A stretch of DNA of 56,855 bases. Source: Octopus sinensis. Lineage: Eukaryota. Below are positions 1 to 56,855 of the stretch, piece after piece. The stretch is from NCBI RefSeq assembly GCF_006345805.1, contig NW_021833934.1, positions 1-56,855 on the forward strand, written 5' to 3'. Each line of letters starts with the position of its first letter. The first letter of the stretch is position 1. The position numbers and the translations under genes are program-made. The notes under the pieces are model-generated. The model had not been told where the DNA came from. It was given only the letters and a program-made list of their open reading frames with translations, and ran no database searches.

Positions 1-70
1 AATGCCATATTAGTATGGCGATAACTATAATTTCCAGAAACGCTGTCGTAATCTCTTTAAAGAGACTTGT
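1..70 (+). mobile_element. Fragment of the PLE pseudo-LTR family also found at 33.6-34.6 kb
   Basis: aatgccatattagtatggcgataact...gaaacgctg..gt..tctctt..agagactt matches 34498-34570. Confidence 0.75.
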
Positions 71-71
71 C

Positions 72-515
72 TGGCCCCCGTCTGGTGGCACGTAAAAGCA
101 CCATCCGTTCATGTCCGTTGCCAGCCTCGCCTGGCCCCTATGCCGGTGACACGTAAAAGCACCATCCGGTCGTGTCCGTTTTGCCAGCCTCGCCTGGCCC
201 CTGTGCCGGTGACATGTAAAAGCACCATCCGTTCGTGCCGTTTACCAGCCTCGGCCTGGCCCCCCGTGCCGGTGACACGTAAAAGCACCATCCGTTTGTG
301 GCCGTTGTGCCAGCTCTGTCTGGCACCTGTGTGGGTGGCACATAAAAAGCACCCACTACACTCACGGAGTGGTTGGCGTTAGGAAGGGCATCCAGCTGTA
401 GAAACACTGCCAGATCTGACTGGGCCTGACGAAGCCTTCCAGCTTCACAGACCCCAGTTGAACCGTCCAACCCATGCTAGCATGGAAAGCGGACGCTAAA
501 TGATGATGATGATGA
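72..515 (+). mobile_element. Retroposon family D with ~60-bp internal tandem repeats and (ATG)n tail
   Basis: Repeated gtaaaagcaccatcc...gccggtg units, then ggcgttaggaagggcatccagc core and ccaacccatgctagcatggaaagcggacgctaaa(tga)n; recurs many times in the window. Confidence 0.8.
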
Positions 516-519
516 TTAA

Positions 520-636
520 GCAACACTAATAAATCAAAAAACATAAAAATAAACAAGCTTTCGACGGTTTTATAGATATTTCAAAATTATGATGTTATGA
601 TGCAAGGTGTTTCCATTATTTTGTCCAACCCCCTAC
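520..636 (-). mobile_element. Possible Tc1-like terminal inverted repeat remnant
   Basis: Reverse strand of 606-636 reads tagggggttggacaaaataatggaaacacc, resembling Tc1-type termini; no partner TIR seen. Confidence 0.4.
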
Positions 637-789
637 ATATTTATTTGTATTTGAAACCAAAACTGTTATATTTCATTTGCTTATCTTCATAATTGTCTCT
701 CTCTCTCTTGCTCCCTCTCTCTCTCTCTCCCTCTTTCTATGAATATACACATAGATATATGCAAATATAAATGTGTGTGTGTGTGTGTT

Positions 790-1547
790 ACTCTTACTCT
801 TTTACTCTTTTAATTGTTTCAGTCATTTGACTGCGGCCATGCTGGAGCACCGCCTTTAGTCGAGCACATCGACCCCAGGACTTATTCTTCGTAAGCCTAG
901 TACTTATTCTATCGGTCTCTCTTTTGCCGAACTGCTAAGTAACGGGGACGTACACACACCAGCATCGGTTGTCAAGCAATGCTAGAGGGAAAAACACAGA
1001 CACACACAAACATATACACACACATACATATATATATATAGATATATACGACAGACTTCTTTCAGTTTCCGTCTACCAAATCCACTCACAAGGCTTTGGT
1101 CGGCCTGAGGCTATAGTAGAAGACACTTGCCCAAGATGCCACGCAGTGGGACTGAACCCGGAACTATGTGGTTGGTAAGCAAGCTACTTACCACACAGTG
1201 ACTCCTACGATAGTCTTTCAGTTTCCATCTACCAAATCCACTCACAAGGCATTGGTCGGCCCAGGGCTATAGCAGAAGACACTTGCCCAAGATGCCACGC
1301 AGTGGGACTGAACCCGGAACCATGTGGTTGGTAAGCAAGCTACTTACCACACAGCCACTCCAGCACCTATATACATATATACGACGGGCTTCTTTCAGTT
1401 TCCGTCTACCAAATCCATTCACAAGTCATTGGTCGGCCTGAGGCTATAGCAGAATGACACTTGCCCAAGGTGCCACGCAGTGGGACTGAACCCGGAACCA
1501 TGTGGTTGGTTAGCAAGCTACTTACCACACAGCCACTTCTGCGCCTA
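790..1547 (-). mobile_element. tRNA-headed SINE family A (CORE-like), tail plus three reiterated head/core segments
   Basis: Head gcaggagtggctgtgtggtaag (A box) ... ggttcagtccc (B box), cttgggcaagtgtctt core, TA/TG spacer, tail ending gactgaaacaagtaaaagag. Confidence 0.85.
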
Positions 1548-1768
1548 TTAGTGTATTTGTTAGTGTATTCTGTTAGTGTATTTTCATTTGATACTCCTTT
1601 GTATCTTGTAATTAACACACTGTTATGTTACTCTGTGTGTGTATATAATTGCTTTGAGAAAGAATATTGATTAGAAATTCTCTCGTAATGTTTGAACTTA
1701 GAAGTGCTCGAGAGAAACTTGAGACGAATGATATAAATATGCAATGTGAAGAGACAAAAGGCTTCGTA

Positions 1769-1893
1769 ATTCAATCCGCAAACAGGATTTCAATTAGAGA
1801 TGGATTTAAAGGACAAATGTTTAGGATAGAATAAAAGAAAAACATTTGTCCTTCAAATTCATCTCTAATCGGAGTCATGTTTGCGGATTGAAT
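1769..1893. repeat. Imperfect inverted repeat (MITE-like hairpin)
   Basis: attcaatccgcaaaca...aaggacaaatgtt pairs with aacatttgtcctt...tgtttgcggattgaat. Confidence 0.55.
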
Positions 1894-1907
1894 CACCAGG
1901 TCTTCTG

Positions 1908-2330
1908 TTACTCTTTTACTCTTTTACTTGTTTCAGTCACTTGACTGCGGCCATGCTGGAGCACCGCCTTTAATCGAGCAACTCGACCCCGGGACTTATT
2001 CTTTTTTTTGTAAGCCCAGTGCTTATTCTATCGGTCTCTTTTGCCGAACCGCTAAGTGACGCGGACGTAAACACACCAGCATCGGTTGTCAAGCAATGCT
2101 AGGGGGACAAACAAGACCACAAACATATACACACACACACGCACATATATATAATATACATACATATATATGACGGGCTTCTTTCAGTTTCCGTCTACCA
2201 ATCCACTCACAAGGCTTTGGTCGGCCGGGCTATAGTAGAAGACACTGCCCAAGGTGCCACGCAGTGGGACTGAACCCGGAACCATGTGGTTGGAAAACAA
2301 GCTACTTACCACACAGCGCCACTCCTCCTA
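1908..2330 (-). mobile_element. SINE family A, full length
   Basis: Complete head, core, spacer and tail on the minus strand. Confidence 0.85.
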
Positions 2331-2374
2331 CTTCACATTACATATATATATACATACATATATCATTATCATCA

Positions 2375-2610
2375 CAATCATCATCATCATCGTTTAACGT
2401 CCGTTTTCCGTGCTAGCATGGGTTGGACAGTTCGACTGGGGATCATGGAAGCCAGGAGGCTGCACCAGGCACCAGTCTGATCTGGCAGTGTTTCTACAGC
2501 TGGATGCCCTTCCTAACGCCAACCACTCTGTGAGTGTAGTGGGTGCTTTTTGTGTGCCAGGGGAGGCTGGCAGCGGCCACGATAGTTTGGTGCTTTTTAC
2601 ATGCCACCGA
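2375..2610 (-). mobile_element. Retroposon family D
   Basis: (cat)n cgtttaacgtccgttttcc...ggatgcccttcctaacgccaacc. Confidence 0.8.
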
Positions 2611-2998
2611 GGCACAGGAGTGGCTGTGTGGTAGGTAGCTTGCTTACCAACCACATGGTTCCAGGTTCAGTCCCACTGCGTGGCACCTTGGGCAAGTGTC
2701 TTCTGCTATAGCCACAGGCCGACCAAAGCCTTATGAGTGGATTTGGTAGACAGAAACTGAAAGAATATATATATATATATAGTATGTGTATCTGTGTTTG
2801 TCCCCCCACCAACATCGCTTGACAACCGATGGTGGTGTGTTTACGTCCCCGTAACCTAGCAGTTCAGCAAAAGAGACCAATAGAATAAGTACTAGGATTA
2901 CAAGGAATAAGTCCTGGAGTTGATTTGCTTGACTAAGGGCGGGCTCCAGCATGGCCACAGTCAAATGACTGAAACAAGTAAAAGACAGTAAAAAACAG
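2611..2998 (+). mobile_element. SINE family A
   Basis: caggagtggctgtgtgg head through gactgaaacaagtaaaa tail. Confidence 0.85.
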
Positions 2999-3032
<34 letters not shown>

Positions 3033-3278
3033 TCTTTTACTCTTTTACTTGTTTCAGTCATTTGACTGCGGCCATGCTGGAGCACCGCCTTTAGTCGAGC
3101 AACTCGACCCCGGGACTTATTCTTTGTAAGCCCAGTACTTATTCTATCGGTCTCTTTTGCCGAACCGCTAAGTGTATATATATATAATATGAATTCGAGA
3201 CAAAACCACTATTTTGCAAAACAAACAAGGAAAGACTTAATCAATACATAAAAATTTTAATATAAAGTAAATAAACCG

Positions 3279-3322
3279 CCACTACAATTGTTTCATGTCT
3301 TCAAATGACATTCGTCAGGTGG
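3279..3322 (-). ncRNA. Minimal type I hammerhead ribozyme (inverted twin)
   Basis: Exact reverse complement of 3394-3437. Confidence 0.88.
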
Positions 3323-3393
3323 ATTTCCGATCTTCTAATCAGTTTCAATTTATGAAGTCTTCATAAATTAAAACTGATTAGAAGATTGGAAAT

Positions 3394-3437
3394 CCACCTG
3401 ACGAATGTCATTTGAAGACATGAAACAATTGTAGTGG
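3394..3437 (+). ncRNA. Minimal type I hammerhead ribozyme, canonical core
   Basis: CCAC CTGACGA ATGTC-atttgaa-GACAT GAAA C-aatt-GTA GTGG: stems I and II pair, palindromic stem III (ACAATTGT), GUA triplet. Confidence 0.88.
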
Positions 3438-3609
3438 CGGTTTATTTTCTTTATATTAAAATTTTTATGTATTGATTAAGTCTTTCCCTGTTTGTTTTGC
3501 AAAATAGTGGTTTTGTCTCGAATTCATATTATATAATATTTTACTATAAAATTGGATTTAATCCTAAATCTGATTTTTTCCCTGTAAATTTGGATTTATT
3601 CCCTAATAT

Positions 3610-3648
<39 letters not shown>

Positions 3649-4049
3649 TGATTATATATATATTTTTTTGCATAGACACCCCTTTGTCATTTCTTTTTCT
3701 TTCTTACACACACCCACACACACAGACACATGCACTCACACACACATCACTATCAGTCTTGGCAGCCAGGTGCTCGCGACTGAGGATAAGACAAAAATAC
3801 CTTGTAATTGAGTCAGTCTTGTGATCCTGTTATCTACTTGAGGAACCTAGGAGTTCGTTTTCCCCTGCTAGCTATATATATATTGTATAGAAAGGGTGTA
3901 GTGTCACACCGATGACCAGCTGGTGGAGAATGTGCCTGGGGTTAAACGAGTAGTAACATGGAACAACCACTTTGACATGGTGAACGACTTTACTTGTTAG
4001 TGTGGCTGCTACTCTGATCTCTTCTTGAGATTATACAACGAACCATTTT

Positions 4050-4087
<38 letters not shown>

Positions 4088-4801
4088 CATATATATATAT
4101 ATATATAATATATATATATTACATTATATATATATATTATATTACATATATATATATATATTTCATATAATATATATATATACAATATATACATATATAC
4201 ATGCATACATACACACAATATATACATACATATAGACATACATACATAACTATATATACATATACACACACATAAATATATATTTACATATGTGTTATCA
4301 TATAAATATATATATATATAAATATATACACACACACACATATTATACACATATATATATCATCATCATCAGACGCTAAACGATGATGATGATGATGATG
4401 ATGATATATATATGTGTATATATATGTGTGTGTGTGTATATATATTTATATATATATATATTTATATATATATATTTATATTTATATGATAACACATATG
4501 TAAATTATATATTTATGTGTGTATATGTATATATAGTTAAGTATGTATGTATGTCTATATGTATGTATATATGTGTGTATATATGCATGTATATATGTGT
4601 ATGTCTATATGTATGTATATATATATAGTTATGTATGTATGTATGTATATATGTATGTATGTGCATGTCCATATGTCTATATGTATGCACAGTACATATT
4701 ATCAATAACACAGGTGTATTATCTTGAGATTATACAACTAACCATTTCATATATATATATATGTGTATATATATGTGTGTGTGTGTGTATGTATTTATAT
4801 T

Positions 4802-4832
<31 letters not shown>

Positions 4833-5035
4833 GATAACACATATGTAAATATATATTTAAAAAAAAAGTAAATATATATTTATGTGTGTGTATATGTATA
4901 TATAGTTATGTATGTATGTATGTATATATGTGTGTGTATGTATGCATGTATATATGTGTATGTCTATATATATAATTATGTATGTATGTATGTATGTGCA
5001 TGTCTATATGTCTATATGTATGCACAGTACATATT
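4050..5035. repeat. (TA)n/(TATG)n compound microsatellites with a local tandem duplication
   Basis: Low-complexity runs; acagtacatattatcaataacacaggtgtattatc occurs at ~4690 and ~5025. Confidence 0.85.
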
Positions 5036-5345
5036 ATCAATAACACAGGTGTATTATCTATAACACAGGACTGCAGTTATATTTCTACAGGTGAGACATG
5101 TCAGGTGAGCAACACAACACTAGATTGAAACGGAAAACCAAATCAATTTATTAATGTCTTCTATAAGTTACCTTTGCTCTTCATTTGAAATTTATTTCTT
5201 TAACGTAAGCTCTCTCATTTTCCTAAATCTTCCCTGTTGTGGCTTGTTTTCCAGCCATCTTTGCTATCCACTATTCATGAAAGCATCTTGCGAGTAGAGT
5301 CCTCAGTCACCTCCTCTGTAAGATCCCATCAGAGGCAAGTGCCAT

Positions 5346-6265
5346 TATAAAGGTAGGAGAGTGAAAGGTAGGAGAGTCCAGTTTGCTGGACATTGTTGTA
5401 GAGCTGAAAAAGAAGTAATTTCTACTCTTCTCCTCTGGAAGCCATCTACTCGCGATACCAGAGGGCGCACACTCTTCGAGAGGCAGTTGGATGGAACCTA
5501 CACTCGCCTCCTTATGAGAGCCCAAAATCTCTCGTGGAAGAGTCATCCAACCAAAGTACAAATATATGGGAAACTACCACCTGTATCATCTCTTGTGAAA
5601 GGTAGGAGAGTCCAGTTTGCTGGACATTGTTGTAGAGCTGAAAAAGAGGTAATTTCTACTCTTCTCCTCTGGAAGCCATCTACTTGCGATACCAGAGGGT
5701 GCACACTCTCCTACCCTGATGTAATCTCCAGGGATACAGGCATCCAGCAACAGGACCTCCGTAATGCCATGATGGACCGTGAAGTCTGGCGTAGCATGGT
5801 AAATTCCATTGTCTCGACCACGGTCGCGATACCAGAGGGTGCACACTCTCCTACCGTGATGTAATCTCCAGGGATACAGGCATCCAGCAACAGGACCTCC
5901 GTAATGCTATGATGGACCGTGAAGTCTGGCGTAGCATGGTAAATTCCATTGTCTCGACCACGGTCGCGATACCAGAGGGTGCACACTCTCCTACCGTGAT
6001 GTAATCTCCAGGGATACAGGCATCCAGCAACAGGACCTCCGTAATGCTATGATGGACCGTGAAGTCTGGCGTAGCATGGTAAATTCCATTGTCTCGACCA
6101 CGGTCGCGATACCAGAGGGTGCACACTCTCCTACCGTGATGTAATCTCCAGGGATACAGGCATCCAGCAACAGGGCCTCCGTAATGTCATGATGGACCGT
6201 GAAGTCTGGCGTAGCATGGTAAATTCCATTGCCTCGACCACGGTCGAACAATGATGATGATGATG
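5346..6265 (+). mobile_element. RTE-clade LINE 3' end (RT C-terminus) with four 140-bp tandem copies and (TGA)n tail
   Basis: Translates LDGTYTRLLMRAQNLSWKSHPTKVQIYGKLPPVSSLVKGRRVQFAGHC...MMDREVWRSMVNSIVSTTVEQ*, matching the RTE motif pattern LDG.YTR.LR...W...GH; repeats at 5686, 5826, 5966, 6106. Confidence 0.8.
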
Positions 6266-6489
6266 CCATTATAAATTTCCTGCTGGGTTCTTAAGTGTGG
6301 CCGACTGAGACTACGGATATTATATAACCATCTTGTTCTTGGTCAATCCCTAAACCTCATGCAAATTATTGGGGGTAGAGTCAGACATCTCCACCATAGT
6401 GTCTTATTAGAAGCAACCACCTTTAGAATTTCTGGATGGATTCTTAATCGGGACGAATAAAAAGCATAAAAGATATATATATATATACT

Positions 6490-6876
6490 TACTAGCAGTA
6501 TCGCCCGGCGTTGCTCAGGTTTGTAAGGGAAATAACTATAAAGCATTTTTAGAGAGTTATAGCCAAAAAATAGCAAAAAAATGGAAAAAAATGATGGTAA
6601 ATTTTTTTTTGAGATTTAAAAAGGTGGAGTTGCGTCCCCTAGACAGTTTGTGGTTTGTGTTTCTGATTCTCGACCGCATGTCGAATTTATCGATTTTTTT
6701 CAGAACTGGGGGAACTTTTCAAAATTTTCGCTGCGTTAGTTTTGAATTATGACATTGGGCTATGTGTGTGTCAAGTTTCATCAGAATCGGTTGAAAGCCG
6801 TGGTCAGAGTGAGGGTACGAGAAAACAGACACACAGAAACACGCACAGACAAACTGCCGTTTATATAGAGAGAGAT
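6490..6876 (+). mobile_element. HINE/Helentron-like non-autonomous element
   Basis: Starts tactagcagtatcgcccggcgttgctc, ends acagac...tttatatagagagagat; second copy at 35007. Confidence 0.6.
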
Positions 6877-6953
6877 GTAAGTACATATTCCTGTCTCTCT
6901 CTCCTACATTTCTCTGCCTTTCACACTTTGCATTCTACTTTGATCTGTCCCCT

Positions 6954-6984
<31 letters not shown>

Positions 6985-7659
6985 CTCCTCCTTTTCTCTT
7001 TTCTTGCCTCTGATTCTTTGGTCTACTCTCCCCCACTTTCTCTGTCTTTCTCACTTTGCACTCACAAGTCAATCCTAGACACGCACTCTTTCTTCTCCCC
7101 TCTTTCTCTCTCTTCTCCCCCCTTTGTTGCCTTCGTCCCTCTTTTTCTCTCTCTCTTTGTTTCCTTTGCCCCCTTTCTTTTCTCTCTTTTCCGTCACGTG
7201 ACTGCTGGCCAATTCAGCCTTTTGGCCTCCGACCAGCGCCGTGAGAACATCGTTGTCTTCGTCTGCCGAAAAGGCATTTTTTTCCAAATACGCCAGCTAA
7301 ACTTGCACTGTTTATTAGTCGTAAGACACCCGCTGTTTTCATCCAGTTTTTACTATTATTGTTTTTTGTATTTTATATTCGTGTGGCATCGTCTGTTTTT
7401 CTGTCCATGTTTCGTATACATTCGATCCTTCTTCCAAGAAATCTAATGCTTGTAGCTTAGATTTTCCTTTGGGGCTGGCCAGATCGGAGCGATCTCAAGA
7501 TTAATCAGCCGAAATTGCGAAGATGATCCGGTTCTTAACTGAAGATTGAAGGCTTCGAATGTCCCGTCCGTGTATCGTCTTCTAAATGTTTTACGTTCTT
7601 GTCCCAGTTTGTATTTTTCTACATATAATAATAATATATATATATATACGTGTGTGTGT

Positions 7660-7770
7660 ATAGGTGCAGGAGTGGCTGTGTGGTAAGTAGCTTGCTTACA
7701 AACCACATGGTTCCGGGTTCAGTCCCACTGCGTGGCACCTTGGGCAAGTGTCTTCTACTATAACCTCGGG
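7660..7770 (+). mobile_element. SINE family A head fragment
   Basis: gcaggagtggctgtgtggtaag...cttgggcaagtgtcttctactata. Confidence 0.8.
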
Positions 7771-8037
7771 CTTAAGTATGTGTAAAATAGTTATGTTTAA
7801 ATTAAATTATATACATATGTATCAATGTATATATATATACATATATATGCATATGTATGTATATATGTATGTATATATATATATATATGATTTTTTTTTT
7901 TTTGATTTTCCAGTTTCAGCTAATGAGCTGTGGCCATGCTGGGGCACCGCCATTATATATATATACATTTATATATATATATATGTTTAAATATTTGTTG
8001 TGCAAGATTTTTTATGTGAAATCGTGTGTTGAAACAG

Positions 8038-8367
8038 ATATTGTTATATTTCGGAATGGTCATATTGCCAGTTTAGCCAATAAAAACACACGCACTATAT
8101 ATTTGGTGTTATTTTGCTTCAGTGTTATTTATTGTTACATTAATCTTAATCTTATTTCAGCCAGAGTTCTTTTGTCACACTCCTGTGACCACATCAGTGG
8201 TCCTTTTCTGATGCGGTCACAGGAGTGTGACGAAAGAACTCTGGCCGAAATAAGATTAAGATTAATGTAAAAATAAATAACACTGAAGCAAAATAACACA
8301 ATATATATAGTGCGTGTGTTTTTATTGGCTAAACTGGCAAAATGACCATTCTGAAATATAACAATAT
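8038..8367. mobile_element. PLE pseudo-LTR foldback (~330-bp palindrome) with hammerhead-like motifs
   Basis: Inverted arms meet near 8204; each has ctgatg(c/t)g gtcaca-ggag-tgtgac (g/a)aaagaactc tgg; related fragment at ~12055-12140. Confidence 0.7.
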
Positions 8368-8431
8368 ATATATATATATACTATACATATATTATATATA
8401 TATAGATATATGTATACAAAAATATATATGT

Positions 8432-8479
<48 letters not shown>

Positions 8480-8902
8480 TGTATATATAGTGTATATAAG
8501 GCTTTAAAGTGCAAGTTGTGACACACTGCCTTCTGCGCATGTGTGCGCGTAGGTGGTTCTATTATGGTCACGTGATCGAAGTTCGAGATGATGATGGTGA
8601 CGATGATGTTAATCATGCTGATGAAGATGAAAACGATGATGATGAAGAAGATGATGATGATGTTTATTATCTTTGAGTGGAAGTGTGTTTTTACAAAATG
8701 TCTTTTAAAAAAAACTGCGATTTTCTTTTTTGTTTTTTTCCCTTTTCTTTTGTAGTTTTTTTCTTCTTCTTCGGATTAGTGTTTTTCCATTATTTTATGG
8801 CTTCCATGTACCTCTGTTAGATAAACGATACGTTTATAATAAAAAAAAAACAAATTGGAAAACAGATGGGATGTGAACACAATGCTGCTGCTGATGATGA
8901 TG

Positions 8903-8948
<46 letters not shown>

Positions 8949-9110
8949 ATACACAAATATGCATATATATTATATATATTTATGTTATAAATGCCCATAC
9001 ATATAACATACGTCATAATTTATAAATCACACACACACACACATATATATATAGGTTACATATATGTGTGAGTGTGTGTGTGTGTGTGTCTGTGTGTAAC
9101 ATAATATAAT

Positions 9111-9150
<40 letters not shown>

Positions 9151-9301
9151 CATGCGTGTACACAAATATTTATTTTATTATTATAAACCCACATACATAC
9201 ATACATACATACACACACACATATAGGTGTGTATGTATGTATACTAACTCATTCATGCATACAGAAATACATATAAATATATCTACATATACATATACGT
9301 G

Positions 9302-9343
<42 letters not shown>

Positions 9344-9519
9344 CAGTTTTTGAAGTGCATGTGCACAAATCTATATCTATACATGTGTGTGTATAACTAT
9401 TCATGTGTACTTATGCTTACATCCATATATTTATATACACACACACACATACACACAGACACAGGTACACACACACAATGGTTTAAAGAAAACCGAATAC
9501 ACATAGATCTCTTTGTCTT

Positions 9520-11240
9520 TCTCTCTCTTTTACTTGTTTCAGTCATTTGACTGCAGCCATGCTGGAGCACCGCCTTCTAGTTGAGTAAATCGACCCCAGG
9601 ACTTATTCTTTGTAAGCCCAGCACTTAGTCTATCAGTCCCTTTTGCTGAACTGCTAAGTTACGGGGACGTAAACACCCAGCATCGGTTGTCAAGCGATGT
9701 GGGGGACAACACAGAACCACAAAAAATACACACACATACATATATATATACATATATACGACGGGCTTCTTTCAGTTTCCGTCTACCAAATCCACTCACA
9801 AGGCTTTGGTCGGCCCAAGGCTATAGTAGAAGACACTTTCCCAAGGTGTCATGCAGTGGGAATGAACCAGGAACCATGTGGTTGGTAAGCAAGCTTCTTA
9901 CCGCAGAGACACTCCGCCTATATATATGTATACATATATACGATGGGCTTCTTTCAGTTTCCATCAACCAAATCCACTCACAAGGCTTTGGTCGGCCCAA
10001 GGCTATAATAGAAGAGACTTGCCCAAGGTGCCACGCAGTGGGAATGAACCCCCAGAACCATGTGGTGGTAAGCAAGCTACTTACCACACAGCCACTCCTG
10101 CACCTATATATATATAATATATACACCTATATACGATGGGCTTCTTTCAGTTTCCATCAACCAAATCCACTCACAAGGCTTTGGTCGGCCCAAGGCTATA
10201 ATAGAAGAGACTTGCCCAAGGTGCCACTCAGTGGGAATGAACCCAGAACCATGTGGTTGGTAAGCAAGCTACTTACCACACAGCCACTCCTGCACCTATA
10301 TATATATATATATATACACATATATACGATGGGCTTCTTTCAGTTTCCATCAACCAAATCCACTCACAAGGACTTGGTCGGCCTGAGGCTATAGTGGAAG
10401 ATACTTGCCCAAGGTGCCACGCAGTGGGAATGAACCCGGAACCATGTGGTTGGTAAGCAAGCTTCTTACCGCAGAGCCACTCCACCTATATATATGTATA
10501 CATATATACGATGGGCTTCTTTCAGTTTCCATCAACCAAATCCACTCACAAGGCTTTGGTCGGCCCAAGGCTATAATAGAAGAGACTTGCCCAAGGTGCC
10601 ACGCAGTGGGAATGAACCCAGAACCATGTGGTTGGTAAGCAAGCTACTTACCACACAGCCACTCCTGCACCTATATATATATATATATATATACACATAT
10701 ATACGATGGGCTTCTTTCAGTTTCCATCAACCAAATCCACTCACAAGGCTTTGGTCGGCCCAAGGCTATAGTAGAAGACACTTTCCCAAGGTGCCACGCA
10801 GTGGGAATGAACCCGGAACCATGTGGTTGGTAAGCAAGCTACTTACCACACAGCCACTCCTGCGCCTATATATATATATATATACACATATATACGATGG
10901 GCTTCTTTCAGTTTCCATCAACCAAATCCACTCACAAGGACTTGGTCGGCCTGAGGCTATAGTGGAAGATACTTGCCCAAGGTGCCACGCAGTGGGAATG
11001 AACCCGGAACCATGTGGTTGGTAAGCAAGCTTCTTACCGCAGAGCACTCCCTCACCTATATTATATACATTATATACGATGGGCTTCTTTCAGTTTCCAT
11101 CAACCAAATCCACTCACAAGGCTTTGGTCGGCCCAAGGCTATAATAGAAGAGACTTGCCCAAGTGCCACGCAGTGGGAATGAACCCGGAACCATGTGGTT
11201 GGTAAGCAAGCTACTTACCACACAGCCACTCCTGCGCCTA
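9520..11240 (-). repeat. Tandem array of eight SINE-A head/core units (~180-195 bp) plus one tail
   Basis: Units start near 9757, 9938, 10132, 10325, 10507, 10702, 10893 and 11075, separated by TA runs. Confidence 0.9.
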
Positions 11241-11784
11241 TTCACTTTTTAATTATTTTGCTATCTCACCGATTTCTTCCGTCTTGTCCACGTGACATTT
11301 CAACCATTTGTTATTCACTACGCTTGCACTTTAAAAGTGCATTATGATGTGATAAAGAAAGAATGGCTTCTTCTGGTCATTTTTAACTGCTGTTTTTTCA
11401 CTTCCCCCAAATGGTGACTTATTACGACTGAATAATGGACAATAACAAATGGCTGAAATGTTATGCAGGCAATAAAGAAGTCAATATGATCGCACAACGG
11501 CGACAAATTAAATATCTATGTGTATTCACTGTTTTCTTCGAACGATTAATTATTTCTCTAATAATGGAAAGAATGAAATCTGAATCGTCTCAACTGGATT
11601 TTCAGAAAGGAAAAGTGGTAAGAATATTCAGACTAACCAACCGCAAACATTAGTACATAAGCACAAGAATGATAAGCAGAATTATCAATCAGTAATAGTG
11701 CAAAACTGGTGCCTGCTTGGATAACATATACCCACCAACAAAATTTTGGGTGGGGGGAGAAATTTTTTGAAAACCGGCATCTGT

Positions 11785-12040
11785 ATCATCATCATCATCA
11801 TCGTCTAACGTCCGTTTTCCGTGCTAGCATGGGTTGGACGGTTCGACCGGGGTCTGGGAAGCCAGAAGGCTGCACCAGGCTCCGGTCTGATCTGGCAGTC
11901 TTTCTACAGCTGGATGCCCTTCCTAACACCAACCACTCCGCGAGTGCAGTGGGTGCTTTTTACGTGACACCTGCACAGGTGCCAGGAGAGTTTGGCATCG
12001 GCCACGATCGGTTGGTGCTTGTAACGTGCCACCGGCGTAT
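11785..12040 (-). mobile_element. Retroposon family D
   Basis: (cat)n cgtctaacgtccg...ggatgcccttcctaacacc. Confidence 0.8.
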
Positions 12041-12135
12041 ATAATATATATATATATTGTATTTAGGAATGGCCATGTTGCCAGTTTAGCCAATTAAAAC
12101 ACACGCACTATATATTTGGTGTTCATTTGCTTCAG

Positions 12136-12139
<4 letters not shown>

Positions 12140-12173
<34 letters not shown>

Positions 12174-12530
12174 ACACACATATATATATATACACATACA
12201 TATATATACATATATACATATATATCCATACATACATATATACACATACATATATACACATATATCCATACATACATATATACACATACATATATACACA
12301 TGTATATATACATATATATACATACATATATACACATACATATATACACATGTATATATACATATATATACATACATATATACATATATACACACATATA
12401 TATACATATATATACATACACGTATGTATATATATATACATATATTATACATACACACAAACTTGCATATGCACACGCAGGCATAGATACACACACACAC
12501 ACGTTCCTGATATACATACATCATACACAT
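12140..12530. repeat. (TA/CA)n compound microsatellite
   Basis: Direct observation. Confidence 0.9.
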
Positions 12531-12628
12531 GATCATTCATATGTAACTCCACTACCCACATGCATATATAGGTACGATGCCAATATATTCATGAACAAAT
12601 ACTTACATGCCGCCCCCTCATGCACACA

Positions 12629-12859
12629 TACCTATTTCTTTATTGCCCACAAGGGGCAAAACTTAGAGGGGAAAAAACAAAGAGAGTCATAGGTATTAAG
12701 TTGATTACATCGACCCCAGTGCGTAACTGGTACTTAATTTATCGACCCCGAAGGATGAAAGGCAAAATCGACCCCGGCGGAATTTGAACTCAGAACATAA
12801 CGGCAGACGAAATACCACGAAGCATTTCGCCCGACATGCTAACGTTTCTGCCAGCTCGC
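12629..12859 (-). mobile_element. tRNA-headed SINE family C (Meta-like core), monomer
   Basis: Reverse reads gcgagctggcagaaacgttagc...gagttcaaattcc...gcctttcatccttcggggtcgataaattaagtacca...aaagaaatag. Confidence 0.8.
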
Positions 12860-13436
12860 ACACATACCGACACACACCTCCCCACACCCGTAAGCCCCTA
12901 TATCATAATTTGGTGTAAGGAGACGCGTGCTTGGAGTAGGGCAATTTATTGTATTTAAAATGTCTACTGTCGTCAATATTAATACCAAAGCATGTCACAT
13001 CCAAGCAAGAGAAGCACACAGCCAATCTTATACACATGTATGTGAAACCATGCATGCATAATTTGGCATAAAACCCATTCTTTTAAAATGAACACTGTAA
13101 TTGAGTTTTAATGTCATATCTATCAGCCTTATTCATTTAGTCATCTGCCTACAGTTGTTGAGAAGATCAGCTTTTTTTGATGGTGTTGGTATTTGTCTTG
13201 CATTGTAATGCAGTATGCTGTGAATTGCTATGGCACAGCTTTGTATGACAACAATGACATTGGCACTTGGGTTAATAACATCGGAGGAAAAAGCCAGTGA
13301 AAGATAATTAAGGAAAAAGAATAATGATAATATTAATAGAGACGATAATTGTGATGGCTATAAAGTTCACTGGTGGTGGACATCTTGCAATTCATTCCAT
13401 TCCTCCAAGCAAAACTACTGTGTTAAACAAGAGTAA

Positions 13437-13802
13437 TAATAAGAAAAAGAAAGAAGAAAGAAGAAGAAGAAGAAGAAAAGAAAAGAAGAAGAAGAAGAAG
13501 AAGAAGAAGAAGAAGAAGAAGAAGCAAGAAGCAGAAGAAGAAGAAGAGAAGAAGAAGAAGAGAAGAAGAAGAAGAAGAAGAAGCAAGAAGAGAAGAAGAA
13601 GAAGAGAACGAAGAAGAGAAGAAGAACAGAAGAAGAGGAGAAGAAGCAGAAGCAGAAGACGAAGGTGAAGACGAGAAGAAGAAGAAGAAGAAGAAGAAGA
13701 AGAAGAAGAAAAGAAAGACAGAGAGAAGAGACGAAGAAGAAAGAAGAAGAAGAAAGAAGAAGAAGAAGAAAGAAGAAGAAGAAGAAGAAGAAGAAGAAGA
13801 AG
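13437..13802 (+). repeat. (AAG)n polypurine tract, ~365 bp
   Basis: Direct observation; explains the poly-K/E/R and poly-F/L/S ORFs. Confidence 0.95.
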
Positions 13803-13819
13803 GAGGCAACCATAATAAA

Positions 13820-14001
13820 AAAGCAACCATATTCTGGGATATGCCGATACACACAGATAGAGAAATTAAGGCCAACAGACCAGATATAGTTGTCAGAGAT
13901 CATGAAGGGAAAAAATGCTTTCTAATCAATACCAGCAGATGACAACGTGTCTCTAAAAGAAATGGAGAAACTTTCAAAATACAAAGACCTAGAAATAGAG
14001 G
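13820..14001 (+). mobile_element. R4/Dong-like LINE fragment, restriction-like endonuclease region
   Basis: KATIFWDMPIHTDREIKANRPDIVVRDHEGKKCFLI / PADDNVSLKEMEKLSKYKDLEIE: RPD...D...KE..K..KY pattern of R4-clade endonucleases. Confidence 0.8.
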
Positions 14002-14384
14002 TGTAGCAATAAACATTTTAGCCATTTTAAAATATGGCGCTAATTGGCAATATGACGTAATGTCGTATTGGCGAAGAATTATTATTTTTGTTTTTTCCAT
14101 TAGTTAATATAACTGCTCATATAAAGATTCTAAATGTTTCGTAAAGAATATTTGTAATGGATTTCGATTCTTTTAAGTCAAGTTGAGCAGTTATAAAAAC
14201 CCTGGATTTTGGGAAAAACTTCAGTGTTTGTTGGATGTCACTAAACTCCACGACACTCACTCTTTCGAGACATCGGTAATTTTTATGCCCTGTCTAAGTT
14301 AATCACAAATCTATTTTGATTTGTTGATTAATGTATTAGTTAGAATTACGAATTAGTTAATGAATTTATAGTCATTATTCTACA
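14002..14384 (+). mobile_element. Solo LTR of a Gypsy-type element
   Basis: TGTAG...CTACA termini; first ~125 bp homologous to 21765-21891, which follows a Gypsy pol end; no clear TSD. Confidence 0.65.
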
Positions 14385-14411
14385 CGATGGAAAATTATCT
14401 TTCCTTCCTAC

Positions 14412-14657
14412 TGTCTATCTATCTATCCGATCAGTCGAAGTCGACTCTCGGTTACTCAATGGATCAGTGTCCTCCAGTCAGTTCTATCCTGGGCCGCTTT
14501 TTTCAGATTGGCTATGTCCATTCCGGCATCACTCTTGATGGTGTCAAGCCAGAGGGGTTCTTGGTCGGCCTCTTCCTCTCTTGCCACTGACCATTCCGAG
14601 TATGATGTCCTTCTCCAGGGATTTTCTCCGCATAATATGACCAAAATATGCCAATCT
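14412..14657 (-). mobile_element. BovB-like RTE LINE 3' fragment
   Basis: Reverse frames give AYFGHIMRRKSLEKDIILGMVSGKRGRGRPR..WLDTIKSD...DRTDWRTLIH; (GATA)n tail. Confidence 0.8.
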
Positions 14658-14877
14658 ATGCTACAGTAAATAATATAAAATGTTATATTTATATAATAAA
14701 ACTAATTAAGAAAATGTTTCTCTTCATGTTTGTTTTTTCAACTGAGAATAAATAAATATGCATTTCTGTAATCATTAGTTTATATTTTCTTACAGCGGTT
14801 AAAAGGACACGAAGAAAATATTCAACATACATGTCGTTAATATTCATAACATTTCATGAGTATATCTCTCTATGACG

Positions 14878-15188
14878 TTATCACCGTGACTGACCAGGCT
14901 ATCAGATGTTGCTACACATCGCTGGTCACAATGCGCTTTGCATTTTTTTTTTTAGCCTTCAAATGACGCCACCTCGCTGGCTAAGCGAGCAGGCCAACAG
15001 AAGAAAGAGTGAGAGAAAGTTGTGGCAAAAGAGTACAGTAGGGATTGCCACCACCCCCTGCCGGAGCCACGTTGAGCTTTAGGTGTTTTCACTCAATAAA
15101 CACTCACAACGCCCGATCTGGGAATCGAAACCGCGATCCTCTGACCGCGAGTCCGCTGCCCTAACCACTGGGCCATTGCGCCTCCACC
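14878..15188 (-). mobile_element. tRNA-headed SINE family B, tail type 1
   Basis: Head ggtggaggcgcaatggcccagtggttagggcagcggactcgcggtc...gtttcgattccc. Confidence 0.8.
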
Positions 15189-15214
15189 TATGACGTTATA
15201 TACTCTCTCTCTCT

Positions 15215-15565
15215 TTACTCTTTTACTTGTTTCAGTCATTTGACTGCGGCCATGCTGGAGCACCACCTTTAGTTGAGCAAATCGACCCCGGGACTTATTC
15301 TTTGTAAGCCCAGTACTTATTCTATCGGTCTCTTTTGCCGAACGCTAAGTGACGGGATGTAAACACCCAGCATCGGTTGTCAAGCGATGCTAGGGGGACA
15401 AACACAGACACACAAACATATACACACCCCCTATATATATACACATATATACGACGGGCTTCTTTCAGTTTCCGTCTACCAAATCCATTCACAAGGCATT
15501 GGTCGGCCTGGGGCTATAGCAGAAGACACTTGCCCAAGTTGCCACGCAGTGGGACTGAACCCACT
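15215..15565 (-). mobile_element. SINE family A, 5'-truncated
   Basis: Tail and core present. Confidence 0.8.
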
Positions 15566-15589
15566 GTAGTATCTTTATTATGATCATGG

Positions 15590-16024
15590 TGATCTTACAT
15601 AGAATGGGGCAATACAGGACAAACAAAGGACAAAAATGTTACAGGAGTTCGAATGATATAAATATTAAAAATTTACTTAAAATGTATTTTATATATCGTC
15701 TAAATTTTCTTTTAACTAGAATTTTATTTTAAAATATAATTAAATCAAAGAAAAGCACGAACAAAAAGGTTACAGGATCAAACCCGGCAGCCTTTAAAAG
15801 CCCAGCAACGCTCTTTTCCTTTCCTCAATGATTAAGCTGGGTTACTAACACCCACCTTTCTCATCACATCCTTCCATCGTTTCTCGAATTCTCTCGGTGG
15901 CAGGGTCCTCCTCTCCAACCCCATCTTGCTCTTCAGATGGTATCTGAAGTAAGACAGCAACCCGGGGCCAGAGATGAAGGACCCTTTCACCGAACCTTCC
16001 ATTCTCGTTCTCCAAACGCACTCT
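15590..16024 (-). mobile_element. Probable Tx1/L1-clade LINE 3' fragment
   Basis: ECVWRTRMEG...SGPGLLSYFRYHLKSKMGLERRTLPPREFEKRWKDV resembles L1/Tx1 ORF2 C-termini (VW..R...F...W). Confidence 0.5.
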
Positions 16025-16400
16025 TGGTCAGTGGCAAGAGAGGAAGAGGCCGACCAAGAACCCCTCTGGCTTGACACCATCAAGAGTGATACCGGAATGG
16101 ACATAGCCAGTCTGAAAGAAGCGGCCCAGGATAGAACTGACTGGAGGACACTGATCCATCGAGTAACCGAGAGTTGACTTCAACTGAGCGGATAGATAGA
16201 TAGATAGATATATGTGTGTATATATATGTGTATATATATATATATATATGGACACTAAAGAAAGCTGACCAGAAGAGAATTAATGCATTCGAGCTTTGGT
16301 GTTGGAGAAGACTTTTACGGATTCCATGGACAGCGAGGCTCACCAATGGAGCAGATCAGGCGAGAGTCGACTTCGACTGAGCGGATAGATAGATAGATAT
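16025..16400 (+). mobile_element. Two rearranged BovB-like RTE 3' fragments
   Basis: SGKRGRGRPR..WLDTIKSD... then WTLKKADQKRINAFELWCWRRLLRIPWTA; each ends ttc(a/g)actgagcg(gata)n. Confidence 0.8.
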
Positions 16401-16746
16401 ATCTATGTATTTATTTATTTTAGGTAGGACTGTATATATGTATTTGCGACTCCAAGAAAACGAACATTGGAGTATCTACACGCTGTACCTTAAAGAACAG
16501 CTGCAAGAGAGGTAAGCCCTGTTCATTGTGCAACAACATGGGTGAAGTGAATTCCATCAGAAATCATAACAGAAATGTTATGATTTATACAGAAGGTGGA
16601 ACATGTAGAGATTCCCATTTGGTGCACGCTGCAGAATGCACGAAACACAACTTAATTTGTGTTGATTGCACAACAGAACAATTAAATAAACGGTTTAATG
16701 GGCACAGATTCGACGTCAGGCACATTCGCTTTCACTTCTCAGAATG
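16401..16746 (+). mobile_element. Penelope GIY-YIG endonuclease relic (internally deleted copy)
   Basis: CKRGKPCSLCNNM...GGTCRDSHLVHAAECTKHNLICVDCTTEQLNKRFNGHRFDVRH: Cys linker plus degenerate GIY-YIG with R..GH motif. Confidence 0.75.
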
Positions 16747-16789
16747 TTTGATCCATCGAGTAACCGAGAGTTGACTTTGACTGAGCGGA

Positions 16790-17256
16790 TTGCCTTTCAT
16801 CCTTTCGGGGGTCGATTAAATAAGTACCAGTTACGCACTGGGGGGGGGGGCGATATAATCGACTTAATCCGTTTGTCTCCTCTGTGTTTAGCCCCTTGTG
16901 GACAGTAAAGAAATAGGTATTTCGTTTGCCGCTACGTTCTGAGTTCAAATTCCGCCGAGGTCGACTTTGCATTTCATCCTTTCGGGGTCGATTAAATAAG
17001 TACCAGTTACGCACTGGGGTCGATATAATCGACTTAATCCGTTTGTCTCCTCTGTGTTTAGCCCCTTGTGGACAGTAAAGAAATAGGTATTTCGTTTGCC
17101 GCTACGTTCTGAGTTCAAATTCCGCCGAGGTCGACTTTGCATTTCATTCTTTCGGGGTCGATTAAATAAGTACCAGTTACGCAATGGGGTCGATATAATC
17201 GACTTAATCCGTTTGTCCCCTCTGTGTTTAGCCCCTTGTGGGTAGTAAAGAAATAG
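16790..17256 (+). mobile_element. SINE family C headless tandem multimer (3 units)
   Basis: Repeated ~165-bp body joined by aaagaaataggtatttc. Confidence 0.85.
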
Positions 17257-17264
17257 ATAGATAG

Positions 17265-17616
17265 AATGATTATGTAACTCGTCTTAAGAGATTTCTTACT
17301 GATTTTCCTTCTTTTACAAGACAATTGCAAAATGTTAAAAGTTTTGTTCATTCTGATATAAATTCTTGAACACATGTATTTGTACGTAACGATGCTACTC
17401 ATAATTCATTGAAAAATAAATACACTGGACCTTTTAAAGTCTTGTCAGTTAGAGACAAAACTATGACTTTGGAGATGAATGGTAAAAGAAAAAGAGATTG
17501 TCAGTGTAGACAGAGTAAAAAAAAGCTTATTTCGATCAATATTCATGTCATGAAAATCAAGGTGTGAGCAATACATATCGACATAACTTGAAACAAAGCG
17601 ATAATCAAAGAAACAG
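17265..17616 (+). mobile_element. Gypsy pol C-terminus (integrase GPY/F region), degenerate
   Basis: THVFVRNDATHNSLKNKYTGPFKVLSVRDKTMTLEMNGK../EIVSVDRVKKAY. Confidence 0.8.
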
Positions 17617-20600
17617 GGATCTTTTCCTTTTGAACGGCACATGTCAACACAAAGCTCAGAATTTTAGCATCCACAGTAGTATTTTCAATGTCCGTGAATA
17701 AAGTTTGCTTTTAAATGTAATTAATGCAAGACACAGCGAGGTTTCTTTCTCTGATGATTTACATTTCCAACCACTGGAACATGTTCTCTCAGAGAGTGAT
17801 GCTGTGGACCTACACAAATGAACGTGTTAAAAACAAAATAGAATTTTTGGATCTTTTCCTTTTGAACAGCACATGTCAACACAATTTCTAGTTAACTAAA
17901 CACTTTAAAACTTCGATACTGGTAGAATGTGTCAAAATAAAACATTTTTTTGGATCTTTTCCTTTTGAACGGCACATGTCAACACAATTTCTACTAACTA
18001 AACACTTTAAAACTTCGTATAATGGTAGAATGTGTCAAAATAAAACATCTTCTTTGGGGGGATCTTTTCCTTTTGAACGGCACATGTCAACACAATTTCT
18101 AGTTAACTAAACACTTTAAAACTTCGATACTGGTAGAATGTGTCAAAATAAAACATTTTTGGGGGGGATCTTTTCCTTTTGAACGGCACATGTCAACACA
18201 ATTTCTAGTTAACTAAACACTTTAAAACTTCGTATACTGGTAGAATGTGTCAAAATAAAACATTTTTTGGGGGGATCTTTTCCTTTTGAACGGCACATGT
18301 CAACACAATTTCTATTAACTAAACACTTTAAAACTTCGATACTGGTAGAATGTGTCAAAATAAAACATTTTTGGGGGGGATCTTTTCCTTTTGAACGGCA
18401 CATGTCAACACAATTTCTATTAACTAAACACTTTAAAACTTCGATACTGGTAGAATGTGTCAAAATAAAACATTTTTGGGGGGGATCTTTTCCTTTTGAA
18501 CGGCACATGTCAACACAATTTCTAGTTAACTCAAACACTTAAAAACTTCGTATACTGGTAGAATGTGTCAAATATAAAACATTTTTTGGGGGGATCTTTT
18601 CCTTTTGAACGGCACATGTCAACACAATTTCTATAAATAAAACCACTTTAAAACTTCGATACTGGTAGAATGTGTCAAAATAAAACATTTTTGGGGGGAT
18701 CTTTTCTTTTGAACGGCACATGTCAACACAATTTCTATTAACTAAACACTTTAAAACTTCGATACTGGTAGAATGTGTCAAAATAAAACATTTTTTGGGG
18801 GGATCTTTTCCTTTTGAACGGCACATGTCAACACAATTTCTATTAACTAAACACTTTAAAACTCGATACTGGTAGAATGTGTAAAAATAAAACATTTTTT
18901 GGGGGGATATTTTCCTTTGGACCGGCACATGTCAACACAATTTCTATTACTAAACACTTTAAATTCGATTGACTTAGAATGATGTCAAGAATGTGTGTAA
19001 ATAAACATTTTTTAAAAATCTTTTCCTTTTGAACGGCACATGACAACACAATTTCTAGTTAACTAAACACTTTAAAACTTCGATACTGGTAGAAAATGTG
19101 TCAAAATTAAAACATTTTTTAAAAATCTTTTCCTTTTGAACGGCACATGTCAACACAATTCTAGTTAACTAAACATTTAAAACTTCGTATACTGGTTAGA
19201 ATGTGTCAAAATAAAACATTTTTTAATCTTTTCTTTGAACGGCACATGACAACACAATTCTAGTTAACTAAACACTTTTAAAACTTCGATTACTGGTTAG
19301 AAAGAATGTGTCAAAAAAAAAAACATTTTTAAAAAATCTTTTCCTTTTGAACGGCACATGTCAACACAATTTCTAGTTAACCAAACACTTTAAAAACTTC
19401 GTATACTGGTAGAATGTGTCAAAATAAAACATTTTGTTAATCTTTTCCTTTTGAGGGCACATGTCAACACAATTTCTAGTTAAATAAACACTTTAAAACT
19501 TCGTATAATGGTAGAATGTGTCAAAATAAAACATCTTCTTTGGGGGGATTCTTTTCCTTTTGAACGGCACATGTCAACACAATTTCTAGTTAATAAACAC
19601 TTTAAAACTTCGATACTGGTAGAATGTGTCAAAATAAAACATTTTTGGGGGGGATCTTTTCCTTTTGAACGGCACATGTCAACACAATTTCTAGTTAACT
19701 AACCACTTTAAAACTTCGTTATACTGGTAGAATGTGTCAAAAAAAACATTTTTGGGGGGATCTTTTCCTTTTGAACGGCACAGTCACAACACAATTTCTA
19801 TTAACTAAACACTTTAAAACTTCGATACTGGTAGAATGTGTCAAAATAAAACATTTTTTGGGTGGGATCTTTTCCTTTTGAACGGCCACATGTCAACACA
19901 ATTTCTATTAACTAACCACTTTAAAACTTCGATACTGGTAGAATGTGTCAAAATAAAACATTTTTGGGGGGGATCTTTTCCTTTTGAACGGCACATGTCA
20001 ACACAATTTCTAGTTAACTAAACACTTTAAAACTTCGTATACTGGTAGAATGTTGTCAAATAAAAAACATTTTTTGGGGGGATCTTTTCCTTTTGAACGG
20101 CACATGTCAACACAATTTCTATTAACTAAACACTTTAAAACTTCGATACTGGTAGAATGTGTCAAAATAAAACATTTTTGGGGGGGATCTTTTCCTTTTG
20201 AACGGCACATGTCAACACAATTTCTATTAACTAAACACTTTAAAACTTCGATACTGGTAGAATGTGTCAAAATAAAACATTTTTTGGGGGGGATCTTTTC
20301 CTTTTGAACGGCACATGTCAACACAATTTCTATTAACTAAACACTTTAAAACTTCGATACTGGTAGAATGTTGTAAAAATAAAACATTTTTTGGGGGGAT
20401 ATTTTCCTTTGGAGGCACTGTCAACACAATTTCTATTAACTAAAAACTTTAAAACTTCGATACTGGTAGAATGTGTCAAATAATAAACATTTTTTAAAAA
20501 TCTTTTCCTTTTGAACGGCACATGACAACACAATTTCTAGTTAACTAAACACTTTAAAACTTCGATACTGGTAGAATGTGTCAAAATAAAACATTTTTTA

Positions 20601-21422
20601 AAAATCTTTTCCTTTTGAACGGCACATGTCAACACAATTTCTAGTTAACTAAACACTTTAAAACTTCGTATACTGGTAGAATGTGTCAAAATAAAACATT
20701 TTTTTAATCTTTTTCTTTTGAACGGCACATGACAACACAATTTCTAGTTAACTAAACACTTTAAAACTTCGATACTGGTAGAATGTGTCAAAATAAAACA
20801 TTTTAAAAAATCTTTTCCTTTTGAACGGCACATGTCAACACAATTTCTAGTTAACCAAACACTTTAAAACTTCGTATACTGGTAGAATGTGTCAAAATAA
20901 AACATTTTTTTAATCTTTTCCTTTTGAGCGGCACATGTCAACACAATTTCTAGTTAACTAAACACTTTAAAACTTCGTATACTGGTAGAATGTGTTAAAA
21001 TAAAACATCTTTTTTGGATCTTTTCCTTTTGAACGGCACATGTCAACACGATTTCTATTAACTAAACACTTTAAAACTTCGTATACTGGTAGAATGTGTC
21101 AAAATAAAACATTTTTTAATCTTTTCCTTTTGAACGGACAATGTCAACACAATTTCTAGTTAACTAAACACTTTAAAAACTTCGTATACTGGTAGATGTG
21201 TTAAAATAAAACATCTTTTTTGGATCTTTTCCTTTTGAACGGCACATGTCAACACGATTTCTATTAACTAAACACTTTAAAACTTCGTATACTGGTAGAA
21301 TGTGTCAAAATAAAACATTTTTTTCCTCTTGGCTTTCTTGAGAAAATTGTAATTTGTTTGTTTAACGTAGTTTAATTAACTAGAAATTGTGTTGACATGT
21401 GCCATTCAAAAGGAAAAGATCC
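17617..21422. mobile_element. Non-autonomous TIR element (Merlin-like: GG termini, ~8-bp TSD) containing a satellite
   Basis: TIR ggatcttttccttttgaacggcacatgtcaacacaa at 17617, inverted at ~21387-21422; flanks agaaacag / aacaacag (6/8). Confidence 0.72.
17849..21324 (+). repeat. ~106-bp satellite, about 33 monomers, each beginning with the element's TIR
   Basis: Monomer gatcttttccttttgaacggcacatgtcaacacaatttctagttaactaaacactttaaaacttcgatactggtagaatgtgtcaaaataaaacatttttgggggg. Confidence 0.95.
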
Positions 21423-21430
21423 AACAACAG

Positions 21431-21891
21431 ATCTAAAGTTAATAGAAACACAAAGTCAATTTTGAAATCACCTACCGATGTGAAAAAGACTAGAAGTGGC
21501 AGAATTGTACATTTTCCGAAAAAACTTTCTCAGTTTGTTTGAGGATATCCAAAATATTCAGTGAAATGAAATGAACTGTAAATGAACATTATAATTGTAA
21601 AGCCGTATTGAAAAGGCTAATTTCAAATGTTAAACATGTAATTTATAAATGCATTGTATGTATTGGTGTGTTATAACCATTAATTCAAATGTTGTATCGA
21701 AAAAAATATGTATTACGAATTTCTTTTCGCAAAATTTTAACAATTTTTCTGGCGAGAGGCTGATTGTAGCAATAACCATTTTAGCCATTTTGAAATATGG
21801 CACGAATTGGCAATATGACGTAATGTCATTGCCGAATAATTATTATTTTCGTTTTTTCCATTCGTTAATATAACTACTCATATAAAGATTC
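21431..21891 (+). mobile_element. Gypsy pol end, 3' UTR, PPT-like tract and start of 3' LTR (from 21765)
   Basis: SILKSPTDVKKTRSGRIVHFPKKLSQFV* (TRSGR.V.FP motif); ggcgagagg precedes TGTAGCAATAA. Confidence 0.75.
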
Positions 21892-23100
21892 GGATCTTTT
21901 CCTTTTGAACGGCACTTGGATCTTTTCTTTTTGAAGGCCAGATTTTCCTAGTTAACTAAAAAATTCGAAACTTCGTATTCTGGTAGAATGTGTCAAAAGA
22001 AAACATTATTGTAAACAAAATTGAAAACAAAATTGTTATTCGTAACTTAAACGTAGTTTAATTTTTACGAATTTTAACCAATGAAATCCCAGCATTGCTG
22101 CGTTATCGATATTGATAAAGAAATATAGCAGACGCACCACACACACACACACACACATTTGCACAAGCACATAATAATTAATATATAAGCGTACACACAC
22201 ATACAAACCGACATACACACACACACACATCGTAATTAATATATAAGCGTACACACACATACAAACGGACATATACACACACATAGTAATTAATATATAA
22301 GCGTACACACACATACAAACGGACATATACATATACGCACACAACAAAAATACACGTTCGTGTTTTGCCACTTGCCGCAACAAATTTGCACAAAAGGTAA
22401 ATAAACCAGAAGAGGGGTGGGGTCAATGTTTCATCGTTTCGGGGTCGATAAATTAAGTACCAATTACGCACTGGTGTCGAGGATTTTTTTCCCAATTTAT
22501 ATCACAGCTCCCGACAAGCTGGGGGCATCCTTTTATGAAAAAATATTTCGCAAATTTTTACAATACTACTCACACTCCACGCGCAAACTCGAGACCGATT
22601 TAGGCATATTATTGTTTTTTTTGTTGTTGTTTCTGGCCCTTCAAAACCATGGGAGAAGCCTTTTCGGTAAAAAAAAATAAAGAAAATATTCAAAAAATAT
22701 CGTTAATATTTTTATTGGGTGACGAAATTAATCGATTTAAGAGATATAGCTGTTATTTCTAGCACATGTAGAAGACAGAAGAAGAGGTAAATAATTTGAG
22801 CTCGAATACTGCGATTTCATTGGTTAAAATTCTTAAAATTAAACTACGTTTAAGTTACGAATAACAATTTTGTTTTCAATTTTGTTTACAATAATGTTTT
22901 CTTTTGACACATTCTACCAGTATACGAAGTTTCAAATTTTTTAGTTAACTAGGAAAATCTGGCCTTCAAAATGAAAAGATCCCGGCATTTTGTAACATAA
23001 TTTCTAGGTAACTAAACGCTTTTAAACTTCGTATACTGGTAGAATGTGTTTATAAAACATCATTTTCTCTTGGCTTTATTGAGAAAATTCTATAGTTTGT
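21892..23100 (+). mobile_element. Third Merlin-like family member, inserted in the Gypsy LTR and itself interrupted
   Basis: ggatcttttccttttgaacggcactt at 21892 continues after 22990 as tgtaacataatttctaggtaactaaac; right end not found. Confidence 0.55.
21918..22982. mobile_element. Merlin-like MITE with ~190-bp TIRs and 8-bp TSD
   Basis: ggatcttttc...aaccaatgaaatc is mirrored at ~22795-22982; TSD cggcactt (21910-21917) / cggcattt (22983-22990). Confidence 0.8.
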
Positions 23101-23754
23101 AAGATATTTCGTCGGAAATTTCTTGCATTTCGGCAATTTTAACCAGTCAATTACCTCCATTGACGTAAATAACATTCTGTGCATAATGAATATGTCCCTC
23201 CTTTAAAAAACAGATTGGGTTTATTTACATTTGTGAAGAAAAAAAGATACCCTTCCCCAACCCCTAACCCTGCGGCTGTGGTAGGAAGACACTTGCTCAA
23301 GATACCATGCAGTGGGACTGAAACTGGAACCATATGGTTGGAATCGACAAATGAACATTAAATAAAATCTGTACTGCGAAAAATAAAAGGAAAGAAAGCG
23401 GAAAAAAAAAAACCAAGAGAGAAATTGTAAGCAAGAAGAAGAAGAAGAACAACAACAACAACAATAGCAATCAATTATATAATGGAATCAGAGTTTCCGG
23501 TTCTGAAAACCCAGATTTCCATCCATAATTGTTGCTGCAGTTGCCGTCGGATACGTTTCTCCGTAGCGGTGTGTTTGCTTGATTAATAGATTAAAGAATG
23601 ATTGTTATTCGTTTTTTTAGCGATATTGTATTACATACGACAATCACATGTTCTCTCGTTGCTTATCACATGCCGGAAAATGTATAAATAAAAACGAATA
23701 GATGAATTATGAATAAATATATAAAACAATGGCAGCTGACACATTTTTGCATAT

Positions 23755-26700
23755 CTATACACACACACACACACACACTCATGCATGTTCATACACACAC
23801 CTACACACACATACACACATAAATGCATACATAGACACACAGACACACACACCCATGCATGTTCATACACACACCTACACACACATAAATGCATACATAG
23901 ACACACAGACACACACACCAATGCATGTTCATACACACACCTACACACACATAAATGCATACATAGACACACAGACACACACACACTCATGCATGTTCAT
24001 ACACACACCTACACACACCTACAACCACACCCATGCATGTTCATACACACACCTACACACAAAATGATACATAGACACACAGACCACACACACTCATGCA
24101 TGTTCATACACACACCTACACACACATACACACATAAATGCATACATAGACACACAGACACCACAACTCATGCATGTTCATACACACACCTACACACACA
24201 TACACACATAAATGCATACATAGACACACAGACACACACACACTCATGCATGTTCATACACACACCTACACACACATACACACACATAAATGCCACATAG
24301 ACACACAGACACACACACACTAATGCATGTTCATACACACACCTACACACACATACACACATAAATGCATACATAGACACACAGACACACACACACTCAT
24401 GCATGTTCATACACACACACCTACACACACATACACACATAAATGCATACCACAGACACACAGACACACACGCACTCAGCATGTTCATACACACAACTAC
24501 ACACACATACACACATAAATGCATACATAGACACACAGATACACACACTCATGCATGTTCATACACACACCTACACACACATACACACATAAATGCATAC
24601 ATAGACACACACACACACCACACTAATGCATGTTCTACACCACACTACACACACAACACACATAAATGCATACATAGACACACAGACACACACACACTCA
24701 TGCATGTTCATACACCACACCTACACACAAATACAACATAAATGCATACATAGACACACAGACACACACCACACAACTCATGCATGTTCATACACACACC
24801 TACACACACATACACACATAAATGCATACATAGACACAGACACACACACACACTCATGCATGTTCATACACACACCTACACACACATACACACATAAATG
24901 CATACATAGACACACAGACACACACACACTCATGCATGTTCATACACACACCTACACACACATACACACATAAATGCATACATAGACACACAGACACACA
25001 CACACTAATGCATGTTCATACACACACCTACACACACATACACACATAAATGCATACATAGACACACACACACACACACTCATGCATGTTCATACACACA
25101 CCTACACACACATACACACATAAATGCATACATAGACACACAGACACACACACACTCATGCATGTTCATACACACACCTACACACACATACACACATAAA
25201 TGCATACATAGACACACAGACACACACACCCATGCATTGTTCATACACACACTACACACACATAAATGCATACATAGACACACAGACACACAACTCATTC
25301 ATGCAAAATACACACACCTACAACACATACACACATAAATGCATACATAGACACACAGACACACACACAACATGCATGTTCATACACACACCTACACACA
25401 ATACACAATAAATGCATACATAGACACACAGACACACACACACTAATGCATGTTCATACACACACCTACACACACATACACACATAAATGCATACATAGA
25501 CACACAGACCACCACACACCCATGCATGTTCATACACAACCTACACACACATAAATGCATACATAGACACACAGACACACACACTCATGCATGTTCATAC
25601 ACACACCTACAACACACATAAACACATAAATGCATACATAGACACACAGACCACACACACACTCATGCATGTTCATACACACACCTACACACACATACAC
25701 ACATAAATGCATACATAGACACACAGACACACACACACTCATGCATGTTCATACACACACCTACACACACATACACACATAAATGCATACATAGACACAC
25801 AGACACACACACACTCATGCATGTTCATACACACACCTACACACACATACACACATAAATGCATACATAGACACACAGACACACACACACTAATGCATGT
25901 TCATACACACACCTACACACACATACACACATAAATGCATAGCATAGACACATTACAGACACATCACACACTCATTGCATGTTCATACACACACATACAC
26001 ACACATACACACATAAATGCATACACAGAGACACACCAGACACACACACACTCATGCATGGTCATACACACACCTACACACACATACACACATCATGCAT
26101 TACATAGACACACAGACACACACACTCATGCATGTTCATACACACACCTAACACACCATACACACATTAAATGCATACATAGACACACACCACACACACA
26201 CACTAATGCATGTTCATACACACACCTACACACACATACACACATAAATGCATACATAGACACACAGACACACACACTCATGCATGTTCATACACACACC
26301 TACACACACCACATACACACATAAATGCATACATAGACACACAGACACAACACACTAATGCATGTTCATACACACACCTACACACACATAACACATAAAT
26401 GCATACATAGACACACAGACACACACACACTCATGCATGTTCATACACAACCCTACACACACATACAACATAAATGCATACATAGACACCACACACCACA
26501 CACACTCATGCATGTTCATACCACACACTACACACACATACACACATAAATGCATACATAGACACACACCACCACCCACTCATGCATGTTCTACACACAC
26601 CTACACACACATACACACATAAATGCATACATAGACACACAGACACACACACTCATGCATGTTCATACACACACCTACACACACATAACACACATAAATG

Positions 26701-29345
26701 CATACATAGACACACACCACACACACACTATGCATGTTTACACACACCTACACACACATACCACATAAATGCATACATAGACACAAGACACAGACACTCA
26801 TGATGTTCTACACACACCTACACACACATACACACATAAATGCATACATAGACACACACACACACACACTCATGCATGTTCATACACACACCTACACACA
26901 CATACACACATAAATGCATACATAGACACACAGACACACACACTCATGCATGTTCATACACACACCTACACACACATACACACATAAATGCATACATAGA
27001 CACACAGACACACACACCCATGCATGTTCATACACACACCTACACACACATACACACATAAATGCATACATAGACACACAGACACACACACTCATGCATG
27101 TTCATACACACACCTACACACACATACACACATAAATGCATACATAGACACACAGACACACACACCCATGCATTTCATACACAACACCTACACCCACATA
27201 CACACATAAATGCATACATAGACACACACACACACACACTCATGCATGTTCATACACACACCTACACACACATACACACATAAATGCATACATAGACACA
27301 CAGACACACACACTCATGCATGTTCATACACACACCTACACACACATACACACATAAATGCATACATAGACACACACACACACACATACATACTCATACA
27401 CACACCTACACACACATACACTCATGAAAGCGTACATACACACACATGCACACAGACACACATACACACAGACACACACACACTCATACATACTCATATA
27501 CACACACCTACACACATACACACAGACACACACACTCATGCATGTTCATACACACACCTACCCACACCATACACACATAAATGCATACATAGAACACAGA
27601 CACACACACCCATGCATGTTATACACACACCTACACACACATACACACATAAATGCATACATAGACACACACACACACTCATGCATGTTCATACACACAC
27701 CTACACACACATACACACATAAATGCATACATAGACACACAGACACACACACTCATGCATGTCATACACACACCTACACACTCATACACACATAAATGCA
27801 TACATAGACACACAGACACACACACACACACATACATACTCATACACACACCTACACACACATACACTCATGAAAGCGTACATACACACACATGCACACA
27901 GACACACATACACACAGACACACACACACACTCATACATACTCATATACACACACCTACACACATACACACACACACTCATACATACATACACACACAGG
28001 CACACATACGCACACACACTCATACATACTCATACACACACCTACACACATAAATGCATACATACACACACATGCACACAAACACACACACCTACACATA
28101 CATACACACATGATTGCATACATACACACACATACACACACACACACTCATACAGACTCATACACACACATACACACATAAATGCATACATACACACACA
28201 TACACACAGACACATACACGCACACACACTCATGCATACTCATACACACACCTACACACACATACACACATGACTGCGTACATACACACACATGCAGACA
28301 AACACACATATACACACAGACACACACACACACACACAAACGCATACATACACACACATGCACACAAACACACACACTCATACATACTCATACACACACC
28401 TACACACAACCACACACACATATACACATAAATGCATACATACACACACATGCACAGAATCACACAAAGACACACACACACTCATACATACTCATACACA
28501 TACCTACACACACATACACACATAAATGCATACATACACACACATGCACAGAATCACACAAAGACACACACACACTCATACATACTCATACACACACACC
28601 TAAACACACATACACACATAATTGCATACATACACACACATGCACACAAACACACATATACACACAGACACACACACACACTCATACATACTCATACACA
28701 CACCTACACACAACCACACACACATACACACATAAATGCATACATACACACACATGCAGACGAACACACATATACACACAGACACACACACACACCTACA
28801 CACACACATACACACATAAATGCATACATAGACACACAGACACACACACACACCTACACACATAATTGCATACATACACACACATGCACACAAACACACA
28901 CACACTCATACATACTCATACACACACCTATGCATACATACACATGCACAGAATCACACACAGACACACACACACCACCTACACACACATAATTGCATAC
29001 ATACACACACATGCACACAAACACACACACACTCATACATACTCATACACACACCTATGCATACATACACATGCACAGAATCACACACAGACACACACAC
29101 ACCACCTACACACACATAATTGCATACATACACACACATGCACACAAACACACATATACACACAGACACACACATACACACACCTACACACACATACATA
29201 CACACATGAACGCATACATACACACACATGCACACAAACACACATATACACACAGACACACACATACACACACCTACACACACATACATACACACATGAA
29301 CGCATACATACACACAGACACACACAAACACACACATACACAGAG
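23755..29345 (+). repeat. CA-rich ~74-bp minisatellite, 5.6 kb
   Basis: Unit catgcatgttcatacacacacctacacacacatacacacataaatgcatacatagacacacagacacacacact; period 74 at 26876/26950/27024/27098. Confidence 0.95.
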
Positions 29346-29776
29346 AACACGCACTGCCTTACACGCTAACATATGTGATGATGCCTTGTTTGCCTGTTTA
29401 CGAAGCGGTTCTTGGTCAGACTTCGAAGTTACTGACAGTCTGAATTCGTTTGCTTAATGAATGTGCTTCTAAGTTCTACTTAGCGGTATTCAGCAAAATA
29501 CCGTTTTTTTAATTCGCTTTTCAAAGTATTCGACATGAAGCATCACAATGGAATATCATTTATACATACATAAAATGGCGGTGCCCCAGCATGGCCACAG
29601 CTCATAAGCTGAAACTAGAATCAATCAATCAATCATACACATTTGTATATGTGTGTGTGTATGTGTGTGTGTGTGTCCATATGTGTGCATGTGTGTGTGC
29701 AGGTGTCTGTGTCTGTATATGTGTGTGTATCAAATTGCATTGTGATATTTAAAGTTTTATACACACACACGCACAC

Positions 29777-29816
<40 letters not shown>

Positions 29817-30095
29817 CACACACACGCACACACACATATATATAAACACACACACATAATACATACACACATCATACATAAATACATATATATATATATG
29901 TATATAAATTATATTAGAGATAAAACCACAAATCAAACAGTGAAAAACATCAACCAAAACATAATTAACACACACAACACACACCTATATACATATAATA
30001 TATATATATATACATACATAATATATATATATATATATAATATACATACATATGATAGGTAAATATATATATATGTGTATACATATGATAGATGA

Positions 30096-30135
<40 letters not shown>

Positions 30136-30162
30136 ATACATATGATAGATAAATATATATAG

Positions 30163-30195
<33 letters not shown>

Positions 30196-30219
30196 CATGT
30201 ATATATATATATATGTATA

Positions 30220-30435
30220 AAGGACTACAGACAGCCAGTCAACCACAGTTGAAACACTCCTGTCACAAACTGGGACCTTGAAGGCTGCTATAATGCCAGA
30301 AAGTATACTAGTCCCTTAATATTTTATATTCCACATTAATATTATAAAGGATATAAATAAAACATAAAAAAACGGACAGAGTTGGAATTTCTTTGAATAA
30401 TATATATCCCTCTATACACAATCTTACAAACCCCC
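30220..30435 (+). mobile_element. PLE pseudo-LTR fragment with a hammerhead-like motif (30272-30315)
   Basis: gggac cttgaagg ctgc-tataat-gcca gaaa g-tata-cta gtccc; palindromic AGTATACT; homologous to 31740-32120. Confidence 0.55.
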
Positions 30436-31289
30436 TTTTATTTATATATATATATATATATACATCCTTTCTTTGTCTTCTTTGCAAGATTTATGAGAAT
30501 TCGTGTTGAAAAGAATTTTTTTTGTGTCTGGGGAGAGACATACTGCATTAAGGCTATATGACTCTCCGCAGACACAACAAAATATATACACACACACAAA
30601 TATATATATATATCAGCAAAACTTTCAAACAATGATATTTGAAATCAGATGTCACTACTGATCATATCATCTGTGGATATATTTTAAAACTGGTGATATC
30701 ACCAGCAATACACACACACACACATATATATATATATAAACACACACACATACATACACACACACATACATACACACATGCATCATACATACATACATCA
30801 TACATACATATATGTATATAAATTATATTAGAGATAAAACCACAAATCAAACAGTGAAAAACATCAACCAAAACATAAAAATAAACATGATTAATATAAT
30901 ATACACATATATAAATTTTATATAAATTTATATATATTTATACTGTGAAATTTGATTTAATCCTAAATGTAATTTTTCCCTGTAAGTTTGGATTTACTCT
31001 ATAATATTATTATTATATATATGTATATATATATATGTGTGTGCATATATATATATGTGTGTGTGTGTAATATAATATATATAATAATAATTAAGATAAA
31101 ACTTTACTTAGAAGTGGATGCATGAGTTTATGTATCTATGCATATTTTTTTTTTTTATTTTGTTATATTTATATATACATATATATATATATATATAGTA
31201 TTAATATATATATATATAATTCAACACAAAAATAACTCCCAATAGGCATTTTGTTTTAAAACTAATAATTATCAAAACTATAAATACTG

Positions 31290-31691
31290 CTAGCTGAACA
31301 CCAGATACATTCCTACCATACTCCGAGCGCCTTGTTTCCCTGGGCATGGATTCACTGAAGTTCCGGCATCTGGCGATGGACTTGGTAAACACCCACAAAG
31401 TTATCAGCCACCTCACCAACAACAACACTGAACACCTTTTTGATCTCCATGTGTCCAACACACGTGGCCATGCCTACAAAGTCAGAAAACAGCACAGCTC
31501 CCATGACTTTCGGAAACATTTTTTCACGCTCAGAGTTGCTGAAGCATGGAACAAACTGCCTGCGTCAGTTGTTGACTGCCATGACACTGCATCTTTTAAG
31601 GCCTTCATGCTTTCCGAAATCTGCCGAAACTACGCCTGATTATACATACACTTTAGATGAGTTGTAGTGCACCTGAGCACTGTACACAATG

Positions 31692-31740
<49 letters not shown>
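31290..31740 (+). mobile_element. CR1-clade LINE 3' end with (TTA)n tail
   Basis: YSERLVSLGMDSL...NTRGHAYKVRKQHSSHDFRKHFFTLRVAEAWNKLPASVV...FK: classic CR1 RT C-terminal motifs. Confidence 0.85.
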
Positions 31741-31743
<3 letters not shown>

Positions 31744-32119
31744 TCTTCAAAGAAATTCCAACTCGGTTTTTTGTTTTATTTATATTCTTTATAATATTAA
31801 TGTAGAATATATAGTATAAATAATATATATATATTAAAATGAAATGAAGTATTGATTGTCTTATTGAATAGATGAAATGTTGAATATAAAATACTAAGGG
31901 ACTAGTAAACTTTCTTGCATTAAAGCAGTCTTCAAGGTCCCAGGTTGGGACAGGAGTGTTTCAACTGTATAGTGTATTTTACTATATATATATTATTTAT
32001 ACTATATATTCTATATTCCACATTAATATTATAAAGAATATAATAAAAAACATAAAAAACCGACAGAGTTGGAATTTCTTTGAATAATATATATCCCTCT
32101 ATACACAATCAGACAAACC

Positions 32120-32120
<1 letters not shown>
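31740..32120. mobile_element. PLE pseudo-LTR in inverted arrangement; hammerhead-like motif on minus strand 31898-31941
   Basis: 31740-31985 is the reverse of the 30.2-kb family, 31990-32120 is forward. Confidence 0.6.
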
Positions 32121-32170
<50 letters not shown>

Positions 32171-32180
32171 ATATAAAATA

Positions 32181-32510
32181 TATGTGACAATTATTCAATA
32201 GCCAAGATAAAACTCTGAGTTTCAGATGCTGAGGTGGAAATCCACAACACCATCTCTTCGGTTAGCTGGCTATCTGAAAAACGCAATGAAAAAAGACCGT
32301 TATACAAAGGAAAATTACTGTATTATAATTCTGCTACTTATATAAAAGCGCTAATCCAATGACCGCTAATTAAAATAAGGTTTTATCTTGGCTATTGAAT
32401 AATTATCACATATTATTTTACAGATAAATTTCCTCTATTTACATAATATTGAGGTCTCTTTCTTTCTTTTGTTATCTTACTGTTTTTACCAATATATATA
32501 TAATCTCACT
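32181..32510. mobile_element. PLE-like end with 33-bp inverted termini (32181-32213 / 32380-32412)
   Basis: tatgtgacaattattcaatagccaagataaaac vs gttttatcttggctattgaataattatcacata. Confidence 0.55.
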
Positions 32511-32529
32511 CAGAGATTTATTATTGCTT

Positions 32530-33170
32530 ATATACTCTTTTACTTGTTTCAGTCATTTGACTGCGGCCATGCTGGAGCACCGCCTTTAGTCGAGCAAATC
32601 GACCCCGGGACTTATTCTTTGTAAGCCCAGTACTTATTCTATCGGTCTCTGTTGCCGAACCGCTAAGTGACGGGGACATAAACACACCAGCATCAGTTGT
32701 CAAGCAATGCCAGGGGGACAAATACAGACACACACACATATACACACATACATACATATATATACACATATACGACGACGGGCTTCTTCAGTTTCCGTCT
32801 ACCAAATCCACTCACAAGGCGTTGTCGGGTCGGCCCGAGGCTATAGAAAGAACACTTGCCCAAGGTGCCACGCAGTGGGACTGAACCCGGAACCATGTGG
32901 TTGGTAAGGAAGCTACTTACCACACAGCCACTCCTGCATATATATATATATTATATATATTATAATATATATATATATATATATATTATATATACACACA
33001 CATATACGACGGGCTTCTTTCAGTTTCCGTCTACCAAATCCACTCACAAGGCTTGGTCGGCCCGAGGCTATAGCAGAAACACTTGCCCAAGGTGCCACAC
33101 GTGGGACTTGAACCCGGAACCATGTGGTTGGTAAGGAAGCTACTTACCACACCGCACTCCTGCGCCTATA
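32530..33170 (-). mobile_element. SINE family A with duplicated head
   Basis: Tail, spacer and two head/core units. Confidence 0.85.
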
Positions 33171-33601
33171 TATATATATATATATTAAGCAATTGGGAAA
33201 ACAAATTTATTTATTTATTTATCAATATTTCGCAGAGGCAACAGGAGTGAATCAAGCTCGGAGAATTTTGTTCATTGGTGCTTATGAGACTGGTTATAGG
33301 GCCCAAGAGCAGTAGGTTCATATATCTGGTTAAAATTACATTTCCTTGGAATGCTCTTCAACGAACGCTAAAAATAATTATAATGACGTGTGGACAACAC
33401 GTATTTTTCAGATGGTTTGCCCCTTGTGTCATTTAATAAGCAAATACATTAACAAATAAATAAAAGAAAATTTTTACACTCCTTCACACACACACACACA
33501 CACACATATTTGCACACATATATATATACATATATATATATACTGTGATATACTCATATTTTTTGTTCTATTTCTTCTTCTTTGCATCAGCATACCTGTG
33601 A

Positions 33602-33630
<29 letters not shown>

Positions 33631-33636
<6 letters not shown>

Positions 33637-34590
33637 TTATCGCCATACTAATATGGCATTCTTATAAAAATAAGAATAAAGCTGACCGCTTATTAGCTCC
33701 ATGAGGCCATCGCCTTAAGTTAGCTATTTGATACACAAACTGTATCCATATAACCTTTGAACAAGGGAGTTCAGTCGCTCCACACTACTTGGCCGCAGCT
33801 ACAGATGCGTTTCGGGGTATGCCCCTTTTCAATGCCATAGATAGCCAAACCAGTATGTCGCTTCTGACATCTCTGTTCAAAGGTTTTATTTACCTAGCTT
33901 CGGTGGAATACATCCACTTGTTTTCAATAATAGAAATATTAAAATTACTAAGTCTCTCTAAAAGAGAACAACGGCAGCGTTCCCGGAAAATATTAGTTAT
34001 CGCCATACTAATATGGCATTCTTATAAAAATAAGAATAAAGCTGACCGCTTATTAACTCCATGAGGCCATCGCCTTAAGTTAGCTATTTGATACACAAAC
34101 TGTATCCATATAACCTTTGAACAAGGGAGGTCAGTCGCTCCACACTACTTGGCCGGCAGCTACAGACGCGTTTCGGGGTATTGCCCCTTTTCAATGCAGC
34201 GTAGACTTAGTAATTTTAATATTTCTATTATTGAAAACAAGTGGATGTATTCCACCGAAGCTAGGTAAATAAAACCTTTGAACAGAGATTGTCAGAAGCG
34301 ACACCTACTGGTTTGGCTACGCTGCATTGAAAGGGGGCAATACCCCAAACGCGTCTCTAGCTGCCGGCCAAGTAGTGTGGAGCGACTGACCTCCCTTGTT
34401 CAAAGGTATATGGATACAGTTGTGTATCAAATAGCTAACTTAAGGCGATGGCCTCATGGAGCTAATAAGCGGTCAGCTTTATTCTTATTTTTATAAGAAT
34501 GCCATATTAGTATGGCGATAACTAATACTTTCCGGGAACGCTGCCGTTGTTCTCTTTTAGAGAGACTTAGTAATTTTAATATTTCTATTA
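33631..34590. mobile_element. PLE pseudo-LTR / retrozyme-like locus: 360-bp tandem unit then inversion at ~34203
   Basis: tattagttatcgccatac at 33631 and 33991; 34204-34590 is the reverse complement of the unit. Confidence 0.85.
34159..34200 (-). ncRNA. Minimal type I hammerhead ribozyme with U3-A8 core variant
   Basis: Reverse reads GCTGCA TTGAAAA GGGG-caata-CCCC GAAA C-gc-GTC TGTAGC; palindromic ACGCGT, GUC triplet; degenerate copies at 33798-33838 (-) and 34321-34361 (+). Confidence 0.75.
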
Positions 34591-34610
34591 TATATATATA
34601 TATATATATA

Positions 34611-34992
34611 GTGGAGGCGCAATGCCCAGTGGTTAGGGCAGCGGACTCGCGGTCATAGGATCGCGGTTTCGATTCCTAGACCGGTGCGTTGTGAGTGTTT
34701 GTTGAGCGAAAACACCTAAAGCTCCACGAGGCTCCGCAGGGGATTGGTGATCCCTGCTGTACTCTTTCACCACAACTTTCTCTCACTCTTACTTCCTGTT
34801 TCTGTTGTACCTGTACTTCAAAGGGCCGGCCTTGTCACTCTCTGTGTCACGCTGAATATCCCCGAGAACTACGTTAAAGGTACACGTGTCTGTGGAGTGC
34901 TGAGCCACTTACACGTTAATTCCACGAGCAAGCTGTTCCGTTGATTCGGATCAACCGGAACCCTCATCGTCGTAACCGACGGAGTGCTTCCA
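34611..34992 (+). mobile_element. SINE family B, tail type 2
   Basis: Same head as the 15.1-kb copy; ends cgtaaccgacggagtgcttcca. Confidence 0.85.
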
Positions 34993-35006
34993 CATATATA
35001 TATATA

Positions 35007-35522
35007 TACTAGCAGTATCGCCCGGCGTTGCTCGGGTTTGTAAGGGAAATAACTATATAAACATTTTTAGAGAGTTACTTCCCTTATAGATGCCAATTCG
35101 GGCTTTCTTAGCCATTTCTGTTTTGGTGTCTTCAAGCCATGAAGTCGTTGTTCTAAAAGAATGCTGGTCTCCTTGACAACGCTTTACGACGTTGATTTCC
35201 TTACACTCCCTTCCCCACAGCTTCACAAGAGAGGGAAGAAGGGGGAGAAGCAAACAGGTGCAGGTGTGACCATGGACGCCAACTCCGCCGCCATCGTCAC
35301 ACGAAAAATTATGCATTAAAATGGAATAAAAAATGATGTTAAATTATTTTTAAAATCGTAGACTCATCGTAGACGCGCGCTAATACTCAGACGGGCTCGA
35401 TATGAATCACGACTATAAGATGCCCGAATTTGGTTAAACTGCACCGCAAAATGTGGGAGTAGTTAGGAATCTAAATCGAAGGGGACAGACACTCACACAA
35501 CTACAGTTTTATATATATAGAT
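35007..35522 (+). mobile_element. HINE/Helentron-like element, second copy
   Basis: tactagcagtatcgcccggcgttgctcggg ... acagacactcacacaactacagttttatatatatagat. Confidence 0.6.
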
Positions 35523-35535
35523 ATATATATATATA

Positions 35536-35750
35536 TACTAATATTGAGGGATCAGCAAAAGAAATGCATCACCACGTACCGAAGTACAGAAATAGCAGCC
35601 AAAATCTAAGCTATTTCTTCTACTTAAAAAAGGTCTACAAGAGAAACCATAATACTTGAATCTTAGAAGAAATAGCTTAGATTTTGGCTGCTATTTCTGT
35701 ACTTCGGTATGTGGTGATGCATTTCTTTTGCTGATCCCTCAATATTAGTA
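35536..35750. repeat. Foldback with ~85-bp near-perfect inverted arms
   Basis: tactaatattgagggatcagc...gctatttcttcta mirrored at the right end. Confidence 0.8.
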
Positions 35751-35879
35751 TTACTAGAATTTACTGTATAACGGTCCTGTTTTCATACCGAATTCTACTT
35801 GGTGAAATTTATGATTACTTCGTAATTGATTAGTTTTACCCTTAATTATTGTATATCATCATTTAGCGTCCGTTTTTCC

Positions 35880-35922
<43 letters not shown>

Positions 35923-36103
35923 TCTATATATAATATTATATAAAATCCATTCTGTCTGTCTGTGTGTGTGTCTTCTAGGATCTCGGGCATCCTCCATTCG
36001 ATTGTGCACAAATTTGATATATAGATACTGACAGTACCAGGGCATGTATAAGTCTTTAAAAAATTACAAAAATCCATTCCAGGTGAGAATAAATACAGAC
36101 TGA

Positions 36104-36299
36104 TATAAATCACTTATATGAGCTAAAGGTATGTTTCTGCCAGTGCTTACATTTGTAAGGAAATTTTGTAACATTTGCAACTCTGAACTCTTCCATATTC
36201 TCTTCTCTAAGAATCACCTGGTTAATACACTTATAGAGAAATCTTACAAATGTAAGCTCTGGCAGAAACAAAACTTTTACCTCATATAAGTGATTTATA
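36104..36299. repeat. Inverted repeat with ~55-bp arms
   Basis: tataaatcacttatatgag...cttacatttgtaag vs cttacaaatgtaag...ctcatataagtgatttata. Confidence 0.7.
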
Positions 36300-36721
36300 A
36301 CAATCTATATAGTTTGAACATTTAGTTCACCTTGCACTTTACTTCAATAGAGAAATCTACTTCCAAGCCTTTGACCATTTTTCAACCAACGTATCCCACT
36401 TTATTTGTTCTCTACTTATTATTTCTTTAACCCTTCTCTTCCTAGTATCTGCCTTTGACATCAGATCTACTAACTGTTATTTTAAAATACTTAATAGCAT
36501 TCTGTTTATCATTTATGCAGTCATCAAAATTGTTATAATGTCTTGTTGTTGAAATAGGTTCTCTTTCTTTCCTGATGAGAAGATACATTATTTTACACCA
36601 TTTAGTCCTTTGGAATAAAACCAATGTTGTCTTCGAAACATATGTCGAAAGTAAAAGAATTTGAATAACATCTGTGTTCAATTCCATTTATTTACTTATA
36701 TATATATATATATATATATAT

Positions 36722-37085
36722 ATCATCATCATCATTATCATCGTTTAGCGTCCGCTTTCCATGCTAGCATGGGTTGGACAGTTCAACTGGGGTCTGGGAA
36801 GATAGAAGGCTGCACCAGGCTCCAGTCTGATCTGGCAATGTTTCTACAGCTGAATGCCCTTCCTAATGCCAACCACTCCGTGAGTGTAGTGGGTGCTTTT
36901 TACGTGCCACCGGCACAGGTGCCAGACGAGTCTGGCAAACGGCCATGGACGGATGGTGCTTTTTATGTGCCACCGGCACAGGTGCCAGACGAATCTGGCA
37001 AACGGCCACGATCAGATGGTGCTTTTTACATGCCACCGGCACGGGTTATATATATATATACCAGTGCTTTTTACGTGGCACCATC
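36722..37085 (-). mobile_element. Retroposon family D
   Basis: (cat)n tail and internal ~60-bp repeats. Confidence 0.8.
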
Positions 37086-37311
37086 ACCATAAAAGAGTAA
37101 AAGATCAAAAGATTAAAAGATCAGTTCCTTATGGCTGTTTCTGCCAGGAGGCCACGACATCGTCCGTGCTACCTCCATCTCTTCAGTATTCTGTAGGGAT
37201 GGGTAGATAGAGTTTGGATGTTGAGTGTGCCTCTAGGCTTCTCCAGAGGCACTATCCCTTAGTTGGTTGACTTCCCAACTTCTAACTCTCATGGGAATAT
37301 ATATATATATA

Positions 37312-37895
37312 GGCACAGGAGTGGCTGTGTGGTAAGTAGCTTGTTTACCAACAACATGGTTCCGGGTTCAGTCCCACTGCGTGGCATCTTGGGCAAGTGT
37401 CTTCTGCTATAGCTCTGGGCCGACCAATGCCTTGTGAGTGGATTTGGTAGATGGAAACTGAAAGAAGTCCATCGTATATATAGGCGTAGGAGTGGCTGTG
37501 TTGTAAGTAGCTTGCTAACCAACCACATGGTTCCGGGTTCAGTCCCACTGCGTGGCATCTTGGGCAAGTGTCTTCTGCTATAGCCCCGGGCCGACCAAAG
37601 CCTTGTGAGTGGATTTGGTAGACGGAAACTGAAAGAAGCCCGTCGTATATATATGTATATATATATGTATGTGTGTGTATATGTTTGTGTGTCTGTGTTT
37701 GTCCCCCTAGCATTGCTTGACAACCGATGCTTGTGTGTTTATGTCCCCGTCACTTAGTGGTTCGGCAAAAGAGACTGATAGAATAAGTACTAGGCTTACA
37801 AAGAATAAGTTCCGGGGTCGAGTTGCTCGATTAAAAGCGGTGCTCCAGCATGGCCACAGTCAAATGACTGAAACAAGTAAAAGAGTAAAAGAGTA
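37312..37895 (+). mobile_element. SINE family A with duplicated head
   Basis: Two caggag/taggag heads, one tail. Confidence 0.85.
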
Positions 37896-37931
37896 TATGT
37901 GTATATATATATATACACACACATACATACA

Positions 37932-38573
37932 TAAAAGGAGGCACCCAAAAATGACCAGAATCATTGTCTGTGGGACAAGCCCATTGTAGTTCAGGCTTCC
38001 AGTATTAGAAACTACTTGATATGATTCTCAGGTATCAGTCTGCTGACCAGTGGCATCAAGTGGGTACATCTTGGTTTCGCAGTCTTTCTCCTCTGTTTGT
38101 TGATTTTTGCAATGGTTGAATCAAAGGAACAGAATGCTTCTGTGAAATTCTGTTTTCTGCTGGGAGAAATGACGGCTGAAACAGCTGTCATATTTCAAAC
38201 AGAGTATAACGACACTGCCAAGAGCAAAACAAGTTTATAAGTGGTTTTGCTACTTCAGAAATGGTCACTTGAAGACCAACCTTGTTCAGGGCATGTCATA
38301 AACTAAAAGACCGGTTGAAAGATGATGCAGACCTTTTTTCGAAGGGTCATTACTGGTGACAAAAGCTGATGCTATGGAATTTGCAGATGTGGAAGAGGTG
38401 AAGAAAAAAAACGACAGAGGCATCAAACGAAAAAAATGAAAGGCATAAAAAGATGGGAAATGCATTGCTTTAAATGGAGAATACTTTGAAGGCGATAAAA
38501 GTGTAAACATGTAAAACTAAATGAATAAAATAACACTGCAAAATCCAGTTTCTTATGGGTAGCCCTCCATATA
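37932..38573 (+). mobile_element. Internally deleted mariner transposon relic
   Basis: From 38112 MVESKEQNASVKFCFLLG..TAET...YKWF..F..G..LEDQPCSG; then DDADLFSK/VITGDKS*CY and W.KCIALNGEYFEGD; degenerate TIRs ggaggcacccaaaaa / ttatgggtagccctcc. Confidence 0.8.
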
Positions 38574-38602
38574 TGTATGTATATATATATGTATATATAT
38601 AT

Positions 38603-39340
38603 CGTAAAAGCACCATCCGTTTGTGTCCGCTGCCAGCCTTGCCTGGCCCCCGTGCCGGTGGCACGTAAAAGCACCATCCGCTCATGTCCGTTGCCAGCAT
38701 CGCCTGGCCCCCATGCCGGTGGCACGTAAAAGCACCATCTGCACGTGTCGGTTGCCAGCCATGCCTGCCCCCGTCCCAGTGGCACGTAAAAGCACCATCC
38801 GCTCATGTCCGTTGCCAGCCTCGCCTGGCCCCCGTGCCGGTGGCATGTAAAAGCACCATCCGTTCGTGTCGGTTGCCAGCCACACCTGCCCCCGTCCCAG
38901 TGGCACGTAAAAGCACCATCCGCTCATGTCCGTTGCCAGCATCGCCTGGCCACCGTGCCGGTGGTACGTAAAAGCACCATCTGTTCATGTCCGTTGCCAG
39001 CCTCGCCTGGCCCCCGTGCCGGTGGCACGTAAAAGCACCATCCGTTCGTGGCCATTGCCAGCCTCGCCTGGCTCCCATGCTGGTGGCACGTAAAAAAACC
39101 ATCCGTCCATCCGTTTTGCCAGCTCCGTCTGGCACCTGTGCGGGTGGCATGTAAAAAGCACCCACTACACTCAGGAGTGGTTGGCGTTAGGAAGGGCATC
39201 CAGCCGTAGAAACACTGCCAGATCAGACTGGGCCTGATGCAGCCTTCTGGCTTCACAGACCCCAGTTGAACCATCCAACCCACGCTAGCATGGAAAGCGG
39301 ACGCTAAACGATGATGATGATGATAATGATGATGATGATA
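38603..39340 (+). mobile_element. Retroposon family D with nine 60-61-bp internal repeats
   Basis: Repeat starts 38603 to 39089, then core and (ATG)n tail. Confidence 0.85.
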
Positions 39341-39894
39341 TATATATATATAAGTAAACAAATGGAATTGAACACAGATGTTATTCAAATTCTTTTACTT
39401 TCGACATATGTTTCGAAGACAACATTGGCTTTATTCCAAAGGAATAAACGGTGTAAAATAATGTATCTTCTCATCAGGAAAGAAAGAGAACCCATCTCAA
39501 CAACAAGTCATTATAACAGTTTTGATGACTGCATAAATGATAAACAGAATGCTATTAAGTATTTTTTAAATAACCGTTAGTAGATCTGACGTCAAAAGCA
39601 GAACATAGGAAGAAAAGGGGTAAAGAAATAATAAGCAGAGAAGAAATAAAGAGGGATATATTGGTTGAAAAATGTTCAAAGGCTTCAAAGCAAGGTGAAC
39701 TACATGTTCAAACTATATAGATTGTTATAAATCACTTATATGAGTTAAAGGTTTTGTTTCTGCCAGAGCTTACATTTGTAAGATTGCTCTATAAGTTTAT
39801 TAACCAGGTGATTCAAGGTAGAAAGGTATATATATAGATCGTTAGATAGATAGATTGATAGATGGGTAGATAAAGAGATAGTTAGGTAGATAAG

Positions 39895-40370
39895 TTTCTT
39901 TATTGGCCACACAGGGCTGCACACAAATAGGACAAGTTACAAGGTAACTTTTCTTTTGGGGGAGAAAAAAAAAAGGGTGGCGTAGGTTTTCGATCAAAAG
40001 GGATCATAAAAGGGGAAAAGAACAAAAAAAAAGAAAAAAAAAGAAAAAAAAGAAGAAAAAGAAAAAAAAGAACAAAAGAAGAAAAAAAGGAAAAGAAAAA
40101 AAGAGAAAAGGGAAAAAAGAAGAAAAAAGAGGAAAAAAGGGTGAGAGGAAAAAAAAAACGATCAATAGGGATCGTGTATCACAGTGTCATGATGTACGAT
40201 GTAAAGGGGGAAGCAGATAAGGTTTATCCGTGGGAAGAAAAGCCTACGAAAAAGACCCCGGTAACCTTGGTCAATATTGTTATGTGTTACCACATTTGTT
40301 TGCAAGTGGGTAACCGTCTGTTTTCAATTTCTGGGTTCATAGGATTATGCTCAAGGTGGCTTCGTCATGT
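39895..40370 (-). mobile_element. Probable LINE (Tx1/L1-like) 3' UTR
   Basis: Reverse strand has a pyrimidine-rich tract and ends tgtgtggccaataaagaaac; duplicated at ~42724-43190. Confidence 0.4.
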
Positions 40371-40919
40371 AGATAGATAGATATTTAGATAGGCATGTAT
40401 ATAGATATATGTGTGTATTAAAGTATATAGATATGTGTATTTATATATAAATGTATGAATATACTTACATGCATGCATATATATATATACATTTATATGT
40501 GTGTGTATGTGTGTATAAGTATAGGTGTATGTACATGTATATAGATATAGGTATATATATGCGGGCACAAACACACATGTATATATAGATAGGGTTAGGG
40601 CTAATGTTTATATGTATATAGACATGTGTATATGTGTATGTATGTATATATATATATGTATATGAAACATATATATATATGTGTGTATGTGTGTATATAT
40701 ATATATGTGTGTGTGTTTGTGTATATATATGTGTGTGTGTGTGTGTATATATATATACATAACATATATATATACATACATATATATATGCATATATATT
40801 ATATTAAATTAGAGACAAAACCACTATTAGGCAAATCATACAATGAAACACTTAAGCCAATACATAAGATTATTTAATTTATATGCATATATATATATAC
40901 ATAACATATATATATATAT

Positions 40920-40956
<37 letters not shown>

Positions 40957-43724
40957 ATACATACATACATATATATATATATATATTATATATATATATA
41001 CATACATACATATATATATATATATACATACATACATATATATAACGGGAAGCTTTATGAAAATAAACAAAAGACGAAGGCAGGTGGAAAACAAACGAAC
41101 AATTGTATTAGTATGGCGCTCAGGAAATATAAATAAAAACAGCTGTCATATTTCAAACAGAGTATAACGACACTGCCAAGAGCAAAACAAGTTTATAAGT
41201 GGTTTTGCTACTTCAGAAATGGTCACTTGAAGACCAACCTTGTTCAGGGCATGTCATAAACTAAAAGACCGGTTGAAAGATGATGCAGACCTTTTTTCGA
41301 AGGGTCATTACTGGTGACAAAAGCTGATGCTATGGAATTTGCAGATGTGGAAGAGGTGAAGAAAAAAAACGACAGAGGCATCAAACGAAAAAAATGAAAG
41401 GCATAAAAAGATGGGAAATGCATTGCTTTAAATGGAGAATACTTTGAAGGCGATAAAAGTGTAAACATGTAAACTAAATGAATAAATAACAACGCAGCTG
41501 CAAAATCCAGTTTCTTATGGGTAGCCCTCCATATATGTATGTATATATATATGTATATATATTCGTAAAAGCACCATCCGTTTGTGTCCGCTGCCAGCCT
41601 TGCCTGGCCCCCGTGCCGGTGGCACGTAAAAGCACCATCCGCTCATGTCCGTTGCCAGCATCGCCTGGCCCCCATGCCGGTGGCACGTAAAAGCACCATC
41701 TGCACGTGTCGGTTGCCAGCCATGCCTGCCCCCGTCCCAGTGGCACGTAAAAGCACCATCCGCTCATGTCCGTTGCCAGCATCGCCTGGCCACCGTGCCG
41801 GTGGTACGTAAAAGCACCATCTGTTCATGTCCGTTGCCAGCCTCGCCTGGCCCCCGTGCCGGTGGCACGTAAAAGCACCATCCGTTCGTGGCCATTGCCA
41901 GCCTCGCCTGGCTCCCATGCTGGTGGCACGTAAAAAGCACCATCCGTCCATGGCCGTTTGCCAGCTCCGTCTGGCACCTGTGCGGGTGGCATGTAAAAAG
42001 CACCCACTACACTCATGGAGTGGTTGGCGTTAGGAAGGGCATCCAGCCGTAGAAACACTGCCAGATCAGACTGGGCCTGATGCAGCCTTCTGGCTTCACA
42101 GACCCCAGTTGAACCATCCAACCCACGCTAGCATGGAAAGCGGACGCTAAACGATGATGATGATGATAATGATGATGATGATATATATATATAAGTAAAC
42201 AAATGGAATTGAACACAGATGTTATTCAATTCTTTTACTTTCGACATATGTTTCGAAGACAACATGGCTTATTCCAAAGGAATAAACGGTGTAAAATAAT
42301 GTATCTTCTCATCAGGAAAGAAAGAGAACCCATCTCAACAACAGTCATTATAACAGTTTTGATGACTGCATAAATGATAAACAGAATGCTATTAAGTATT
42401 TTTAAATAACCGTAGTATGATCTGACGTCAAAAGCAGAACATAGGAAAAAAGGGGTAAAGAAATAAGCAGAGAAGAAATAAAGAGGGATATATTGGTTGA
42501 AAAATGTTCAAAGGCTTCAAAGCAAGGTGAACTACATGTTCAAACTATATAGATTGTTATAAATCACTTATATGAGTTAAGGTTTTGTTTCTGCCAGAGC
42601 TTACATTTGTAAGATTGCTCTATAAGTTTATTAACCAGGTGATTCAAGGTAGAAAGGTATATATATAGATCGTTAGATAGATAGATTGATAGATGGGTAG
42701 ATAAAGAGATAGTTAGGTAGATAAGTTTCTTTATTGGCCACACAGGGCTGCACACAAATAGGACAAGTTACAAGGTAACTTTTCTTTTGGGGGAGAAAAA
42801 AAAAAAGGGTGGCGTAGGTTTTCGATCAAAAGGGATCATAAAAGGGAAAAAGAAACAAAAAGAAAGAAAAAAGAGAAAAAAGAAGAAAAAAAGGAAAAGA
42901 AAAAAAGAGAAAAGGGAAAAAAGAAAAAAGGGAAAAAAGAAGAAAAAAGAGGAAAAAAGGGTGAGAGGAAAAAAAAACGATCAATAGGGATCGTGTATCA
43001 CAGTGTCATGATGTATGGTGTAAAGGGGAAAGCAAGTAAGGTTTATCCGTGGGAAGAAAAGCCTACGAAAAAGACCCCGGTAACCTTGGTCAATTTGTTA
43101 TGTGTTTACCACATTTGTTTGCAAGTGGGTAACCGTCTGTTTTCAATTTCTGGGTTCATAGGATTATGCTCAAGGTGGCTTCGTCATGTAGATAGATAGA
43201 TATTTAGATAGGCATGTATATAGATATATGTGTGTATTAAAGTATATAGATATGTGTATTTATATATAAATGTATGAATATACTTACATGCATGCATATA
43301 TATATATACATTTATATGTGTGTGTATGTGTGTATAAGTATAGGTGTATGTACATGTATATAGATATAGGTATATATATGCGGACACAACACCATGTATA
43401 TATAGATAGGGTTAGGGCTAATGTTTATATTATATAGACATGTGTATATGTGTATGTATTATATATATATGTATATGAACATATATATATAGTGTGTTAT
43501 GTGTATATATATATATGTGTGTGTGTTTGTGTATATATGTGTGTGTTTGTATATTATATATATACATAACAATATATATACATACATATATATATGCATA
43601 TATATTATATTAAATTAGAGACAAAACCACTATTAGGCAAATCATACAATGAAAAACTTAAGCCCATACATAAGATTATTTAATTTATATGCATATATAT
43701 ATATACATAACATATATTATATAT

Positions 43725-43768
<44 letters not shown>

Positions 43769-43839
43769 TATATATATAATTATACATACATATATATATA
43801 TAATATATATTATATTATATATATACAATATTATATACA

Positions 43840-43873
<34 letters not shown>

Positions 43874-43894
43874 ATATATATATATATATGTATG

Positions 43895-43927
<33 letters not shown>

Positions 43928-43933
43928 GTATGT

Positions 43934-43976
<43 letters not shown>

Positions 43977-44603
43977 CACACATACTTAATATACACATAG
44001 ATGAAGAAACAACACGTACACACAATATATATGTCATTCTATCTCTTCCTCCTTCTCTACTTCAAACATTTTCTGTCATCTTTTGGTCGTATTTTCTGAT
44101 TCATCAATATCTCTTTTATCCTCAAGCTTGTCCGAGTGAATACGTGAATGCTTACCTTGTTTGACTTTTGATCAAAGACCTCCTCCAGCTCTTACCATTT
44201 ACTTTCCTTTTTGTTTCATGTTGGACTTGTGGGACAATGTTTGTTTTTATATTTCATCATGTTGAAAGAAGCCTTAAATATACAGCTTTATTTTATCATA
44301 AATAGCCACAATTTTCTGTTTATTATCTTTTCTGGTCTCTTAGACAGCATTATGTTATCTGATTTCTAGATCTTGTTTGCTCTGAATCTATTTCTTAACA
44401 AACGTGTCCAGTCGTTTTGACACTCTTGCCTTACATAAGTAAGTTTGCCTGTAGTGTTGAAACTGCTATGGCTTTTAAAATGACAGGCTTTGAGGGGTTC
44501 TTAGTTTTTGTTTATTTTCTTCGGCTTCATTTGTAATGGGGATTGCTGTGTTCGCTCTGTTCTTGCTATAACATGTGTGCATCCACACACACACAGACAG
44601 ACA

Positions 44604-44644
<41 letters not shown>

Positions 44645-44645
<1 letters not shown>

Positions 44646-45105
44646 AGGCAGCATCCAGCCATAGAAACCATACCAAATCAGACTGGAACCTAATGCAGCT
44701 TGCCAGCTCCTGTCAAGCTGAACAATCCACTCTGGCATAGACAATGGATGTTAAATAATGATGATGATGATGATGATGTGATGATGATGTTGATGATGAT
44801 GATGTTGATGATGATGATGATGCTGATGATGGTGATGATGGTGATGATGGTGATGATGACGATGATGATGATGATGACAACGATGATGATGATGAGGATG
44901 ATGATGATGATGATGATTGTGATGATGATGATGATGATGATTGTGATGATGATGGTGATGATGACGACGACGACGACGACGATGATGATGATGATGATGT
45001 TGATGATGATGATGATGATGATGATTGTGATGATGATGATGATAATGATGATGATGATGATGATAATAATAATAATAATAATGTTGATGATGATGATGAT
45101 GATGC
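44645..45105 (+). repeat. D-like retroposon tail extended into a ~350-bp (ATG)n tract
   Basis: gcatccagccatagaaacc...ggatgttaaa then (gat)n 44756-45105. Confidence 0.85.
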
Positions 45106-45401
45106 CGATATGCACATATTTATATATATATATATATATATATATGCATATATGTATATAAGCATATATATATATATATATATATAATTTGATTAATGAG
45201 TGAGATGGAAGATGGAAGATACAAGAAGATTTATTGATCACTACAACTGTTTCGACCCATCTAGCACTGGACGCTGAGAAAGTGAATGTGCTTTACTGGT
45301 AAACTATCAGGTGTATACCATATGATGTATTAACTTAAGCTTATATATATATATAAATACACACACACACACACGTATATATATATACGTGTGTGTGTAT
45401 A

Positions 45402-45424
<23 letters not shown>

Positions 45425-45433
<9 letters not shown>

Positions 45434-45580
45434 CCGGAGTAAACACATAAATGTGAAACAAGGTGGAAAAAAGAGTACTCTAATACCAGGGGTAGAGTAA
45501 TATGCTTTATTTAAAGCAACAGAAAATTCAACAAAACCTGAGTTTCCCGTTGCCGTTCGTCGGACAGTTTTTGCTAGCAG
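45425..45580 (-). mobile_element. PLE pseudo-LTR fragment (same family as 50.5 kb) with partial hammerhead
   Basis: Reverse of 45541-45567: ctgt ccgacga acg-gcaa-cgg gaaac tc. Confidence 0.6.
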
Positions 45581-45892
45581 AAAAGTATATATATATATAT
45601 ATATATGTAATTAAGTATATATGAGTTAGAGGTTATACAACCATCTAAGGGATAATAAATATCCAGTATACTACTAGCTGGATGCCTATTTATATCCAAA
45701 TGCTTACTGTTGGAAGACAATCATACAATTGAATAATAGGTATAAATGGAGGTAAATAATAACTAATAAATTATAGAGTTGTATTTATTTATTTATTCCT
45801 ATGATTCTAATAATAAATATATATGTTGCTGATGTTTATCAGTTGAATCACTCCTCCATTTTCTTCTTCACTGTATATATATATATTTAAAC

Positions 45893-46262
45893 ATTAGCTT
45901 CAAGGTTCATCCAAGACTGGGGCCACGGGCCATACGTCCCCTGCCCAATTCAAGATCACAACATACATGTACACTGCAACATAATCTCTTTTCCTCAACA
46001 GGCCCTGCCCTATTTAACATTGTCCCGAGGGAGATCAAAGAGGAAAAGGATCCCATCAACTTTAAACGGAGTCTGGATAGATTCCTTCAAAGAATACCAG
46101 ATAAGCCACCCATAATTGGATACAACTCACCCAACAAGAACTCACTACTTGAACAAAACTTGACTTAAACAGGATTCGAATAATCCTATCAGGTGGTGCT
46201 ATTAAGTTAGACATGGCCTGGACCAATCTTTGGTCGAAACATATCTAAGTTTATCTAAGTAT
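45893..46262 (+). mobile_element. CR1-group LINE 3' end, second family
   Basis: Open frame 45893-46168 ...FSSTGPALFNIVPREIK...FKRSLDRFLQRIPDKP..GY..PNKNSL; terminal hairpin gacca-atctt-tggtc and atctaagt repeats. Confidence 0.7.
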
Positions 46263-46656
46263 ATATATACATATATATATATGTATATATATATATGTAT
46301 ATATGTATGTATGTATGTATGTGTTTATATATAGTGTAGGTATCAGTTAGAGGAGTTTAAAACCTCTAAGGGATAATCAAATCCAAAGGTACTCCTGGTG
46401 ATTACCTGAGCAGGTAGAGTCCTTTGTAAAGTTATACGGTAGCAGGTAATTCGGCAGGTAAACAGTAGTTTAGATTATATACGAGAAGAAAATGGAGGTA
46501 AATAACAAGGAGAAAATCATCGTTTTCGCTTGTATGTCCTTAATTTAATTAATTAACAAAGAAGATGGTAACACTTACGATCTTTTCAATTTACTAGTTT
46601 TAGTAAATGTCTTCAGAAAACGGAAAATAAATATATACATTGGTAATGGTAATAAA

Positions 46657-47273
46657 GGCGAGCTGGCAGAGTCGTTAGTACGCCGGGCGAAATGCTTAAC
46701 AGTATTTCGTCTGTCTTTACGTTCTGAGTTCAAATTCCGCCGAGGTCGACTTTGCTTTTCATCCTCTCGGGGTCGATAAATAAAGTACCAGTTACGCACT
46801 GGGGTCGATATAATCGACTTAATCCGTTTGTCTGTCCTTGTTTGTCCTCTCTGTGTTTAACCCCTTGTGGGTAGTAAAGAAATAGAAATAGGTATTTCGT
46901 CTGTCTTTACGTTCTGAGTTCAAATTCCGCCGAGGTCGACTTTGCCTTTCATCCTTTCGGGGTCGATAAATTAACTACCAGTTATGCACTGGCGTCGGTG
47001 TAATCGACTTAATCCGTTTGTCTGTCCTTGTTTGTCCTCTCTGTGTTTAACACCTTGTGGGTAATAAAGAAATAGATATTTCGTCTGTTTGTATATTCTG
47101 AGTTCAAATTCCGCCGATATATTTGGATATTTGTAAAGACATACTACAATCCTTTCGGGGTCGACAAATAAAGTACCAGTTACGCACTGGAGGTCGATAT
47201 AATCGACTTAATCCGTTTGTCTGTCCTTCTTTGTCCTCTCTATGTTTAACCCCTTGTGGGTAGTAAAGAAATA
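46657..47273 (+). mobile_element. SINE family C multimer (head plus 3 bodies) within one 15-bp TSD
   Basis: TSD ggtaatggtaataaa at 46642-46656 and 47274-47288. Confidence 0.85.
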
Positions 47274-47684
47274 GGTAATGGTAATAAAGTCAAAATTTGT
47301 CAGTCATTCAAAATATTTTGTTCTTAAGTCGATTATTCTGCTGGGGAGTGGATTTCATTGCAGTAGATTGGTTATTTTATGGTTCCGCTGGGTAATTAAA
47401 GAGGAGTGTACATTATTTTGGTGTGGAATCCTGAGTTTTAATCAACGGCGAGTTTTAGTCACCAGCGGTCTAAGGGGAGATAACTTACTTAGGGTGAAAG
47501 TTGAGCTGGCTCAAATCTGGGTGGTTTAAAATTATGTTATGGCTAAAGTTTAGGAGGCTCATAATGATAAAAGGGGCCTTATGTAGGTGTAAAGTAAATT
47601 ATTATGGAATGTGGTGGACGGGTGGGGTTTGGGGTGACTGTTTATGTGTAAGTGTTTAATGTGGTTCCCAGCTCATTAGACTTA

Positions 47685-48995
47685 TATAGATGACACCCAT
47701 AAAATTATTAACCATCTTACAAACAATATCTCTGAGCGCCTTTTCAAACTCCACCTGTCTAACACCCGTGGACATGTTTACAAAGCACAGCTCCCATGAC
47801 TTTCAGAAACATTTCTTCATGCTAAGAGTTGCTGAAGCATGGAACAGACTGCCGGCATTAGTTGTTAGCTGTCGGAGCACTGCATCCTTCAAAACTTCTA
47901 TGCTTTCTGAGATTCGCCAACACTACACCTGATTTTCTCCCCTCCATACACACAAGCAAGCATGTATCTGACAACCAAGAGAATACCCTCCATCAGGCAT
48001 TTGCCATATTCTGAACGCCTTACTTCCCTGGGCATGGACACATTGAAACTCCGATGTCTGGCAGCTGACTTGGCAGACACCCATAAAATTATTAACCATC
48101 TTACAAAAAAATAACTCTGAGCACCTTTTCAAACTCCACCTGTCTAACACCCGTGGACATATTTACAAAGTCAGAAAACAGCACAGCTCCCATGACTTTA
48201 GGAAACATTTCTTCACGCTGAGAGTTGCTGAAGCATGGAACAGACTGCCGGCATCAGTTGTTAGTTGTCGGAGCACTGCATCCTTCAAACCTTCCATGTT
48301 TCCTGAGATTCGCCAACACTACACCTGATTTTCTCCCCTCCATACACACAGGAGAGCATGTATCTGACTCATACACTGTTCACTTCCCAGACATTTGTAC
48401 ATTACTGCATATGCAAGACACCCATAAAATTATTAATTATAAAATTATAAAATTAAGGCAGACACCAATAAAATGATTAACCATCTTACAAACAATAACT
48501 CTGAGCACCTTTTCAAACTCCACTTGTCTAACACCCGTGGACATGTTTACAAAGTCAGAAAACAGCACAGCTCCCATGACTTTAGGAAACATTTTTTCAC
48601 GCTAAGAGTTGCTGAAGCATGGAACAGTCTGCCGGCATCAGTTGGTGGTTGTCAGAGCATTGCATCCTTCAAAACTTCCATGCTTCCTGAGATTCGCCAA
48701 CACTACACCTGATTTTCTCCCCTCCATACACACGCTGAAGCATGGAACAAACTGCCGGCATCAATTGTTTGTTGTCAGAGCACTGCATCCTTCAAAACTT
48801 CCATGCTTTCTGAGATTCGCCAACACTACACCTGATTTTCTCTCCTCCATACACACGCAAGCATGTATCTGACTCATACACTGTTCACCTCCCAGACATT
48901 TATACATCACTGCATATGCTTTATACACGCTTTTGACAAGTTGTGGTGCACCTGAGCACTGTATACAATAATTTCATTATTATTATTATTATTAT
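47685..48995 (+). mobile_element. Four overlapping tandem CR1 3'-end fragments, one (TTA)n tail
   Basis: Repeated NTRGH.YKVRKQHSSHDFRKHFFTLRVAEAWN..LP blocks at ~47.7, 48.0, 48.46 and 48.73 kb. Confidence 0.85.
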
Positions 48996-49140
48996 GTTAG
49001 TGTAGGATTTGTAGAGGGTACTACAATTTTACCGATGCTTTGAAAAGGCAAAGAGGACTACATGAAGACAAACAATATTTCAACACTACGTCTGTCTTTG
49101 TCAAATTCAAAATAATTCCAGAAATTTAAACATAAAGTAT

Positions 49141-49473
49141 AGGCGCAGGAGTGGCTGTGTGGTAAGTAGCTTGCTTACCAACCACATGGTTCCGGGTTCA
49201 GTCCCACTGCGTGGCACCTTGGCCAAGTGTCTTCTGCTATAGCCTCAGACCGACCAAAGCCTTGTGAGTGGATTTGGTAGATGGAAACTGAAAAGAAGCC
49301 TGTGCGGGTGGCACGTAAAAAGCACCCACTACACTCGCGGAGTGGTTGGCGTTAGGAAGGGCATCCAGCCGTAGAAACTCTGCCAGATCAGACTGGAGCC
49401 TGGTGCAGCCTCCTGGCTTCACAGACCCCAGTTGAACCATCCAACCCATGCTAGCATGGAAAACGGACGCTAA

Positions 49474-49505
<32 letters not shown>

Positions 49506-49745
49506 ATATATATATATATGCGTGTGTATGTTTGTGTGTCTATGTTTGTCCCCCTAGCATTGCTTGACAACCGATGCTGGTGTGTTTACGTCCCCGTCAC
49601 TTAGCGGTTCGGCAAAAGAGATCGATAGAATAAGTACTGGGCTTACAAAAAGAATAAGTCCCGGGGTCGTTTTGCTCGACTAAAGGCGGTGCTCCAGCAT
49701 GGCTGCAGTCAAATGACTGAAACAAGTAAGAGAGTAAAGCGTAAA
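49141..49745 (+). mobile_element. SINE A head + D element + SINE A tail composite
   Basis: A head/core ends gaaactgaaaagaagcc (~49298), D body to (ATG)n at ~49505, then A tail. Confidence 0.8.
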
Positions 49746-50005
49746 GAGAGTAAGGAGTAAAGTATGAACAAGAGCAAGTAGCGTCCACACGTTGATGGAA
49801 CAACATCATAAATTTTTAAGTTGCAATTTCATAACAGGTGTAAAGCAAAAGACAGAAAAAGGGTGACAGAAGAAAAGGAAAGAAAAAGAGAGAAAGAAGA
49901 ATATTTAATCAAGCAGCTTTGTATAAATTTGATGATATTCTCCTGTCATCTTATTCATTCCTCCAGGGCATGATATTAATAACATGCAAACATATTTCTC
50001 TTCAT

Positions 50006-50456
50006 ACATTCTGAGAAGTGAAAGCGAAAGTAGATTCAGAATATTTTCTGAGAATATGCACTTTCAAGTCTTCTTCAAAATTGCAACCGCTTGAAACGAA
50101 ATGTTCAGCAAGTTCCGTTGAACTACTGTTATTGTGCCTGACGTCGAATCTGTGCCCATTAAACCTTTTGTTTAATTGTTCCGTTGTGCAATCAACACAA
50201 ATTAAGTTGTGTTTCGTGCATTCTGCAGCGTGCACCAAATGGGAATCTTTACATGTTCCACCTTCTGTACAAATCATAACATTTCGGTTATGATTTCTGA
50301 TGGAATTCAATTCACTCATGTTGTTGCACAATGAACAGGGCTTACTTCTCTTGCGGCTGTTCTTTAAGGTACAGCGTGTAGATACTCCAATGTTCGTTTT
50401 CTTGGAGTCGCAAATACATATATACAGTCCTACCTAAAATAAATAAATACATAGAT
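50006..50456 (-). mobile_element. Penelope GIY-YIG endonuclease relic (longer copy)
   Basis: ORF 50002-50331: GGTCKDSHLVHAAECTKHNLICVDCTTEQLNKRFNGHRFDVRH...TELAEHFVSSGCNFEEDLKVHIL. Confidence 0.8.
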
Positions 50457-50473
50457 ATATATATATATATATA

Positions 50474-50685
50474 TACTTTATTTAAAAGCAGCAGAAATTC
50501 AACAAAAGCTGTTACTCGGAGTTTCACGTTCCCGTTTGTCGGAAACTGTCCGATGAACGGGAACATGAAATGTTGAGTAACAGGTTTTATTGAATTTTCT
50601 GCTGCTTTAAATAAAGCATATTACTCTACCCCTGGTATTTGAGTACTCTTTTTTCCACCTTGTTTCACATTTATGTGTTTACTCC

Positions 50686-50734
<49 letters not shown>

Positions 50735-50811
50735 TTTATTTAAAGCAGCAGAAATTCAACAAAACCTGTTACTCTGAGTTTCATGTTCCCGTTCATCGGA
50801 CAGTTTTTGCT
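50474..50811. mobile_element. PLE pseudo-LTR, inverted plus tandem, three hammerhead-like copies with CCGANGA core
   Basis: 50766-50803 (-) reads CTGT CCGATGA ACG-ggaa-CAT GAAA C-tcaga-GTA ACAG; others at 50509-50542 (-) and 50546-50583 (+). Confidence 0.7.
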
Positions 50812-50840
50812 ATATATATATATATACACACACACATACA

Positions 50841-51400
50841 TTTTTACATCAATATATAGAAACACATACATAGCCATATCTTTATATACATTTAGGTCTA
50901 CAATTAAACAAATAAATTAATTATAAGTAAAATAATTATATACCCAACACGTTTATTAAATAAATAAATAAATAAATAAGCGAGAACTTACCTATGTCTA
51001 CAAATATATATATATATACACACATACATACATTCATAAATTTTTACATCAATATATACAAACACATACATAGCCATATCTTTATATACATTTAGGTCTA
51101 CAATTAAACAAATAAATTAATTATAAGTAAAATAATTATATACCCAACACGTTTATTAAATAAATAAATAAATAAATAAGCGAGAACTTACCTATGTCTA
51201 CAAATATATATATATATACACACATACATACATTCATAAATTTTTACATCAATATATACAAACACATACATAGCCATATCTTTATATACATTTAGGTCTA
51301 CAATTAAATAAATTAATTATAAGTAAAATAATTATATACCCAACACGTTTATTAAATGAATAAATAAATAAATAAGCGAGAACGTACCTATGTCTATAAA
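50841..51400 (+). repeat. 200-bp tandem repeat, ~2.8 copies
   Basis: tttttacatcaatata at 50841, 51041 and 51241. Confidence 0.9.
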
Positions 51401-51794
51401 TATATTTGTATAGACATACTACATTATCCATACGTACGATATTATTTGATAAGCATATAAACCCATATATAACCACACATAACATCAATTTATACATACA
51501 TGCATATATTTATACATACATGCATATATATATTTATACATACATGCATATATATATTCACATGCATAAACATGTATGTACACATATTATAATATATTCT
51601 ACAAGACATTAGTATAAATATATACGTATATATATATCCTCAAAGAGCCTCCATATACACATACATACATACAAATATACATATGCAAACACACATTTAC
51701 TACTCTACACATACACATATATATATACATATACACATATATATACATATACACATATATATGCATATACACATATGCACATATACATATATAC

Positions 51795-52135
51795 ATCTTG
51801 GGCAAGTGTCTTCTGCTATAGCCTCGGGCCGACCAATGCCTTGTGAGTAGATTTGGTAGACGGAAACTGAAAGAAGCATGTCGTATATATGTATACATAT
51901 ATATGTGTGTGTGTGTGTGTGTGTTTGTGTGTCTGTGTTTGTCCCCCTAGCATTGCTTGACAACCGATGCTGGTGTGTTTATGTCCCCGTCACTTAGCGG
52001 TTCAGCAAAAAAAGGCCGATAGAATAAGTACTGGGCTTACAAAGAATAAGTCCCGGGGTCGATTTGCTCGACTAAAGGCGGTGCTCCAGCATGGCCGCAG
52101 TCAAATGACTGAAACAAGTAAAAGAGTAAAAGAGT
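51795..52135 (+). mobile_element. SINE family A, 5'-truncated
   Basis: cttgggcaagtgtc core through tail. Confidence 0.8.
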
Positions 52136-52143
52136 ATATGTAT

Positions 52144-52175
<32 letters not shown>

Positions 52176-52554
52176 GTATCTTTTACATGTTTCAGTGATT
52201 GTGCTGCAGCTGGGACATTGTCTTAAAGGGTTTAGTCAAACAAACCAACCCCAGTAATTATTTTTTTAAAGACTGGTACTTATCCTCTTGGTCTCTTTCA
52301 TTGGACCACTAAGTCACAGGGATGTAAACAAACTAACACTGGTTATCAGGTGGTAGTGGTGCATGTGTTGGGAAACAAACACACATAGACACGTAAATGA
52401 GAAGCTTATTTTAGTTTCCATCGATGAAATCCACTCACATGGCTTTGATTGGCCCTGGGTTATAGTAGAAGGCGCGCAGCCAAGGTGTCTTACAGTGGGA
52501 CTGAACTCAGAATCTTGCGGTTGAGAGCAAACTTTCTGCCACTCAGTCATGCCA

Positions 52555-52595
<41 letters not shown>

Positions 52596-52651
52596 TATGC
52601 ATGTATGTATATATGTGTATGTGTATACATGTATTAGCTTATATGCAAGTG

Positions 52652-53055
52652 TGTGCAGGAGTGGCTGAGTGGTAAGTAACTTGCTTACCAACCACATGGT
52701 TCCGGGTTCAATCCTATTTGTGTGGCACCTTGGGCAAGTGTCTTCTACTATAGCCTCAGGCCGACCAAAGCCTTGTGAGTGGATTTGGTAGACGGAAACT
52801 GAAAGAAGCCCGTCGTATATATGTATATATATTTATATATGTGTGTGTATATGTTTGTGTGTTTGTGTTTGTCCCCGCAACATCGCATGACAACCAATGC
52901 TGGTGTGTTTACGTCCTCATAACTTAGCGGTTTGGCAAATGAGATCGATAGAATAAGTACAAGGCTTACAAAGAATAGGTCCTGGGGGTCGATTTCATCG
53001 ATTAAAGGTGGTGCTCCAGCATGGCCACAGTCAAATGACTGAAACAAGTAAAACA
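52652..53055 (+). mobile_element. SINE family A, full length
   Basis: gcaggagtggctgagtgg head through gactgaaacaagtaaaa. Confidence 0.8.
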
Positions 53056-53099
53056 GTATGTATATATGAATGAATGCATATCAATGTGTAAAAATTTAT

Positions 53100-54355
53100 T
53101 TGTATGTATATACGAATGTATGTATGCATGCATGAATGCATAAATGTATGTGTGTATGTGTGTATGAATATGTTTATGTATGTGTGCATTCGTGCATACG
53201 TGTACTTGTAATATTTCCAAACCTTTATTTGAAAAATCTTGGGAAAACGTTTAAAATATGATTTATGATTTATGATTTACGATTTATGATTTATGATTTA
53301 TGATTTATGATTTATGATTTATGAATGCATAAATGTATGTGTGTATGTGTGTATGAATATGTTTATGTATGTGTGCATTTGTGCATACGTGTACTTTTTA
53401 TATTTCCAAACCTTTATTTGAAAAATCTTGGGAAAACGTTTAAAATATGATTTATGATTTATGATTTACGATTAATGATTTATGATTTATGATTTATGAT
53501 TTATGAATGCATAAATGTGTGTGTGTATGTGTGTATGAATGTTTATGTATGTGTGCATTTGTGCATACGTGTACTTTTTATATTTCCAAACCTTTATTTG
53601 AAAAATCTTGGGAAAACGTTTAAAATATGATTTATGATTTATGATTTACGATTAATGATTTATGATTTATGATTTATGATTTATGAATGCATAAATGTGT
53701 GTGTGTATGTGTGTATGAATGTTTATGTATGTGTGCATTTGTGCATACGTGTACTTTTTATATTTCCAAACCTTTATTTGAAAAATTCCTTGGGAAAACG
53801 TTTAAACTGATTTATGATTTATGATTTACGATTTACGATTAATGATTTATGATTTTTATGATTCATGAATGCATAAATGTGTGTGCGTATGTGTGTATGA
53901 ATGTTTATGTATGTGTGCATTTGTGCATACGTGTACTTTTTATATTTCCAAACCTTTATTTGAGAAATTCCTTGGGAAAACATTTAAACTATGATTTATG
54001 ATTTATGATTAATGATTTATGATTTATGATTAATGATTTATGATTTATGATTTATGATTAATGATTTATGATTAATGATTTATGATTTTGGTTCGGGTTC
54101 AGTCCCACTGCGTGGCACTTTGGGTAGGTGTCTTCCACTATAGCCCCGAGCCGACCGGAGCTTTGTGATTGAATTCGGTAGGTGGAAGTTACTGCCGTGT
54201 GTGTGGTGTATGTGTGCGTATAGCTGCTCAGTGCCTCTCCCAAAAGAGAGAGAGGGATTAATGATTTATGATTAATGATTTATGATTAATGATTTATGAT
54301 TTATGATTTATGATTTATGATTTACGATTTATGATTTACGATTTATGATTTATGA
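53100..54355 (+). repeat. ~180-190-bp compound minisatellite (about 5 units) containing (ATGATTT)n, interrupted by a degenerate SINE-A fragment at ~54090-54200
   Basis: Repeated atttccaaacctttatttgaaaaatcttgggaaaacg plus 7-mer runs. Confidence 0.88.
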
Positions 54356-54707
54356 AAACAAGACAAAGATGCCACCAGCTCGGGAGCATCTTTGTCATTG
54401 ACAACAAGAGGATAAAAAAACAAAAACAAAACACAACAAAATAAAACAGCACGTTGCTATAATATAACTATATATATAACTGTTATATATATATATATAA
54501 CTGTTACATATATATAACAAGCTATAATAGAACTGGAAAAAGAAATAAGGTGGCATGTACTCTAAGCAAATCTGAGATAATAAAAAGTATAGACAAGGGA
54601 AAAGCAGGTAAGTGAAAATTTAAGATGTGAAAGTCTCTTTGGAGAAATGATGAGAGGGCATAAGAAGAATTATTACTATCTAACAATAAAGCAAGAAACA
54701 GTTTATT

Positions 54708-54894
54708 AGGTGTAGGAGTAGCTGTGTGGTAAGTAGCTTGCTTACCAACCACATGGTTCCGGGTTCAGTCCCACTGCATGGCACCTTGGTCAAGTGTCTT
54801 CTACTATAGCCTTGGGCCGACCAAAGCTTTGTGAGTGGATTTGGTAAACAGAAACTGAAAGAAGCCGTCGTATATATGTATATATATATGTATA

Positions 54895-54937
<43 letters not shown>

Positions 54938-55268
54938 GGTGTAGGAGTGGCTGTGTGGTAGGTAGTGCTTGCTTACCAACCACATGGTTCCGGGTTCAGT
55001 CCCACTGCATGGCACCTTGGGCAAGTGTCTTCTACTATAGCCTTGGGCCAACCAAAGCCTTGTGATTGGATTTAATAGACGGAAACTGAAATAGATATAC
55101 AGGAGTGGTCTCATGGTGTAATAGTTAATAGTTAGCACTCTGGACTTTGATTCCAGTGATCTGAGTTCAAGTCTCGGTGAGAGCTCATAATTTTTATAGG
55201 TGCAGGAGTGGCTGTGTGGTAAGTAGCTTGCTTATCAACCACATGGTTCCGGGTTCAGTCCCACTGTA
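54708..55268 (+). mobile_element. Cluster of three SINE-A heads surrounding a tRNA pseudogene
   Basis: Heads at ~54710, ~54940 and ~55200. Confidence 0.8.
55107..55185 (+). tRNA. tRNA-Gln(TTG) pseudogene with a 7-bp duplication in the D loop
   Basis: ggtctca tggtgt aatagtt aatagtt agcact ctgga-ctTTGat-tccag tgat ctgag-ttcaagt-ctcgg tgagagc t; T-run at 55191-55195; one acceptor-stem mismatch. Confidence 0.8.
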
Positions 55269-55290
55269 CACACACACACACATACACACA

Positions 55291-56022
55291 GACAAAGGCA
55301 TTAAGTCGATTACATCGACCCCAGTGCGTAACTGGTACTTAATTTATTGACCTCGAAAGGATCAAAGGCAAAGTCGACCTCAGCGGAATTTGAACTCAGA
55401 ACGTAACGGCAGAAGAAATACCTATTTCTTTATTACCCACAAGGGGCTAAATATAGAGGGGACAAACAAGGATAGACATAGGTATTAAGTCGACTACATC
55501 GACCCCAGTGCGTAACTGGTACTTAATTTATTGACCCCGAAAGGATGAAAAGCAAAGTCGACCTCAGCGGAATTTGAACTCATAACATAATGGCAGAAGA
55601 AATACCTATTTCTTTATTACCCACAAGGGGCTAAATATAGAGGGGACAAACAAGGATAGACATAGGTATTAAGTCGACCACATCGACCCCAGTGCTTAAC
55701 TGGTACTTAATTTATTGACCCCGAAAGGATGAACTCAGAATGTAATGGCAGAAGAAATACCGCTAAGCATTTCACCCGGCGTGCTAATGTTTCTTATTTC
55801 TTTGTTACCCACAAGAGGCTAAACATAGACGGGACAAACAAACAGAGACAAGGGGATTAAGTCGATTACATCGACCCCATAGCGACATTGGTACTTTATT
55901 TATCGACCCTGAAAGGATGAAAGGCAAAATCGATCTCGGCAGAATTTGAACTCAGAACGTAACGGCAGACGAAATACCGCTAAGCACTTTGCCTAGTGTG
56001 CTAACGTTTCTGCCAGCTCACC
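55291..56022 (-). mobile_element. SINE family C multimer (head plus about 4 bodies)
   Basis: Repeated gaaatacctatttcttt junctions on the plus strand; head gagctggcagaaacgttagc at the right end. Confidence 0.85.
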
Positions 56023-56480
56023 ACCTCTGCGTCTTGGTATGCTAGGCTCACTTTTCCTGCATTGTCTTGGACAGAAATTGTCCCTTCCTCATCTAGTATG
56101 GAAAGGTAGCAGATGTCCCCAAGCACCACCGGCCTGATGAGATTTTCATCTACATCTTTCTCCTTTGCAACGGTATGCATCAACTTGCTGGGTTCTTTTG
56201 ACAAATTCCTGCATTCCGGTTATTGATCATGGGTTTTCCTCTCTGTTGGCACCTCTTAATCAAACCCCAAATCTTCCAGTTTTTTTTTCCCGACCTTTTC
56301 CCTCACCATCCTTCTGCTGATGTTGAGGAAGTCTGAAATCTCATTTGTTCTTCTAGCATGGATTCCAAGGAGGACTGCATGCCTTTTCCATAAATTGTAG
56401 AGGTTAAAATCAAAACTAAGAAAAAATATGAATAAAATTAGCAGTCAAAAATTGCAAACAAATACCATCCACACCCTATA
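56023..56480 (-). mobile_element. Tc1/mariner-superfamily (maT/DD37D-like) transposase N-terminal relic
   Basis: Reverse frame KRHAVLLGIHARRTNEISDFLNISRRMV...PSKLMHTVAKEKDVDENLIRPVVLGDICY (two HTH-like segments, with stops); terminus tatagggtgtgga. Confidence 0.5.
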
Positions 56481-56507
56481 TATATATATCTGAATATATA
56501 TAATATA

Positions 56508-56554
<47 letters not shown>

Positions 56555-56698
56555 GGTACATTTGCACTTTAAATATGGTTAAACCCTAAGGGTGGATACA
56601 GTAGCATCCACCCCCAGGGGTTAGCCATATTAAATGGCAATGTATGTCACGATGTGTTGCAGCTACTGTTTATAACTCGCTCTGAGATTTATTATTGT

Positions 56699-56775
<77 letters not shown>

Positions 56776-56795
56776 TAATATACATATATATATAC

Positions 56796-56840
<45 letters not shown>

Positions 56841-56855
56841 CATATATATATATAA
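56480..56855. repeat. (TA)n microsatellites flanking a short unique segment with a hairpin
   Basis: Direct observation. Confidence 0.85.

What the first reader, a model, noticed from the sequence alone, without database searches (positions are those of the whole stretch)
17617..21430. A transposon's own terminal repeat amplified into a satellite inside the element
Seen: the element starts and ends with an inverted ggatcttttccttttgaacggcacatgtcaacacaa, and ~33 internal 106-bp monomers each begin with that same terminal sequence. Removing 17617-21430 (element plus one 8-bp flank) rejoins the Gypsy frame ...KQSDNQRN-R-SKVNRNTKSILKSPTDVKKTRSGRIVHFP, which fixes the boundaries. Established: GG termini with 8-9-bp TSDs characterise Merlin/IS1016 elements. 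Inference: a satellite caught at birth from a MITE end. Each monomer is a potential transposase-binding end, so the array could be mobilised in variable lengths.
Basis: partly seen in the sequence, partly recalled or inferred. Interest (0 to 1): 0.72.

Follow-up and report, generated by a model that had tools for sequence, protein, structure and literature searches.

The report
Transposon arm amplified into internal array
A small non-coding cut-and-paste transposon in an octopus genome has copied its own ~105-base end 33 times in a row inside itself, which is a real case of an already familiar way for satellite-like repeats to arise from mobile DNA.

Summary
Element A (17617-21422) has 36-nt terminal inverted repeats (35/36) and 33 head-to-tail ~105-bp monomers that each open with the terminal sequence. 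Two uninterrupted paralogues of the host retroelement (Octopus vulgaris, O. sinensis) show it is one insertion with an 8-bp target duplication.

New here: two relatives lie just downstream. B (21918-22982) has 179-nt arms and a 7/8 8-bp TSD. It is nested in the arm of C (from 21892), which has a single monomer. They show that the amplified unit is the first ~103 nt of a long family arm, not only the 36-nt TIR. They also show that A's last monomer plus its right end is a 201-nt hairpin MITE, the likely progenitor.

The array grew by block duplications of 14 and 2 monomers (99.2-99.5% substitution identity), probably in place.

GG termini, 8-bp TSD and TIR length fit Merlin, and Merlin transposases are reported as abundant in Octopus. 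No transposase could be linked, so membership is unproven. Use of monomers as alternative ends is untested. 14 of 33 monomers do not start with GGATC.

Close precedents exist (Tetris, Galileo, DTC84, miDNA4). I rate it a new member of a known kind, of moderate interest.

The parts
17265..17616 (+). Left flank: decayed C-terminal pol (integrase-tail) fragment of an LTR retroelement, the host of insertion A
   Evidence: About 91% nt identity to O. vulgaris L001 1537-1882 and 90% to O. sinensis L002 4256-4596. The translation carries frameshifts and a stop.
17609..17616 (.). Left copy of the 8-bp target-site duplication of A (AGAAACAG)
   Evidence: The paralogues carry a single AGAAACAA at this site. 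Among k=2-12 only k=8 gives a match, 6/8, with chance about 0.013.
17617..17652 (+). Left terminal inverted repeat of A (36 nt, starts GG)
   Evidence: It is identical to the monomer consensus and matches the right end 35/36.
17653..17823 (+). Unrelated ~171-nt segment inside the leftmost unit ('unit 0'); origin unknown
   Evidence: No similarity to monomers, B, C, the rest of the window or L001-L004.
17824..17848 (+). Monomer-tail remnant closing unit 0
   Evidence: 17824-17951 matches 21198-21324 at 92%.
17849..21322 (+). Array of 33 direct ~105-bp monomers. Each equals positions 1 to ~103 of the family arm.
   Evidence: TRF, monomer list, arm alignment.
17952..19436 (+). 14-monomer block, first copy (m2-m15)
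   Evidence: Monomer identity peaks at lag 14. There are 12 mismatches and 63 gap columns over 1508 aligned columns against 19437-20910.
19437..20910 (+). 14-monomer block, second copy (m16-m29)
   Evidence: 99.2% identity counting substitutions only.
20911..21322 (+). Two copies of a 2-monomer block (m30-31 and m32-33)
   Evidence: 1 mismatch and 4 gap columns over 208 aligned columns.
21222..21422 (+). 'Core': last monomer, inner arm segment and right TIR. This is a 201-nt hairpin MITE, the probable progenitor form.
   Evidence: DNA fold of -49.8 kcal/mol, z = -11.2. It is collinear with the arms of B and C.
21323..21369 (+). Inner arm segment, homologous to arm positions ~104-150 of B and C
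   Evidence: alignment (CTCTTGGCTTT.TTGAGAAAATT...AACGTAGTTTAA).
21370..21422 (-). Right terminal inverted repeat. It matches the monomers over 53 nt at 96%, and its outer 36 nt match the left end 35/36.
21423..21430 (.). Right copy of the 8-bp TSD of A (AACAACAG)
21431..21542 (+). Right flank: end of the pol reading frame (...HFPKKLSQFV*)
21892..21917 (+). Element C, left terminus (first 26 nt of its arm), split by insertion B. C carries only one monomer equivalent.
   Evidence: Homology to three uninterrupted copies stops exactly at ...ATAAAGATTC|GGATC.
21918..22982 (+). Element B: 1065-bp non-coding relative with 179-nt TIRs (21918-22096 and 22805-22982, 96% identical). It is nested in C's arm.
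   Evidence: The arms contain the whole monomer homologue at about 78% identity.
22983..22990 (.). Right copy of B's 8-bp TSD (CGGCATTT). The left copy is 21910-21917 (CGGCACTT).
   Evidence: 7/8 at k=8 only, chance about 0.003.
22991..23160 (+). Element C, continuation: rest of the single monomer plus inner arm. The right end is not present before the 5.6-kb repeat that starts at 23757.
   Evidence: 22994-23100 matches A 21251-21361 at 84%. No right TIR was found. The host LTR does not resume downstream.

Best explanation
Element A (17617-21422, 3,806 bp) is a non-autonomous cut-and-paste DNA transposon. It belongs to a local family with 5'-GGATC termini, long inverted arms and 8-bp target-site duplications. 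It inserted into the pol tail of an old LTR retroelement in an Octopus genome.

Structure. The first ~103 nt of its left arm, counted from the terminal nucleotide, is present as 33 head-to-tail copies plus one rearranged terminal unit. About 47 nt of inner arm and a 36-53-nt right TIR follow. The last monomer plus the right end forms a 201-nt hairpin MITE. That is what the element probably looked like before amplification, and relative C still has a single unit.

Growth. The array grew as satellite DNA does, by unequal exchange or replication slippage in multi-monomer register. One 14-monomer and one 2-monomer duplication account for 16 of the 33 monomers. Both are nearly substitution-free, so they most likely happened in place after insertion.

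Shown: boundaries, the 8-bp TSD, family relationships, arm homology and the block duplications.

Inferred: the order of events, in-place growth, and how the first duplication arose. My preferred seed is a nested same-orientation insertion of a family member into an arm, followed by homologous deletion. B sitting inside C is a neighbouring example of such a nested insertion. That route would place the unit boundary exactly on the transposon terminus.

The superfamily is most likely Merlin. The array has no evident host function.
For: - TIRs and monomers.
- Empty sites in two paralogues (protein and DNA) fix the boundaries and an 8-bp duplication.
- Only k=8 gives a TSD match for A (6/8) and for B (7/8).
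- The family arm alignment shows that a monomer equals arm positions 1 to ~103.
- C's left boundary falls exactly at GGATC against three uninterrupted copies.
- The core folds as a hairpin with z = -11.2.
- Identity peaks at lag 14, and block identities are 99.2% and 99.5% (substitutions only).
- The oldest-looking junctions are a T-run followed directly by GGATC, with no flank bases.
- Merlin is described with GG termini, 8-9-bp TSDs and TIRs of 24-462 bp. 191 Merlin sequences are reported in O. bimaculoides (PMC8101967).
- Precedents for arm-repeat amplification: Tetris and Galileo (PMC4079207).
Against: - Only one amplified copy was seen, and no genome-wide survey was possible. I cannot show that the array did or did not exist when A transposed.
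- The TSD is imperfect (6/8).
- No transposase was linked to the family.
- The ~171-nt foreign segment in the leftmost unit is unexplained.
- Differences between the duplicated blocks are mostly 1-nt indels (63 gap columns against 12 substitutions). A second duplication in the window is also indel-rich. This looks like long-read consensus noise, so the exact monomer count, and conceivably the 14-monomer duplication itself, could be an assembly artefact.
Confidence: 0.75

Rival explanations
1. The array, or most of it, already existed when the element transposed. Each monomer is a working alternative left end, so transposase can pair any monomer with the right TIR and move sub-elements of variable length.
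For: - 13 internal monomers carry a perfect 36-nt terminal sequence, and the monomers begin at terminal nucleotide 1.
- Family members differ in unit number: C has 1, B has 1 per arm, A has 34.
- Extra transposase-binding repeats in arms are proposed for Galileo and Tetris (PMC4079207).
Against: - No second arrayed copy was found, and there is no evidence of excision from internal monomers.
- 14 of 33 monomers do not start with GGATC.
- Half of the array arose by 14- and 2-monomer duplications typical of unequal exchange.
- 17849-21422 on its own has no TSD: GAATTTTT versus AACAACAG, read.
Confidence: 0.15
2. Assembly inflation. The true locus holds a shorter array of about 17-19 monomers. The 14-monomer 'duplication' would then be a long-read assembly stutter.
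For: The two blocks differ by 12 substitutions but 63 gap columns, mostly in homopolymers. Another recent duplication in the window is similarly indel-rich.
Against: - The blocks carry 12 substitutions as well as small multi-nucleotide insertions and deletions in m11 and m14 relative to m25 and m28.
- The separate 2-monomer duplication shows that block duplication does occur here.
- The array would still hold at least 17 monomers.
Confidence: 0.15
3. The family belongs to a superfamily other than Merlin. Candidates are a Foldback/MULE-type element or another 8-bp-TSD superfamily, mobilised by that transposase.
For: - Long arms, hairpin structure and arm repeats are typical of foldback-type elements, and Tetris has 8-10-bp TSDs.
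- An 8-bp TSD is not unique to Merlin (own knowledge).
Against: - GG termini, exactly 8-bp TSDs in two members and TIR lengths of 36-179 nt match the published Merlin description, and Merlin is abundant in Octopus.
- hAT termini (YARNG, own knowledge) do not fit GGATC.
Confidence: 0.3
4. A pre-existing 105-bp satellite was captured between transposon ends, as proposed for Xenopus miDNA4. On this view it did not derive from the element's arm.
For: Capture is a published model for tandem repeats inside MITEs (PMC12628747).
Against: - The monomer is collinear over its whole length with the single-copy arms of relatives B (both arms) and C.
- It begins with the functional terminus itself.
- No free array occurs elsewhere in the window.
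Confidence: 0.05

Closest known systems
Tetris foldback transposon and its TIR-220 satellite (Drosophila virilis; PMC4079207)
   Same: - Non-autonomous with long TIRs and 8-9-bp TSDs.
- Tandem repeats inside an arm that probably began as a duplication of arm sequence.
- Copy-number change by unequal exchange, giving kb-size satellite-like arrays.
   Different: - Tetris repeats lie internal to an 866-bp flanking domain and share only a 37-bp stretch with it. Here each unit starts at terminal nucleotide 1 and carries the complete TIR.
- Here the repeats are on one arm only.
- TIR-220 arrays also occur free at many loci. That was not testable here.
Galileo (P superfamily) and classical FB elements of Drosophila
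   Same: Arms carry tandem repeats, and these are proposed to hold extra transposase-binding sites (cited in PMC4079207).
   Different: - Different termini and TSD length: 7 bp for Galileo and 9 bp for FB (own knowledge).
- Repeats occur in both arms.
- An autonomous partner is known for Galileo.
Tandem-repeat-containing MITEs of bivalve molluscs (DTC84 and pearl-like elements; PMC3879986)
   Same: - Mollusc host.
- A short non-coding element whose centre is a short array of ~100-170-bp core repeats with variable copy number.
   Different: - DTC84 has up to 5 repeats, a linked microsatellite, short inverted repeats and an AA putative TSD.
- Its repeats are not copies of the terminus.
- Some pearl-like carriers were later assigned to Helitron/Helentron elements (PMC7492417, title and abstract only).
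Xenopus miDNA4 (Tc1/mariner MITE with internal satellite) and Xstir (review PMC12628747)
   Same: A MITE carrying one to many copies of a monomer. The proposed path runs from MITE to a long internal array to a free satellite after the ends decay.
   Different: - For miDNA4 the repeat is thought to have been captured, and the TSD is TA.
- Here the repeat is the arm itself, and the TSD is 8 bp.
Merlin superfamily (IS1016/IS1595-related; PMC8101967)
   Same: 5'-GG termini, 8-9-bp TSDs, TIRs of 24-462 bp, tandem repeats reported inside some copies, and many Merlin sequences in Octopus bimaculoides.
   Different: The defining DDE_Tnp_IS1595 transposase is not encoded here, and none could be linked to these termini.

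Membership tests
Merlin superfamily | DDE_Tnp_IS1595 transposase, encoded by the element or by an autonomous partner with the same termini | not testable with these tools
   A, B and C are non-coding. The ORFs inside the array exist only because 105 nt = 35 codons, and they have no homologues. No further copy of the terminus occurs in the window. No octopus genome could be searched by DNA.
Merlin superfamily | 8- or 9-bp target-site duplication | tested here: met
   A: two uninterrupted paralogues give exactly 8 bp. B: 7/8 at k=8 only.
Merlin superfamily | TIRs begin 5'-GG | tested here: met
   GGATC is found at both ends of A, both ends of B and the left end of C.
Merlin superfamily | TIR length within 24-462 bp | tested here: met
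   A has 36-53 nt and B has 179 nt.
Foldback-type elements (FB, Tetris) | Long inverted arms making up much of the element and able to fold back | tested here: met
   B's arms are 2 x 179 nt of 1065 bp at 96% identity. A's core is a 201-nt hairpin with z = -11.2.
Foldback-type elements (FB, Tetris) | Tandem subrepeats in both arms | tested here: not met
   A has 33 direct monomers on the left and a single inverted partial unit on the right. B has none.
hAT superfamily | 8-bp TSD together with YARNG (CAG/TAG-type) termini (feature from own knowledge) | tested here: not met
   The TSD length fits, but the termini are GGATC.
MITE | Short, non-coding, with TIRs and a TSD | tested here: met
   The core (201 nt) and B (1065 bp) qualify. 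A as a whole (3.8 kb) is oversized only because of the array.
MITE | High copy number in the genome | not testable with these tools
   Three members lie within 5.4 kb of the window. None occur in 20 kb of Argonauta, a Logan contig or the L001/L002 loci.
Satellite DNA | Head-to-tail monomers evolving by block duplication and homogenisation | tested here: met
Satellite DNA | Long arrays at one or many loci, independent of the transposon ends | not testable with these tools
   Only one 3.5-kb array was seen, and it is fully enclosed by the TIRs. Two metagenome scans found nothing.

The most novel reading that the evidence does not exclude
The arm array is functional for the transposon. Each intact monomer would be a transposase-binding alternative left end. 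The element could then transpose at variable lengths, as an 'accordion' transposon, and shed arrays that seed a dispersed 105-bp satellite in octopus genomes. The first tandem duplication would itself be transposase-made, because the unit boundary falls exactly on the terminus.
Probability: 0.12. Interest if true: 0.6.

Novelty: new member of a known kind. Interest (0 to 1): 0.35.

Why it matters
This is a clean, boundary-resolved example of a tandem array still enclosed by the ends of the transposon it came from. The single-unit state (C) and a long-arm relative (B) sit next to it for comparison.

The literature search returned no paper on octopus TE-derived satellites, so it may extend the transposon-to-satellite route to cephalopods. 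Every unit carries a complete terminus, so the locus would be a convenient substrate for asking whether extra ends help or hinder transposition.

It does not change current understanding. The same window holds several other TE-derived tandem arrays, so this kind of conversion looks routine in this genome.

Tried and rejected
1. I used the spurious ORFs of the array as a handle to find other arrays in the 5.8-billion-protein collection. Nothing was found.
2. I used a SINE-derived ORF to collect many octopus loci. At my cut-off of 1e-5 only 2 hits came back. Their loci, 20 kb of Argonauta hians and a 2-kb Logan contig, hold no family member.
3. Two exact-pattern scans of metagenome contigs with conserved monomer cores gave 0 matches.
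4. A look-up of a window ORF to identify the source assembly found nothing on record.
5. Rfam found no family in 16500-23800 at E <= 0.1.
6. Alternative TSD lengths. The frame argument also allows 2, 5 or 11 bp. These are rejected because only 8 bp gives gap-free protein and DNA alignments to the paralogues and a flank match.
7. A composite reading, in which 17849-21422 is a separate element inserted next to a solo end, is rejected. That sub-element has no TSD, and the paralogues show one insertion with one 8-bp duplication.
8. The monomer is not a complete tiny MITE with its own right TIR. The consensus aligned to its reverse complement shares only a 10-nt palindrome, TAGTTAACTA.
9. Pfam on the host-element paralogues gave no significant hit, only DUF285 at E 0.023, below its cut-off. 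'Gypsy' versus another LTR superfamily stays open.
Full report
**What is there.** The window is repeat-rich animal DNA. The closest relatives of the sequence flanking the finding are in Octopus vulgaris and O. sinensis. The reported terminal sequence GGATCTTTTCCTTTTGAACGGCACATGTCAACACAA lies at 17617-17652. It recurs inverted at 21387-21422 with one mismatch. It has 27 matches at three or fewer mismatches in the window, against none in 100 shuffles. Tandem Repeats Finder reports one array at 17849-21322 with period 105, 33.0 copies and 90% matches. I delimited 33 direct monomers of 99-112 nt. Thirteen carry a perfect 36-nt copy of the terminus and 19 begin GGATC. The rest begin AAATC, TAATC or GGATA.

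**Boundaries and target duplication.** The flanks are a decayed pol tail of an LTR retroelement. Removing 17617-21430 rejoins the frame, but frame alone allows a duplication of 2, 5, 8 or 11 bp.
- A protein search with the joined flanks found an uninterrupted paralogue in O. vulgaris (P0001, 82% identity). The alignment is gap-free across the junction, QRN|RSKVN against QRNKSNVN.
- At the DNA level, the joined flanks align without a gap to that locus (L001). Keeping both flanks produces 8 gap columns at the junction.
- An O. sinensis paralogue (L002) is contiguous in the same way.
- Both paralogues carry a single AGAAACAA where the window has AGAAACAG, then the element, then AACAACAG.
- Among lengths 2-12, only 8 gives a flank match, 6/8, with chance about 0.013.

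So 17617-21422 is one insertion with an 8-bp target-site duplication. I could not verify that the host element is a Gypsy. Pfam gave no significant hit; the only listed one, DUF285 at E 0.023, is below its cut-off.

**Two relatives next door change the picture.** While translating the downstream flank I noticed monomer-like peptides, which led to two more family members.
- Element B (21918-22982, 1065 bp, non-coding) has 179-nt inverted arms that are 96% identical. Its flanks are CGGCACTT and CGGCATTT, 7/8 at k=8 only, with chance about 0.003.
- B sits inside the left arm of element C, which starts at 21892. Homology of the window to three uninterrupted copies stops exactly at ...ATAAAGATTC|GGATC. 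The three copies are the window's own upstream LTR-like copy, L001 and L002.
- C's right end is missing. The host LTR does not resume downstream, and a 5.6-kb AC-rich repeat begins at 23757.

Aligning the arms shows three things.
- The A monomer is collinear over its full length with arm positions 1 to ~103 of B (both arms, about 78% identity) and of C.
- C has exactly one such unit. It is followed by TTTTCTCTTGGCTTTATTGAGAAAATT, the same inner-arm sequence that follows A's last monomer.
- A's last monomer, its 47-nt inner segment and the right TIR form a 201-nt unit (21222-21422). As single-stranded DNA it folds into a near-perfect hairpin of -49.8 kcal/mol, z = -11.2.

The amplified unit is therefore the first ~103 nt of a long family arm, terminus included, and not only the 36-nt TIR. 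In line with this, the monomers match the right end over 53 nt at 96%. The outermost left copy diverges after nt 36 into about 171 nt of unrelated sequence. It then ends with a monomer tail at 17824-17848. I cannot explain that foreign segment.

**How the array grew.** Mean identity between monomers peaks at a lag of 14 units.
- Blocks 17952-19436 and 19437-20910 differ by 12 substitutions and 63 gap columns over 1508 aligned columns, which is 99.2% identity counting substitutions only.
- Units 30-31 and 32-33 form a second duplicate pair at 99.5%.

Sixteen of the 33 monomers thus come from two very recent block duplications, the ordinary signature of unequal exchange or slippage in satellite DNA. 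These events look younger than the insertion, whose TSD has already changed at 2 of 8 positions. They therefore probably happened in place. This is an inference from small numbers.

The excess of single-base indels, mostly in homopolymers, looks like long-read consensus error. Another 2.9-kb duplication in the window (38179-41028 and 41137-43827) is also indel-rich. The exact monomer count, and possibly the large duplication itself, needs confirmation from reads.

**Origin of the first duplication.** The oldest-looking junctions (unit 0/m1, m1/m2, m30/m31) are the arm's T-run joined directly to GGATC, with no flanking bases. The unit boundary therefore coincides with the transposon terminus. 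Random slippage would seldom hit that point. One route that would is a same-orientation insertion of a family member into another's arm, followed by homologous deletion. The window shows that nested insertion into an arm does occur in this family, since B sits in C. This step is a hypothesis.

**Superfamily.** According to PMC8101967, Merlin elements have TIRs of 24-462 bp with a conserved terminal 5'-GG and 8- or 9-bp TSDs. The same paper reports Merlin sequences as unusually numerous in Octopus bimaculoides, 191 in all. All three structural criteria are met here, but the defining DDE_Tnp_IS1595 transposase could not be tested.
- The elements are non-coding.
- The ORFs in the array exist only because 105 nt equals 35 codons, and they have no homologues.
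- No further copy of the terminus exists in the window.

Foldback-type affinity (long arms, hairpin, arm repeats, 8-10-bp TSDs in Tetris) remains a live alternative for how the element behaves. However, repeats in both arms, which is typical of such elements, are not seen.

**Comparison with what is known.**
- Tetris is the closest analogue (PMC4079207). It is a non-autonomous long-TIR element with 8-9-bp TSDs. Its arm-internal 220-bp repeats probably arose from arm sequence, vary in number by unequal crossing-over, and gave rise to satellite arrays.
- Galileo has arm repeats proposed to add transposase-binding sites.
- Molluscan MITEs with internal repeats, such as DTC84, are described in PMC3879986.
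- The MITE-to-satellite routes of Xenopus miDNA4 and Xstir are reviewed in PMC12628747.
- What differs here: every unit starts at the terminal nucleotide and carries a full TIR, only one arm is amplified, and the host is a cephalopod. My literature search returned no paper on octopus TE-derived satellites.

I therefore class this as a new member of a known kind.

**What could not be done.** No octopus genome can be searched by DNA. My indirect routes failed: spurious-ORF and SINE-ORF protein searches, two metagenome scans, 20 kb of Argonauta, a Logan contig and a window-ORF look-up. Rfam finds nothing in the region.

The claims that the array is a satellite at birth and that monomers act as alternative ends remain untested. 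Against the second claim, 14 of 33 monomers lack the GGATC start, and the sub-element 17849-21422 has no TSD of its own.

**Verdict.** This is a real, well-bounded and nicely documented case of a transposon arm amplified into an internal tandem array. The family is Merlin-compatible but unassigned. The mechanism is familiar, so interest is moderate (0.35).

Noticed in passing
window 21892-23160: A nested pair of the same transposon family. Element B (1065 bp, 179-nt TIRs, 8-bp TSD 7/8) is inserted at position 26 of the arm of element C. C is itself inserted in the 3' LTR-like region of the same retroelement that hosts A. That makes three family insertions within 5.4 kb.
   Followed up: yes
window 23757-29342: A 5.6-kb AC-rich array with a 74-bp higher-order unit (about 64 copies, 84% matches). 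It starts where element C and the host LTR should continue, so C's right end appears to have been lost or displaced.
   Followed up: partly
window 9736-11241; also 1058-1548, 16790-17256, 32756-33187, 37304-37653, 46701-47274: SINE-like units, some joined by AT/AC microsatellite, occur as tandem arrays (182 bp x 8, 170 bp x 2.7, 190 bp x 3 and others). TE-derived tandem arrays therefore seem routine in this genome, which puts the finding in context.
   Followed up: no
window 38179-41028 and 41137-43827: A tandem segmental duplication of about 2.9 kb at 95.5% identity, with 43 mismatches and 50 gap openings in 2314 bp. It includes 61-bp GC-rich minisatellite arrays. The high indel share suggests consensus errors from a long-read assembly.
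   Followed up: partly
window 14019-14884 versus 21782-21891: An LTR-like sequence upstream matches the region just after the pol stop, and also L001 and L002. The host retroelement seems to keep both LTR regions but only about 350 bp of pol upstream of A, with SINE arrays in between. It is a heavily deleted copy.
   Followed up: partly
window 5686-6246: A 140-bp unit repeated 4 times at 98% identity inside a LINE-like reading frame (peptides ...RDTGIQQQDLRNAMMDREVWRSMV...). This is another coding-TE fragment turned into a tandem array.
   Followed up: no
window 18209-20533, both strands: The monomer period of 105 nt equals 35 codons, so open frames run through several monomers (ORFs up to 129 aa). 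Gene finders could call these as proteins. They have no homologues in the protein collection.
   Followed up: yes
window 17653-17823: About 171 nt of sequence unrelated to anything else examined replaces the middle of the leftmost unit of element A. Its origin is unknown; capture during gap repair or an old insertion are possibilities.
   Followed up: partly
window 71-353, 36892-37046, 38603-39162, 41564-42004: A GC-rich 61-63-bp minisatellite (CGTAAAAGCACCATCCG...GGTGGCA) recurs at four places in both orientations. It is probably part of another dispersed repeat family.
   Followed up: no
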